DNA from: a virus
Virus genome (UHGV): UHGV-0393070
Length of the DNA stretch: 54,012 nt
Direction: 5' to 3' (one strand)
Within the stretch, counting starts at the first letter, position 1. The number at the start of each line of letters is the position of its first letter. This document shows, in pieces, positions 1-54,012 of the stretch. The position numbers and the translations under genes were made by a program. A model generated the notes under the pieces. It was not told the DNA's origin, did not search any database, and saw only the letters and a program-made list of their open reading frames with translations.

Positions 1-99
1 GCCGGATCAGATATCTGGTGAACTGCGATTTATTTGATTCGTAAGGTTTCACGCTCTCTCCTCATCTCGCGATCTGGGCACATAGCGAATTTTTATTCG

Positions 100-135
100 T
101 TCAGGCAATAAAAAACCCCGCCGGAGCGAGGTCTG
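100..135 (-). terminator. Possible rho-independent terminator downstream of the leftward 151..423 gene
   Basis: A GC-rich CCCCGCCGG/GCGAGG imperfect hairpin adjoins an A-run on the plus strand (T-run on the minus strand). The stem is imperfect. Confidence 0.3.
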
Positions 136-150
136 TTTAGTAATAATTTC

Positions 151-423
151 TTAATCTACTGGTAGAGGATTGTACTTTAAGATTGCTTTAATTATCTGGT
201 CATCTGACGGTTCTTCGCCATATACGCCAATCAAAAATCCGCCTTTTTCTGGGTATGCAGTACTAATTTTATATGCAACATGCTTTATCTTAAAGCCAAC
301 CACGTCTGCCCCAGTAGGGGACATTTCAGCCTTGCTGTTGAAATAACAAGTATCCTTACTGTGCTCAACGCGTCGCTTAGTACCATCATGTCCTGCTCCA
401 AAAAGCAAAATGTCTTTCATCAT
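151..423 (-). CDS. Hypothetical phage protein (90 aa)
   Basis: A 90-aa ORF in the leftward early operon. It has the same orientation and tight spacing as its neighbours, and I recognise no motif. Confidence 0.4.
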   Translation of the reverse strand: MMKDILLFGAGHDGTKRRVEHSKDTCYFNSKAEMSPTGADVVGFKIKHVAYKISTAYPEKGGFLIGVYGEEPSDDQIIKAILKYNPLPVD

Positions 424-497
424 ATAACCTCCTGAAACTAGTTACCCTCTCCCTGCTGGAAGTACACAATGATTTAGACTGCGAATTATAAGAATGG

Positions 498-719
498 TTA
501 CATTCCCCTCTGCTTATTCCTCAATTCGATAACGCCCTGGCACTCCGCGCAGTTCTGGCAGCCGGGAACGGCAGCGCGCCGTGGCTCGGGAATTGGTTCG
601 TCGCATTCTTCACAACGCTCAGCTGATACGGCGTTACGGTTCACTCGGTGAGCGGAAAGGGCAGCGTTACGCTGAAGCTCTTCAATCTCTGCTGCGGTAT
701 CGATGATGTCCATGGTCAA
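498..719 (-). CDS. TraR/DksA-family C4 zinc-finger protein
   Basis: A 73-aa protein carrying a CEEC-x17-CQNCAEC four-cysteine zinc finger near the C-terminus. This is typical of phage TraR/DksA-like proteins in lambdoid early-left regions. Confidence 0.8.
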   Translation of the reverse strand: MTMDIIDTAAEIEELQRNAALSAHRVNRNAVSAERCEECDEPIPEPRRAAVPGCQNCAECQGVIELRNKQRGM

Positions 720-804
720 TGCTCCCGGAACTGTCTGTTAATTCGGTTGAAGGTGAACGCCAGCAATAAAAAAGGAGCCTTAAGCTCCTGGGTGATGAGT
801 GCCT

Positions 805-1320
805 TCATGCGACACCACTTTCGCTTGCGTCAAGGTCATCAAAAAGGCTCCAGTAACGAGACCAATCAGGCTGTTTGTAATCTTCGGTTTCCTCATCCCA
901 CTCGCCAAGAAATGGGTTTTCACATACCGAAGTGAGCCATAAACCAATAGCCGGGCACTCAGGTGAGCTTTCAAAAATTTCAGCAATGCGGGGCCAATGG
1001 TTTACATATTTATCATCAGCTGGGAAGTCAGTTAGGTATTTGCGAATGCAATCTGCTGCCAGCGAGTAATGCTCCTGCTTCACATACATACGGTCGTATG
1101 TCATAGCGAGGACAGCACGATGGTGATAGGGAATATCAAGGCGGTTAGCCAGGGGCCAAAGGCTATCTATTTTCATCGTGTACTGATGGGCCGGTAGACC
1201 AAGATATTTCATTGCCATGTCGTTCCAGATGACAGGGCCGCTTCCCCAGCCATTGCGGAGCTCTTCATCTTCTTCAGACTTCTCGCCCGGCCAAACTTTT
1301 ATAACTGTTGAATAACTCAC
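805..1320 (-). CDS. Hypothetical phage protein (171 aa)
   Basis: An ORF in the leftward operon that is acidic and Trp-rich. No motif recognised. Confidence 0.4.
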   Translation of the reverse strand: MSYSTVIKVWPGEKSEEDEELRNGWGSGPVIWNDMAMKYLGLPAHQYTMKIDSLWPLANRLDIPYHHRAVLAMTYDRMYVKQEHYSLAADCIRKYLTDFPADDKYVNHWPRIAEIFESSPECPAIGLWLTSVCENPFLGEWDEETEDYKQPDWSRYWSLFDDLDASESGVA

Positions 1321-1535
1321 GATTCCACTCCGAAGCGGCGATTAAGCCGACCTGTATATACGACGAACTCAAGGAAGCTAACTCCCAGAGCTTCAATTTT
1401 CTTGTGATGCTTGTTGATGATGGGAGGCACCGTTTCGTTCCAGTTAGGCTTTGGATTCTTGCGCATGGCCTGCTGGATTTCTTCGGTGCAGCGGCGGCAG
1501 GCTGCGCGGATGGCGTTGTCTTTTTCTGGTGTCAT
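1317..1535 (-). CDS. Hypothetical small phage protein (72 aa)
   Basis: It overlaps the upstream gene by 4 nt (translational coupling). Basic and Cys-containing; no motif recognised. Confidence 0.35.
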   Translation of the reverse strand: MTPEKDNAIRAACRRCTEEIQQAMRKNPKPNWNETVPPIINKHHKKIEALGVSFLEFVVYTGRLNRRFGVES

Positions 1536-1537
1536 GG

Positions 1538-3697
1538 TTAAATCCCCAAAGTGGCGACGATATCCTTCGCAGTCTCACGTGTGCTGCCCTTGCTGGATAT
1601 CGCCCGCCGGGCATCAACATGGTGAAGGGTGAATCCGTGTTGCTCATAAAGTTCAAGCACTCGTGGCGCTGTTGAGTTACTGATAAGAACTTTCGCGCCT
1701 CGCTGGTGGGCTGCTACACAGCTTTCCGCAAGTGAAATCTGATCAGCCCATGAGAAACCGCCTGCGGCGTAGTTTGTGAAGCCTGCGGTGCCGGGCAACG
1801 GCTCATACGGCGGGTCGCAGTAAACCACATCACCTTCACCGGCCAGCGCCAGGGTCCTGTGATATCCAGCATTCAGGAACACGCATTTATGCGACTTCTG
1901 CTTAAAAGCCTTTATCTCAATCTCTGGGAAATAGGGCGCTTCGTACTTGCCCCAGCCAACATTAAAGAAACCATCACGGTTGTAGCGAATCAGGCCGTTA
2001 AAGCAGTGTCGATTGAGGAAGAGAAAGGCTGCTGCGCGCTTCGGCGCGCCCATGCGCTGGTTATTAAACTCATCCCGAAGCTCTTTGTACGCCGCCTCAC
2101 TGTTGGCGCGCTCAAACAATATTTTGGCAAGCGAGCATACTCTGATGTGGTCAACTTCAAGCATCTGATAGAGGTTAATCAGATCTGCATTGACGTCAGC
2201 AAGCAGGAAAGATTCATGTTTTTCGGAGTTGAGAAATACCGAGCCGCCACCAACGAATGGCTCAACGAGGCGTTTACCGGCTGGGATCAGGCGATCCAGT
2301 TCCGGAAGCAGGGAATATTTCCCGCCAGCCCATTTCAGGAACGGGCGCTGCCAGTTGCGCGGTGCAGGCGCTTCGACTGGCAGCTCGGCGGCGATGCGCT
2401 CACCAATCCAGCGCATTACCGGTACTGCCATGCTATTGCCGATAGCTTTGTAGCGCAGCCCGTCTGGGCATTCATCAGCATCCTTCCCGCGCCAGCCGAT
2501 CAGAGTGTGATTATCAGGAAAGCCCTGAAGGCGCTCGCATTCGACAGGTGTAAGGCGACGGACAGCCATTAAGTCGTGAGTTACAGGTATATGGCCACCT
2601 CCAGAGCCCATTGCTTCGGTGAGAGTTGGGCAAATACCTACCTCTATCCCCGCTTTAGGGTGTTGCCCCCCTAAGATTCCAGGCTGAAGAAATAAAGCAT
2701 TTTCCTGCCCGTTATTTCGGCCCAGTGTGTGAGCAAGATTTTTTAAGGTGTCAGGATCTTGTGTTCTATGAACTGATATAACAGCTAGGTCAGTGGCATC
2801 CTTATAATCCCTCGCCTTAACTGTCGATGCAGTCTCATCATCAGCATATTCTCCAAATGCAGTCATTCGATATGCGCCTACAATTCCGCTACCTCTTTGA
2901 CTGAAAATCTCCTGATTACTTTGTCCGATTCCGCCGATGTTATGAGATTGGTTTAGGGTTGGATGTGGGTTTGTTGGGTCATCCCAGTGGCTACCGTTTT
3001 CAGCGCTTTTTCCAGCATTGACGGGAGGTTCCGTTTCCGATGTTCTGCTCGGCGCAGAATCCCGGCGCACGCTGTCGAGCTCAAATAATATTTTTGCAGG
3101 ATCGAATCCGTCACGAGCGCTTGCGACAACAAACACACGGCGGCGTCGTTGGGCCACTCCGAAAAATTGAGCATCAAGGACTCGCCAGGCGATAACCCTT
3201 TCTGGTCCAGACACACAACCTGCGTGCGTCCATTTTCCCCCTGCTGGCTGCAACTCACTGCTTTCTCCGGCAAGTCCTGCCAGAAAGCACCCGAAGGCAT
3301 TGTCTTTGCTGCTGAGCACGCCCGGGACGTTTTCCCAGACGATGATTGATTCTGGTTCACCGCGTTCGCGGCGCTTTGCGTCGATTGCATTGGCTAATTC
3401 CACGTAAGAGAGGGTTAACTGCCCGCGGTCATCAGACAGACCTTCGCGTAAGCCGGCGATGCTGAATGCCTGGCAAGGCGTGCCACCGACCAGAACATCA
3501 GGCGCTTCAACTTCACCAGCGCGTACCGCATCGGCGATTTTGGTCATGTCGCCAAGATTGGTTACTTTCGGCCAGTGATGGGCGAGGACAGCTGAGGGGA
3601 AGGCTTCGATCTCAGAGAACCAGGCAGGTTTCCAGCCAAGAGGTTCCCACGCTTTACTGGCAGCTTCGATGCCGCTGCACACGCTTCCGTATTTCAT
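1538..3697 (-). CDS. Fused DNA methyltransferase: N-terminal C5-cytosine MTase domain plus C-terminal Dam-like N6-adenine MTase domain
   Basis: The N-terminal ~440 aa carry C5-MTase motif I (GSVCSGIEAAS), motif IV (GGTPCQAFSIAG), motif VI (IIVWENVPGVLS) and C-terminal motifs (RRLTPVECERLQGFPD, GNSMAVPV). The C-terminal ~280 aa carry the D12/Dam signatures FLKWAGGK and VVYCDPPY (DPPY catalytic motif). The result is one 719-aa ORF. Confidence 0.85.
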   Translation of the reverse strand: MKYGSVCSGIEAASKAWEPLGWKPAWFSEIEAFPSAVLAHHWPKVTNLGDMTKIADAVRAGEVEAPDVLVGGTPCQAFSIAGLREGLSDDRGQLTLSYVELANAIDAKRRERGEPESIIVWENVPGVLSSKDNAFGCFLAGLAGESSELQPAGGKWTHAGCVSGPERVIAWRVLDAQFFGVAQRRRRVFVVASARDGFDPAKILFELDSVRRDSAPSRTSETEPPVNAGKSAENGSHWDDPTNPHPTLNQSHNIGGIGQSNQEIFSQRGSGIVGAYRMTAFGEYADDETASTVKARDYKDATDLAVISVHRTQDPDTLKNLAHTLGRNNGQENALFLQPGILGGQHPKAGIEVGICPTLTEAMGSGGGHIPVTHDLMAVRRLTPVECERLQGFPDNHTLIGWRGKDADECPDGLRYKAIGNSMAVPVMRWIGERIAAELPVEAPAPRNWQRPFLKWAGGKYSLLPELDRLIPAGKRLVEPFVGGGSVFLNSEKHESFLLADVNADLINLYQMLEVDHIRVCSLAKILFERANSEAAYKELRDEFNNQRMGAPKRAAAFLFLNRHCFNGLIRYNRDGFFNVGWGKYEAPYFPEIEIKAFKQKSHKCVFLNAGYHRTLALAGEGDVVYCDPPYEPLPGTAGFTNYAAGGFSWADQISLAESCVAAHQRGAKVLISNSTAPRVLELYEQHGFTLHHVDARRAISSKGSTRETAKDIVATLGI

Positions 3698-3858
3698 GAT
3701 GTACGCTCCGGATCGTTAACATCCCAGCCATTACGCTCAATATTGGTTTGCAGCCGCTTATCTCCGACCTCATCGATGCTGCGGCCGGTAATCTCAGCGA
3801 CTTCAGCGTTTGAGTGTCGCCACAGCAGCGCCAGCTCTTCGAGTGACCACGCTTTCAT
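3694..3858 (-). CDS. Small hypothetical protein (54 aa), translationally coupled on both sides
   Basis: [20 protein letters not shown].. ORF not in the supplied >=60 aa track. Its ATG overlaps the stop of the upstream gene (ATGA), and its TGA overlaps the ATG of the methyltransferase. Confidence 0.35.
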   Translation of the reverse strand: MKAWSLEELALLWRHSNAEVAEITGRSIDEVGDKRLQTNIERNGWDVNDPERTS

Positions 3859-4289
3859 AGCACTGACTCCATTTCGTCGATGTAGAGGCCCTGAGCAATC
3901 AGTCTGCTACGGCGTGCGGCACGTTCGATGCATTCCTGCCGCCTACCTTCCTGCGACTGCTCTATGGCGCGCCGGGTGAACAGGCGCGATTTACCCTGTG
4001 GTGTTACGACCTTAGGCTTCGTGACGAGGTCGAATGTCCGGTCACAGATGCCGTCCTCGTTAAGCCATTTATCAGACTCAACGATCTGCGCTATCTGTCC
4101 GGAGCCGCGGGTAATGCCGTTGGCAACCCGGTTAAACTCGATGAGCGTTACGCCAAACTTCTCAGCGATTTCGCTACCGGTTACCGGGCGGCCGCGCGTC
4201 TGAATCATCCAGATAACGCGTTCACGTAGGCCGGAGAATTGCCCGGTTCGCCCGGGCCGGCGGTAAAAGGGTGTGCGTTTCATTTCCAC
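3855..4289 (-). CDS. Hypothetical phage protein with possible HTH (144 aa)
   Basis: An ORF in the early-left operon. The segment [25 protein letters not shown] looks helix-turn-helix-like, and the C-terminus is Arg-rich. Confidence 0.4.
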
Positions 4290-4960
4290 TGTTCCCCGAA
4301 CGTGAAGCCGATCTCTGCCAGCGCCTCGTCCATCTTCTCAATGAACTCCGGCACCATTTCGTTGAAATCGGTCATGTACTGCGGATCCCGCTCAACGACG
4401 ACATGGTGAATGCCTTCGCGCTTCATGCGTGGGTCGTAGTTGGCAAAGAACCAGGCGTCTTTTCCGGTAACCCACATGCTGTACTGCACCTGGGCCATGT
4501 ACGCAGACTTGATGGCTTCGAAACCGCCAAGGCGGAATTTCATGAAATCGCGGGAGGTGAACGGGCATTTCAATTCGAGGCCGAAATCGTTACTGCAAAG
4601 GCCGTCAGGGGAGCACGCGGTGCGCATGCTCTCGTCACGGAACAAGATCGGAGACTCCGTGACTTTCACGTCAGTAGTGAACTCGAATAGCGTGCGGGCG
4701 TCCTCCTCGTACTGCTTGCCCCAGGCCAGCGCCTTGGCGTTAACCTCTGGCGCCACGCCTGTGCATACCTCGGCGAGCAAGGTGTGAAAGTAGGACATTT
4801 TCATGTCTGTCCACTTCTTCCCCGATCTTGGCTTGGCTATGACGTTATGCACTTCGGAGGCTGTGATAACGCCGAGGCGCAGCCGGTGCCACGCCTCATC
4901 GCCCTGTTGAATAGTGGTTACGTCAATACCGGTCCGGGCAAGGATAATTTCTGGTGTCAT
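4280..4960 (-). CDS. exo: Lambda-type exonuclease (Red-alpha, YqaJ-like recombination exonuclease)
   Basis: The 226-aa product is near-collinear with lambda Exo along its length ([14 protein letters not shown].., [57 protein letters not shown]). It sits upstream of bet as in lambda. Confidence 0.9.
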
Positions 4961-5817
4961 GCTGCCGCCTTAGCCCTTTTCTGAAGGAAGCCAAACCCTT
5001 TCTGCGCCTCTTCTTCAGTGAGTTCTGACGCCTCAAGAATTTGCCGTTTGAAGATGTCGCTGCACAGTGGGAGGAAGTCTTTCTCCCAGTCTTTATCCAG
5101 GGCTGTTAAGAGATCGGTGATCGCCTGGAGCGTTTCTTCGCTTGCTGCTGGTGGAAGTGATTCTGTTGTGCTGCGGGGAGTGACGTCACGGATATCAACA
5201 TCCAGTGATTTTCCTTCCATTTCTTCGGCGGTAGGCTGCTGTCCAATCTCAGGCCATGCCTTACGCAACGCCTGGGCTTCTGCGCATTTAGCCAGCTGGC
5301 CGTATGGGCGCTTTTTCCACATCGCGTTCGGCGCCGTGGTGTCGCGTCCGCCGGTGGCGTAGTTTTCAATCCAGTATTCTTTGGCGCTGAACTCGACGAT
5401 CTCTCCGCTGGGCATGCGCTTGTAGACGGTGTATTTGCACCACTGAGGGAAGGTTACCTCGACACCAGAAAGCGTCTGCGTCGTGTCTGGACCGAACTCT
5501 GGTTCGCGGGCACCGGCATAATCACCTGAGCGGTCCGCCTGAATGCGGTAAAGCCCGATGCCCGGCATTACCACGTCACGCCATTCGCTTTTACCCGTTC
5601 TTGAGTCTTTGACGCTCATCGGCACGAGGTGAACAGGCTTCAGCAACGGATCCAACTGGCGGGCACGGCAGTAATCGAGCGCCATCATTACCGATTCGTC
5701 TTTGGCGCCAGGGTAGATACTGTTCTTCAGCGCGCTCCAGGTAGCGACGTCGATACCTTTTTCCGCCAGCGCACTCGCCGTGATTGTTAATTCGTTTGCC
5801 ATCGTTAATCCCCTCAA
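4957..5817 (-). CDS. bet: Single-strand annealing recombinase (Bet/RecT family)
   Basis: It is adjacent to and coupled with exo. The C-terminal segment ([43 protein letters not shown]) resembles the lambda Bet C-terminus, and the N-terminal region is RecT-like. Confidence 0.8.
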
Positions 5818-5820
5818 TAA

Positions 5821-6108
5821 TTAAAACGGGCACCCGGTACGGTGTTCCCAGTCGTATTCCGCCTGGGCGTAAGCAACTGCCGAAATGAAATCGTTGTAGG
5901 CCTCGCCAGCTTTATCGCTGCGAAGCCCTTCGTATGGACTGGAGTCAATCGGGATCGTGAAGTGGAAGAGGCCGGACGGCTCTTTTGGCATCATGTCGAT
6001 GATTTTCTGCGCCCGGTCGTCGATCCACTTCTCTTTCTCGTCGTCGAGCTGCTGCTCAACCCAGCGCCGATCTTCGATGCGGTCGTAAGTGAGGTATGCG
6101 TTCATGGT
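5821..6108 (-). CDS. gam: Gam-like host nuclease (RecBCD) inhibitor
   Basis: From the internal Met (MNAYLTYDRIEDRRWVEQQLDDEKEK..) the sequence resembles lambda Gam ([22 protein letters not shown]..). Position immediately after bet matches lambda. The upstream in-frame extension to 6282 is probably not translated. Confidence 0.7.
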   Translation of the reverse strand, partial: TMNAYLTYDRIEDRRWVEQQLDDEKEKWIDDRAQKIIDMMPKEPSGLFHFTIPIDSSPYEGLRSDKAGEAYNDFISAVAYAQAEYDWEHRTGCPF

Positions 6109-6176
6109 TGAACTCCTGAAATTTGGATGTGCAGATCCCGCCCGCAGAAAGCCAGGCCGATCGGTTGAATAGGGGA

Positions 6177-6374
6177 TTAGTGCTGCGCGATGTCTTTCGC
6201 CGGGAACTCGCCGTTGCGGAGGATGCTTTCTACCGGCCAGCATTCCGCTGTTACTTTCTGCTCTGTAGCTGCCTGGCTGCATTCCTGCTGGCTGTCGTAA
6301 ACGCCGAGAATGACGTCCTGGTAATCACCGTTGGTCATTGCCACGGTCAGGACGAGCGCGAATAAAGTTTCCAT
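6177..6374 (-). CDS. Small hypothetical protein (65 aa) with hydrophobic N-terminus
   Basis: The METLFALVLTVAMTNGDY.. start overlaps the stop of the upstream small ORF (TGATG). It occupies the kil/cIII position of the lambda map. Confidence 0.4.
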   Translation of the reverse strand: METLFALVLTVAMTNGDYQDVILGVYDSQQECSQAATEQKVTAECWPVESILRNGEFPAKDIAQH

Positions 6375-6502
6375 CAGTGAAGAGTCCTCCCGATGGCGAC
6401 GGCGTAAAGGCGCTTTGCTTCTTCCCACGCCGGAGCATTGCGATGGAGTACCGCGAACGACGCGAGCCGTTGGGCCTCTCTGATCTGCTGCTGGTTTACC
6501 AT
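6374..6502 (-). CDS. Small hypothetical protein (42 aa)
   Basis: MVNQQQIREAQRLASFAVLHRNAPAWEEAKRLYAVAIGRTLH is preceded by an AGAGGA RBS. It is not in the supplied track because it is under 60 aa. Confidence 0.3.
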   Translation of the reverse strand: MVNQQQIREAQRLASFAVLHRNAPAWEEAKRLYAVAIGRTLH

Positions 6503-6624
6503 GATTTCCTCTTGGCCTTATCGCGGCGAACGGAACGGTTAATACAAGACTTCTGCGCTAATGGGCGGTGGATGGCCGCCGGTTGTCATAACTAAGCCGC
6601 CTCGGTGAAGCGACTGAGGTATGA

Positions 6625-6650
6625 AGCATTAAAAAACCCGCCGTAGCGGG
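6625..6650 (-). terminator. Rho-independent terminator
   Basis: Minus-strand sequence GACCCGCTACGGCGGGTTTTTT forms a perfect CCCGC/GCGGG stem followed by a T-run. It lies directly downstream of the leftward 6651..6995 gene. Confidence 0.7.
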
Positions 6651-6995
6651 TCATGACACTTTCTGTAGTGCTGATGTGCGTGGGTAGTAAAACTTTGGTT
6701 TCGCCGTCGACCCTTCCTTCGGATCAACTTTTACGGTGTAACGCGTTTGTTTTTTGTATTCCCACACTTCCGTAATCACACCAGTTTTCGTCTTCCAGCT
6801 GCCCGCGGCCTGGCTTGACCACGTAACAACATCTCCTTTCTTAAACTCCATCGCCTTACCCTCTGTAGTTACCCGCTGATGCGGGAGAAATGCTTTGGCG
6901 ATTGGATGGCCGGCGCTGATCTCCGGCTTACTGGTTAGAGCGCCCGCACTAACAGTGACTCTGTCTTGAGGCGCAGATTGGTTACTGCTTGCCAT
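6651..6995 (-). CDS. DUF2945-like small protein (KGDxVxW, beta-rich); may start at the internal Met at 6851
   Basis: The C-terminal 66 aa (MEFKKGDVVTWSSQAAGSWKTKTGVITEV.. YTVKVD) match the DUF2945 pattern. It is the first gene downstream of the OL/PL region. Confidence 0.45.
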   Translation of the reverse strand: MASSNQSAPQDRVTVSAGALTSKPEISAGHPIAKAFLPHQRVTTEGKAMEFKKGDVVTWSSQAAGSWKTKTGVITEVWEYKKQTRYTVKVDPKEGSTAKPKFYYPRTSALQKVS

Positions 6996-7285
6996 GAGCG
7001 CTGTGAATACATCGGTCGAGCATCAGCCTGCTCATTCATCCAATCCCAAAACATTCCCTGTTTTGGTCAGCGCCAACTCCCTGCCAGTGTTGCCCGTTCT
7101 CACGCCGTTCTCGCTCTCGCGCGGGGATACTCTCTCACCGACCGGATCGCACCCGGTGATACAGCACGTTTCTCGTGTAAGGGTCTAAACAGGTCATTGA
7201 CGCTGTAAATCTGCATGTTGTTAAAAAGCAGGCGACTTGCTTTCCGCCGCTGGCTAACTTCGCTCAGCTGTCGATGTTTCGTTTC

Positions 7286-7360
7286 GATGGGGTGAATTTA
7301 GCGTGATGCTAAATTATTGGCAATAGCAATATGCTAAATTATTTGCGGGTTAGATTTAGC
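7286..7360. promoter_or_regulatory. Left operator region (three OL sites) with presumed PL
   Basis: Three 17-bp sites of form TTTAGC-N5-GCTAAA: 7286..7302 is perfect (TTTAGCGTGATGCTAAA), while 7311..7327 and 7344..7360 each match one half-site perfectly and the other at 4/6. The same palindrome recurs on the other side of cI. Confidence 0.6.
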
Positions 7361-7411
7361 GTATTGATTAATAAGAGATTAAAAATTTACTTGATGGAAT
7401 TCAGGACGTAA

Positions 7412-7440
7412 AAAAGCCCGCTCGATGGCGGGCTTGATAA
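7412..7440 (-). terminator. Rho-independent terminator downstream of cI
   Basis: Minus-strand sequence AAGCCCGCCATCGAGCGGGCTTTTTT forms a perfect hairpin plus T-run 14 nt after the cI stop. Confidence 0.7.
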
Positions 7441-7453
7441 GATTAGCGTGAGA

Positions 7454-8131
7454 TTATGGGATATTCAGTATCTTGGCGTCGACCACAACACCGATGATTT
7501 TGCAGTTTCCATTAACCTCAATCATTGGATATGAGGGGTTAAGGGGCTTAAGGAAGCGCCTGCCTGCATCGATTACAAGCTTCTTAAAGGTCGCTTCGTT
7601 ATCGCCATCCAGCTTTGCCACAACCAACTTCCCGTTGCGCGGCTCGACTTCGGGATCCACCAATATGGCAGCACCTTCTGGAATGCTTAGGCCGGCAGGA
7701 GAGGTCATTGAGTCCCCTTTAACATCGAGCCAGAATGAATCTTCTGAACAGATAACAGTCGTGTCATACCAGCGATCAATCGCTCTTCGGTGATAAGGTT
7801 CTACAGCTTCCATCCATTGCCCCGCGCTTACCCAGCTGATTACAGGATAACTTCCTTTTGTTTCGTTGAGCCCCCGATATGAAACGTTCGAAGGTTCTTC
7901 ACTGGCGTGCAAAACATCCATCCAGCCAAAAGGCAGATCAAGCGCACTTTCAATTTTTCGAGCCATCTTATCGCCAATATTGCGATTAGGGTTTGGTCCC
8001 AGAAGCTGGCTAAGGGCTGCCGGACTTGTCTCAATGAGCTCGGCGAATTGCGCTTTGGTCATTCGAGACTCGTGCTGGCGCTTCTCATATAGCGCTTCTA
8101 GGTTGGACTTTCTGATTTCTTTATTTTCCAT
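7454..8131 (-). CDS. cI: CI-type prophage repressor (HTH_XRE plus S24 LexA-like peptidase domain)
   Basis: From MENKEIRKSNLEALYEKRQH.. there is an N-terminal HTH, then a C-terminal S24 autopeptidase region (WLDVKGDSMTSPAGLSIPEGAAILVDPEVEPRNGKLVVAKL). It is divergent from cro with the operator cluster between them. The annotated upstream extension to 8248 is unlikely. Confidence 0.85.
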   Translation of the reverse strand: MENKEIRKSNLEALYEKRQHESRMTKAQFAELIETSPAALSQLLGPNPNRNIGDKMARKIESALDLPFGWMDVLHASEEPSNVSYRGLNETKGSYPVISWVSAGQWMEAVEPYHRRAIDRWYDTTVICSEDSFWLDVKGDSMTSPAGLSIPEGAAILVDPEVEPRNGKLVVAKLDGDNEATFKKLVIDAGRRFLKPLNPSYPMIEVNGNCKIIGVVVDAKILNIP

Positions 8132-8148
8132 CCCTGCATTGTTACCGC

Positions 8149-8215
8149 TTTTAGCAAAATGATAAATGTGCAAATTGCTAAATGTTGCTTGCGTAGTATT
8201 TAGCATAACGCTAAA
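8149..8215. promoter_or_regulatory. Right operator region (OR1-3) with divergent PRM/PR promoters
   Basis: Three 17-bp sites: 8149..8165 TTTAGCAAAATGATAAA, 8166..8182 ATGTGCAAATTGCTAAA, and 8199..8215 TTTAGCATAACGCTAAA (perfect palindrome). They lie between divergent cI and cro and share the OL consensus. Confidence 0.65.
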
Positions 8216-8247
8216 CTCCAAATCAAACGACTCACCCGGAGACACCA

Positions 8248-8481
8248 ATGAGCAATGAACTACACCGCTGGCGCAAGGCAGCCACTACCGAAGAATGGGC
8301 TCAGCTCGCAAAGCTGGCTAACACCACGGCAGGTTATCTGGACCAGATCGCCTACGGAAATCGCCGGGCATCTCCAGAAATGGCATCTGCTATCGAGAAA
8401 GGCACGAAGAATTTTCACCACCAGGCTCCGGTCCTCAAGGAAAGCCTTGTATTCGCATCGCCGCGTGATACTGCGGCCTAA
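8248..8481 (+). CDS. cro: Cro-like HTH repressor
   Basis: A 77-aa protein with an HTH segment (EEWAQLAKLANTTAGYLDQIAYG), transcribed rightward from the operator region divergent from cI. Confidence 0.75.
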   Translation: MSNELHRWRKAATTEEWAQLAKLANTTAGYLDQIAYGNRRASPEMASAIEKGTKNFHHQAPVLKESLVFASPRDTAA

Positions 8482-8499
8482 CCACGAAAGGGAATGCAC

Positions 8500-9042
8500 A
8501 TGCAGTCACTTGCGTATCAACACAATAACGGAATACACACGGGAGCGATGATAAACCGCGCTCAACCTAAGGCTGCGCCGGACCACGACAAGATCCGTGA
8601 TGCGGTCCGGGCATGGTCGTCGGCGCTGGACAACCAGGACGTGGTATCAGCGCTGATCATCAACGAATACCGGGAGCAGGGCGGGACCGCCATCAGTTTC
8701 CCGGAAGACATCAGCCGGGCGCGCCAGAAGCTGTTTCGCTTCCTGGATAACCGGTTTGATTCGGAGCAGTACCGAGAGAACGTTCGCCAACTGACACCGG
8801 CAATCCTGGCTGTTCTGCCGCTGGAGTTTCGCAATCGCCTTGCACCTCAGAACGACACGATGTCTCTGATTGCCTCTGCAATGAAAGAGTGTGCAGAAGC
8901 AAAGCAGGCCGTTCTGCTGGGCGCTCCAGAGCACCAGAAATTGAAAGAGGTAAGCGAGGGTATAGCTTCGCTGTTCCGCCTCATGCCGGAGCAGGTAGGG
9001 CCGCTGATGACGATGGTGACATCGATGCTGGGGGTTATGTGA
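8500..9042 (+). CDS. CII-like regulatory protein (Phage_CP76-type)
   Basis: It lies between cro and the O gene, the position and size (~180 aa) of CP76-family CII regulators. The C-terminus (..MTMVTSMLGVM) resembles that family from memory. The second ATG (8500) has better RBS spacing than 8494. Confidence 0.5.
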   Translation: MQSLAYQHNNGIHTGAMINRAQPKAAPDHDKIRDAVRAWSSALDNQDVVSALIINEYREQGGTAISFPEDISRARQKLFRFLDNRFDSEQYRENVRQLTPAILAVLPLEFRNRLAPQNDTMSLIASAMKECAEAKQAVLLGAPEHQKLKEVSEGIASLFRLMPEQVGPLMTMVTSMLGVM

Positions 9043-9131
9043 TGGGAAGTCTCAATAAAGGCGAAAGCCGCGCTGTTGGTAGCAGCTACGGCTTTCAAGA
9101 CACTGTGTTACGCCAAGTAACGGGAGTAAGT

Positions 9132-9968
9132 ATGTCAAATACCGCAAAAATTCTCAACTTTCCTGATGTAGTTTCGGGAATACAGGAGCTGCGAGTGGCA
9201 GATCTCGACGATGGGTTTACGCGCATCGCCAATGAGCTCCTTGAGGCTGTCATGCATGCAGGCTTGTCGCAGCATCAGCTTTTGGTGTTCATGGCTGTCA
9301 TGCGCAAAACATACGGCTTCAATAAGAAATCTGACTGGGTCAGTAACGAGCAGATTTCGGAGCTGACCGGCATTCTCCCGCATAAGTGCTCAGCTGCAAA
9401 AAGCGTCCTGGTCAAGCGAGGGATATTAACTCAAACCGGTCGTGTTATCGGGATTAATAAAACGGTCAGCGAATGGTCATCTTTACCTGTAAAAGGTACA
9501 GAAAAAAAACCTTACCTGAAAAAGGTAAATTTACCTGAATCAGGTAAGAAAAGTTTACCCGAATCAGGTAACGGCTATTACCCAAATCAGGTAAACACAA
9601 AAGACAAACATACAAAAGACAATAAAGACAATATTAATAAACCCCCTAAATCCCCCCGGGCGGTTTCGTTCGATGCATCCAGTGTTCAGCTGCCTGACTG
9701 GTTGTCCGTGGTCACCTGGTCTTCATGGGTTGAATACCGTCGTGACCTGAAAAAGCCGATCAAGTCTCAGCAGACCGTAACGCAAGCCATCAATCTGCTC
9801 GACCGCTGCAGGCTGAACGGATACGCGCCAGAAGAAATTATTAACCGAAGCATCGCCAATGGCTGGCAGGGCCTGTTTGAACCTGACGGGCAGGCGAAAC
9901 GCAGTCGCGATTCCGGGCAGGAAGGCCTCCACTGGAACAGCCCGGATGCATGGAGGGATTTCCTGTGA
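9132..9968 (+). CDS. O: Replication initiator protein O (lambda O family) containing the origin iterons
   Basis: The N-terminus MSNTAKILNFPD..VADLDDGFTRIANELLEA..KTYGFNKK..ISELTGI is collinear with lambda O (MTNTAKILNFGR..VADLDDGYARL..). The iteron array and AT-rich tract are internal as in lambda. A GGGAG RBS precedes the ATG at 9132; the upstream extension to 8889 is rejected. Confidence 0.85.
   Translation: MSNTAKILNFPDVVSGIQELRVADLDDGFTRIANELLEAVMHAGLSQHQLLVFMAVMRKTYGFNKKSDWVSNEQISELTGILPHKCSAAKSVLVKRGILTQTGRVIGINKTVSEWSSLPVKGTEKKPYLKKVNLPESGKKSLPESGNGYYPNQVNTKDKHTKDNKDNINKPPKSPRAVSFDASSVQLPDWLSVVTWSSWVEYRRDLKKPIKSQQTVTQAINLLDRCRLNGYAPEEIINRSIANGWQGLFEPDGQAKRSRDSGQEGLHWNSPDAWRDFL
9483..9655. 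repeat. Replication origin: five ~18-bp iterons (9483..9595) followed by an AT-rich unwinding tract (9596..9655)
   Basis: Direct repeats TTACCTGTAAAAGGTACA, TTACCTGAAAAAGGTAAA, TTACCTGAATCAGGTAAG, TTACCCGAATCAGGTAAC and TTACCCAAATCAGGTAAA, each an internal palindrome TACC..GGTA. They sit inside the O reading frame (encoding the LPESGK repeats) and are followed by an A/T-rich stretch. Confidence 0.8.
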
Positions 9969-10744
9969 AACCTGAACTCTACCGCGCAATAAACAATCGG
10001 GATGGCGCAGCGATGGCAAGCATGGCTGGGGGCAACCCTGAGCATAGACGGGTTGTGAATTCAGACGCTGAGCGCCTTGTTGACGCGCTGTTCATGCAGC
10101 TGAAGCAGATTTTCCCGGCAGCAACGCAAACCAACCTCCGATCCGATGCTGACGAGCGAGTGGCTAAGCAGCAGTGGATAGCGGCATTTTCGGAAAACGG
10201 CATCCGCACCCGCGAACAGTTATCCGCCGGCGTGCGCCATGCAAGAGCCAGTGAGTCGCCGTTCTGGCCATCGCCGGGCCAGTTCATCAAGTGGTGCAAG
10301 GACAGCGGCACAGTCCTCGGTATCAAGCTGGCTGATGTGATGGGTGAATTTCAACGTTACAACCGCGAGAAGGGGCTTCACACCGGAGGCGCGGAACGCT
10401 TCCCCTGGTCTCACCCGGTCATGTACTGGATTGTCACCGATACCCGGCGGGCAATGTATCAGCGACAACTCAGCGAGGCGGAAACCGAGAAATATGCCGC
10501 CAAAAAGCTGGAAGACTGGGCGCTTAAAGTCGCCGCCGGAGAGCAAATACCTTCACCGGTACTGGCGCTGGAGAACAACCAGGAAGCTATCCCGACAAAC
10601 CATGTCAGTCGCCAGCAGGGTTTTCATCCGGAAGGCAAAAGCTTCGGCTGCATGCCTGGCGCCGCATCACTCGGCGCGTTAACCCCAGCTCAGTGGCTGC
10701 GGGACGAATACCTGATTGGCAAAGAAAAGGGGCTGATTCAATGA
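9965..10744 (+). CDS. P: Replication protein P (DnaB helicase loader, lambda P family)
   Basis: Collinear similarity to lambda P (e.g. SPFWPSPGQFIKWC versus PFLPSPGQFVAWC). A GTG start at 9965 is preceded by a GGAGGG RBS and overlaps the O stop (GTGA). Confidence 0.85.
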   Translation: MKPELYRAINNRDGAAMASMAGGNPEHRRVVNSDAERLVDALFMQLKQIFPAATQTNLRSDADERVAKQQWIAAFSENGIRTREQLSAGVRHARASESPFWPSPGQFIKWCKDSGTVLGIKLADVMGEFQRYNREKGLHTGGAERFPWSHPVMYWIVTDTRRAMYQRQLSEAETEKYAAKKLEDWALKVAAGEQIPSPVLALENNQEAIPTNHVSRQQGFHPEGKSFGCMPGAASLGALTPAQWLRDEYLIGKEKGLIQ

Positions 10745-10872
10745 AACGTATATCCGGAACTCAAATCGTCATCAATTTTATCGGCAGCAATCCCGGTTGC
10801 ACTTTTTCAGAGATCCGCACCGGAACGGGCCTGGACTCTTCTGTCGGTATCGTTTATGGAGCGTTTTAGCCC
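10741..10872 (+). CDS. Small hypothetical ORF (43 aa) coupled to the P stop
   Basis: MKRISGTQIVINFIGSNPGCTF.. has an ATG overlapping the P TGA (ATGA). It occupies the ren position. Not in the supplied track. Confidence 0.25.
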
Positions 10873-10897
10873 CCGCCCGCCAGTACTGGCGAGGGTT
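10868..10897 (+). terminator. Rho-independent terminator after the replication operon
   Basis: CCCGCCAG-TAC-TGGCGAGGG hairpin followed by TTTTC. Confidence 0.5.
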
Positions 10898-11088
10898 TTC
10901 ATATTTCATGCATGTGCATGAAAACCACTACACAAAGCGGGCAGGCGTGGCGGGGATACGAGCGCGCGCAAGATATTTCAACTGCAAGCAATTTCATGTT
11001 AACGTACACTCATAATTAAGGTCGATTTGAATGACGGCCGGACAGATGCGGCCGTAGTAATTCATATACTAATGACAGTGGATGGATC

Positions 11089-12069
11089 ATGAAGGAATCT
11101 TTTAGCGCTTCATTAATTATTCAAGGTAAGCACAAATTTTACAGCCTAACGTTGCCAATTGATGTTATCGCTGGTTGTTGTTCACCAAACCCTCGTTCTG
11201 AAGATCCACAAGATGGATTTCAACGGAGCTTGGATGAAACAAGGGCAGAGTCGATTGCAAATTATATTATTAACGGTGGGGTAATTCCCTCTAGTATTAT
11301 ATTGTCTGCGCAACCATCTTCTGAGTTTGAATATAATAGTAAAAAGAAGACGTTAAGTTTCAAAAATGATGTAAAATCATTTCTCATTATAGATGGGCAA
11401 CATCGTGCTTATGGGTTTAGAAAACTATATGAACAAGGTTTTGATGATAGGAAATTACGAATTCCTGTAGTGATTTTCTCTGAGCTAAATCCTATAGATG
11501 AAGCAAGATTGTTTATTGATGTTAACACGCTTCAAAAACCTGTCCCAAAAGAATTGCTTTTGGATATAAAGAAATTAGCTGAAACAGAAAATGCAGAAGA
11601 AGAGCTTTTAGACTTAATATTTACTTTGTTTGAAAGCAATTCCACTAGCGCTCTTGCTGGGAAGTTGTCTCGTTTTGAGAAAAAAAGACACTTTATTTCA
11701 AAAGTTACTTTTTATGAGGCATTTAAGCTTATATTGAGGTCTTTCGATATTTCAAGCCCTCAACGCCTGTTTGAGATTGTAAATGCGTATTTATTTGCTG
11801 CACAAGATCTGCTCAACTCTCAGGGAGTTAATTTCGATGAGGTAATCATTAAACCTACTTCCTTCAAAATTCTAGTAGGGCATAGTAAAGCTGTAATTGC
11901 TATGATATTTGACAACTCACCAGAATCTTCGAGTTTAATTAGCGAGCACAAAAAATATCTCAAGCGGAGTCTTAATGGAAATATAGCTACGGTTTTAAAT
12001 AATAGGGCCACAGTAAAAGCAATAGAATTACTAGACAACAAGTTGTTAAAAAGAAATATTGTAATATGA
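11089..12069 (+). CDS. DGQHR-domain protein (DndB-like, ParB/Srx nuclease-fold superfamily)
   Basis: A 326-aa protein carrying the diagnostic IIDGQHRAYG motif and a PVVIF..DVN..QKP region typical of DndB/DGQHR-family proteins. It is visibly AT-rich relative to the phage backbone and is the first gene of a two-gene operon (ATGA overlap with the next gene). Confidence 0.7.
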   Translation: MKESFSASLIIQGKHKFYSLTLPIDVIAGCCSPNPRSEDPQDGFQRSLDETRAESIANYIINGGVIPSSIILSAQPSSEFEYNSKKKTLSFKNDVKSFLIIDGQHRAYGFRKLYEQGFDDRKLRIPVVIFSELNPIDEARLFIDVNTLQKPVPKELLLDIKKLAETENAEEELLDLIFTLFESNSTSALAGKLSRFEKKRHFISKVTFYEAFKLILRSFDISSPQRLFEIVNAYLFAAQDLLNSQGVNFDEVIIKPTSFKILVGHSKAVIAMIFDNSPESSSLISEHKKYLKRSLNGNIATVLNNRATVKAIELLDNKLLKRNIVI

Positions 12070-12998
12070 CAAATCTAGTAAAAATAGAACGTTTGTTTAA
12101 GCAATTAACTTGCCCCTCGATTTTAGGGGCTGGTAAGATTGCACACGGAAGAGCAATTGAAAAGCTGGATGATTTAAATTTTACATTGACAAATGTTGTT
12201 CCACCTCCACACCAAAAGATTTCTCTGCGAATGATTGATTCCAAAGAGTTTGCTTATTATATGGCGGGGGAAGCCAATAGGTTTTTTCTCGCATCAATGG
12301 TATCTTGGAACAGGTCACAGTCTGAAGAAAACGAAAATTTATCATGGCAAGTTGTTGAGCATTATTATTCTGCATATTACGCAGTACATTACCTCATCCG
12401 TATTGCAGGGTTAAGTTTAACAAACGTTGATAAGCCGACATTACGCACTATTCTTAGGTCAAATATGACTGGGAATGTATTTAATAATCTAGAAAGTGGT
12501 CTGAATTTAATGCGCTATGATAGCGCATGCGAAAATATTACTCTTGAAAAAAAAGATAAAAAAGGAGGATCTCATATTGATGCTTGGGCATCATGGGTTT
12601 CTGTTGTGGAACGGCTTATTTTAGAAACTAATGCTGATATTCAAGAATATGCTGAAACAGCAGTTTCCTTATCAGAACATTTAGGTTTTATAAAAAGAGC
12701 AAACGATACATTTAGCCCAACAGTAATAAGAAATGAGGTGAACTATCAATTTTCTAATAACGCTTGGTGTTTTGATGGTTTAACTAAGGAGAAAATAAGG
12801 CGAGTTAGAAAAGTAATTAATGAAAACAGCCTTTTGTTGAGAAATAACGGAGATATGCTTGAAAGTTTAATTTGTAATAATAACCTGATAATCTCATTGG
12901 CAAAGAAAGTATTTAAGTCAGCATCAGAAAATAATTCTAAGAGTATTTGTAGGCTGTTGCTAACTAAATATAAGCAAAAAATACCCACTCTGGTGTGA
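12066..12998 (+). CDS. Hypothetical protein (310 aa), translationally coupled partner of the DGQHR protein
   Basis: Its ATG overlaps the stop of the DGQHR gene, and it shares the same AT-rich composition. I recognise no catalytic motif; the product is Asn/Ser/Leu-rich. Confidence 0.5.
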   Translation: MTNLVKIERLFKQLTCPSILGAGKIAHGRAIEKLDDLNFTLTNVVPPPHQKISLRMIDSKEFAYYMAGEANRFFLASMVSWNRSQSEENENLSWQVVEHYYSAYYAVHYLIRIAGLSLTNVDKPTLRTILRSNMTGNVFNNLESGLNLMRYDSACENITLEKKDKKGGSHIDAWASWVSVVERLILETNADIQEYAETAVSLSEHLGFIKRANDTFSPTVIRNEVNYQFSNNAWCFDGLTKEKIRRVRKVINENSLLLRNNGDMLESLICNNNLIISLAKKVFKSASENNSKSICRLLLTKYKQKIPTLV

Positions 12999-13030
12999 GA
13001 GGGGCAAGCCCTCTCTTTTATTTATTCAAA
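12996..13030. terminator. Bidirectional rho-independent terminator
   Basis: GAGAGGGGCAAGCCCTCTC hairpin followed by TTTTATTTATT. It sits between the convergent 12066..12998 (+) gene and the 13022.. (-) ORF. Confidence 0.6.
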
Positions 13031-13575
13031 ATAATATGTCGAAAAATGTAAGATATCATCACCTAACCAGTCGTTAAATTCTTGTATCCTTTTTTGTAAA
13101 GGGAGTAGTTCGTTACGAACAAATACTTTGCTCGCCTTTTCAATATCGCCAAAACCACCAACATTATTCGGCATAATCCCCATCATCTGCGGTGGTACAC
13201 GATGTGCTGCCTTCATGTCATCCTGGCTCACGTTTTTGATATTCAGAAACTCATCCTTTGCCGCCACCTCTGACAATGGGATGATCTGGATGCTGTCTTT
13301 TTTCCCGTTGGGGGAGTACATAAATAGATTTCGGAGGTTGCCTGGCTCTTTGGCGCTTTCATCGCATGGCGGATGTTGTTCTCGACCTCTTGGTTCTGCG
13401 CGGCATCGGTAATGTACATGAGGAAACCAGCATGGCTGCCGTTTATGTAATACTTCCCTCTGAAAATTCCGTATGCCTGGATACCTGTATGAGTGCAGAT
13501 GTTGGAGAAGGGCATAGACATCCTGGTAGCTAAAGAGTTATTGGACCTAGCTGTTGGTGAAGGAAAGTTGGCCAT
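13022..13575 (-). pseudogene. Remnant of a phage portal protein gene (C-terminal part, frameshifted)
   Basis: Two overlapping minus-strand ORFs in different frames (13243..13575 and 13022..13321) together read like the C-terminal third of a Phage_portal-family protein (..KYYINGSHAGFLMYITDAAQNQEVENNIRHAMK.. / ..PNGKKDSIQIIPLSEVAAKDEFLNIKNVSQDDMKAAHRVPPQMMGIMPNNVGGFGD..). There is no N-terminal part or start context, and the locus is far from the structural module. Confidence 0.5.
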
Positions 13576-13740
13576 GTACGGTATGAAGATGGCGAATGGC
13601 GTATCTATGGGGTCTCATAAGTGCCAACCCACTCAAAGCCGCGCAGTAAATGACGTGGACCAACGGCATTTGTAAATTTTATGAGTGTGGGATTTAGTGC
13701 AATATAGACTTTGAAATCGACAACCTGAACGAGGTAATTT

Positions 13741-14076
13741 ATGTTTACATCTGATAAGTATGACTTCATTACTTTTGGCGGATGCCGTGATGGTTCCATT
13801 AAGAATGGAGAATATGAAAAATTTAAAGAGCTCGATTCTGATGGTCATGCGGGACGCACGATGCTATACGCAAAACCTTTAGTCACGCACAGAGATCCAA
13901 CCTCACATAAAAAGGTAGAGCCAATTACCCTTGAGGAATTTTTGGTTAAAGAGCATTTATCGGTTAATGGTAATACATACCTCATAGCAACTTATGGGGA
14001 TGTTGAACCATTAGATGATGAGAGGATTGAGCAGCTAATTTCCGTGTGGGACCCACAGCCATACGTTTGTCTCTAG
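13741..14076 (+). CDS. Hypothetical protein (111 aa)
   Basis: An AT-rich ORF in the accessory island, followed by a hairpin plus T-run (14097..14124). No motif recognised. Confidence 0.4.
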   Translation: MFTSDKYDFITFGGCRDGSIKNGEYEKFKELDSDGHAGRTMLYAKPLVTHRDPTSHKKVEPITLEEFLVKEHLSVNGNTYLIATYGDVEPLDDERIEQLISVWDPQPYVCL

Positions 14077-14127
14077 ATAGTGTTTTGTTAGCAAGCTACA
14101 ATCCCCTCCACAGCAGAGGGGATTTTT

Positions 14128-14385
14128 ATGTCGAATTGGAACATTGCAGCCAAACCGAAAGACGAACAGGACAAGGTTAACGTTGACCTTGCGGCCTCCG
14201 GCGTCGCGTACAAAGAACGACTGAACATGCCGGTCATCGCTGAAGTGGTCGCCAGAGAGCAGCCAGAACACCTGCGCGAATACTTCATGGAGCGCGTCCG
14301 CTACTACCGCGAGCAGAGCATCCAGCTCCCCAAAGCATCCGACCCACGATACATCGAAATGGCAGAATTAAATGCAAGAAAATGA
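14128..14385 (+). CDS. Hypothetical small protein (85 aa)
   Basis: A GC-rich ORF with backbone-like composition, directly after the terminator-like hairpin. Its 3' end overlaps the next gene by 14 nt. Confidence 0.4.
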
Positions 14386-14962
14386 CATCAAGGATCAGCA
14401 GGAATCTGAAATACAGGCTTTCGATTTTTCAAAGGAATTTGACGCTCTGATAAATGCAAAAGGAAAGATTACCACTTCCATGCTAACGGCGGTTAATCGC
14501 TACTTTTTGTACTTTTCTTTCTTTGAGTCTTTGCTTCTTGGGTGCTCTGGAGGGCAAAAGAAAAGTTCTGACTATGCAAAGGCTCTCATGGAAAGAGGGG
14601 TTTATGATGAAAGTATAATTAGATCAACATTTAGCGTGTTTGCAGATAGATACCTTACTGATCGGCGTAGGTATGAGAGTCTTTGTGGTGAAGATAGGCA
14701 TACACGCCCAGATACCAAAGAAAAATATTACGGCGTTATGTGTGCGAAAGCAGATGATCTTGTTACTCAGTTTGAATTATGTTTATTTGTCTGCTTCAGA
14801 CTGCGGAACAATCTTTTCCATGGGCCAAAGTGGAGATATTTCCTTGATGGGCAAGAAGAACTACTCTTGACTGCCGGAACTTTTATACATTCGATTCTTG
14901 ATAAAGCCCCCAGAAGTGAAGAAGGTTGGGAGTTTCAGGATATTTTGTCGCCAACAGAATAG
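14372..14962 (+). CDS. Hypothetical protein with a C-terminal HEPN-like Rx4H motif (196 aa)
   Basis: AT-rich composition. The motif [10 protein letters not shown] (R-x4-H) near the C-terminus matches the HEPN RNase signature style. The overlapping start with the upstream small gene suggests coupling. Confidence 0.35.
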
Positions 14963-15141
14963 TTTTGATTTTCCTTTATCAACCAGCCATAATCATGTCA
15001 TCGGAGCCTGAACAACTCCGGTGACTTCTGCGCATTTAAGGGGACTTAAATGCGACCACAATCTGAACTCCTCACCTTGTCACAGATGCAGAAATGCACC
15101 TGCGATTTTCTGTATTCTGCGGTTTCCGTTAAGGGGGCCGT

Positions 15142-15597
15142 ATGACTCTGCCAGTAGACGGCATCAAACTCCATCGCGGCAACTTCGCGGCCATAGGCCA
15201 GCAGATTCAGCCGTTGCTGGATGCCGGGCAATGCTTCCGCCTGCAGGTTAAGCCCTGGCGCGAGAAGCGCAGCCTGTCGCAGAATGCGCTCAGTCACATG
15301 TGGTACACGGAAATCAGCGAATACCTGATTAACTCTGGACGTACTGACGCAACCCCTGAGTGGGTTAAACGCAACCTCAAAAAGACCTACCTCGGATGCG
15401 AAGAGGTGACCTACACCGACTTCATCACCGGTGAGAAAACCACCACCTGGGAGCCTCGCCACACTGGCGACCTTGATACCGGTGAAATGCATATCTTCCT
15501 GCTGAAGGTTGAAATGTGGTGCGCTCAGTTCGGTCTGGCCCTGACTATCCCGAACGGTTGTGAATACCAGCAGCTGCGCGATAAGCAGGAGGCATGA
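15142..15597 (+). CDS. ninB: NinB (Orf-family recombination mediator)
   Basis: A 151-aa protein with KRSLSQNALSHMWY.. similar in architecture to lambda NinB (..RNRSLDQNRKLWA..). It is the first gene of the nin region after the island. Confidence 0.8.
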   Translation: MTLPVDGIKLHRGNFAAIGQQIQPLLDAGQCFRLQVKPWREKRSLSQNALSHMWYTEISEYLINSGRTDATPEWVKRNLKKTYLGCEEVTYTDFITGEKTTTWEPRHTGDLDTGEMHIFLLKVEMWCAQFGLALTIPNGCEYQQLRDKQEA

Positions 15598-15773
15598 TGT
15601 CTACTCCACTTTCCCGCGTCATCACCAACGAAATCTTCCGCGTTCCGGCGCGCCGCCAGCGCAAGCCGGGGGTTAATCCGTCCGACATCCCGACACTGAA
15701 AGACTACACCGCCCGCCTGGTGGATCAGAAATGGCTGCGTCTCGCGGCGAGGAGAGCGCATGGCTAAGTTACC
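15597..15773 (+). CDS. Small hypothetical nin-region protein (58 aa)
   Basis: MSTPLSRVITNEIFRVPARRQRKPGVNPSDIPTLKDYTARLVDQKWLRL.. has a start overlapping the ninB stop and an end overlapping the ninG start. Not in the supplied track. Confidence 0.4.
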
Positions 15774-16404
15774 GCGCCGCAAGTGCGCCCATAAAGCCTG
15801 TCGACAGTGGTTCCATCCGGTGCGAGACGGACAGGTGGTTTGCAGCTTCGATTGCGCCAGCGCGATCGGCAAAGAACAGACCGCAAAAGCCCGAGAAGCC
15901 GCTAAGCAGAAGGAAGCGCTGCGCCAGCGCACCGAAGAGAAGGCAGGCCGCCAGCGGCGCAAGGCCAAGCGCGAATCATTCAAGACTAAAACCCAGTGGG
16001 ACAAAGAGGCCCAATCGGCCTTCAACCGCTACATCCGGATCCGTGATGAGGGAAAGCCGTGCGTCAGTTGCGGCAATCCACTTATCGGCAAAAGCAACTA
16101 CCTGACCGGCAGCGCTATTGACGCCAGTCATTACCGTTCCCGCGGCGCAGCGTCGCACCTTAAATTCAACGTGTTCAACGTTCACTCCGCCTGTACCCGC
16201 TGCAACCGGCAATTGAGCGGAAATGCAGTTGAGTACCGGATTCGCCTTGTTGATCGCATTGGCCTGGAACGCGTAGAGCGCCTTGAGGCTGATAACGAGC
16301 CCCGCCGGTTCGACATTCCCTACCTGCAGCGCATCAAATCCATATTCACCCGCCGAGCCCGAGCGCTGGAGAAGCGCCGCGTCCGCCATCAGGAGGCTGC
16401 ATGA
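15760..16404 (+). CDS. ninG: NinG (Rap-family Holliday-junction-specific endonuclease)
   Basis: Collinear with lambda NinG: RRKCAHKACRQWFHP.. versus RRRCKNDECREWFHP, and KPCVSCGN..DASHYRSRGAA..CTRCNR..SGN versus lambda ..PCISCG..DAGHYRT..CVVCNQ..SGN. Confidence 0.8.
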   Translation: MAKLPRRKCAHKACRQWFHPVRDGQVVCSFDCASAIGKEQTAKAREAAKQKEALRQRTEEKAGRQRRKAKRESFKTKTQWDKEAQSAFNRYIRIRDEGKPCVSCGNPLIGKSNYLTGSAIDASHYRSRGAASHLKFNVFNVHSACTRCNRQLSGNAVEYRIRLVDRIGLERVERLEADNEPRRFDIPYLQRIKSIFTRRARALEKRRVRHQEAA

Positions 16405-16538
16405 GCCGTTACGCTATTGAGCGGATCCGCGACCGCTGGCAAAAGCTCCGCCTGTTCCGGGACCGCGGCACGGTATTAGTTGACTATCGCATTTTGAAGA
16501 ATTTCGTTCGCATCTATCAGACCTTGGGAGAGACAGCA
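16401..16538 (+). CDS. Small hypothetical nin-region protein (45 aa)
   Basis: MSRYAIERIRDRWQKLRLFRDRGTVLVDYRILKNFVRIYQTLGETA is coupled at both ends (ATGA overlaps). Confidence 0.35.
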
Positions 16539-17227
16539 TGACAGCGCAATATTTAGAATTTGTTCGCCAGCAGCTGATAGTGGCCACCGCCGATCTGAGT
16601 GGCGCGACGAAAGGGCAGTTGGTAGCCTTTGCGGAAAACGCGATGTTTGAGGCGACGGCGCGCAGCAGTAAGCGGATGAAGGTAGTCGACCCGGCAACCG
16701 GGAGAATGGTTAAGCCGAGCAATCCGCCGGTACCGGGGAAACAGTCCCGCGCCAAAGGCTCAGCAATCGCCCTCGTTCTGCCAGTTGAGTATTCTACAGC
16801 CAGTTGGCGCCGGGCTTTGCTGTCGTTGGATGAGCATCAAAAAGCCTGGCTGCTCTGGAACTACAGCGACAATATCCGCTGGGAGCACCAGGAGACGATC
16901 ACTCGGTGGGCGTGGGAGCAATTCAGCCAGCAGTTGGCCGGCGTGCGCATTGCAAAGAAAACAGTTGATCGCCTGCGGCAGCTTATCTGGCTGGCTGCCC
17001 AGGATGCGAAAGCGGTGCTGGCAGGGCGCGACCAGTATCAGTACGGTGACCTTGCGGCGATGGTGGGGGTGACGCCTAAGAACTGGTCGGAAACCTTCAC
17101 AGCTCGCTGGGAGGCGATGATAGGCATCTTTATTGGGCTGGATAGTGATGCACTTTTGCAGGTTACGCGATCACGTTCACAACAAAAGGCGACAAATTTA
17201 GATGTAAGTCTTGCAAAACTGGATTAA
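16538..17227 (+). CDS. Putative late-gene antiterminator (Q-like by position), family uncertain
   Basis: A 229-aa protein, the last gene before the lysis cassette (the Q position of lambdoid phages). It has no Cys cluster like lambda/82 Q, so the call rests mainly on position. Confidence 0.4.
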   Translation: MTAQYLEFVRQQLIVATADLSGATKGQLVAFAENAMFEATARSSKRMKVVDPATGRMVKPSNPPVPGKQSRAKGSAIALVLPVEYSTASWRRALLSLDEHQKAWLLWNYSDNIRWEHQETITRWAWEQFSQQLAGVRIAKKTVDRLRQLIWLAAQDAKAVLAGRDQYQYGDLAAMVGVTPKNWSETFTARWEAMIGIFIGLDSDALLQVTRSRSQQKATNLDVSLAKLD

Positions 17228-17299
17228 ATGCGTCATATTTGAGTCTACTTTGATATGCTGCCTTAACTTTAAGTGGCGGCATGATGAACAAAAAAGCCC

Positions 17300-17375
17300 T
17301 GGCGGAAACGTCGGGGCTTTGTAGTTTCTGGTAACCGAATGGTCGAAGGTTCGAATCCTTCCTGTCCCGCCAGGT
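17300..17375 (+). other. tRNA-like 3' fragment (T-arm, acceptor 3' strand, CCA) without a matching 5' half
   Basis: GAAGG-TTCGAAT-CCTTC (canonical T-stem/loop) is followed by CTGTCCC-G-CCA at 17345..17372. No complementary 5' acceptor strand (GGGACAG) or D/anticodon arms fold upstream. A 7-bp inverted repeat CTGGCGG (17300) / CCGCCAG (17368) brackets exactly 75 nt. Confidence 0.4.
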
Positions 17376-17507
17376 AAAGGCCTGACCTGATGACGGGCTC
17401 ATAATCCAATCCATCAGGGGCGCTGCTGCAACAGCGCCGCAGGCCGCCAGACCCAGCCAGGGTATTTTCGGCCATCAGCCGACATTGCTATTACCCTCAT
17501 GCTTATT

Positions 17508-17532
17508 GCCCGCCTTTTCGCGGGCTTTTTTA
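17508..17532 (+). terminator. Rho-independent terminator
   Basis: GCCCGCCTTTTCGCGGGCTTTTTT hairpin plus T-run, upstream of the holin gene. It is a candidate site of Q-dependent antitermination (tR'). Confidence 0.65.
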
Positions 17533-17639
17533 TTATCAGGTCCCGCGGGAATCATCATCGATACGCTTTGTTGAAAATCCAGCCCGACGGGCCTGACCCC
17601 TTTTAAACACACACAGCACCCCGGACCCGGAGGTGTGGA

Positions 17640-17960
17640 ATGCAACGTATGAACCCAACAAATGGACACGATCTGCCGTACTGGTGGTCGGCGGCCTTGG
17701 GTCTGTTCTCTTTGCTTAGCCTGCAGGATTACGTGTTTATTATCGGCGCGCTGGTATCGGCGTTCTTCACGATAAAAACCTATTACGCAAAACGGAAAGA
17801 AGAGCGTGAGCGTATGGCTGAGGAAAGGAAACGAACCCAGCTGCTGGAAAACTACTTATCTGATGTAGGTAAAAAACCTCACTCCGATCGTCCGGCTGCC
17901 GCCGAGGTGGTTACGGAGGCAATGCGGAGAATTTCCAGTGGCACAGTTGAAACTGAGTAA
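17640..17960 (+). CDS. Holin (pinholin-like, class II, S21-like)
   Basis: A 106-aa protein with two hydrophobic helices (WWSAALGLFSLLSL / VFIIGALVSAFFTI) and a charged C-terminus. It lies immediately upstream of, and overlapping, a SAR endolysin. Confidence 0.7.
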   Translation: MQRMNPTNGHDLPYWWSAALGLFSLLSLQDYVFIIGALVSAFFTIKTYYAKRKEERERMAEERKRTQLLENYLSDVGKKPHSDRPAAAEVVTEAMRRISSGTVETE

Positions 17961-18468
17961 GAAAAGCGGCGCTGCGGGCATTGCCTGCTCCGTCGGAGCG
18001 ATCATCGCTATTGTTATGAATGCGGGCCATGTAAGGACTAACGAGCGCGGGCTGGAGTTAATCGGCAATGCTGAATCTTGCCGACGTGATCCGTATGTGT
18101 GCCCGGCAGGTGTGCTGACTGACGGTATGGGTAATACGCACGGCGTGAAGCTCGGCACCGTTAAGTCTGACCAGCAGATTGCAGCCGAGTGGGAGCACAA
18201 CATCCTTGATGCTGAGTCCTGTGTTAACCGCTACGGAAATGGCCGAAAGCTATCTGACGATACTTTTTCAGCAGTTGTATCGGTAACGTTTCGTGCTGGC
18301 TGCGGAAACATGCGCACCTCCACGATGTTCTCACTTCTCAGAAGTGGGGGCATCACGGCGGCATGCAACCAGTTCCCTCGCTGGGTATGGGGTGGCGGCA
18401 AGGTTCTTCCTGGCCTGGTAACTCGCGCCGGGAAAGAAAAGGCGCTCTGCCTGGATGGTGTGAAATGA
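17938..18468 (+). CDS. SAR endolysin (GH24 lysozyme with N-terminal signal-anchor-release domain)
   Basis: An N-terminal Gly/Ala-rich weakly hydrophobic segment ([16 protein letters not shown]) is followed by a lysozyme core collinear with phage 21 R (..[51 protein letters not shown]..). The GTG start overlaps the holin. Confidence 0.85.
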
Positions 18469-18926
18469 GCCGACTAACAGCAATCATCTTCGCTGTCGTT
18501 ATCTGCCTGTTGGTTTCAATGTCCTGGGCTATCAACCATTACCACGACAACGCCACCAAGTTCAAAGAGCAGCGCGATAAAGCCACTGAACAACTCAGCA
18601 TGGCGAACGCCACCATCACTGACATGCAGAACCGGCAGCGTGACGTTGCAGCGCTGGATGCCAAATACACCGGAGAACTGACTGATGCGAAAGAAACCAT
18701 TGAGCGTCTGCATAGCGATGTCATTGCTGGTCGTAAGCGGCTGCAGCTCAACGCAAACTGTCCCGCGAACGGAGCGACCGGCACCAGCGGCGTGGGCGAT
18801 GCTTCCGGCCCCCGACTTAATGACACCGCTGAACGGGATTATTTCACCCTCAGAGAGCGAATCGAAACAGTGACCAGCCAGGTTAACTACTTGCAGGACT
18901 ACATCAGGCAGCAGTGTTTGAGGTGA
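18465..18926 (+). CDS. Rz-like inner-membrane spanin (i-spanin)
   Basis: An N-terminal TM segment ([20 protein letters not shown]) then a coiled-coil-rich periplasmic domain. Its ATG overlaps the endolysin stop, and it contains an embedded +1-frame Rz1 gene. Confidence 0.75.
18685..18873 (+). CDS. Rz1-like outer-membrane lipoprotein spanin (o-spanin), embedded in Rz
   Basis: A 62-aa product with lipoprotein signal and lipobox LLVVSGC, followed by a Pro-rich mature part. It is entirely nested in the +1 frame of Rz, the classic arrangement. Confidence 0.7.
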
Positions 18927-19004
18927 ATTTATCTTTTTTTCCATTGAAATAACAAAATCAACCCCATATATGATTCGCAATACCAATCAAAAAATGGAGT
19001 TACT

Positions 19005-19161
19005 ATGGCCTCAGTAGACGAAAAGACAAAACTAGCTGAAATTGCTGCAAGCATGGCAATAGAGCTAATAAAAGCGAACCCTAGTGGGCACAATACCGCT
19101 GAGCGTGTGGCTGACGCATTCAAAACTATATATACAGCGGTCTACAATAAGGCTGGATAAA
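19005..19161 (+). CDS. Small hypothetical protein (52 aa)
   Basis: MASVDEKTKLAEIAASMAIELIKANPSGHNTAERVADAFKTIYTAVYNKAG with a TGGAG RBS 6 nt upstream. It is followed by a strong terminator. Not in the supplied track. Confidence 0.35.
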
Positions 19162-19188
19162 GACAGGTCAGCAGTTATTGCTATCACA

Positions 19189-19212
19189 AAGGCCACCTCC
19201 GGGTGGCTTTTT
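19189..19212 (+). terminator. Rho-independent terminator
   Basis: GCCACCTCCGGGTGGC hairpin followed by TTTTTT. Confidence 0.7.
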
Positions 19213-19533
19213 TAATAGCTAGGAAAAATGCGGACACACCGATCCCCGGAATGGAGGTTCCGTTTACGTGGCGGGCTAGTCTGGAGTTAAACGCGAAGCT
19301 TTACTCTGCGCTGGGGCAGTGCAATCTGGATAAGGCGGGGATTAGAAGTATTGAAGAGCGCCGCAACGTTTTGCTTACAGGGACATAAGCTCAAGCAAAG
19401 TCATAGAGATTTTCCATCAGGAACCTCGTTGAGTCGTTTAGTGTTCTCTCTGTGTAACGAATCAACATCTCTGAACTTATCCAGTCGCTCAGGGCCCTGT
19501 GAGACATTCTGGTGCACAACAAATTGTAGGAGC

Positions 19534-20046
19534 CTAATTGTGAGTTTCGTAATTCACAAGTTGATCTCCGATAGATAAGGCAAGGGTGAAGAAGCGGACA
19601 CTTTCATCGATTGCCTCTTTGTCAAACCCATTTATATTGACATAGGAACCCTTTTTAAAGTCTTGGGCCAACGCCTGAAGTATCTGGTGGTATTGGATCA
19701 ATAGCTTGGTCCTTTCCACGCCTAGCAAACCAACTTTATTTAGGTTGGCGTTATAAAACCGTGAGAAGTTATCAGGTATTAAAATTTCGTACTGAACCTT
19801 TGCACCAGCCATAACATCAGGGTGGTTAGCGAAAGAAGTGAAGGACTCTAAATAACCTCTTTCTCTCATTACTTTTTGTAATGACTCAACTTCCGCAATG
19901 AACCCTGCAGCAAATGACAGCTTTTCTAAATCATGATTACTGCGACTAATTTTATAGTTGATCCAGCCAGAAATACCCGCGCCTATACAAGCACCTATTA
20001 GGCCTGAACCTGCTGCGATTAGCTGATTAATCGTTGTAATTTCCAT
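19534..20046 (-). CDS. Membrane-anchored hypothetical protein (170 aa), opposite-strand moron
   Basis: An N-terminal Gly-zipper TM helix (LIAAGSGLIGACIGAGISGWI). It is AT-rich and transcribed against the late operon between the lysis and packaging genes. Confidence 0.5.
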   Translation of the reverse strand: MEITTINQLIAAGSGLIGACIGAGISGWINYKISRSNHDLEKLSFAAGFIAEVESLQKVMRERGYLESFTSFANHPDVMAGAKVQYEILIPDNFSRFYNANLNKVGLLGVERTKLLIQYHQILQALAQDFKKGSYVNINGFDKEAIDESVRFFTLALSIGDQLVNYETHN

Positions 20047-20128
20047 TCTTCCTCACATGACTGTCCAATGCAGAAGGACATATTATTTCATTGAGTGATC
20101 GCATAATAGCGAATTTACGGAGTTAACC

Positions 20129-20764
20129 ATGTTTGGTCATGATGAGAGTAGGCCATATCCTCCCGTCAACTTCACTGGCGAAAGCTGGCTACCGTATACG
20201 CGGATTATCCCGGCCACTGAAATCAGAGAGTGGGTAAATCAGCACATCCTCTTAGAAGAAGGTCGACTCCATAACCCTGACCATACGCACTTGCTCGATG
20301 CTGATGTCGCGTTCATGTGGGCCTCCGGCGCTTTCGAGAAGAAAGGCCGTTATGTACTCGGTCAATGCGAGCAGGTAATGCTACGCGCCGGAGGCTGGCA
20401 GAAAGCCCGTATGGAGCAACAGATGCATGAATGGTTCGGTCGCATACCGAAGTTCATCATCACCCTGGCTGCTGATTACTGCTCACAATGCAGTGACCTC
20501 GAATTCTGCGCGCTGGTAGAGCATGAGCTTTACCACATCGCCCAGGCCACTGATGATTTCGGAGCGCCTAAGTTCAACAAAGAGACCGGGCAGCCAGTGC
20601 TCACAATGCGCGGCCACGACGTCGAAGAATTCACTGGTGTCGTACGGCGATACGGTGCCAGCAAAGAAGTGCAGGAGCTCGTTGATGCGGCCAATGCGCC
20701 AGCAGAGGTGGCTCACATCGATATAGCCAGGTCATGCGGCACATGCATGCTAAAGCTGGCCTAA
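20129..20764 (+). CDS. HExxH-motif protein (putative zinc metallopeptidase-like)
   Basis: A 211-aa protein with HELYH (HExxH) in VEHELYHIAQATDD and several Cys pairs (CSQCSD, CGTC). It lies upstream of the terminase small subunit. Confidence 0.45.
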   Translation: MFGHDESRPYPPVNFTGESWLPYTRIIPATEIREWVNQHILLEEGRLHNPDHTHLLDADVAFMWASGAFEKKGRYVLGQCEQVMLRAGGWQKARMEQQMHEWFGRIPKFIITLAADYCSQCSDLEFCALVEHELYHIAQATDDFGAPKFNKETGQPVLTMRGHDVEEFTGVVRRYGASKEVQELVDAANAPAEVAHIDIARSCGTCMLKLA

Positions 20765-20796
20765 CAATATGACTGATTATGACAGGCAGGTAATCC

Positions 20797-21276
20797 ATGG
20801 CGACACTGAAAGGTGAGGTCAAAGCCTTCATCGTTCAGTCCCTTGCCTGCTTCGATACTCCATCCCAGGTGGTAGAGCTGGTCAAAAAAGAATTTGGCCT
20901 AAGCATCACGCGTCAGCAGGTCGAATCCCACGACCCGACGAAAGCAAACGGCAGGGGGCTGGCGCAGAAATGGGTGGACATGTTCAGTGCCACCCGAGAA
21001 CGCTTCCAGAATGAAATCTCCGATATTCCGATCGCCAACAAGGCGTACCGCCTTCGAGTTCTCGACCGCATGGCAACGCGCGCCGAGGGCATGAAGAACC
21101 TCGCGCTTACGGCAGAGATCATCGAGCAGGCGGCAAAGGAATGCGGCGATGCCTACACCAATAAGCACAAGTTTGAACATTCCGGCCCGAATGGTGGCGC
21201 CATCCAGACGATCACCATGAGCAAAGAGGAATACAAATCCGCACGGCAGGAGATGATGGAGGATGACGACTGCTGA
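20797..21276 (+). CDS. Putative terminase small subunit (DUF2280-like)
   Basis: A 159-aa protein immediately upstream of, and overlapping, the large terminase. It has an N-terminal HTH-like segment and an acidic C-terminus. Called by position and size. Confidence 0.55.
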   Translation: MATLKGEVKAFIVQSLACFDTPSQVVELVKKEFGLSITRQQVESHDPTKANGRGLAQKWVDMFSATRERFQNEISDIPIANKAYRLRVLDRMATRAEGMKNLALTAEIIEQAAKECGDAYTNKHKFEHSGPNGGAIQTITMSKEEYKSARQEMMEDDDC

Positions 21277-22741
21277 GCAAAGGGCATTTGCCCGTAAGGT
21301 TGAATGCGAAGAGGACGGGCTCTATTACGCTCGCTACTTCTTCAAGCAGCGCACCGGTGGAAAGATGATAGTCGCGCCTCACCATAAGGTGATTCAGCAA
21401 ACACTGGATCGCGTCATTGATGGTGAGATTCAGCGCCTGATCATCAACGTCCCGCCTGGGTACACAAAAACGGAGCTGGCGACCATCAATATGATGGGCC
21501 GTGGACTGGCGCTGAACTGCCGGGCCCGCTTCATGCACCTGTCCTATTCGCACAACCTGGCGCTGCTAAACTCTTCCACCGCGCGTGGAATGATTAAGTC
21601 GCAGGCGTATCAGTCGATGTGGCCCATGTCGCTACGCGATGACGCTGACAGCAAGGCTATGTGGTGGACCGAACACGGCGGCGGCGTTTATGCGTCGTCA
21701 GCTGCCGGGCAGGTTACCGGTTTTCGTGCCGGACACATGGAGCCAGGCTGGCAGGGCGCGCTGATTATCGATGACCCGGTAAAGCCGGATGACGCTTATT
21801 CGGAGATCGTCCGCGACGGCGTCAACAATCGATTTAACGAGACAATCAAATCACGACTGGCGATCGAGACGACGCCGATGATTGTCATCATGCAGCGGAT
21901 CCACTACCACGACCTGAGCGGTTATCTGCTGCGGGGCGGGAGTGGAGAGAAATGGCATCACCTGAATCTGCCGGTGATTATCGACAATAGTCAGCCATAC
22001 GAAGCTCAGTACCCTGAAAACTCACACGCTATACCGATTGACCATGGCTTACCTGACGGCTGGCTGTGGCCTTTTAAGCACAATGAATCGCATCGTGTAT
22101 CGCTGTTCTCGCACCGGCGCACCGCAGAAGCCCAGTACATGCAGAAGCCTCGCAGGTTTAATGCAGAAGGCGCTCTGTGGACAGAGTTGATGATCAGCGC
22201 GGCACGCGAACTGCAAATTCATCACGATAAGGTTCGCACTGTCGTAGCCATTGACCCGCAGGCAACAAACAGCGACGAAAGCGATGAAACAGGTATTGTT
22301 GCTGCAAGCTCATATGGTGCTGGTGATAAAAAGCAGTTCTCTGTGGATGGCGATTACAGCGGTAAATATTCACCTGCTGGATGGGCCAAGAAAGCCATAT
22401 CGGCTTATGAGCAACACGAAGCTGACGCGATAGTTATTGAGACGAACCAGGGTGGAGATATGGCGGAGGAGACACTCCGCAACGCCGGGTTCAAAGGTCG
22501 CATCATTCGTGTCCATGCCAGCAAAGGTAAGTATGCCCGCGCGGAGCCGATATCGGCGCTCTACGAACAGGGGCGAGTGGCAAATCACGGCAATCTCTAC
22601 GTGTTGGAGAACCAGCTGATGGAATACATCCCCGCCACCGCGAAGAAATCACCTGACCGCCTCGATGCGATGGTTTACGCACTGACTGAACTGAATGGAT
22701 CGCAACCTGTGGGGATGATGATTCCGAAACGCCTTCGCTAA
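21263..22741 (+). CDS. Terminase large subunit
   Basis: A 492-aa protein with an N-terminal ATPase-like region and C-terminal nuclease-like region with acidic residues (VVAIDPQATNSDESDETGIV.., IVIETNQGGDM). It overlaps the small subunit and precedes the portal. Confidence 0.8.
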   Translation: MTTAEQRAFARKVECEEDGLYYARYFFKQRTGGKMIVAPHHKVIQQTLDRVIDGEIQRLIINVPPGYTKTELATINMMGRGLALNCRARFMHLSYSHNLALLNSSTARGMIKSQAYQSMWPMSLRDDADSKAMWWTEHGGGVYASSAAGQVTGFRAGHMEPGWQGALIIDDPVKPDDAYSEIVRDGVNNRFNETIKSRLAIETTPMIVIMQRIHYHDLSGYLLRGGSGEKWHHLNLPVIIDNSQPYEAQYPENSHAIPIDHGLPDGWLWPFKHNESHRVSLFSHRRTAEAQYMQKPRRFNAEGALWTELMISAARELQIHHDKVRTVVAIDPQATNSDESDETGIVAASSYGAGDKKQFSVDGDYSGKYSPAGWAKKAISAYEQHEADAIVIETNQGGDMAEETLRNAGFKGRIIRVHASKGKYARAEPISALYEQGRVANHGNLYVLENQLMEYIPATAKKSPDRLDAMVYALTELNGSQPVGMMIPKRLR

Positions 22742-22756
22742 CCAAACGGACAAACC

Positions 22757-24106
22757 ATGACTGACAAATTAACTCTCGCCGTCAACCATGCGTTGAACGA
22801 TGCGCGGATGGCGCGCGCGCGTATGGGGCTGATGGCGCCGACGATGGGGCTGGACAATAAGCGCCATTCCGCATGGTGCGAATATGGCTTCCCTGAGCAG
22901 GTAACCTACGAAAATCTCTATGCCCTGTACCGGCGCGGTGGTATCGCTCACGGTGCCGTTGAGAAGCTGGTGGGCAAGTGCTGGCAGACTAACCCGGAAA
23001 TCATCGAGGGTGACGATGCCGACGAGAGCAAAGATGAAACCTCTTGGGAGAAGAGCGCCAAAAAGGTTTTCACAAAGCGCCTATGGCGGGCTTTTGCTGA
23101 AGCAGACCGCCGCCGCCTGGTCGGACGTTATGCCGGTATCCTTCTGCACATCAATGACTCCAGAAAGTGGGACCAGCCGGTTGTTCGTGGGAAGTCACTA
23201 AAAAAGGTTACGATCGCATGGGCCGGTTCGTTAACTGTCAGTCAATGGGTAATTGACGAGAATTCGGCAGACTACGGTCAGCCAAAGCAGTGGAAATACG
23301 TTGAGAGTCTGCCAAACGGAGGGACCAATCAGCGATTCGTGCATCCCGATCGCGTCTTTATCCTGGGTGACTACTCGGATGATGCCATTGGTTTCCTTGA
23401 GCCTGGCTATAACGCCTGCGTCAGCCTGGAGAAGGTTGAAGGTGGGTCAGGTGAGGCATTCCTGAAGAACGCCGCTAATAAGCAGAGCATTAATTTCGAC
23501 AAAGACGTTGATTTCAACAACCTTGCTTCTTTGTACGGCGTATCTGTTGATGAGCTTCAGGAGAGATATAACGATGCTGCCAGAGAGTTAAACATCGGTA
23601 ATGACGTTCTTCTGATTACTCAAGGTGCCCAGGTAACGTCGATGGTGTCGGCAGTTTCAGATCCTGACCCAACCTATAACGTCAACCTGCAAACCTTTGC
23701 CGCTTCTGTCGATGAGCCGGTGAAAATTCTGGTAGGGATGCAAACTGGGGAAAGGGCGAGCACTGAAGATCAGAAGTATATGAATGCTCGCTGCCAGTCA
23801 CGCCGCGGTGACCTGTCATTCGAAATTGAAGACTTCAGTGACAAGCTCATAGACCTGAAAATCATTGATGCTGTCAGCGAGAAGACGGTTATCTGGGATG
23901 ACCTAAACGAGCAGACTGGAACTGAGAAGCTCGCCAATGCCAAAACCATGGCAGAGATTAACCAGACGTTCCAGGGAAGCGGAGAGAACCCTGCTTTCAG
24001 CCGTGAAGAAATTCGCACAGCAGCTGGTTATGAAAACGTAGACGAATTCCCATTAGGAGAAGAGGATGGCGACGAAGAAGACGAAGCCACCAATTCTACC
24101 GCGTAA
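22757..24106 (+). CDS. Portal protein (DUF1073-like)
   Basis: A 449-aa protein directly after the large terminase with an acidic C-terminal tail (EEDGDEEDEATNSTA). Called by position and size. Confidence 0.6.
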   Translation: MTDKLTLAVNHALNDARMARARMGLMAPTMGLDNKRHSAWCEYGFPEQVTYENLYALYRRGGIAHGAVEKLVGKCWQTNPEIIEGDDADESKDETSWEKSAKKVFTKRLWRAFAEADRRRLVGRYAGILLHINDSRKWDQPVVRGKSLKKVTIAWAGSLTVSQWVIDENSADYGQPKQWKYVESLPNGGTNQRFVHPDRVFILGDYSDDAIGFLEPGYNACVSLEKVEGGSGEAFLKNAANKQSINFDKDVDFNNLASLYGVSVDELQERYNDAARELNIGNDVLLITQGAQVTSMVSAVSDPDPTYNVNLQTFAASVDEPVKILVGMQTGERASTEDQKYMNARCQSRRGDLSFEIEDFSDKLIDLKIIDAVSEKTVIWDDLNEQTGTEKLANAKTMAEINQTFQGSGENPAFSREEIRTAAGYENVDEFPLGEEDGDEEDEATNSTA

Positions 24107-24992
24107 CTATCAGGATCCGACAGGAGCAGATGCGCTGGAACGCCGGGCAATGAAAGACTTCGCCAGGCGGATGAATAAGATTGGCAAAGCGTACAAAGCA
24201 GCACTCGACAAAATACCTTCCTCTCTCGCAGTAAACGCCAGATACGAATACCAGCTAAACCCAACGCTACTCTCCATCATCCTGAATGATGCCAGTTATC
24301 TGGTTGATCAAGTGCTTCTGAATGGTAACGAGTACGACCTGTGGTTTTATGAGTATGTCGATTTGGCGTCAGAGAAAGGCACAGGACAGTCGTTCTACAA
24401 CCTCAGCCAGCAGTCGCCGGTGTACGCCGCCGGACGTGAGTCCCTGGCATCCATCCTTGCAAGCAACCCGTACCAGCAACGAATGGCGTTGGTGCATGCC
24501 CGTGTGTTTGAGGAAATGAAGGGGCTTACTGCTGACGTTAAGCGCGACATGGCACGAGTGCTTACTGATGGCGTAGGGCGCGGCCTTAATCCCCGAGACA
24601 TTGCTCGCAACCTCACAGATCAGACTGGCATCGAGAAGCGCCGGGCGAACCGTATAGCCCGCACCGAAGTCACTACCGCGCTGCGTCGGGCTAAGTGGGA
24701 TGAAGATCAGGAGGCGAATGACCTTTACGGCCTTAAAACCCTTCTGGTTCACATCTCGGCGCTGTCACCGACCACCCGACATACCCATGCAGTTCGTCAC
24801 GCACACCTCTACACCAATGAAGAGGTCCGCGACTGGTACAGCGAGGATGCCAACAGCATTAACTGCAAGTGTACTCAGCAGTCAGTGTTAGTCGATGAAG
24901 AGGGCAAGCCGATTTATCCGGACACCATCACCAAACTTAAACAGGAATACAAAACGATGCAGGCGCGGGGTTACGCCTGGGCGGAGAAATAA
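24066..24992 (+). CDS. Head morphogenesis protein (SPP1 gp7 / Mu F family)
   Basis: The motif NRIARTEVTTALRRAKWDE is typical of the Phage_Mu_F minor head protein family. It follows the portal. Confidence 0.75.
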   Translation: MATKKTKPPILPRNYQDPTGADALERRAMKDFARRMNKIGKAYKAALDKIPSSLAVNARYEYQLNPTLLSIILNDASYLVDQVLLNGNEYDLWFYEYVDLASEKGTGQSFYNLSQQSPVYAAGRESLASILASNPYQQRMALVHARVFEEMKGLTADVKRDMARVLTDGVGRGLNPRDIARNLTDQTGIEKRRANRIARTEVTTALRRAKWDEDQEANDLYGLKTLLVHISALSPTTRHTHAVRHAHLYTNEEVRDWYSEDANSINCKCTQQSVLVDEEGKPIYPDTITKLKQEYKTMQARGYAWAEK

Positions 24993-24994
24993 CT

Positions 24995-26260
24995 ATGCCT
25001 ATGCAGGTCAATATCACCACCAAGGTGAACAGCCAGTCTATCCGGCGCGAAACATATAACGGCCGTGAGCATCTTGTGCTGCCGAGTTACACGCTTCCGG
25101 CGAACGTCGTCATGAATGGCGGACTGTACACGCAGGAAGAAATAGATGCCCACTACCAAGGGCTTGAAGGCACTCTGGCGCCGCTGGGACATCCGCAGGT
25201 TAACGGCCAGTTTGTATCCGCTTTCTCACCGGAGGGCATCAATGCCGGCCATATCGGCGCGTGGAACCGCAACGTTAAGAAGTCCGGTAATCGCATCTAT
25301 CTCGAAAAGTGGGTCGATGTGGCCCGCGCTGAAGAGTCTCAAGGTGGTAAGGAGCTTCTTGATCGTGTCGCCGCTATTGAGCGCGGTGAAGATGTACCGC
25401 CGATTCATACCAGCGTTGCGGCATTTCTCGATCAGTTGGAACCGAACGAGCAGCAGCGCGCAACAGGTGCCGACTGGGTGGCGAAGATTCACAGCATGGA
25501 CCATGACGCGATTCTCCTACACGAGGTAGGGGCCGCGACCCCTGAGCAAGGCGTGGGCCTGATGGTTAACGCCGACCTGGCACAGCCGCTAAAAGCTAAC
25601 TCTGGCGCGCTGGTGGGCGAATCTTGCCGGGAGCGAGAGCAGCGACTCGACCGGGCAGCCAAAGCGAAGTTTGCACCAGGTGAAAACGAATATACCTGGG
25701 TGGCTGACTTCACTGACTCGCAAGCGGTAATCATCCGTAACGGCGGTAATGCTGAGGTGTTTGGCTACAAGTCAGAGGGCGGAGTTATCACCTTCGACGA
25801 TACCGGCACCGCAGTTGCACGACAGGAGTCGTGGGTGGCTGTCGTCGCCAATAAACTCAAATCTCTATTCACACCGCAGGAACAGCCTGCACCAAACCAC
25901 AAAACGGAGGGCGACATGCCTTTAACCACTGAAGAGAAACAAGAGCTGATCAGCGAAATCGGTAAAGGCCTGGCCGCAAACTTCGCCGAAGCCCTGAACC
26001 CGATTAAGGATGTGATCACCGGCCTACAGGCCAATCAGGACAAGCTTACTGAAACGCTAACTGCAAACTCTCGTGCGGAAGAAAAAATAAAGCGTGAAGC
26101 AGTTGCGAAAGTTCACGGCGAGATCGTGGCTAACGCTCTTTCAGGCGAAGCGCTGGATGCGATGTTTAAAACAATCGGTGAATCCGCGCCGCTGGGCACC
26201 AACTCTGCGCAACAGCAGAAAGAAACCGGTGCGCCGAACCCTGACGAATATTTCAAATAA
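24995..26260 (+). CDS. Scaffold/prohead protease-like protein (DUF2213-like)
   Basis: A 421-aa protein between the head morphogenesis gene and the decoration/capsid genes. Its C-terminal half is helical, with a coiled-coil-like repeat character. Confidence 0.5.
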   Translation: MPMQVNITTKVNSQSIRRETYNGREHLVLPSYTLPANVVMNGGLYTQEEIDAHYQGLEGTLAPLGHPQVNGQFVSAFSPEGINAGHIGAWNRNVKKSGNRIYLEKWVDVARAEESQGGKELLDRVAAIERGEDVPPIHTSVAAFLDQLEPNEQQRATGADWVAKIHSMDHDAILLHEVGAATPEQGVGLMVNADLAQPLKANSGALVGESCREREQRLDRAAKAKFAPGENEYTWVADFTDSQAVIIRNGGNAEVFGYKSEGGVITFDDTGTAVARQESWVAVVANKLKSLFTPQEQPAPNHKTEGDMPLTTEEKQELISEIGKGLAANFAEALNPIKDVITGLQANQDKLTETLTANSRAEEKIKREAVAKVHGEIVANALSGEALDAMFKTIGESAPLGTNSAQQQKETGAPNPDEYFK

Positions 26261-26272
26261 GGAGCCAGCATA

Positions 26273-26731
26273 ATGGCACGTTATCGTCGCGTTAATATTG
26301 ACGGTCAGTCTCTGTACAAGACCGAAACCCGTAAAGTGGCTGTCGCGTCATTGCCGGGAACTTTCGTTACCATCAACGGTGACGATGAGTTTGCAGTAGC
26401 CGCAGCAACGGTTGGTCGCCTGTATGTGCTCGACCCAGCATTCAGCGAAGGACTGGGTATTACTGACTCTATCCCTGCCGGTCACTCCACATCTGGTAAC
26501 TACGTGGAAGAAGGCCGAGAACTGGCAATCCTGTGTCCTGCGGGAACCTACGCTAAAGACACCCCGATTAAGTTGGGCGCAAATGGTCAGGGGGCGATTG
26601 CCGACTCTGACACCGACACCGTTCTCGGCTATAGCCAGGACGATGCAACAATCGCTGCCGGTGCTACCGATTTTATCCGCGTGCGCTTCCGCGTAGGCAC
26701 TGTGGCCCCGGCAACTGGCGGCGGCGAGTAA
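26273..26731 (+). CDS. Putative head decoration protein (DUF2190-like)
   Basis: A 152-aa Gly/Ala/Thr-rich beta-type protein immediately upstream of the major capsid gene. Confidence 0.45.
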   Translation: MARYRRVNIDGQSLYKTETRKVAVASLPGTFVTINGDDEFAVAAATVGRLYVLDPAFSEGLGITDSIPAGHSTSGNYVEEGRELAILCPAGTYAKDTPIKLGANGQGAIADSDTDTVLGYSQDDATIAAGATDFIRVRFRVGTVAPATGGGE

Positions 26732-26744
26732 AAGGAGAATATGA

Positions 26745-27848
26745 ATGTACTTCACTAAAGAAACGCTTGCCACGAATAGCCGCCTGCGCCTTCACTGGAA
26801 CTCTCTGTGGGCTCAGCGCAACATCTGGGATACCGCGCATAACATCATGGTTAATCAGTACCGTGGCGCTATGGATGCAGAAACGCTGGCAGCCAATGCG
26901 CTGGCAGGTGATGGGCTGGGTCGTGATTTCTGGGCTGAAATTGACCGCGAAATCGTCCAGTCTCGCGATCAGGTGATCGGCATGGAAATTGTCAACGACC
27001 TGATGGCTGTGCAGACCATTCTGCCGATCGGCAAGACTGCCAAACTTTACAACACGATTGGCGATATTGCTGATGATGTCTCTGTGAGTCTTGACGGTCA
27101 GGCGCCGTATTCCTTTGACCACACTAATTACGGTAGCGATGGTGACCCAGTTCCGATTTATACCGCTGGCTTCGGTGTTAACTGGCGTGTTGCCGCAGGC
27201 CTGAACACCGTCGGCATTGATCTGGTGCTGGATTCGCAGACAGCAAAAACCCGTAAGTTCCATAAACGCCGAGTGACTGGTTATCTGGATGGTAATCCGA
27301 CCATTCAGGTTCAGAACTACCCGGCGCAGGGTCTTCGCAACCACCGCAACACCGCCAAAATCAACCTTGGATCTGGCGCAGGTGGCGCTAACATCGACCT
27401 GACCACTGCAACCCCGGCGCAGGCGCTGGCATTCTTCTGTCCAACCGGTGCATTTGGTGTGACTGCCCGCGCCAACCAGGTCACGGCCTATGACGTTTTG
27501 TGGCTGTCTCCTGAAATCATGGCGAACCTCTCCAAGCCATACACTATTGAGGTGGGTGACGGTACTAACGCGATCATCAGCGGTTCTGTGCTGGATGCTA
27601 TTCGCAAGTTTATTCCGGTGAAAGATATCCGCCAGACTTATGCGCTGAGCGGTAACGAGTTCCTGGCTTATGAGCGCCGCAAAGATGTGATCTCCCCGCT
27701 TGTTGGCATGGCCGTTGGTGTTGTTCCGCTGCCGCGTCCTATGCCTCAGAGCAACTACAACTTCCAGATCATGTCTGCGGAAGGTTTGCAGATTAAACGT
27801 GATGAGCAAGGTCGTTCTGGCGTGCTGTACGGCGCAAATCTGGCATAA
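26745..27848 (+). CDS. Major capsid protein (HK97 fold, DUF2184-like)
   Basis: A 367-aa protein at the canonical position with a strong RBS (AAGGAGAAT). The large antisense ORF 26673..27860 is rejected. Confidence 0.75.
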   Translation: MYFTKETLATNSRLRLHWNSLWAQRNIWDTAHNIMVNQYRGAMDAETLAANALAGDGLGRDFWAEIDREIVQSRDQVIGMEIVNDLMAVQTILPIGKTAKLYNTIGDIADDVSVSLDGQAPYSFDHTNYGSDGDPVPIYTAGFGVNWRVAAGLNTVGIDLVLDSQTAKTRKFHKRRVTGYLDGNPTIQVQNYPAQGLRNHRNTAKINLGSGAGGANIDLTTATPAQALAFFCPTGAFGVTARANQVTAYDVLWLSPEIMANLSKPYTIEVGDGTNAIISGSVLDAIRKFIPVKDIRQTYALSGNEFLAYERRKDVISPLVGMAVGVVPLPRPMPQSNYNFQIMSAEGLQIKRDEQGRSGVLYGANLA

Positions 27849-27858
27849 GGAGAACAGC

Positions 27859-28143
27859 ATGGCTAAATACCAAGTAACCAGGGCGTGGCATGGAGTGAAG
27901 GTCGGTGATGTGGTTGAAATTGAGAAACTGCATCCTGCGCTGAAGCCTCATGTTATGAAACTCTCTGACGCTGTGCTAACCCCGGCGACGCCAGAGGCTG
28001 GCACGGATGTGAAATCCCGAAAAGAGATTATCGCATTACGCCTCACTGAGTTGGGTATCGATTTTAAAGGCAATCTCGGAGCTGAAAAGCTTGGTGATCT
28101 TCTGCCGGAAGGCGAACTCGAAAAGCTGTTTCCCGCTGAATAA
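27859..28143 (+). CDS. Hypothetical head-associated small protein (94 aa)
   Basis: ATG at 27859 with an AAGGAGAA RBS, followed by tandem terminators. The longer 27700 start overlaps the capsid gene and is rejected. Confidence 0.4.
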   Translation: MAKYQVTRAWHGVKVGDVVEIEKLHPALKPHVMKLSDAVLTPATPEAGTDVKSRKEIIALRLTELGIDFKGNLGAEKLGDLLPEGELEKLFPAE

Positions 28144-28145
28144 CA

Positions 28146-28195
28146 GCCGCCGCTAAGGCGGTTTTTTTATGCCCCGCTCCGGCGGGGTATTTCTC
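28146..28195 (+). terminator. Tandem rho-independent terminators after the head genes
   Basis: GCCGCCGCTAAGGCGG followed by TTTTTTT, then CCCCGCTCCGGCGGGG followed by TATTTCT. Confidence 0.6.
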
Positions 28196-28205
28196 GGAGT
28201 CGATA

Positions 28206-28604
28206 ATGGTAACTCTCGAACAGGCGAAGGAGTATCTGGAGAGCCAGGGAATTACCATTCCCGATTTTGTTCTTCAGGCTCTCGTCGACCAGGCCAACAG
28301 CATTCAGGAGTGTCTCGATGCGCATTATCCGGCATCTACAGCTCTGCTGATTCAGCTCTATCTGCTTGCGCTCATGGGGCTCGGGCAGGGGGATAAGTAC
28401 ATCTCCAGCCAAACGGCACCAAGCGGGGCGTCTCGCTCGTTCCGATACCAGTCGTTCACCGATCGCTGGAAGGCCTCGGTTAACCTTTTGCGCGGCCTGG
28501 ACAAATACGGATGCGCGACGTCACTTATTCCTCCCGACCCAACCAATACTGCATTTGCTGGTATCTGGATAGGTCGTGGCGGCTGCATGTGCGGGAGTAA
28601 GTGA
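28206..28604 (+). CDS. Putative head-tail connector/adaptor protein
   Basis: A 132-aa protein at the start of the head-tail joining block. Called by position. Confidence 0.4.
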   Translation: MVTLEQAKEYLESQGITIPDFVLQALVDQANSIQECLDAHYPASTALLIQLYLLALMGLGQGDKYISSQTAPSGASRSFRYQSFTDRWKASVNLLRGLDKYGCATSLIPPDPTNTAFAGIWIGRGGCMCGSK

Positions 28605-28777
28605 TGGCCTGGATTTCAGTTCAGCAACGGCTGCCGCGGAGGTTCTCCCGGGTGTGGGTGATGACCGATACCGGCCAGCAAACGACGGCATACGTGAAAA
28701 GCGACGGCGAATGGTTCATTAACTGCGCCCGCATACGGGCCACAGGCGCCGCTGTGCTGCGATGGAGGGATGGCTGA
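28604..28777 (+). CDS. DUF551-like small phage protein (57 aa)
   Basis: MAWISVQQRLPRRFSRVWVMTDTGQQTTAYVKSDGEWF.. matches the DUF551 pattern (M.WISV..RLP..W..GEWF). The TGATG start overlaps the upstream stop. Not in the supplied track. Confidence 0.45.
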   Translation: MAWISVQQRLPRRFSRVWVMTDTGQQTTAYVKSDGEWFINCARIRATGAAVLRWRDG

Positions 28778-29124
28778 TGTCTTCGGTTGCTTCATGGTCA
28801 TATACCGCGACAGCGACAATCTGGCGGAATCTCGGCAACGATGAATATGGCGATTCGCTAGGCTTCTCGCCTCCTGAGTCGATTCTCTGTGATTACGAGG
28901 GCGGCCTGTCAAAGCGCATCGGCAATCTTGGCGCTGAAATCGTCGTAAAGAACACCGTCTGGACGGAGTTCGCGTTGGCGTCCGCAGGTGATTACCTGCT
29001 GATTGGTGCATCGACCGAGCCTGACCCGGTTGTGGCCGGTGCCGACGAGGTGCGGCAGGTTATCCGCTACGCCGATACGTTCGAACGAGTCGCGGATGAT
29101 TACGCAATTCTGACGGGAGTCTGA
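28777..29124 (+). CDS. Hypothetical structural protein (about 115 aa)
   Basis: A coupled start follows the DUF551 ORF. It lies within the head-tail joining gene block. Confidence 0.4.
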   Translation: MSSVASWSYTATATIWRNLGNDEYGDSLGFSPPESILCDYEGGLSKRIGNLGAEIVVKNTVWTEFALASAGDYLLIGASTEPDPVVAGADEVRQVIRYADTFERVADDYAILTGV

Positions 29125-29126
29125 GT

Positions 29127-29534
29127 ATGGGCGTTAAGATCCGCGGTATTGAACAAGCAAAGCGAAATCTCGACCGTATCATCGGAGATGTTCAGGGTAG
29201 GAAGGTGGTCAGTGCTATTAAAGCAGCTTTGATAATTATCGCGCCAGAAGCCGCAAGGATGACTCCCGTTGCTAAATCTTCCTTCCTGATCAATTCGCAG
29301 TTCCAGGAAGTGATGGTAAATGGCACCCGCATTACCGGGCGAGTGGGATATGCGGCTAATTACGCGGTATATGTCCATGAGGCTAAGGGAACGCTCAAAG
29401 GTAAACCTCGCCCAGCATCACAGGGCGGTGGTAATTACTGGGACCCGGCAGGAGAGCCTCAGTTCCTGAAGAAAGCAGGTGATGAAACGCGTTCTGCCGT
29501 TGATGCCGCAATCAAAAAGGAGCTATCCCTGTGA
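29127..29534 (+). CDS. Head-tail joining protein (HK97 gp10-like)
   Basis: A 135-aa protein with a YAVYVHEAKGT region characteristic of the HK97 gp10 family. Confidence 0.55.
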   Translation: MGVKIRGIEQAKRNLDRIIGDVQGRKVVSAIKAALIIIAPEAARMTPVAKSSFLINSQFQEVMVNGTRITGRVGYAANYAVYVHEAKGTLKGKPRPASQGGGNYWDPAGEPQFLKKAGDETRSAVDAAIKKELSL

Positions 29535-29920
29535 ACCCTCCGATGCATAAGCGCGTTCGTAACTTCCTCGTTGATGCCGGCTTAACCACCGGGTACACCG
29601 TTCAGTCACTGACATGGACCGATACCGGAAAGCTGGCGGAGCGATTCATCGTATTCCGGCCCAACGGCGGAACGGCAGTAGACCGCGATATGGCTGCTGA
29701 TTATTACGTCCTGGTCGATGTGATAACCGGTAAATCTGCCGGTGACTATGCCAAATCAGAGGCTGATGTGCAGGCCATCATCGATTATGTGAAGCAGAAC
29801 CCAATGACGAATCCCTGCCTTGGACAGATATCAAACCTTGGCGGGATACCGTCACCGGTAATGACTGAAGAAGGGCGCATGGTGTGGCGCTTACAGTTCG
29901 CCTGTCTCTTTGGCGGGTAA
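29531..29920 (+). CDS. Putative tail terminator/completion protein
   Basis: A 129-aa protein coupled to the upstream gene, the last gene before the major tail protein, and followed by a terminator. Confidence 0.45.
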   Translation: MNPPMHKRVRNFLVDAGLTTGYTVQSLTWTDTGKLAERFIVFRPNGGTAVDRDMAADYYVLVDVITGKSAGDYAKSEADVQAIIDYVKQNPMTNPCLGQISNLGGIPSPVMTEEGRMVWRLQFACLFGG

Positions 29921-29938
29921 CACCAAATCAAATCACAC

Positions 29939-29965
29939 AAGGTCGCCTGGAGCGGCCTTTTTTAT
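29939..29965 (+). terminator. Rho-independent terminator
   Basis: GGTCGCCTGGAGCGGCC hairpin followed by TTTTTTATT. Confidence 0.55.
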
Positions 29966-29988
29966 TATCTGAAGTGAGGTAAGCAACG

Positions 29989-30741
29989 ATGCAAGGCTGC
30001 TCCAATAACGAACAACTTATCGGTCGCGCGAAGACGCTGGAACTGGCTTACGGCTGTTCTGACCAGATGCCGGCAGAAGGCGACTGGAAACTCATGGGTC
30101 TGCCGACTTCTGCAACGTGGGATATGAGCCCGGAGGCGCTGACGTCTGATGCAGACAATGGCGGATTCAGTTCGAACCTGATTGCCAGCCTGGACCCGAC
30201 CTATTCCATTGAGGGAGAAGTGCGCGTTCAGGACCGTACTGATGAATTCGGCATTCAGCAGTTCGTGAAGTATATCGCCGATGAAGTCCGAGCCCGACGC
30301 CAGCCTGCGGTATGGATGCGTTTCCATTGGGGCGATTTCTATCACATTGGCTACATGGTCCCGACCGGCGCCAGTGATGGCGGTGGTGTGAAGGAGATCG
30401 TGACCTACAGCTTTGAGTTCAAACTGGCTGACGGTAACACCTTCCAGATCACCGAAGCTGATGATGGCATTCCGGTAACAGGCGTCACAGTCGCTCCGAC
30501 TACCAGCACTGTAGCGGCAGGTTCAAGTACCACGTTTACTGTCAATGTAGCTCCGGATGATGCTGACAATAAACTGTTCACTGTTACCTCTTCTGTGCCG
30601 TCGCGCGCGACCCTAGCCTTCACCGGCAATACCGTAACTGTCTCCGCACCGTCTGGTGCAACAGCTGGCACTGCGGTAATTACCGTTAAGACCGTGGATG
30701 GCGAATTCATAGCCACTCACACAGTAACCGTCACCGTGTAA
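29989..30741 (+). CDS. Major tail tube protein with C-terminal Ig-like (Big_2) domain
   Basis: A 250-aa protein whose C-terminal ~90 aa are a Thr/Val-rich Ig-like repeat (TVAPTTSTVAAGSSTTFTVNV..TVTVSAPSGATAGTAVITVKT), as in lambda gpV. Confidence 0.75.
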   Translation: MQGCSNNEQLIGRAKTLELAYGCSDQMPAEGDWKLMGLPTSATWDMSPEALTSDADNGGFSSNLIASLDPTYSIEGEVRVQDRTDEFGIQQFVKYIADEVRARRQPAVWMRFHWGDFYHIGYMVPTGASDGGGVKEIVTYSFEFKLADGNTFQITEADDGIPVTGVTVAPTTSTVAAGSSTTFTVNVAPDDADNKLFTVTSSVPSRATLAFTGNTVTVSAPSGATAGTAVITVKTVDGEFIATHTVTVTV

Positions 30742-30750
30742 GCAAAACAA

Positions 30751-30780
30751 AGGGCAGGATTTCTGCCCTTGATTTTGTTT
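30751..30780 (+). terminator. Rho-independent terminator
   Basis: AGGGCAGGATTTCTGCCCTTGATTTTGTTT: an AGGGCAG/CTGCCCT stem followed by a T-rich tail. Confidence 0.6.
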
Positions 30781-30791
30781 ATGGGGGAAAG

Positions 30792-31484
30792 ATGACACCA
30801 GTTAAAGAGTTTGGCGAATGCCTGATTACTGCCGGAGACAGGGATTATTTTTTCCGGCCGTCACTGCTGGCCATGTCGCGAATTGGCGAACCTGCTGAAA
30901 TTGTTCAGACGTTCTACGACCTATGCAATGACGAAGTGACCCCGCTGTTAAGGCGAGCTGCTGAATCCTACATCCACAATGAGTACGACCGGCTGCCTGA
31001 TTGCGTGTTGCAGTATATTCAGAGCGGTCTATTGAGCCGCAAGTCGATTATGGCTGCCCATACCGTATTGACTGCCTGCTGTGCTGACGATATCGGCGAG
31101 TTGATAGGATGGATGAAGCCAGGTAAAGGCAGAAAACGCAGTTTTGTCTGGCGCCAGGGAAGTATGCCGCCGCACAACATGGTTATAGTCGCCCAAAGCC
31201 TGATGATGCACGGCATTATCGGCAAGGCAAAAGTGAGGAAGCTCCAGCGGCACGAATCCAGCGATACCACATCTGAATTCCGGGCATCAGATTACATCAT
31301 CGCAGCGCGTAACCACTTCGGTATCAGCAAGGAAGAGGCCGGCCAACTGACGATGACCGAGTTTCAGCTAATGCTCATCGCTAAATACCCTGAGCAGAAA
31401 GGGTACACCCGCGAAGAGTACGATCACGCAGCTGATGACTACTTTGCGCGCCGTAAGCGCAGACAGGATAAAGCCAACCAATAA
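30792..31484 (+). CDS. Putative tail assembly chaperone
   Basis: A 230-aa protein between the major tail protein and the tape measure region. Called by position only. Confidence 0.4.
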   Translation: MTPVKEFGECLITAGDRDYFFRPSLLAMSRIGEPAEIVQTFYDLCNDEVTPLLRRAAESYIHNEYDRLPDCVLQYIQSGLLSRKSIMAAHTVLTACCADDIGELIGWMKPGKGRKRSFVWRQGSMPPHNMVIVAQSLMMHGIIGKAKVRKLQRHESSDTTSEFRASDYIIAARNHFGISKEEAGQLTMTEFQLMLIAKYPEQKGYTREEYDHAADDYFARRKRRQDKANQ

Positions 31485-31663
31485 ACCAGCCTCGGCATAG
31501 TCCGGGGCTTTTTTATACCCGCAATAAACCTCCCGCGCGTCGCAGCGCATACAAAACCCGAGTCTTTCAGAAAGCTGAGCCTGAGGAACGCCGTATAGGT
31601 GCGGACCTTCTCGGGGCGGCGTTTCTGTGCGAACAGGCTCATCTTTCTAAAGGAAATACCGCT

Positions 31664-32221
31664 ATGTCATACCCAACAGTAATTAACGGACTTGATTTTC
31701 GTGATCTGATTTTTGTGGCCGATAACGACCCGGTAACTGACTCGTTTATGGTGGCGAAGGCATTTGGAAAGTTGCCTAAAAACGTAATTCGCGACATTGA
31801 GCGAACTATTGAGGCCTGCCCGCCGGAGTTTGATACAAAACTCAATTTTGAGCTTTGCTATAAAAACAATGAGTTGCAGAACGGTAAGCCGCAGAAGTTC
31901 TATCGTCTCCGCAAAGATGGGTTGATGCTTCTGGTCATGTCCTACACCAAAAAAGAGGCGATGCGCATCAAGATCGCCTACATCAACGCCTTTAACTGGA
32001 TGTACGCAATGCTTCAGGTTGGCCGGCGCCAGTTTGAAGAGGAGCGTAATGCTGTGATGCTTGAGTTCATGAAGGAAAAGGATGTCGCCAGTATGTCTGG
32101 TCGCCTGCTGCGTCGCTGGGGGAAAGAGAAGAAACCGCAGTTACTTTCACGCATTGAGCAACTGGACAAGCAAGGTCAGTTGGCATTGCCCGGCTTTCCA
32201 GGGGTGCTTACCAGATCATGA
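31664..32221 (+). CDS. rha: Rha-family phage regulatory protein
   Basis: The N-terminal FVADNDPVTDSFMVAKAFGKLPKNVIRDIE matches the Phage_pRha signature. It is unusually placed inside the tail morphogenesis block. Confidence 0.75.
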   Translation: MSYPTVINGLDFRDLIFVADNDPVTDSFMVAKAFGKLPKNVIRDIERTIEACPPEFDTKLNFELCYKNNELQNGKPQKFYRLRKDGLMLLVMSYTKKEAMRIKIAYINAFNWMYAMLQVGRRQFEEERNAVMLEFMKEKDVASMSGRLLRRWGKEKKPQLLSRIEQLDKQGQLALPGFPGVLTRS

Positions 32222-32317
32222 AACCCACAGTGCCGTGGTTTTTGAATGGCCCACTCAGGTGGGCTTCTGCTTTATGAATGAATCAGAAATCAGCTAAAAT
32301 CGACCACAACCAACTCC

Positions 32318-32902
32318 GTGAAGGGATGCATAATGACAAACCTCCCCTATGAATATTTCCTTGGTGCCGATGATGACCTCGTCGACTTTCTCGAAAAGCA
32401 AGGCGAGGAATGCATAAAAGAAATTGAGCAATCAAATGCAATAAACAAAGAGAATGGTTATAAACTGCTCGGCATCCTCATAGTCGGCGTCGGGTCTTCG
32501 TTTTTATTGTTGACGCAAAATAACCAGCCTCGTTTTATGACGTTGGGTATCGGGATTTTCATGTTGTACTGGGCTGCATGTGCAATTTACTTGGTTTCAG
32601 GCGTGCTGTCTGTACAGGTGCGCGCGCTCCTTAACTCAGCTCCAGCAGACCTTTACACTGAACTTTACAAGTCGTTGGAGCCAGCGCATTACGAGGAGCT
32701 GGCGCAGAAGGGATTTAGGGCAAAGAGAACACCAATTTCAGTTATCCGGCGAATAAGACTGGCTAATCTCCATGATACCGCTGAAGAGTTGTGTGAGATA
32801 AATGAGCGCATCAGAACAAGGCTGGATAGAGCGAGGATCGCAACAATCCTCACTCCGGTTTGTGCATTAGCTATTTCTACTGTGGGCTATCTTTTTTTCT
32901 GA
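32318..32902 (+). CDS. Hypothetical membrane protein (3 predicted TM helices)
   Basis: Hydrophobic segments GILIVGVGSSFLLL, LGIGIFMLYWAACAIYLVSGVL and ILTPVCALAISTVGYLFF. Part of the tail-module insertion. Confidence 0.45.
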   Translation: MKGCIMTNLPYEYFLGADDDLVDFLEKQGEECIKEIEQSNAINKENGYKLLGILIVGVGSSFLLLTQNNQPRFMTLGIGIFMLYWAACAIYLVSGVLSVQVRALLNSAPADLYTELYKSLEPAHYEELAQKGFRAKRTPISVIRRIRLANLHDTAEELCEINERIRTRLDRARIATILTPVCALAISTVGYLFF

Positions 32903-33163
32903 CCTTGTCAGCAGAATTCCCAACAAATCGACGACCTAATGAGAAGTCTGTTGTAGGCCTACCTTCCTGTGGGGGTTGTGTGGTCTGCTGTTGCGGTGGT
33001 TGATTGTTATCTTGCTTTGGTGGTTGATCGCTCATTTTGCCTTCCTATGGTTCGATTTGAGAACATCGAGTGCTTCGCTCTTAAGGTGCATTAGATGCAC
33101 GCAGAAGAAGCATCCAACCTACCCTGGAAGCGCGCCGCCGAACATCCTGATAAACGATCAGGT

Positions 33164-33229
33164 GGTTTTGTCGTATCGCTTACCCTCTGCTACGATTGCC
33201 GCATCATTTACTGATGGGATAGGGATATG
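33164..33229 (+). repeat. Copy 1 of a ~65-bp conserved leader (promoter/RBS module) preceding an exported-protein gene
   Basis: GGTTTTGTCGTATCGCTTACCCTCTGCTACGATTGCCGCATCATTTACTGATGGGATAGGGATATG is nearly identical to 34237..34303. It contains a TACGAT -10-like hexamer and an AGGGAT RBS, and is preceded by the hairpin CCTGATAAACGATCAGG. Confidence 0.7.
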
Positions 33230-33628
33230 AAACGTATTACAGCAGTGGCATTGCTTTCTCTGGCGTTAACAGGCTGCTATAAGACAGCGCCATCTGAGCA
33301 AGAGGCGATCGATACGGCTAAAAAAGAAGTGTTGATGGCAGTCTGCGGCGACAAAACTAATAGTTGCGTAGATGTAAGTGGCGGGAAGGCGCATATCGCA
33401 GATCGAAGAAATGATAATACCAACCAAGTTACTGTCACCTTCAAAACTATAAAAGCTAATGGTGATGCACAGGAACCAAGGGCTGTGAACGTAGATGCAG
33501 GAATGGTTGTCTACGACTTCGACGCCAAAACAGGTGAAACGTACATTAAACAGCTTTCACTCTGGTCCGATGATGGAAAACACTCCATTGAACTGTGCGG
33601 ACATGATTATAAGTTTTGTCGAAAGTGA
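33227..33628 (+). CDS. Lipoprotein (133 aa), unknown function
   Basis: Signal peptide with lipobox MKRITAVALLSLALTGC. The mature part is Cys-containing. A terminator follows. Confidence 0.6.
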   Translation: MKRITAVALLSLALTGCYKTAPSEQEAIDTAKKEVLMAVCGDKTNSCVDVSGGKAHIADRRNDNTNQVTVTFKTIKANGDAQEPRAVNVDAGMVVYDFDAKTGETYIKQLSLWSDDGKHSIELCGHDYKFCRK

Positions 33629-33640
33629 ATCATAACTCTC

Positions 33641-33666
33641 TAAAACCCGCTTCGGCGGGTTTTTGC
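33641..33666. terminator. Bidirectional rho-independent terminator
   Basis: AAACCCGCTTCGGCGGGTTTTT lies between the convergent lipoprotein gene and the minus-strand 33681..34154 ORF. Confidence 0.7.
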
Positions 33667-33680
33667 TTTCTGCTACAACT

Positions 33681-34154
33681 TCATTGCCCGAGTAGCTTTG
33701 ATAACCCGGCGGTAGTTGCAGCTTGCACCACAGTTTTAAGCACTTCAGTAGACATTTCGCCGAGAGTCGACTTGGCCTTGGCCTTCTGCTCATCACTCAT
33801 GTTTGAAAGCGCGATGAGGTCTTCGAGCACTACGACAGCATCACGATGAAACTTGATCGTCTGCACGTTAAGGATTGCAGAAAGTCCGCCGTCCTGTTGA
33901 ATGAAGTCAATGCCCTTAGCAGTGATCATGATTGCTCCGGGATTTATACTATAGCCGCTAAGATGATGCCGTAACCCGCTGTGAATCAGCTCGTGTTCTT
34001 CAAGGTAAAGCAGGTTTGCTACAAAGGTATCATCACTATCAAACATTGATTTCAACTCTACATATGCATTGTTCTGCAGATGGTTTGGGTAAGCGTTAAA
34101 CAGTATCTGGAGAAGCTCTTTTTGCTTTTCCCTTTCAAGTTTGATCATCTTCAA
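33681..34154 (-). CDS. Hypothetical protein (157 aa), opposite strand within the tail-module island
   Basis: An AT-rich, minus-strand ORF convergent with the lipoprotein gene. No motif recognised. Confidence 0.45.
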   Translation of the reverse strand: MKMIKLEREKQKELLQILFNAYPNHLQNNAYVELKSMFDSDDTFVANLLYLEEHELIHSGLRHHLSGYSINPGAIMITAKGIDFIQQDGGLSAILNVQTIKFHRDAVVVLEDLIALSNMSDEQKAKAKSTLGEMSTEVLKTVVQAATTAGLSKLLGQ

Positions 34155-34236
34155 TCCCGTTAGTGTTTTTTGCTCAGGTACAAGAAAAGTCTACTATAGC
34201 TTGAATTTTGCTATAGGAAATAGCGTTCGAATGGTT

Positions 34237-34303
34237 GGGTTTTGTCGTATCGCTTCCCCTCTGCTACGATTGCCGCATCATTTACTGATGGGGATAGGGA
34301 TAT
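34237..34303 (+). repeat. Copy 2 of the ~65-bp conserved leader
   Basis: GGGTTTTGTCGTATCGCTTCCCCTCTGCTACGATTGCCGCATCATTTACTGATGGGGATAGGGATATG differs from copy 1 by 2-3 mismatches/indels. Confidence 0.7.
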
Positions 34304-35048
34304 GAAAAAGGTGATTTTAGCGGCGTTAATTGGACTTTCAGGCGTGGCTCATGCCGAATGGAAGCACGAAGTTACTCAAGACAAAATGGGGAGAGGTAGC
34401 GATGAGATCGCAACCGTCGTAAGTAGCAATGCTTTATCTCTTCAGCCTCCTTATGAGGGAAAACAAAATGCAACGTTTTCATTGCGAAGTCTTAGAGGTG
34501 AAAATAATGAATTTGTTGTTGCAGTAGAGAAGGGACAAATAATTTGCGAACAAGATGGATGCGGATTATTAGTTAGAGTGGATGATGAAAAAGCATTTCG
34601 GCTTATTGGATCTCATCCTAAAGATGGAAGCTCAGATATGGTCGTTGGTTCAATTAATACAGAAGATTTAAGAAAAATAAAAAAGGCAAAATCAATTTTA
34701 ATTGAATTGACTATTTACCAAAATGGCGAGCATGTACTTGAGTTTGATAGTAAAGATAATCCATTCGTCGGCAGGAAAACTTATCTTATCTCTGAGATTA
34801 GAGAGATGATTGATTCTGGAAAACCACCAAAGCGCACAAAAACATCAGAAGTTCCTATGGATATGCCTAAATTTGATATATGCAAAAAAGTAGCAAATAA
34901 AAGCTCTGAGGATGGGAAAATCACCGTCACAGAGGTGAACAAAAAGGATGAATTCACTACTGCTACGTATGGTGAAGATTCTGTTACGACGCTTGCGTGT
35001 AAGAGAGGTAGCAAAACGTCTATGCTTTCATTTTTTAGATATGATTAA
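34301..35048 (+). CDS. Secreted hypothetical protein (about 249 aa) with cleavable signal peptide
   Basis: MKKVILAALIGLSGVAHA signal peptide (AHA-E cleavage context) starting right after the leader repeat. AT-rich. The supplied ORF start at 34242 lies inside the repeat and is rejected. Confidence 0.55.
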
Positions 35049-35077
35049 CTACCTACAAAGTATTTATAGGTCACATA

Positions 35078-35101
35078 AACCTCGCTCTGGCGGGGTTTTT
35101 T
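35078..35101 (+). terminator. Rho-independent terminator
   Basis: CCTCGCTCTGGCGGGG followed by TTTTTTATT, just upstream of the tape measure gene. Confidence 0.55.
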
Positions 35102-35120
35102 ATTGCCCGGAGAAAAGTAA

Positions 35121-38100
35121 ATGGCTGAGAGCGCTGGCGGAATTTATTACGACATTGAGATGGATGTGCAAGGGCTTCTCGTTGCACAGCAGCGCGTTAA
35201 TCAGCGCCTGGATATGATGGAGCGCGGTTTCGACGGCACTACACGCGCCGTGAACAACACTGAGCGTTCTATGTCCAGCCTGTCAGGCGTGGCTGTTGCT
35301 TTGGCTGCCGCTCTTTCTGTGAAGCAGGTTTCAGAATATGCCGATGCTTGGGCAACAGTAAATAACAAGCTATCAAACTCAGTAAGGCCCACAGAGCAGT
35401 TAGCAGATGTTACGCAGCGTGTTTTTGATGTCACTCAGTCAACAAGAAGTAGCCTTGATGCAACCGCCACACTGTACGCAAGACTGGAAAGAGGAACGCG
35501 GCAGTACAATACATCAGCAGAAGATTTGGCAAAACTCACCACGATAATTAACCAAGGTTTTGTCGTTTCTGGCGCAACAGCACAAGAGGCTGAAAATGCC
35601 ATCATCCAACTATCACAGGGGATAGCCTCTGGCGTGCTGAGGGGTGAAGAATTCAACTCAGTTGCTGAGCAGGGTAGCCGCCTCATGGTTGCCCTGGCTG
35701 ATTCTTTGGGGGTTGGTATTGGCGAACTGCGCGCGATGGCTGCGCAAGGGAAGTTGACCACCGATGTGGTGGTAAATGGACTGCTTTCTCAGGGCACGGC
35801 GATAGGAAAAGAATTTGCCAATACCACGACGACGATCAGCCAGGCACTGCAGGTTGCTGGTAACAACGTAACTAAATTCTTTGGCGAAAACTCTACCGTA
35901 AAAACTGGCGCCGCTATTTTTAATGATGCAGTTGTGACTGCAAGTGAGAACATAGGCGTTCTGAGCGCTGCATTAACTGCTGCAGCGGCAATTATGGGAA
36001 GCCGCTATGTCGGCGCATTGACAATGTCTGCCGCCTCTCAGATCCAGTCTGCTTTGGCGGCCCAGCGTCAGGCCACTGCCAATGCCCAGGCCGCTCAGTC
36101 TGCGCTAATAGCTGCTACGTCAGTGAAGAGAAAGGCGGTTGCAGACAAAGAGGCGGCTTTGTCCTCCCTTGCCTTAGCGCAGGCAGAATATAATGTGGCC
36201 AAGGGTAGCGCAGCTGAAATGCTTGCGCTGGATGCATTAATTGCAGCTAAATCAAGAGCAAGTGCAGCATCATTGTCTTTGGCGCAGGCAGAAACTGCAC
36301 AAGCCGCGGCATCTGCACGAGCAGCAACTGCAGCAAGTGCTGCCTCGGTAGGTATAGGCCTTGCGCGTGGGGCGCTTTCTTTGATTGGTGGTCCTGGTGG
36401 CGCTGCCATGCTGGCAGCATCAGCCATTTTCTACTTCTGGCAGAAAGCTCAACAAGCCAGAGAGGAGGCGCTCCGCTTTGCCGATAGTCTGGACAAAGTA
36501 AACGCCTCAATGAAGGCGATGAATAATACCCAACTCAGGGGCACCATCGCCGATGCTAACGAGTCTATTAGAGCGCAGAAAGATGAAATTTCCGATCTGC
36601 AGGCGGAGGTTGACTCTTTAAGTTCTAGATATCGTAATTTCACCCCAGAAGCTCAAGCTGTAGCTGAATCATTGGGCCAAGGAGCTGATTTTGCCCGTCA
36701 GCAGGCTGAGGTTTCTGACCAGTTAGCCAAGAAATCAAGGGATCTTGCCAACGCTCAAGATAAGTTGGCGCAAACTCAGGAAACTGCGGCTGAAGCCAAC
36801 AGAACATTAACAAACAACATGCTCACTTCAATGGGTGTGCATGATGGGCTGATCCAAAAGGGTTGGTCACTTGAGCAGGTGCAGAGCGCGGTTGCGAAGG
36901 CTTTCGGCAACACGGCTGATGAAATAAACCGAGCAAATCAGGCTGGGCAAAACTTCAACCCCAAAGCGCTGCAGGTATCTCCTCCTACCGCTGATGGCGA
37001 CAAAGTAATTCTTAACCTCGAAGAGCAGAACGAGTTACTGAAAATTCAAGACGATCGCCAAAGAGCAGTGACAAAAGCCAGGATGCAGGCGGCGAAGGTT
37101 ACTGACAACCCAAACCAGATATCAAAAGCTGGCGATCTGGCGGGGGAAAACTTTGATCTGCAAAAATCTGAAGAGGCGCGCAAGGAGGCGCAAAGGAAGA
37201 GTGAGCAGCAGGATAAGCGTTCTGCCACTGCTGCAGAATCGGTAGCGCAGAAGCTCGATAAGCTACGAGCAGCACAGGATCTATCCACGGAGTCTGCCGA
37301 AAAGCGCCGCATCCAGGAAGCTGGCTTGCGTGCCGAGCAATCACTTGGAAGCGGAGCAACGCAGAAGCAACTGAATGAGGCAAGAGCGCTTGGTGAAGCA
37401 AATGAACGTGCCGCGCTATCCATTCAGAAGCGCAAAGAGGCTGAGCAGGGACAGAAGTACGCCAAGCAGGAGATAGCTTCCGCGCAAACTACTGTTGACC
37501 CTTCAACTGGACAGGCAGTTGATCCACTGGCACAGATTAATTTGCAGGAGCAACAAAAACTTGAGGCCCTAGCTAAGTACCAGGAAATTGATAAGCAAAA
37601 CACCCAACTGTACGAGGACGCTAAAACTGCAATCATGCAGCAGGCCTCATACCAACGTCAGGCCATCCTTCTGCAGGAGCAACAGACCTATCAGCAGAAT
37701 GTGAGTTCGCTTTTAGGAGAATCGTCGAATTTTGCTGGCTCCCTGGCGGATGCGATAGGTCAAGCAGCAGGGAAGTCGAGTGCGGCATATCAAGCGCTTT
37801 TCGCTATTAGTAAAGGGTTTGCGATTGCACAGGCGTCCTTGAATCTTCAGACCGCTATCAGTAATGCCATGGCTATCCCGTGGCCCGCCAATATTCCTGC
37901 TATAGCGCAAGCATTGTCTGCTGGCACGCAGATAGTTAGCGCCATAAGCGGGATAAACTATAGTGGCGGCCGTAAGAATGGAGGCCCGGTATCATCCGGC
38001 AATATTTATCCTGTCGGTGAAGACAACCTTCCGGAATTCGTGCAGACCAATAAGGGTCTTTTCATGATACCCGGTGATGATGGCCGGGTATTCAGCAATA

Positions 38101-38399
38101 AAGACGTTACTAGCGGATCACCCAGCATCAAGAAGGCCTCAACTGGCAGTGAATATGTATCAAGCTCGAAGAACAGCGCATCGCAGAGTGACTCCGGTGG
38201 CGGCAAGCAGATTCAGGTTAATGTTCAGTTTTACGACCAGACCTCCGGCGGGCAGCATTCATTTGAGGCTCAGGCAATGCAAGAAGGTAATGTAGTGACG
38301 GTTGATGCGTTCTTAAACGATCTTGACCGTGGTGGACCGATGACATCTGGTATCAAAGACCGGTTCGGGCTTTCTGTAAAAGCCAACGGCGCATACTAA
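35121..38399 (+). CDS. Tail tape measure protein
   Basis: A 1092-aa protein that is Ala/Gln-rich with long coiled-coil-like repeats. Size and position are classic for a TMP. Confidence 0.85.
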   Translation: MAESAGGIYYDIEMDVQGLLVAQQRVNQRLDMMERGFDGTTRAVNNTERSMSSLSGVAVALAAALSVKQVSEYADAWATVNNKLSNSVRPTEQLADVTQRVFDVTQSTRSSLDATATLYARLERGTRQYNTSAEDLAKLTTIINQGFVVSGATAQEAENAIIQLSQGIASGVLRGEEFNSVAEQGSRLMVALADSLGVGIGELRAMAAQGKLTTDVVVNGLLSQGTAIGKEFANTTTTISQALQVAGNNVTKFFGENSTVKTGAAIFNDAVVTASENIGVLSAALTAAAAIMGSRYVGALTMSAASQIQSALAAQRQATANAQAAQSALIAATSVKRKAVADKEAALSSLALAQAEYNVAKGSAAEMLALDALIAAKSRASAASLSLAQAETAQAAASARAATAASAASVGIGLARGALSLIGGPGGAAMLAASAIFYFWQKAQQAREEALRFADSLDKVNASMKAMNNTQLRGTIADANESIRAQKDEISDLQAEVDSLSSRYRNFTPEAQAVAESLGQGADFARQQAEVSDQLAKKSRDLANAQDKLAQTQETAAEANRTLTNNMLTSMGVHDGLIQKGWSLEQVQSAVAKAFGNTADEINRANQAGQNFNPKALQVSPPTADGDKVILNLEEQNELLKIQDDRQRAVTKARMQAAKVTDNPNQISKAGDLAGENFDLQKSEEARKEAQRKSEQQDKRSATAAESVAQKLDKLRAAQDLSTESAEKRRIQEAGLRAEQSLGSGATQKQLNEARALGEANERAALSIQKRKEAEQGQKYAKQEIASAQTTVDPSTGQAVDPLAQINLQEQQKLEALAKYQEIDKQNTQLYEDAKTAIMQQASYQRQAILLQEQQTYQQNVSSLLGESSNFAGSLADAIGQAAGKSSAAYQALFAISKGFAIAQASLNLQTAISNAMAIPWPANIPAIAQALSAGTQIVSAISGINYSGGRKNGGPVSSGNIYPVGEDNLPEFVQTNKGLFMIPGDDGRVFSNKDVTSGSPSIKKASTGSEYVSSSKNSASQSDSGGGKQIQVNVQFYDQTSGGQHSFEAQAMQEGNVVTVDAFLNDLDRGGPMTSGIKDRFGLSVKANGAY

Positions 38400-38401
38400 A
38401 T

Positions 38402-38425
38402 CAACCCGCTTCGGCGGGTTCTTTA
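38402..38425 (+). terminator. Rho-independent terminator-like hairpin
   Basis: AACCCGCTTCGGCGGGTTCTTT immediately after the TMP stop. Confidence 0.5.
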
Positions 38426-38438
38426 ATGGGAGGGAATA

Positions 38439-38606
38439 TGAAATTTTGTGAATTACCGGAGCGAGTACAGGTACAGGCAGCTGAAAGGCTTTCTGATGAA
38501 CTACAGGGGATTGTGGCATGGAAAGAAGAAGAGAGAACGGAAAAAGCGAAGGCGATCGCCAAATCCGTTCGTGAAAGCTTTATTGCATTATGTGCCGATG
38601 ATTAGC
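38439..38606 (+). CDS. Small hypothetical protein (55 aa)
   Basis: MKFCELPERVQVQAAERLSDELQGIVAWKEEERTEKAKAIAKSVRESFIALCADD with a GGGAGGGAAT RBS. Not in the supplied track. Confidence 0.35.
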
Positions 38607-38772
38607 TCTTCTTCTCGTCGTCTTTAAAATGCTCGACAGCTTCATCATAGAGCGACAGCAGTCCAGAAATATTTGATGAGTAAACCGGAACACGTTGAGC
38701 CCTAACCAGCTCGATGATTAGTGCGTAGGCTGACTCTTCAGGGGAGTCTTTAGGGTTAATCAAACCAGACAT
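38603..38772 (-). CDS. Small hypothetical protein (56 aa), convergent with the preceding small ORF
   Basis: MSGLINPKDSPEESAYALIIELVRAQRVPVYSSNISGLLSLYDEAVEHFKDDEKKS with a GGAGG RBS 7 nt upstream. The two genes' stop codons abut (TAG at 38604..38606 and TAA at 38603..38605 share two bases). Confidence 0.35.
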
Positions 38773-38869
38773 AAAACCTCCTATGTTGTAGTGGTTTTAT
38801 CAGCCTAACCTGGCTCGGGGATACTTTATATCCTGATATTCGAACAGTGCCGCAGTCGCGGCTTTTTTA

Positions 38870-39361
38870 ATGCCCGGAGGACACGTGGCTACAGTTCAAT
38901 ACCCTCCGTTCTTGCCGCTTCCCCAGCGCGCCGATCAGAACATGACGCAGGATACAGCCTGGCAGACGACGCAGACGGCTGTCGGCCCTGCGATATTTAC
39001 CCCGATCACAACCGACCTGAAAGCGACCTGGACACTGCAATGGATATTCACACTGCAGCAGGCCGAGCGATTTAAGTCGTGGCTTCGCTCACCGACGTAT
39101 TGCGACCGGGGGCGTAACTGGTTCCAGATGCCGATCGACCTGGGCGATACACAGGGCGTGCAGCAGCAGACGCTTCACTTCGTCAGTATGCCGGTGCAGA
39201 CCAGCAAAAACGGCAGCATCGTTACCTGGACGGCGACGGTTATCAGCAACGGCATCGAGGATGTGACCGAGGATTACGACGACTGGATTGTTGAGGCGCA
39301 GCCTGGTTATGGCTACTGGCTGGATTATCTGGTGACCGAAGTTATGCCGAGGGCTGACTGA
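38870..39361 (+). CDS. Minor tail protein
   Basis: A 163-aa protein, the first gene of the distal tail block after the TMP. Called by position. Confidence 0.5.
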   Translation: MPGGHVATVQYPPFLPLPQRADQNMTQDTAWQTTQTAVGPAIFTPITTDLKATWTLQWIFTLQQAERFKSWLRSPTYCDRGRNWFQMPIDLGDTQGVQQQTLHFVSMPVQTSKNGSIVTWTATVISNGIEDVTEDYDDWIVEAQPGYGYWLDYLVTEVMPRAD

Positions 39362-39831
39362 TGCCGACATTGAGAGAGTGGAAGGAGCGGCGGCCGGCCA
39401 GCGATATCAAACAGACGGTGGAGTTTTACCATCCTGCTTTCGGCTATTACCGTGTTGTGAACAACCTGTTCCGCCCGGCGACGTTTGGCGGAAACTCGTT
39501 CGAGCCTGCACGGTTCAGCGTGACCGAGCCAGCGCAGGACGGAACGGCAGTTATATCCATGACGATCACCTTTGTCGCCGCGACGGAACATGTCCGGCAG
39601 ACACTGAAAAGCTGGCGCGGGGCAGCGCGCATGACGCCGATAAAGTGCCTGTATCAGCAGTGGAATGCGATCGGTGACGCATCATCCCTGAAAGACTGGA
39701 CGCTTTACGTGAACGACATTTCAGCCGATGCCAGCAATGTCACCGTGACCGCCGGCAAGACCAATCCACTAACACTAGCCAACTCCATCATTTACACCAC
39801 GAAAGACTATCCCGGGCTGATCACCGTATGA
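39361..39831 (+). CDS. Minor tail protein
   Basis: A 156-aa protein whose start overlaps the upstream stop (TGATG), within the distal tail block. Confidence 0.5.
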   Translation: MPTLREWKERRPASDIKQTVEFYHPAFGYYRVVNNLFRPATFGGNSFEPARFSVTEPAQDGTAVISMTITFVAATEHVRQTLKSWRGAARMTPIKCLYQQWNAIGDASSLKDWTLYVNDISADASNVTVTAGKTNPLTLANSIIYTTKDYPGLITV

Positions 39832-40223
39832 CGAAGAGTGAATTTATCGGGCTTGTTAACGGCAAGCCCTGGGCTAACCGCGCCTGCAGTTTTGAGCAGA
39901 TGGATTGTTGGGGCCTGGTGATTCTCTATTACCGGCATGTGCTGGGCCTGGAGTTACATCACATCGCCGGCTACGAATCGGGCGCGGATTTCATCACCTG
40001 CTACGAACAGGAGCACGCACACTGGCGGCGCGTGCCGGTGGCGACCACTGGATGCATCGCCGTTTTTTACCGCGGCGAAGTGCCGGCGCACATCGGGGTA
40101 ATGATCAGCCCGGTTAAGTGCCTGCATGCCCGCGGCGAATTCGGTTTCGTACGCTGCGACAGCCCGCTGGCCTTACTGAAGGTTTACAGCAAAGTGGAGT
40201 ACATGGTGCATGGTTCGATATGA
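39828..40223 (+). CDS. Tail-associated NlpC/P60-family peptidase
   Basis: A 131-aa protein with a Cys-His-His arrangement (DCWGLV .. H .. H) typical of NlpC/P60 phage tail peptidases (lambda gpK-like N-domain). Confidence 0.65.
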   Translation: MTKSEFIGLVNGKPWANRACSFEQMDCWGLVILYYRHVLGLELHHIAGYESGADFITCYEQEHAHWRRVPVATTGCIAVFYRGEVPAHIGVMISPVKCLHARGEFGFVRCDSPLALLKVYSKVEYMVHGSI

Positions 40224-42687
40224 ATTGCAGCGACTGCCCGGCGCGCCTAAGCAGTCAGGAACGGTAGAGACCGGAACCGCACTGGTGAGCCTTCTGGATT
40301 CTCTGCAGTTACACCGCGATGTGATCGTCAAACTGAATGGCCACGCGCTGCCGGACGACTACGATATCAGTCGGCCACTGAGTGCCGGTGACGTCGTGGC
40401 GGTGTTCGACCAGCCGGAGGGCGGAGTCGGAAAACTGGTCACCACAATATTGCGTCCGGTATCAAAAATTCTGTCCGGTGCGCTGAAGGTATTCGGCCTG
40501 TCAAACAAACCCAGCGCTTCGGTATCGGTGGCTACAGGCGAATCCCCTAACAACGACTTAACTGGCCAGACGAACCGCGCGCGACTCTACAAGGGGCGCC
40601 CGAACATTTACGGCCAGTGCCGGGTGTTTCCAGATTTGATTCAAGAAGCGCTATTCGAGTTCGTCGACAATAACAAACAACTTACTGAGTGGTTTGAAGT
40701 TGGTTACGGCCGGTACACCATTTCCTCGATCCGCTACTCGGAATCGAACCTCGGCAGCCTGGCGGGCGCCAGTTCTGCGATTTATAACCCGGGTGACGTG
40801 ATCGGCACGATTGAAGTCGGCTATCAGTTCGATGACGTCGATAACGAGACAGTCCCCGGCCTGAACGAAAGTCAGGACTTCCCGGCCCAGACAGCAACCA
40901 CGACGGCGCCGACATCGGTGGCGATCGAAAGTAATCAGCTCAAGGCTGTTGTTCTGTCGAACGACGATAACTTTGCCTACTTTGCAGCACTGGCGGTGCC
41001 GCACCCGGTTACGTTCGTCATCAATGCCACATGGAACGACGGCGGCACAAGCGTTACTCGAAACGTCACCGGCGCCGGGAATATCATCTCCTCGGAGAGC
41101 TTCATCGGCGAAGATACGCTTTCGTACACGACGTTTTATATCGGCGAACTATCGGGAGAAATTACGTCGCTGCCGGGCAACGCGGTTATCAACCCGACGC
41201 TGTTCACGCTTAATGACCAGACGCCGCTGGTTATTGGACCGTCAGTCTCGCCAATCGTCTCGACGCAGGTCTGGGTGCATGTGCTGGTTCAGCTCGGAGC
41301 GACTGCCGGCACAACGCAATACCGGATTAGCTTCTGGATGGTTGATGACGACAACAATCAGGTGCCGGGGACCTCAGAGCAGTACGATTATTTCTTCGAC
41401 AACGATTTTCAAGTCACCACACGTTACTTCAGAACGACGCATAAATTCACCCCGGCCGCAGGGGCTGGGCGCTATGCTGTGACCATCGAGCGCCTGGACA
41501 ACAGCAACGATGCCAACGTCGTAACGTTAATGGCGATCCACGCGGTAAACGTGCGGGAAAACGTCGTTTATCCTGAGGACACGATTGCACGCATCACGAT
41601 TAAGGGGTCGAACGACAGCAACTCAAACAGAGAGCAGAAGTACAACATGCTGGCGCAGCGTCACACCATCAGCTACGACCGGGCAACCGGCGCGGTGGAT
41701 TATACGCTGAGGCCGAGTCGTTCGTTTGCCGACGCTATCCTGCACGAGTGGGTTGTCGTAAGTAAGCAGGGCGTGGCAAGTATTGACGTCGCGGCTCTGT
41801 ATGCCATTGCCGATTCGCTGCCAGATGCTCAGCTTGGGTATTTCGATTACACCTTTTCTGATGAGAAGCAGCCGCTGGGTGAGCGTATAGCGACGATCGC
41901 CAATGTGGCCCGCGTAGACGGCAATAACATCGGCGATGTGCTGACGTTCTGGCGTGATGAGAAGGTGACAAACCCCGATGCTGTTTTCGCTCGCTCTAAC
42001 ATGTTCTGGGACGAGTACAAGGTTGCCTGGCAAATGTCTCTCCCCGGTGGTTATGACGGCGTGGCGCTGGACTACGTTGACCCTCTGACGAACAAAAAGG
42101 CGTACATTTACCTGCAGATCGACAGCAGCGGCATCACTGAAGTTGAAGATGCCACGGTTAACGCCATGCAGATCAGTCTGGATGGTTGCCGCAACTCCGC
42201 TCAGGCGACGGACCGGGCATGGCTGGAAGCGAGGAAAATCCTTTACTCGCGCCTCACAATGACTGTGAAAGTGCTGGAAGAAACGCAGGTAGTGCGAGGT
42301 ACGGTGGTTCAGTGTCCGGACCTGTACGACAACGCGCAGCAGACCGGATATATAACAGGACGTACCGGGGATGTGTTCTCGACGTCAGAGCGCATCGATT
42401 TTTCTCTCGGCGATATGTGGGTAGTGATGACAGACATTCTGGGAAATTATCGCGGTCGTTGGAGGGCTTATCCGGTAAGCGGCAAAGCCAAGGCATTCCA
42501 GGCTGCAGCTGATACCTTCGATCTCAACATTTATGACCGCTCTACGGTGCAAAACCCAAGTAGATATTTCATCGCTATCGACTCAGAACTGAACTCCACG
42601 ATCTGGCGCGTGGACAGTGCTAAGCACAACGGTGATGACACTCAAACCCTCTCACTCACTGAGTATTCAGACTCGATTTATCCGTAA
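40210..42687 (+). CDS. Tail tip / host-specificity protein (J-like central fiber)
   Basis: An 825-aa protein whose N-terminal ~100 aa resemble a tail assembly protein I-like ubiquitin-fold region. It follows the NlpC/P60 gene as in lambda K-I-J order. Confidence 0.55.
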   Translation: MVRYELQRLPGAPKQSGTVETGTALVSLLDSLQLHRDVIVKLNGHALPDDYDISRPLSAGDVVAVFDQPEGGVGKLVTTILRPVSKILSGALKVFGLSNKPSASVSVATGESPNNDLTGQTNRARLYKGRPNIYGQCRVFPDLIQEALFEFVDNNKQLTEWFEVGYGRYTISSIRYSESNLGSLAGASSAIYNPGDVIGTIEVGYQFDDVDNETVPGLNESQDFPAQTATTTAPTSVAIESNQLKAVVLSNDDNFAYFAALAVPHPVTFVINATWNDGGTSVTRNVTGAGNIISSESFIGEDTLSYTTFYIGELSGEITSLPGNAVINPTLFTLNDQTPLVIGPSVSPIVSTQVWVHVLVQLGATAGTTQYRISFWMVDDDNNQVPGTSEQYDYFFDNDFQVTTRYFRTTHKFTPAAGAGRYAVTIERLDNSNDANVVTLMAIHAVNVRENVVYPEDTIARITIKGSNDSNSNREQKYNMLAQRHTISYDRATGAVDYTLRPSRSFADAILHEWVVVSKQGVASIDVAALYAIADSLPDAQLGYFDYTFSDEKQPLGERIATIANVARVDGNNIGDVLTFWRDEKVTNPDAVFARSNMFWDEYKVAWQMSLPGGYDGVALDYVDPLTNKKAYIYLQIDSSGITEVEDATVNAMQISLDGCRNSAQATDRAWLEARKILYSRLTMTVKVLEETQVVRGTVVQCPDLYDNAQQTGYITGRTGDVFSTSERIDFSLGDMWVVMTDILGNYRGRWRAYPVSGKAKAFQAAADTFDLNIYDRSTVQNPSRYFIAIDSELNSTIWRVDSAKHNGDDTQTLSLTEYSDSIYP

Positions 42688-42767
42688 CACATAGCATTAA
42701 CTACCAACTATCGCGCACAACACCAGATGAATTTCTGAGGTGTTCGTGCGCCTTTACACAGGGCGAC

Positions 42768-44726
42768 ATGCACATGGCAGAAGTTCCACTTCCAACCCCG
42801 ACACAGTCTCCGGTGCCAAGCACCGATATCCGAAACGCGGTATTTGCAGGCGCAAAGCTTGACGAAGAGGTAACCGGAACTGCGGATTTTTATACCGACC
42901 GTTTTGGCGTAAAGCATCTTACAAATAACGGTAGGAGCAATCAGTTCCAGCAATTTTTACTGTCGTCAGGATATGTTTTCCTTGGGGACTATGAAGATGG
43001 CCCATATCAGTTTGGCGCACGAAACCAATATATCCGATACGATAACCAATATTATCGGCTCAATGCCTCGACTGATGTTGGTTTTACGACAACAGGGACG
43101 AACGATGCCAGCTTTCAGAATGATGTCACTCATTTTGTTTTAATGGATGGAGATACGCTTAGACAAAACCTGGCGGCATCGTCTGGATTAAGCCTAATTG
43201 GAGGGTTGGGATACGTCACGCCGCAGATGTATGGAGCCATACCAGGAAGTAGTACTGTTGATAATACTGTGGCAATGCAATCGGCCATTAATGCTGCGAG
43301 TGGCAAAGTTCTAGATCTGCGTGGCGGGCCATGGCGTGTATCTGCAACGCTCGATTTTACCAGTTTACGCGGGATAATTACTGATTATACCGGAAGGATA
43401 TTAGTAAACCCCGTTGGGTTTTCCGCTCTTCATTCTCGTAAATTTGCGGTTACATTCGGCAACCCTGACACTCCTTTTGGGTCAAATCGGTGTAACCATT
43501 TCACTTGCATAGGATACCTTTTAGTTGAGTCAGATAATCGTGATGCTGAACTTAGCGGAGTCTATATTAAAGGTGCCCTAATGAGTTTCGGGAGCATTCG
43601 TGCCACCAGGTTTAATGGTCACGGACTGCGAGCCGATGCGTGGTGGGATTCCTCAGTTGCATCCATTTCTTACGAATTATGTGGGAATACATCTTTATAC
43701 GCACTGGACTTAAACCCCTATGGGGATACTTCTAACTGTTTATTTATTGGTAGGATTCAGGTTGAACAGGCGTATCACAAACAAATGAACATTAATATTA
43801 TTAGGTCTGTGATAGGGTCAATACACTCTGAGCGACTAAAGATATTAACGTTGGATGACGGCACTACAGGATTACCGTCTGGCCTAACATATCAAAACAC
43901 AAATATAAACATAACCAATACTACAATTGGTCAAATGATTTTAGATGCTGCGGAAGATACTGCAGCTGGGACGGTTAGCGTTAATCCTTCCGTCAGATTA
44001 AATTTATATGAGAGCGAGGTAAGTAGCTTTTATCTAGCGACAAGTGTTGTTTCAAGTACATTCGGACAAAACGGGGTTGTTAAATCGTCTTCGTTCTATA
44101 AATATTACAACCCATCATACTCGGTAACGATGATCGGTTGCCGAGTCACGCGAACAGCAGGAGATGGTCTAGCAGTAGTCGGCGGCTCGGGCTTTTTGGC
44201 CCTTAATTGCACCTTTGATACTTTCACGCCGGACTATAACTCTTCTGGAATAACGTTACAAAAATGCACCATAAATGCCACCTATAACTCGACAAATACC
44301 GGGGTTTCAGGGGTCGTATTTGATCAGACTACGTTTAACGGCAACGTAAGCGGAACCGGTCCGACTGAGGTCTCCAAACCTACTGAATTCAGGTCCTGCA
44401 ATATCCTTGGCACCTTTTCAGGGACATTTCAACACAGGGCAATCATAAAAGGTGGATATATTAATGCGGTGTCTCTTGTATCAAGAGCCTATGCTGAGTT
44501 TGAATCAGTTAAAGGTGGATCGTTTACGTACACCGGAGACAGGGCTTTTGTGACTCGCGGATGTAGTTTCACAACTGTAACTTTCTGGGGGCCGCCAACA
44601 TTTGGAGCCTACAAGGTGGGCCAAAGGACTCAAAGGATAGGTGCCATGCCATCAGGAACTGGAGTTGAGTATGTTAACACTACTGATGCAGGTGCTAATT
44701 TTGTCGCAATTTCTACTATTCCATAA
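42768..44726 (+). CDS. Tailspike/tail fiber with beta-helix region (putative polysaccharide depolymerase)
   Basis: A 652-aa protein. The N-terminal ~150 aa look like a conserved adaptor. The rest is rich in Asn/Thr/Gly/Ser repeats (..NxT.. motifs, TFGNPDT, NCTFDTF, QKCTINATYNSTNTG) typical of right-handed beta-helix depolymerase domains. Confidence 0.65.
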   Translation: MHMAEVPLPTPTQSPVPSTDIRNAVFAGAKLDEEVTGTADFYTDRFGVKHLTNNGRSNQFQQFLLSSGYVFLGDYEDGPYQFGARNQYIRYDNQYYRLNASTDVGFTTTGTNDASFQNDVTHFVLMDGDTLRQNLAASSGLSLIGGLGYVTPQMYGAIPGSSTVDNTVAMQSAINAASGKVLDLRGGPWRVSATLDFTSLRGIITDYTGRILVNPVGFSALHSRKFAVTFGNPDTPFGSNRCNHFTCIGYLLVESDNRDAELSGVYIKGALMSFGSIRATRFNGHGLRADAWWDSSVASISYELCGNTSLYALDLNPYGDTSNCLFIGRIQVEQAYHKQMNINIIRSVIGSIHSERLKILTLDDGTTGLPSGLTYQNTNINITNTTIGQMILDAAEDTAAGTVSVNPSVRLNLYESEVSSFYLATSVVSSTFGQNGVVKSSSFYKYYNPSYSVTMIGCRVTRTAGDGLAVVGGSGFLALNCTFDTFTPDYNSSGITLQKCTINATYNSTNTGVSGVVFDQTTFNGNVSGTGPTEVSKPTEFRSCNILGTFSGTFQHRAIIKGGYINAVSLVSRAYAEFESVKGGSFTYTGDRAFVTRGCSFTTVTFWGPPTFGAYKVGQRTQRIGAMPSGTGVEYVNTTDAGANFVAISTIP

Positions 44727-44735
44727 GGTATGTAA

Positions 44736-44963
44736 ATGGAGATCGTAAGCTACGAAGGCTTTTATTTAGTTAAAAGCAATGGTGATTTTATTGGTGGGCA
44801 ATATGATTCAGAATTATCAGCATCATATGCCATTGAAAAGCTAGACGCTCGCCTGGCTGAGGAGTTGTGGTCAAAGAAAGTGTCTAGACAAAATGAATCA
44901 CCAACAAAATATATATCAGTAGATGATATTGATAGTTACTTACTGGAAGCATATATAACATGA
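44736..44963 (+). CDS. Small hypothetical protein (75 aa) downstream of tailspike
   Basis: An AT-rich ORF 10 nt after the tailspike stop. Confidence 0.35.
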   Translation: MEIVSYEGFYLVKSNGDFIGGQYDSELSASYAIEKLDARLAEELWSKKVSRQNESPTKYISVDDIDSYLLEAYIT

Positions 44964-45153
44964 TTGGCGAAATATAAATTAAATTATGTGATTAATATAA
45001 TATGTTTAACGAAATGAATTTGTACGAATAATGCAATTTCATTTCGTTACCCTTTCTCAAAATATATCTATGGTGAGCCATAAATTAGGGTATATTGATC
45101 TGTTGTGCGTTGTGTAGTAAAATAGTCGCAAAATCAACCACATAATAACACCC

Positions 45154-54012: not shown

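Follow-up and report, generated by a model that had tools for sequence, protein, structure and literature searches.

Fusions of a C5-cytosine and a Dam-type N6-adenine DNA methyltransferase (MTase) have been known since the annotation of the phage P1 genome. P1 Dmt (AAQ14041, 754 aa) carries PF00145 and then PF02086 in one polypeptide, and the P1 record describes it as a 'bifunctional DNA methyltransferase' which methylates N6-adenine in GATC 'and perhaps' C5-cytosine. The GATC methylation by Dmt is required for packaging at the pac site (PMC12707154). In our literature search, we found no experimental demonstration of 5-methylcytosine (m5C) formation by P1 Dmt. Dmt proteins are also present in the P1-like phage-plasmids P7, RCS47, SJ46 and JL22. 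Bacillus phages provide a second comparison: SPbeta (MtbP), SPR, phi3T, rho11s and H2 encode C5 MTases whose tandem target-recognition domains (TRDs) lead to multiple specificities (PMC8936443 and its refs 45, 56-59; PMC12707154). Our literature search did not find tandem-TRD methylases described in enterobacterial phages, and the Bacillus enzymes were the only precedent.

We analysed a window of 54,012 nucleotides, the virus genome UHGV-0393070, which contains a gene of the P1 Dmt type on the minus strand (Table 1). The gene very probably encodes a bifunctional orphan DNA methyltransferase that would be silent in the lysogen and would mark the phage DNA upon induction or infection. In the ORF listing of the window it is one unbroken reading frame of 719 aa. 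BLASTP aligned the protein to P1 Dmt with 50% identity and 99% coverage (683 bits, query residues 3-717 on Dmt 6-753), and tblastn returned the match to P1 Dmt as a single piece. In Pfam, PF00145 covered residues 1-435 (E 2.8e-37) and PF02086 covered residues 456-700 (E 3.4e-54). The NCBIfam models TIGR00675 (dcm) and TIGR00571 (dam) scored 129 and 253.3 bits, with cutoffs of 100.65 and 114.85 respectively, and PHROG 116 'DNA methyltransferase' spanned residues 1-718 as a single match. Since the E-values were as low as 1e-54 and full-length homologues were found, a chance match is excluded. The first-pass annotation had read the ORF as a C5-cytosine MTase followed by a Dam-like N6-adenine MTase in one polypeptide. 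The domain models, the checked residues, the purifying selection and the presence on many contigs all confirm this. A structure prediction for the full protein (alignment A1, 33 sequences; mean pLDDT 36.5, pTM 0.33) was unusable; the alignment was too shallow, every row being at least 81% identical.

Table 1. Features of the MTase gene and its neighbourhood (positions in the window; residues of the 719-aa protein).
Feature	Position	Strand	Residues	Basis or remark
Fused C5-cytosine / N6-adenine DNA methyltransferase ORF (P1 Dmt type)	1538..3697	minus		719 aa, ATG start, TAA stop 1538-1540
C5-cytosine MTase half	2393..3697	minus	1-435	PF00145, TIGR00675, M.HhaI motif alignment, dN/dS 0.06-0.13
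C5 motif I CSGIEA	3662-3679	minus	7-12	back-translation
C5 motif IV GGTPCQAFS, catalytic Cys75	3461-3487	minus	71-79	back-translation
C5 motif VI WENVPG	3320-3337	minus	121-126	back-translation
C5 motif VIII QRRRRVF	3131-3151	minus	183-189	back-translation
Target-recognition region, four short modules, each with x-T-[L/V]-x core	2570..2995	minus	about 235-376	family variation, module strings
Module A	2879-2995	minus	235-273	
Module B	2780-2878	minus	274-306	
Module C	2690-2770	minus	310-336	
Module N	2570-2689	minus	337-376	
C5 motif IX RRLTPVECERLQGFP	2516-2560	minus	380-394	back-translation
C5 motif X GNSMAVPV	2417-2440	minus	420-427	back-translation
Inter-domain linker	2342..2392	minus	436-452	fixed length across family
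Dam-type half (D12 class, alpha-group)	1541..2341	minus	453-719	PF02086, TIGR00571, E. coli Dam structures, dN/dS 0.073
FLKWAGGK	2318-2341	minus	453-460	back-translation
EPFVGGGSVF	2234-2263	minus	479-488	back-translation; FVGGG = 481-485
DPPY	1805-1816	minus	628-631	back-translation
Downstream 72-aa ORF, phrog_303	1317..1535	minus		begins 2 nt past MTase TAA; same transcription unit
Upstream 54-aa ORF, phrog_11492; DUF1317 family protein in RefSeq homologues	3694..3858	minus		TGA overlaps MTase ATG
phrog_1680 (144-aa ORF)	3855-4289	minus		same leftward operon
YqaJ/lambda-type exonuclease	4280-4960	minus		same leftward operon
RecT	4957-5817	minus		same leftward operon
gam-like	5821-6282	minus		same leftward operon
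CI-like repressor, S24 peptidase type	7454..8248	minus		marks immunity region, from which the leftward operon departs

The first reading had also implied that the fusion is new. This did not hold, since P1 Dmt has the same architecture and the fusion is widespread. All 120 of the closest protein clusters contain the C5 and Dam fusion, as do 319 plasmid records, and it is routine in prophages of Enterobacter, Citrobacter, Salmonella and E. coli and in P1-like plasmids. The search for fused homologues proposed with that reading returned more than 100 clusters with the same colinear architecture. The spacing across the linker was also conserved, with 73 aa between motif IX and FLKWAGGK in 106 of 117 homologues.

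In the C5 half, motifs I, IV, VI, VIII, IX and X were in the expected order with the variable region between VIII and IX, and motifs IV, VIII, IX and X all paired up in the alignment with M.HhaI. The motifs had been placed within the first ~440 aa of the protein, and we located all of them at residues 7-427. Degenerate catalytic residues, named at the outset as a possible objection, were not observed: in comparisons with M.HhaI and E. coli Dam, the catalytic and cofactor residues supported intact C5 and Dam motifs. The C5 half has CSGIEA as its motif I and not the canonical F-x-G-x-G-G, so AdoMet binding by the C5 half is assumed. The experimentally multispecific SPbeta MtbP has FSGIGA as its motif I. 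The dN/dS of the C5 core was 0.13 and 0.07 against Enterobacter phage CobraSix and 0.056 against E. coli CX21, and the C5 half is under purifying selection.

The Dam half has the order X (FLKWAGGK), I (FxGxG), recognition region and IV (DPPY), and the spacing from FVGGG to DPPY equals that from F35 to D181 in E. coli Dam. Its alignments with E. coli Dam, DpnM and T4 Dam covered the whole domain, with 45% identity (E 2e-63) to the E. coli Dam structures. K9, W10, K14, F35/G37/G39, D54, N120, L122, R124, N126, N132, Y138 and DPPY are retained. The substitutions relative to E. coli Dam are Y119F, P134G, F135W and R137K, and at Y119F, P134G and R137K the protein carries the residues of P1 Dmt. The dN/dS against E. 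coli CX21 was 0.073 and this half, too, is under purifying selection. The complete Dam-like adenine MTase (FLKWAGGK .. DPPY) announced for the C-terminus is therefore present, at residues 453-719 with intact motifs, but the label 'gamma-class' was not correct. In the gamma class, motif IV is close behind the AdoMet motifs and the target-recognition domain is C-terminal to motif VIII. In the Dam-type order of the alpha group, the recognition region is positioned between motif I and DPPY. E. coli Dam is the archetype of this group, a classification said to come from Malone et al. 1995. In our protein, ~140 residues that are homologous to the recognition region of Dam, with its N120/L122/R124 loop, separate motif I from DPPY, which makes the Dam half a member of the alpha group.

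We also compared the protein with the host Dam equivalog NF008152, for which it scored 259.8 bits and stayed below the cutoff of 441. Judged by its sequence, it is a phage Dam-family member and not a chromosomal Dam orthologue. Since this cutoff was not reached, the GATC specificity rests on residue conservation and the P1 precedent, and GATC is most probably the target of the Dam half. The GATC sites of the window are its potential substrates. Avoidance of GATC was considered as a clue to function and set aside as uninformative, because the depletion was only mild (175 sites vs 219 +/- 12.6 expected).

The phage is temperate, and the gene belongs to the early operon transcribed leftward in this lambdoid prophage. 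Leftward from the CI-like repressor the order is gam, RecT, YqaJ exonuclease, two small ORFs and the MTase, on to xis and int, and on the plus strand the repressor is followed by cII, O and P. This order fits the placement in the early-left operon that had been proposed. In the operon genes upstream of the MTase (3855..6282), stop and start codons overlap or abut. At the junction between the 54-aa ORF and the MTase the minus strand reads ATCATGAAATA, an ATGA stop/start overlap, so the TGA/ATG overlap described in the first-pass annotation is there in the letters. Because of this overlap, the 54-aa ORF and the MTase are probably translationally coupled. On the minus strand from 6635 to 789 we found no convincing terminator and the genes are tightly packed. 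The promoter and terminator scan gave no more sites than shuffled sequence and was used only to see that the stretch from gam to the MTase contains no strong terminator. The position in the leftward early operon means that the MTase should be off in the lysogen and on upon induction or infection.

Close homologues vary only in the segment between motifs VIII and IX (residues about 215-380). In this segment we distinguished about 24 types of module, each 25-47 aa long and nearly all with an x-T-[L/V/I]-x core. Among 123 proteins we counted 30 different module strings with 3-8 modules each. The query reads A-B-C-N, and other strings were A-B-C-H, A-B-C-O, A-B-G, A-B-D-C-H-I-F-J, K-E-C-O and K-L-E-C-O; modules A and C were nearly universal among the relatives. 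GC drops to 0.41-0.45 at 2650-2950, across the recognition modules, which suggests that the modules are imported cassettes. Relatives of 1013-1148 aa were considered as giant TRD arrays and rejected, since Pfam shows an intein (Hint and LAGLIDADG) at the motif IV cysteine.

We weighed two other readings of the protein. The single ORF could be an artefact of a sequencing or assembly error that merged two adjacent genes. In some relatives the parts do occur apart or joined to different partners, the corresponding slot of phi80 holds a Dam-only pseudogene, and some E. coli genomes are annotated with an adjacent 'dcm' and 'phage N-6-adenine-methyltransferase'. However, gene calling recovered the identical 719-aa product from at least 24 independent contigs that stem from different samples, and its slot in the prophage never varied, which leaves no room for the frameshift between the two domains that had been named as a concern. 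Together with the colinear clusters, the fixed linker length and the architecture of P1 Dmt, this excludes a frameshift or assembly artefact, and we give such an error next to no chance. It is also conceivable that only the Dam half is catalytic, with the C5 half decayed or purely DNA-binding. The non-canonical motif I, the word 'perhaps' in the P1 record and the name 'Dam family' given by PGAP to the whole family would agree with this, as would one homologue, P0047, with Ser in place of the catalytic Cys. That Cys is present in the other 119 of 120 homologues, though, and PCQ, ENV, QRRRR and GNS are each kept in 114-119 of the 120. The low dN/dS of the C5 core also argues against decay, the same scaffold stands alone in many phages where it is annotated as a cytosine methylase, and a dead enzyme would have little use for exchanging its recognition modules. 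We consider an inactive C5 half improbable.

How the modules are used by an active C5 half can be read in two ways. It is quite possible, if short of probable, that the C5 half works as a multispecific enzyme with tandem TRDs, in which most or all of modules A, B, C and N have their own target, in addition to N6-methyladenine at GATC; this would refine the explanation given above. The restriction of the variation to the VIII-IX segment, the diversity of module types and strings, the GC dip and the documented Bacillus phage precedent are consistent with it. Moreover, module N aligns to the M.HhaI TRD 'IAITLSAYGGG' (TL loop), the variable region is similarly enlarged in the query (190 aa) and in SPbeta MtbP (184 aa), and phages of Vibrio, Aeromonas and Morganella have stand-alone C5 MTases in which single modules are found again. 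However, the monospecific M.HhaI uses about 107 aa between VIII and IX, so two modules might jointly make one TRD, and the near-universal modules A and C may be scaffold and not specificity elements. Some Bacillus phage enzymes also carry inactive pseudo-TRDs. The comparison of the query modules with the MtbP variable region was weak as well: the PTLT/GGGH core of module N reached z 3.3, module A gave an off-target match with z 3.0, and there was no significant similarity beyond the TL core and no usable specificity prediction. The C5 half may instead be monospecific, with one composite TRD whose sub-segments are swapped between phages to change the single specificity, and we regard this as a reasonable possibility without expecting it. 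With 25-47 aa, a module has about half the size of the TRD in a monospecific enzyme such as M.HhaI, the shortest family members still have three modules, and the variable regions of 150 representatives range without a break from 81 to 417 aa. A single composite TRD is harder to reconcile with 3 to 8 modules on an otherwise near-identical scaffold, and with whole modules gained or lost next to intact neighbours (A-B-C-H vs A-B-D-C-H-I-F-J; K-E-C-O vs K-L-E-C-O). Independent units explain this pattern more easily. The full form of this idea, that modules A, B, C and N all aim the one catalytic core at sequences of their own and that the prophage family and the P1-like Dmt proteins form a combinatorial cassette library, is offered tentatively and may well prove too strong.

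For the bifunctional orphan methyltransferase that we favour, we propose the following mechanism. Cys75 in PCQ, with ENV and QRRRR, would make 5-methylcytosine at one or more targets, to which the modular target-recognition region would steer the C5 half. Past the short fixed linker, the alpha-group Dam domain with its DPPY would make N6-methyladenine, most probably at GATC. The MTase would be translationally coupled to its small neighbours in a pL-type operon, downstream of gam, recT and exo, and the replicating and packaged phage DNA would carry both marks. The most likely benefit would be that progeny DNA resists restriction enzymes blocked at the methylated sites. The Dam methylation may also serve the phage in handling its own DNA, as it does when P1 is packaged. 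Protection against several restriction specificities is plausible. Phage DNA with 5-methylcytosine would also be open to attack by methyl-dependent nucleases such as McrBC (PMC2614495), which makes the net protection depend on the host.

The fusion as such matters little, being already on record and routine in enterobacterial prophages. The less ordinary feature is the recognition region, in which short modules are reshuffled rapidly while the scaffold around them hardly changes. At least 24 module types in at least 30 architectures are carried on near-identical scaffolds, sometimes with alternative C-terminal adenine MTases. If the enzymes are multispecific, this would amount to an enterobacterial, Dam-fused equivalent of the multispecific methylases of Bacillus phages, and the module strings would predict the methylation repertoire and the anti-restriction range of a phage. 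Modules that act as autonomous TRDs would make compact multi-target protective methylases with a bearing on the host range of phages, on phage therapy and on barriers to transduction in Enterobacteriaceae, and would provide a natural toolkit for engineering C5 MTase specificity. Under automatic annotation these proteins are called only 'Dam family site-specific DNA-(adenine-N6)-methyltransferase', a name that gives no hint of the cytosine methylase half. Since only Dam is named, surveys of the m5C potential of phages or bacteria by product name will miss such fusions.

Compared with the described systems, the query shares with the Bacillus phage C5 MTases its phage-borne orphan state and the short P-T-L-T-core units of its variable region, and the MtbP core SPTLTTMGGGH resembles the query module cores. 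The Bacillus enzymes lack a fused adenine MTase, and their multispecificity has been shown experimentally, whereas for the query it is a proposal from sequence. From end to end, the C-terminal half is a homologue of E. coli Dam (PDB 2g1p and 4rtj among others), DpnM (2dpm) and T4 Dam (1q0s). It keeps the AdoMet, catalytic and GATC-contact residues of E. coli Dam and, unlike it, is fused to a C5 MTase. The phi80 damL pseudogene occupies the same lambdoid early-left slot, behind exo, and shares 78% identity with the query Dam half, but it consists of the Dam part without the C5 domain and is disrupted by a frameshift.

The syntenic slot of Enterobacter phage CobraSix gp41 (YP_010675389, 637 aa; relatives P0127 and P0153) is identical to that of the query, with gam, RecT, exo, a 144-aa ORF, an about 50-aa ORF, the MTase and a 72-aa ORF. 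Its C5 core is about 95% identical (205/215 residues) and module C is shared. In contrast, its recognition region reads K-E-C-F-P and its C-terminal partner is the unrelated PF05869 'Dam' family, while the query has PF02086. P1 Dmt shares the catalytic motifs of the query, including the unusual motif I YGSVCSGIEAAS. Relative to the query, it has insertions of 21 aa after motif VI and of 22 aa between motifs IX and X. The modules of its recognition region are B-W-X, against A-B-C-N in the query, with module B common to both. P1 Dmt is encoded by a phage-plasmid in a C1-controlled operon with hrdC, whereas the query belongs to a lambdoid pL operon.

We found the methylase fusion at the coordinates given in the first-pass annotation, as a single reading frame of 719 amino acids, which lies on the minus strand. 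Pfam and NCBIfam agreed on a C5-cytosine and a Dam-like N6-adenine methyltransferase in one protein: PF00145 covered residues 1-435 (E 2.8e-37) and the D12-class family PF02086 residues 456-700 (E 3.4e-54), and the curated cutoffs were exceeded for TIGR00675 dcm (129 bits vs 100.65) and TIGR00571 dam (253 bits vs 114.85). Since one match to PHROG 116 'DNA methyltransferase' spans residues 1-718, the fused form is already represented by a profile. The motif positions were back-checked on the DNA. The DNA sequence also bore out the described overlap of the methylase ATG with the stop of a 54-aa upstream ORF, and GGAG is located 8 nt 5' of this ATG.

Coordinates of the methylase fusion, its motifs and its surroundings (window positions unless a residue range or locus is named)
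Feature	Position	Strand or direction	Remark
Methylase fusion ORF, 719 aa	1538..3697	minus	ATG start, TAA stop
C5 motif I	residues 7-12		CSGIEA
C5 motif IV	residues 71-79		GGTPCQAFS
C5 motif VI	residues 121-126		WENVPG
C5 motif VIII	residues 183-189		QRRRRVF
Module region	2570-2995 (residues 235-376)	minus
C5 motif IX	residues 380-394		RRLTPVECERLQGFP
C5 motif X	residues 420-427		GNSMAVPV
Dam-half motif	residues 453-460		FLKWAGGK
Dam-half motif	residues 479-488		EPFVGGGSVF
Dam-half catalytic motif	residues 628-631		DPPY
Upstream 54-aa ORF	3694..3858	minus	ATGA overlap with methylase start
phrog_303	1317..1535	minus	starts 2 nt past methylase stop
phrog_19610, then DksA-like zinc-finger protein	past phrog_303	leftward
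phrog_1680	3855-4289	leftward
YqaJ/lambda-type exonuclease	4280-4960	leftward
RecT	4957-5817	leftward
gam-like gene	5821-6282	leftward
CI-like S24 repressor	7454-8248	minus
cII, O-like, P-like and Q-like genes		rightward
Integrase	52252-53337	minus	far end of window
Terminator-like hairpin with T-run	6652-6635	minus	just past 114-aa ORF 6651-6995
Terminator-like hairpin with T-run	789-773	minus
damL of phage phi80	L003:2474-3359
gp41 of Enterobacter phage CobraSix	L002:2501-4414
Pyrophosphohydrolase-like gene, integrated copy	L004:9646-9972
Prophage border at host genes yebY, copD, copC, holE, exoX, integrated copy	L004:10132-14160

The gamma-class label given earlier to the adenine half was the one part of the interpretation that did not hold. 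This half is homologous end to end with E. coli Dam, DpnM and T4 Dam, and a recognition region of about 140 residues separates its FxGxG motif from DPPY. Because of this position of the recognition region, the arrangement is that of the alpha group, in the classes reportedly defined by Malone et al. in 1995. The NCBIfam cutoff for the chromosomal-Dam equivalog was not reached (259.8 vs 441). Judged by its sequence, the adenine half is a phage Dam-family enzyme and not an orthologue of the host Dam.

A frameshift that splits the two domains, or degenerate catalytic residues, had been named as grounds to reject the fusion, and we observed neither. No fewer than 24 independent contigs, obtained in different sequencing runs, encode the identical 719-aa protein, and its neighbours are the same on every one; all 120 best clusters from a search of 5.8 billion proteins carry both Pfam domains in one protein. 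In 106 of 117 homologues, 73 aa separate motif IX and FLKWAGGK. Motifs IV, VIII, IX and X match M.HhaI residue for residue. The Dam half is 45% identical to E. coli Dam (E 2e-63) and keeps its AdoMet residues F35, G37, G39 and D54 together with DPPY. Also kept are K9, W10, K14, N120, L122, R124, N126, N132 and Y138, contact residues reported from Dam-DNA structures; the differences (Y119F, P134G, R137K) are the residues of phage P1 Dmt. Among 120 homologues, the catalytic Cys and CSGIEA are present in 119 each, WENVPG in 118 and DPPY in all. In one close homologue (P0047, 686 aa), Ser takes the place of the motif IV Cys (GGTPSQAFS); its C5 half may be inactive, or the Ser may stem from a sequencing error. 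In comparison with CobraSix, dN/dS by the Nei-Gojobori method was 0.134 and 0.074 for the two conserved segments of the C5 core; against the E. coli CX21 prophage it was 0.056 (C5 core) and 0.073 (Dam half). Given this recurrence, the conserved motifs and the low dN/dS, the fusion is neither an artefact nor decayed. AlphaFold on a shallow alignment gave no usable model of the protein (mean pLDDT 36.5).

The window is a lambdoid temperate phage whose nearest DNA relatives are Klebsiella and Enterobacter phages. The leftward genes follow the order gam-like, RecT, exonuclease, phrog_1680, 54-aa ORF, methylase, phrog_303, phrog_19610 and DksA-like, with stops and starts that overlap or abut, and this order supports the earlier placement in the early-left operon. 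In integrated copies the string is followed by a dATP/dGTP pyrophosphohydrolase-like gene (108 aa, PF04447) and then by Xis and Int, and the prophage adjoins host genes. With the integrase at its far end, the window is a circular permutation of the prophage. Two terminator-like hairpins flank the string from gam to phrog_19610, and no comparable terminator was found between 6635 and 789 on the minus strand in a scan that overall gave no more sites than shuffled sequence. The hairpin at the gam side could be a tL1-like site requiring antitermination. By analogy with lambda, the operon would be under CI and antitermination control.

From these data we infer how the protein would act and benefit the phage. 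On induction or infection, leftward early transcription would yield the fusion, whose C5 half would flip target cytosines and methylate them at C5 via Cys75, while the Dam half would methylate adenine in GATC. Both marks on replicated and packaged DNA would give resistance to restriction enzymes blocked by them, at the cost that methyl-dependent nucleases, McrBC among them (PMC2614495), could attack this DNA. The phage may also use Dam methylation in replication, repair or packaging of its own DNA, as P1 does. Dinucleotide shuffles predict 219 ± 12.6 GATC sites for the window, which holds 175, so the sequence is mildly depleted (about -3.5 sd) although the phage encodes its own Dam-type enzyme.

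The closest characterised counterpart is P1 Dmt (754 aa), which matches our protein in its two Pfam domains and their order and is colinear with residues 3-717 at 50% identity. The P1 GenBank record describes Dmt as bifunctional, methylating N6 adenine in GATC and 'perhaps' C5 cytosine; our literature search, with most subscription papers and REBASE outside its scope, found no experimental m5C data for it. P1 packaging requires Dam methylation at pac, so dmt is essential in Dam- hosts (2025 review, PMC12707154). Among plasmid records, 319 contain at least 80% of the protein, and most of these are P1-like E. coli phage-plasmids; prophage copies in Enterobacter, Citrobacter, Salmonella and E. 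coli are listed in RefSeq as 'Dam family site-specific DNA-(adenine-N6)-methyltransferase'. Since this PGAP product name for two-domain relatives mentions the Dam family only, the cytosine methylase half is invisible in product names. Exhaustive HMMER screening of 1.84 billion representatives gave 46,489 matches (7,030 at E < 1e-30), and about 9 of the top 150 clusters at 50% identity were C5-then-Dam fusions. The Dmt precedent and this abundance place the fusion in a known kind.

Three variants occupy the same syntenic slot. In phi80, damL is a Dam gene alone, disrupted by a frameshift into a pseudogene that shares 78% identity with our Dam half. The C5 core of CobraSix gp41, about 95% identical to ours, is joined to the unrelated PF05869 'Dam' family and not to PF02086, so the C-terminal partner is exchangeable on one scaffold in one slot. 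The E. coli CX21 variant combines C5 and D12 Dam, and its recognition region differs from ours. The PF05869 partner also occurs on the C5 scaffold in two relatives (P0127, P0153), and further representatives have a C-terminal tail of about 220 aa without a Pfam match, or no tail. We ruled out that relatives longer than 1000 aa are giant recognition arrays, since their length arises from an intein inserted in C5 motif IV. It consists of Hint_2 and a LAGLIDADG homing endonuclease exactly at the catalytic Cys (residues ~76-410; P0129, P0130, P0249), is probably also present in P0169, P0220 and P0236, and is absent from the window.

With one representative per length class, column conservation was 0.92-1.0 outside residues ~215-380 and 0.38-0.76, with many insertions, within them, between C5 motifs VIII and IX. 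In proteins that share at least 74% identity elsewhere, this segment measures anywhere between 157 and 324 aa. Comparison of the segments shows patchworks of blocks, 25-47 aa long, which recur from protein to protein; nearly all blocks are built as hydrophobic strand, loop, (S/P/H/G)-T-(L/V/I)-x, loop and hydrophobic strand. We anchored the blocks on the common x-T-[L/V/I]-x core and scored 24 hand-defined modules by local alignment (match, at least 55% of self-score) in 123 proteins (the relatives P0001-P0120 plus L001, L002 and L010). This gave 30 distinct strings of 3 to 8 modules: K-L-E-C-O in 28 proteins, A-M-H-J in 12, A-B-G in 8, A-B-D-C-H-I-F-J in 5, A-B-C-H in 3 and A-B-C-O in one. 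Our A-B-C-N was shared only with P0001 (97% identical), while CobraSix has K-E-C-F-P and P1 Dmt B-W-X. Modules are thus shuffled among relatives. GC was 0.41-0.45 at 2650-2950 (modules A to C) vs 0.55-0.63 in the flanking core, which suggests import of recognition cassettes from lower-GC sources. Part of the stand-alone C5 methylases of Vibrio phages matches modules A and B together at 78% identity, and Aeromonas phage enzymes match B-C-N at about 50%.

That every module is an autonomous specificity determinant is a tentative reading, which we hold at somewhat less than even confidence. Module N aligned with the recognition-domain TL loop of M.HhaI, and Bacillus phages are known to have multispecific methylases that carry tandem recognition domains on one C5 core (PMC8936443, its references 45 and 56-59; PMC12707154). 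The main alternative is a composite monospecific domain with exchanged parts, and the shuffling of modules is observed whichever applies. A literature search with most subscription papers and REBASE outside its coverage turned up no account of such modules for enterobacterial phages, which is weak evidence of novelty. Similarity to SPbeta MtbP was not significant outside one core, SPTLTTMGGGH in its 184-aa variable region and CPTLTEAMGSGGGH in the 190-aa variable region of our protein. The combinatorial array of recognition modules is the part worth experiment; the fusion itself is a routine example of a bifunctional phage methylase of the P1 Dmt type.

What the first reader, a model, noticed from the sequence alone, without database searches (positions are those of the whole stretch)
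31664..35048. About 3.4-kb moron island inserted inside the tail morphogenesis block
Between the putative tail assembly chaperone and the tape measure gene lie five non-structural genes: a Rha-family regulator, a 3-TM membrane protein, a lipoprotein, an opposite-strand 157-aa gene and a signal-peptide protein. They carry their own terminators and leaders. Insertions at the chaperone/TMP junction are unusual because the chaperone normally reads directly into TMP. Exported proteins expressed from a prophage tail region are candidates for lysogenic conversion, superinfection exclusion or host-interaction factors.
Basis: partly seen in the sequence, partly recalled or inferred. Interest (0 to 1): 0.6.

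Follow-up and report, generated by a model that had tools for sequence, protein, structure and literature searches.

The report
Swappable cargo-gene slot in prophage tail operon
The 3.6-kb block between a tail gene and the tape-measure gene of this Klebsiella-type prophage is real extra cargo. Such cargo at exactly this junction is the textbook case (HK97 gene 15, ES18 genes 18-20), so the finding is ordinary, apart from a conserved promoter/terminator "socket" into which relatives plug dozens of different genes.

Summary
I found a sixth, a 52-aa minus-strand gene at 32877-33035. The island fills the 3636 nt between a DUF6246 gene (ES18 gp17 homologue) and the tape measure gene.

In 81 related loci this gap is never empty. 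It spans 481-5917 nt (median 2615), with 54 gene orders and about 76 gene clusters. It is a lineage-wide cargo hotspot, not an unusual insertion. The first element ever called a moron, HK97 gene 15, sits at this junction, and ES18 genes 18-20 were annotated "possible moron" here.

The cargo has two kinds of gene:
- An antirepressor-type regulator (Rha), where relatives carry KilA-N, Bro-N, P22 Ant and Arc/Mnt.
- Envelope proteins: a lipoprotein, a periplasmic protein and a 3-TM protein, plus a winged-helix protein on the opposite strand.

The new point is the bracket. A 68-nt repeat is a conserved cassette: extended -10 promoter-like motif, then an invariant TGGGGATAGGGATATG ending at the start codon. 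In relatives it is fused to at least 32 unrelated genes. The slot closes with a conserved terminator plus TTTTTAWTGCCCGGAGRA before the next tail gene.

That DUF6246 is the chaperone rests on position only. Verdict: new member of a known kind, modest interest.

The parts
29989..30741 (+). Major tail protein with a C-terminal Big_2 Ig domain. It marks the left side of the tail block.
   Evidence: phrog_853 E 1.2e-107; PF02368 E 1.3e-6.
30792..31484 (+). DUF6246 protein, homologue of ES18 gp17. It holds the position of a tail assembly chaperone, but that function is unproven. It is the left border of the cargo slot.
   Evidence: PF19759 E 1.9e-78 and phrog_791 'unknown function'. ES18 annotation: 'function unknown; possible +1 frameshift'. 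No alternative-frame extension in the window. It overlaps the TMP start in L112.
31488..31515 (+). Intrinsic terminator directly after DUF6246.
   Evidence: 8-bp GC-rich stem followed by UUUUUU; -15.3 kcal/mol, z -3.5.
31664..32221 (+). Rha-family regulator (Phage_pRha plus ORF11CD3 domains). It is the antirepressor-type cargo.
   Evidence: PF09669 E 1.5e-21, PF10549 E 5.9e-22, TIGR02681, phrog_518. About 82-85% nucleotide identity to Rha genes of P22-like phages CUS-3 and Sf101.
32333..32902 (+). Membrane protein of 189 aa with three hydrophobic segments. An alternative GTG start lies at 32318.
   Evidence: phrog_11870 E 3.3e-73, aligned from residue 6. Hydrophobic segments at 42-60, 73-91 and 169-187. 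It follows Rha or KilA-N in 6 loci.
32877..33035 (-). It converges on and overlaps the 3' end of the membrane-protein gene.
   Evidence: The ORF is intact and ungapped in L079, L058 and L026. Against L026 (74% nt identity) substitutions fall 24 at the 3rd versus 7 and 10 at the 1st and 2nd codon positions.
33146..33162 (.). Palindrome CCTGAT-N5-ATCAGG just upstream of leader copy a. In relatives the same element lies between the winged-helix gene and a leader.
33164..33229 (+). Leader cassette copy a. It has TTGTCG at 33168-33173, a 17-nt spacer, TGC-TACGAT at 33188-33196, and the core ATGGGATAGGGATATG at 33214-33229 ending in the lipoprotein ATG.
   Evidence: Direct repeat. 94-100% identical in 20 or more loci. 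Part of a cassette family with a conserved TGn extended -10.
33227..33628 (+). Lipoprotein of 133 aa with lipobox LTGC and 4 further Cys. GC 0.445.
   Evidence: phrog_20460 E 5.4e-69 and LPAM_1 weak. Homologues are the only gene in the slot in L029.
33642..33663 (.). Bidirectional intrinsic terminator between the convergent lipoprotein and winged-helix genes.
   Evidence: -14.6 kcal/mol (+ strand, z -4.2) and -13.9 kcal/mol (- strand, z -5.2).
33681..34148 (-). Winged-helix protein of 155 aa (157 aa from the TTG at 34154). It is YjcQ/DUF2513-like and transcribed divergently from leader copy b.
   Evidence: phrog_3983 E 1.1e-46. 10 of 26 family members hit YjcQ and 6 of 26 hit DUF2513. AF2 N-terminal domain has pLDDT above 90 with H-H-H-beta-beta topology. 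Top fold hits are wHTH regulators including YjcQ 2hgc, but the E-values are weak.
34194..34216 (.). Palindrome CTATAGC-N9-GCTATAG between the winged-helix gene and leader copy b. It is a candidate operator.
   Evidence: Read from the sequence. Partly retained (one arm altered) in L074, which has the 93%-identical winged-helix protein. Loci with other variants carry CCTGAT-N5-ATCAGG instead.
34238..34304 (+). Leader cassette copy b. It has TTGTCG at 34242-34247, TGC-TACGAT at 34262-34270, and the core TGGGGATAGGGATATG at 34289-34304.
34302..35048 (+). Periplasmic or secreted protein of 248 aa with a signal peptide cleaved after AHA. GC 0.375; a rare family.
   Evidence: Only 13 clusters among 5.8 billion proteins, all unnamed. 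The Rahnella homologue lies after the TMP behind the same leader core.
35077..35114 (+). Slot-closing cassette: an intrinsic terminator (35077-35098) followed by TTTTTATTGCCCGGAGAA, which supplies the ribosome-binding site for the tape measure gene.
   Evidence: A terminator followed by a CCGGAG-type ribosome-binding site lies upstream of the TMP in all 53 distinct sequences, including loci with only 25-34% identical TMP N-termini.
35121..38399 (+). Tape measure protein, the right border of the slot.
   Evidence: PF20155 E 1.1e-56; phrog_1107.
38864..38881 (+). Second copy of the closing motif, TTTTTAATGCCCGGAGGA, before the next tail gene. It ends a small second slot (38400-38884) that holds a 55-aa plus-strand ORF and a 56-aa minus-strand ORF.
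   Evidence: Two matches in the window against 0.01 expected; sequence.
16538..17227 (+). Q-like late antiterminator. It is the inferred means by which late transcription passes the slot terminators.
   Evidence: phrog_304 E 2.4e-94.

Best explanation
The region is the standard accessory-gene (moron) slot of the tail operon in ES18-like, DUF6246-carrying lambdoid siphovirus prophages of Klebsiella, Enterobacter, Salmonella and E. coli. Here it is filled with three mosaic modules.

**Module 1** holds an Rha-type antirepressor-like regulator, a 3-TM membrane protein and a small convergent 52-aa gene.

**Module 2** is a self-contained unit: leader, outer-membrane-type lipoprotein, terminator.

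**Module 3** holds a divergently transcribed winged-helix protein, a candidate operator, the same leader, a periplasmic protein, and a terminator.

**How it most likely works.**
- In the lysogen, each leader acts as a constitutive or locally regulated sigma-70 promoter of the extended -10 type (TGC-TACGAT). It has a short untranslated region of about 26 nt and a fixed Shine-Dalgarno/start box.
- It drives one exported protein, and the terminator behind that gene stops transcription from running into the tape measure gene.
- During lytic growth, Q-modified late transcription reads through all three terminators.
- The conserved box after the last terminator re-supplies the ribosome-binding site for the tape measure gene.
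- Both ends of a cargo unit are conserved sequences, while the cargo between them is unrelated from phage to phage. Cargo is therefore exchanged by homologous recombination at these ends.
- The envelope proteins most likely modify the cell surface or block DNA entry (superinfection exclusion). Rha most likely belongs to the phage's own antirepressor circuitry.

**Shown:** gene content, repeats, terminators, variability, and conservation of the bracket.
**Inferred:** promoter activity, expression in the lysogen, antitermination, the recombination route, and every protein function.
For: **Variability of the slot.**
- The gap between DUF6246 and the TMP gene spans 481-5917 nt in 81 loci, with a median of 2615. 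The window's gap is 3636.
- There are 54 gene orders and about 76 ORF clusters, a few of which are probably spurious antisense ORFs.
- Annotated relatives show from 1 to 7 genes in the slot.

**Moron hallmarks.**
- Cargo GC is 0.375-0.48 against 0.51-0.55 for the flanks.
- Two terminators fold at -14.6 and -15.3 kcal/mol (z -3.5 and -4.2); the third, just before the TMP gene, folds at -12.1 kcal/mol with z only -1.9.

**The leader cassette.**
- The 68-nt cassette is 94-100% identical in loci whose DUF6246 protein is only about 73% identical.
- Conservation stops exactly at the ATG, and the cassette is fused to at least 32 downstream families. About three quarters of these families are exported or membrane proteins.
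- Among 54 non-redundant variants, TG lies immediately 5' of the TAnnnT hexamer in 42-46. This feature was not imposed by the search.
- In variants L055, L058 and L061 the changes fall in the spacer, while the hexamers and the spacing are kept.
- The leader has no consensus RNA structure; 0 pairs were predicted.

**The closing cassette.**
- A terminator followed by a CCGGAG-type ribosome-binding site lies immediately upstream of the TMP start in all 53 distinct sequences; the loop, T-tract and spacer vary slightly.
- It recurs before the next tail gene in the window.

**Other support.**
- The last gene before the TMP gene is exported in 64 of 81 loci, or 42 of 54 gene orders.
- The same leader serves other tail-operon slots.
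- A Q-like antiterminator is present in the window.
- An antirepressor-type gene occurs in 45 of 81 slots and Arc/Mnt in 22.
- Literature precedent exists at the same junction.
Against: - No expression data exist for any of these genes.
- The simple sigma-70 scan did not flag the leader, because its hexamers match only 8 of 12 positions. The promoter reading therefore rests on conservation of TGn-TAnnnT, and the T, A and T of that hexamer were required by my own filter.
- A canonical -35 element is absent in several cassette subtypes.
- Strict invariance of the 16-nt core is more than a Shine-Dalgarno sequence needs, and it is unexplained.
- No cargo protein matches a known exclusion or defence family in PADLOC, NCBIfam, Pfam or PHROGs.
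- The link between the winged-helix protein and the palindromes could simply reflect co-inheritance of adjacent DNA.
- The fold matches for the winged-helix domain have weak E-values, 0.09 or higher.
Confidence: 0.72

Rival explanations
1. The whole island is mainly a phage regulatory region of the P22 immI type, not host-benefit cargo. Under this view Rha is an antirepressor, the winged-helix protein is its Mnt/Arc-like controller, and the exported proteins are incidental passengers.
For: - Relatives carry Arc/Mnt (PF03869 plus PF11423), P22_AR_N, Bro-N plus P22_AR_C, KilA-N and ORF6N genes in the same slot.
- 45 of 56 slots longer than 1.5 kb hold such a gene.
- PHROGs place the Rha protein among 'anti-repressor' families.
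Against: - The window has no Arc/Mnt gene.
- The winged-helix gene is adjacent to the exported-protein leader, about 1.5 kb from Rha and facing away from it.
- Minimal slots contain only an exported protein and no regulator.
- The gene next to the TMP is exported in 64 of 81 loci.
Confidence: 0.3
2. The leader is not a promoter. It would be a translational control or recombination element, for example a binding site for an RNA-binding regulator on the GGA-rich core, or the joint used by a dedicated cassette-exchange mechanism. The cargo would then be expressed only from the late transcript.
For: - The 16-nt core is invariant while everything upstream drifts.
- Unrelated ORFs are joined precisely at the ATG.
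- The hexamers score only 8 of 12 against the sigma-70 consensus.
- Two direct copies lie 1074 nt apart in the window.
Against: - The TGn extended -10 motif is conserved at a fixed distance of 15-19 nt from the core.
- A terminator precedes many cassettes and another follows the cargo, which is pointless for genes expressed only by read-through.
- No RNA structure is conserved.
- No integrase-like or recombinase-like gene is linked to the slot.
Confidence: 0.2
3. The genes are conserved but unrecognised tail-assembly or tail-accessory components. One of them, rather than DUF6246, would be the real chaperone.
For: - DUF6246 shows no frameshift signal and no similarity to known chaperones.
- Among the 81 closer relatives, some gene always lies between DUF6246 and the TMP gene.
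Against: - The intervening genes differ completely between close relatives, across 54 gene orders. Even the single gene of minimal slots belongs to at least five unrelated families, mostly with signal peptides.
- In L112, L128, L103 and L097, DUF6246 abuts or overlaps the TMP gene with nothing in between.
- Exported proteins cannot act as chaperones for cytoplasmic tail assembly.
Confidence: 0.03

Closest known systems
HK97 gene 15 moron (Juhala et al. 2000; Cumby et al. 2012; reviewed in PMC3594210)
   Same: It is an extra transcription unit with its own promoter and terminator, and GC content unlike its neighbours. [quoted passage not shown]
   Different: HK97 carries one small gene. Here there are six genes in three modules, including two regulators. 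There is no sequence similarity to gp15, and exclusion activity is untested.
Phage ES18 genes 18-20 (record NC_006949, annotated as 'possible moron')
   Same: This is the same lineage and the same slot. Gene 17 is DUF6246, followed by three cargo genes with annotated terminators, followed by the TMP gene. ES18 gene 20 is a lipoprotein preceded by the same leader core, TGGGGGATAGGGATATG.
   Different: The cargo genes differ (ES18 has a DUF4041 protein, for example). The ES18 record, as held in this collection, annotates terminators but no promoter or leader cassette; I could not read the ES18 paper itself.
P22 immI region (mnt-arc-ant embedded among late genes); from established knowledge of P22
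   Same: Antirepressor-type genes with small repressors are embedded in the late morphogenetic operon. Relatives of this prophage carry true Arc/Mnt and P22_AR genes in this slot.
   Different: The window has an Rha-domain protein and no Arc/Mnt. Regulation by the winged-helix protein is only conjecture.
T4-type PeSL mobile regulatory cassettes (promoter-early stem-loop; recalled from Arbiol et al. 2010, not re-read here)
   Same: Short conserved promoter and hairpin cassettes flank highly variable ORFs, and are proposed to drive modular gene shuffling by recombination.
   Different: PeSLs belong to lytic T4-like phages and carry early promoters. The sequence is different, and here the cassette also fixes the ribosome-binding site and start codon.
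Receptor-blocking or entry-blocking prophage envelope proteins (Cor of phi80/N15, Llp of T5; P-FimU of F10-like Pseudomonas phages, PMC12952977)
   Same: These are small lipoproteins or exported proteins encoded within or next to tail genes and expressed from the prophage. P-FimU lies between the tail tube and chaperone genes.
   Different: No homology was detected to any annotated exclusion family. The target receptor is unknown.

Membership tests
Moron (Juhala/Hendrix definition) | Extra DNA lies between genes that are adjacent in related phages. | tested here: met
   The slot length runs from 481 to 5917 nt with interchangeable content. DUF6246 and the TMP gene overlap in L112.
Moron (Juhala/Hendrix definition) | It has its own factor-independent terminator. 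| tested here: met
   Hairpins followed by U-tracts lie at 33642-33663 and 35077-35098, and at 31488-31509 upstream.
Moron (Juhala/Hendrix definition) | It has its own promoter. | tested here: inconclusive
   TTGTCG-17-TGC-TACGAT is present, and TGn-TAnnnT is conserved in 42-46 of 54 variants. However, the simple sigma-70 scan did not report it, and activity was not measured.
Moron (Juhala/Hendrix definition) | Its base composition differs from its neighbours. | tested here: met
   GC is 0.375-0.48 against 0.51-0.55.
Moron (Juhala/Hendrix definition) | It is expressed from the repressed prophage. | not testable with these tools
   This needs RNA-seq or reporter assays in a lysogen.
Tail assembly chaperone G/GT (for 30792-31484) | The gene lies between the major tail protein and tape measure genes. 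| tested here: met
   It is directly coupled to the TMP gene in L112.
Tail assembly chaperone G/GT (for 30792-31484) | A programmed frameshift produces a longer second product from an overlapping ORF. | tested here: not met
   Neither alternative frame is open beyond the stop codon. No alternative-frame ORF of 40 aa or more overlaps the gene for either XXXYYYZ heptamer to shift into. ES18 annotators only suggested a 'possible +1 frameshift'.
Tail assembly chaperone G/GT (for 30792-31484) | It has sequence or fold similarity to characterised chaperones. | tested here: inconclusive
   There are no significant PDB sequence hits, E >= 0.59. PHROG labels it 'unknown function'. The AF2 model has pLDDT 52 and is unusable.
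Rha family regulator (PF09669 / TIGR02681) | It scores above the curated cut-off for the family model. | tested here: met
   77.1 bits against a cut-off of 29.9, and 86 bits against 45.95.
YjcQ / DUF2513 winged-helix proteins (for 33681-34148) | It matches the family model. | tested here: inconclusive
   The window protein itself has no hit. 10 of 26 homologues match YjcQ (best E 1e-4) and 6 of 26 match DUF2513.
YjcQ / DUF2513 winged-helix proteins (for 33681-34148) | It has the winged-helix fold. | tested here: met
   Residues 8-88 have pLDDT above 90 with three helices and a beta-hairpin. Nearly all of the 50 listed PDB matches are wHTH regulators, including YjcQ 2hgc (probability 0.97), though E-values are 0.09 or higher.
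P22 immI-type antirepressor module | An Ant-type gene occurs together with Arc/Mnt ribbon-helix-helix repressors. | tested here: not met
   The window slot has no RHH gene. The feature is met in the relatives Oslo, L112 and L215, and in cluster 0.
Known anti-phage defence systems (PADLOC) | It matches any PADLOC model. | tested here: not met
   Nine slot proteins gave 0 hits.
Cor/Llp-type exclusion lipoproteins | It has a lipoprotein signal peptide and is encoded beside tail genes. | tested here: met
   The lipobox LTGC is present, and the gene at 33227-33628 lies inside the tail operon.
Cor/Llp-type exclusion lipoproteins | It is homologous to Cor or Llp, or has demonstrated receptor blocking. 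| not tested
   The only PHROG hits are families of unknown function. No direct comparison with Cor or Llp sequences was run, and there is no phenotype.

The most novel reading that the evidence does not exclude
The tail operon of this phage lineage contains standardised 'sockets'. Each opens with a conserved cassette: the upstream unit's terminator, an extended -10 promoter, and an invariant 16-nt ribosome-binding/start box. Each closes with a conserved terminator plus the CCCGGAG box, which restores translation of the next tail gene. The same opening cassette is used in at least three different tail-gene junctions and across Klebsiella, Enterobacter, Salmonella and Rahnella prophages. Under this reading the sockets form a dedicated plug-and-play system. 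It lets any ORF be swapped in by recombination and expressed at once in the lysogen without disturbing tail gene expression. A cognate winged-helix protein and palindrome may add switchable control. The strict invariance of the start box would then reflect a second function, either as the recombination joint or as the target of a translational regulator.
Probability: 0.35. Interest if true: 0.55.

Novelty: new member of a known kind. Interest (0 to 1): 0.33.

Why it matters
The finding as written adds one more example to a well-documented class. Morons at the chaperone/TMP junction have been known since HK97 and ES18.

Two things could be useful.

First, the slot gives a catalogue of about 30 or more small exported, lipoprotein and membrane proteins of unknown function. 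Klebsiella-group prophages appear to express them from a common cassette. They are candidates for superinfection exclusion or surface modification in clinically relevant hosts.

Second, the conserved opening and closing cassettes give a simple sequence handle, TGGGGATAGGGATATG and TTTTTAWTGCCCGGAGRA. This handle could locate cargo slots automatically in enterobacterial prophages, and it could be used to engineer insulated payloads into phage tail operons.

Tried and rejected
- **Rfam.** A scan of the whole window at gathering thresholds gave 0 hits, so the leader is not a described RNA family.
- **RNA structure of the leader.** RNAalifold predicted 0 pairs for 15 diverse leaders. The CAUCA/UGAUG hairpin of subtype 1 is not kept in variants.
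- **Leader as a translated N-terminal extension.** The ORF from 34242 reads MSYRFPSATIAASFTDGDRD-MKK, but I rejected this reading for three reasons.
  - The two window copies differ by a 1-nt indel that shifts the frame, yet both downstream ORFs stay intact.
  - The signal peptides start exactly at the ATG.
  - The subtypes differ in ways that do not fit coding sequence.
- **Structure of DUF6246.** The AF2 model from 19 sequences has pLDDT 51.7 and was not used for fold search. PDB sequence and profile searches returned only chance-level PAS-domain hits, E >= 0.59.
- **Frameshift in DUF6246.** No open alternative frame was found.
- **Defence systems.** PADLOC and NCBIfam gave no hits for the cargo apart from Rha.
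- **Weak Pfam hits.** Searching up to E = 10 gave nothing meaningful for the cargo.
- **The 67-aa minus-strand ORF at 31439-31642.** I treated it as spurious. It spans the DUF6246 terminator and has no family hits. I did not test it further.
- **Papers not held.** The HK97 gp15 paper (PMC3430355) and the ES18 genome paper could not be read. I used the review PMC3594210 and the ES18 GenBank annotation instead.
- **Literature searches.** Searches for DUF6246 and for Klebsiella tail-operon morons found nothing specific.

Full report
**1. What is in the window**

Upstream lie the Ig-domain major tail protein (29989-30741; phrog_853, E 1e-107) and a DUF6246 protein (30792-31484; PF19759, E 1.9e-78; phrog_791 'unknown function').

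Downstream lies the tape measure protein (35121-38399; TMP_3, E 1.1e-56). After it come tail-tip genes, including an NlpC/P60-type gene and the large tail-tip (TipJ-like) gene (names from the homologous loci).

Between the DUF6246 stop codon and the TMP start codon are 3636 nt containing:
- Rha (31664-32221; PF09669, PF10549, TIGR02681).
- A membrane protein with three hydrophobic segments (32333-32902; phrog_11870).
- A lipoprotein (33227-33628; lipobox LTGC).
- A minus-strand gene (33681-34148).
- A signal-peptide protein (34302-35048).

I add a sixth gene, a 52-aa minus-strand ORF at 32877-33035. In a relative with 74% nucleotide identity it stays open and ungapped. Substitutions are concentrated at third codon positions, 24 against 7 and 10.

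Cargo GC is 0.375-0.48, against 0.51-0.55 for the flanking tail genes.

Three terminator hairpins are present: 31488-31509, 33642-33663 (which works on both strands) and 35077-35098. The last ends 23 nt before the TMP start codon. The first two fold far better than shuffled controls. The third stands out less (z -1.9).

The prophage is lambdoid. It has an S24-type repressor, NinB/NinG, a Q-like antiterminator (16538-17227; phrog_304, E 2e-94), a lysis cassette and a lambda-type integrase.

**2. The slot in relatives**

DNA and protein searches recovered Klebsiella phages, E. coli prophages, 80 IMG/VR contigs and 7 GTDB genomes that carry the same DUF6246 gene.

In 81 loci where both borders could be placed, the gap runs from 481 to 5917 nt, with a median of 2615. 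It is never empty. It shows 54 different gene orders built from about 76 ORF clusters.

Even when the slot holds a single gene, that gene belongs to one of at least five unrelated families, mostly with signal peptides or lipoboxes. The gene next to the TMP gene is exported in 64 of 81 loci, or 42 of 54 distinct gene orders.

The window's island is a mosaic of modules seen separately elsewhere:
- Rha plus the membrane protein plus the small antisense gene occurs in L007, L079 and L058.
- The lipoprotein occurs in L020, L029 and L002.
- The minus-strand gene occurs in 14 loci.
- The 248-aa protein has no close homologue among the 81 slot loci. It recurs unchanged in L149, and elsewhere belongs to a family of only 13 protein clusters in 5.8 billion.

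Many relatives carry an immI-like set in the slot: Arc/Mnt, P22_AR_N, Bro-N plus P22_AR_C, KilA-N plus P63C, and ORF6N. Others carry HTH_3 or SocA/Panacea proteins, or an IS element. An antirepressor-type gene is present in 45 of 81 slots.

The Rha gene therefore sits where this lineage keeps antirepressor-type regulators. It should not be counted as a host-interaction factor without evidence.

**3. Is this junction unusual?**

No. [quoted passage not shown]

The ES18 record, from the same lineage, labels genes 18-20 'possible moron', with terminators. These genes lie between gene 17 (DUF6246) and the TMP gene.

**4. Is DUF6246 the chaperone?**

Only its position says so. ES18 annotators wrote 'function unknown; possible +1 frameshift'.

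The other tests gave nothing:
- Neither alternative frame is open past the stop codon in the window. No alternative-frame ORF overlaps the gene for a slippery heptamer to shift into.
- Sequence and profile searches of the PDB found only chance-level hits.
- The AlphaFold2 model was too poor to use, pLDDT 52.
- The predicted pI is 8.2.

In favour of a conserved tail role, a divergent subgroup (41-43% identity; L112, L128, L103, L097) has DUF6246 abutting or overlapping the TMP start. There the cargo island sits upstream, between the major tail protein and DUF6246.

**5. The repeated leader**

The direct repeat at 33164-33232 and 34238-34307 is the most informative feature.

It recurs at 94-100% identity in 20 of the first 91 loci, although the flanking DUF6246 proteins are only about 73-77% identical. 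Its conservation ends exactly at the ATG of unrelated genes.

Relaxed searches show a family of cassettes with one layout:
- often a terminator hairpin whose T-tract runs into a TTGTCG or TTGC motif;
- a spacer;
- TGn followed by TA(CG/GG/AT/TC)(A/C)T;
- 15-19 variable nucleotides;
- the invariant TGGGGATAGGGATATG, which contains the start codon.

Among 54 non-redundant variants, TG lies immediately 5' of the hexamer in 42-46. I did not select for this feature. It defines extended -10 promoters.

At least 32 downstream gene families use the cassette, and about three quarters are exported or membrane proteins.

The cassette also occurs in two other tail-operon slots: between the major tail protein and DUF6246 (L112), and after the TMP gene (L215, a Rahnella prophage). 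It is rare in E. coli, found in 3 of 5426 genomes.

It matches no Rfam family and has no conserved RNA structure.

The simple promoter scan did not report it, because the hexamers match only 8 of 12 positions. Promoter activity therefore remains an inference.

**6. The closing cassette**

Immediately upstream of the TMP start, all 53 distinct sequences share a terminator hairpin, a T-tract and a CCGGAG-type ribosome-binding site; in most it reads (A/T)TGCCCGGAGAAAAG. This holds even where the TMP N-termini are only 25-34% identical and the preceding cargo differs.

In the window the motif TTTTTAWTGCCCGGAGRA occurs twice, against 0.01 expected. One copy precedes the TMP gene and one precedes the next tail gene, at 38864-38881.

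This second copy closes a small second slot (38400-38884) with two short ORFs. The cargo units are thus bracketed on both sides by conserved sequence. That arrangement explains exchange by homologous recombination and insulation from the tail genes.

**7. The opposite-strand gene**

Its homologues weakly match YjcQ and DUF2513. The AlphaFold2 model has a confident N-terminal winged-helix domain. Nearly all of the 50 listed PDB matches are winged-helix regulators, including YjcQ, though the E-values are weak.

In most of the 14 loci that carry it, it is divergent from a leader cassette at a fixed distance, 136-147 nt between the two start codons where both could be placed.

The palindrome upstream of the leader tracks the protein variant. 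The window has CTATAGC-N9-GCTATAG, and L074 keeps it with one arm altered. The other variants have CCTGAT-N5-ATCAGG. This suggests local regulation, but simple linkage would explain it equally well.

Leader copy a in the window carries the 'other' palindrome, with no cognate gene nearby.

**8. Verdict**

It is wrong on the point that made the finding seem interesting, since this junction is the classic place for morons. It also over-reads the chaperone label and the role of Rha.

The finding is a new member of a known kind. The standardised opening and closing cassettes are, as far as the searched literature shows, not described. They are the part worth following up.

Noticed in passing
window 42768-51134 and 52252-53337: Downstream of the tail genes, next to the lambda-type integrase, lies a low-GC (0.33-0.44) cluster. 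It encodes a tail fibre/spike-like protein, a Wzy_C (O-antigen ligase/polymerase-like) protein, a 538-aa protein of unknown function, a Wza-like polysaccharide export lipoprotein and an AT3+SGNH acyltransferase. This looks like a surface-polysaccharide conversion module. A Wza homologue is unusual in a prophage.
   Followed up: partly
window 11089-12998: A GC 0.34-0.36 island in the early region encodes a DndB-like protein (PF14072, E 5e-19) followed by a 310-aa protein with no family. It may be a defence or anti-defence pair.
   Followed up: no
window 1538-3697 (-): A single 719-aa ORF fuses a C5 cytosine methyltransferase domain to a D12-class N6-adenine methyltransferase domain.
   Followed up: no
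window 38400-38884: A second small cargo slot lies directly after the tape measure gene. It starts with a terminator-like hairpin and a leader-like box (ATGGGAGGGAATATG), holds a 55-aa plus-strand ORF (38438-38605, phrog_9419) and a 56-aa minus-strand ORF (38602-38772), and ends with a second copy of the closing motif.
   Followed up: partly
window 32877-33035 (-): A small 52-aa gene overlaps the 3' end of the membrane-protein gene by 26 nt, and it occurs in all four other distinct loci that carry that gene. Its substitutions follow a coding pattern. The pair could be a two-component exclusion or toxin-antitoxin-like unit.
   Followed up: partly
window 20129-20764: A transposase-like ORF (phrog_513, E 6.5e-100) sits just upstream of the terminase/portal region. 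IS5-type transposases also occur inside the cargo slot of some relatives, such as L065.
   Followed up: no
L011/L032 slot (clusters 42-43): Some relatives carry a SocA/Panacea-domain antitoxin-like protein followed by a 150-aa partner in the same slot. This is a likely toxin-antitoxin or abortive-infection cargo.
   Followed up: no
window 38870-39361: The next tail gene probably starts at the GTG at 38885, which has GGAGGA 3 nt upstream, rather than at the listed ATG at 38870. This follows the layout of the closing cassette before the TMP gene.
   Followed up: no
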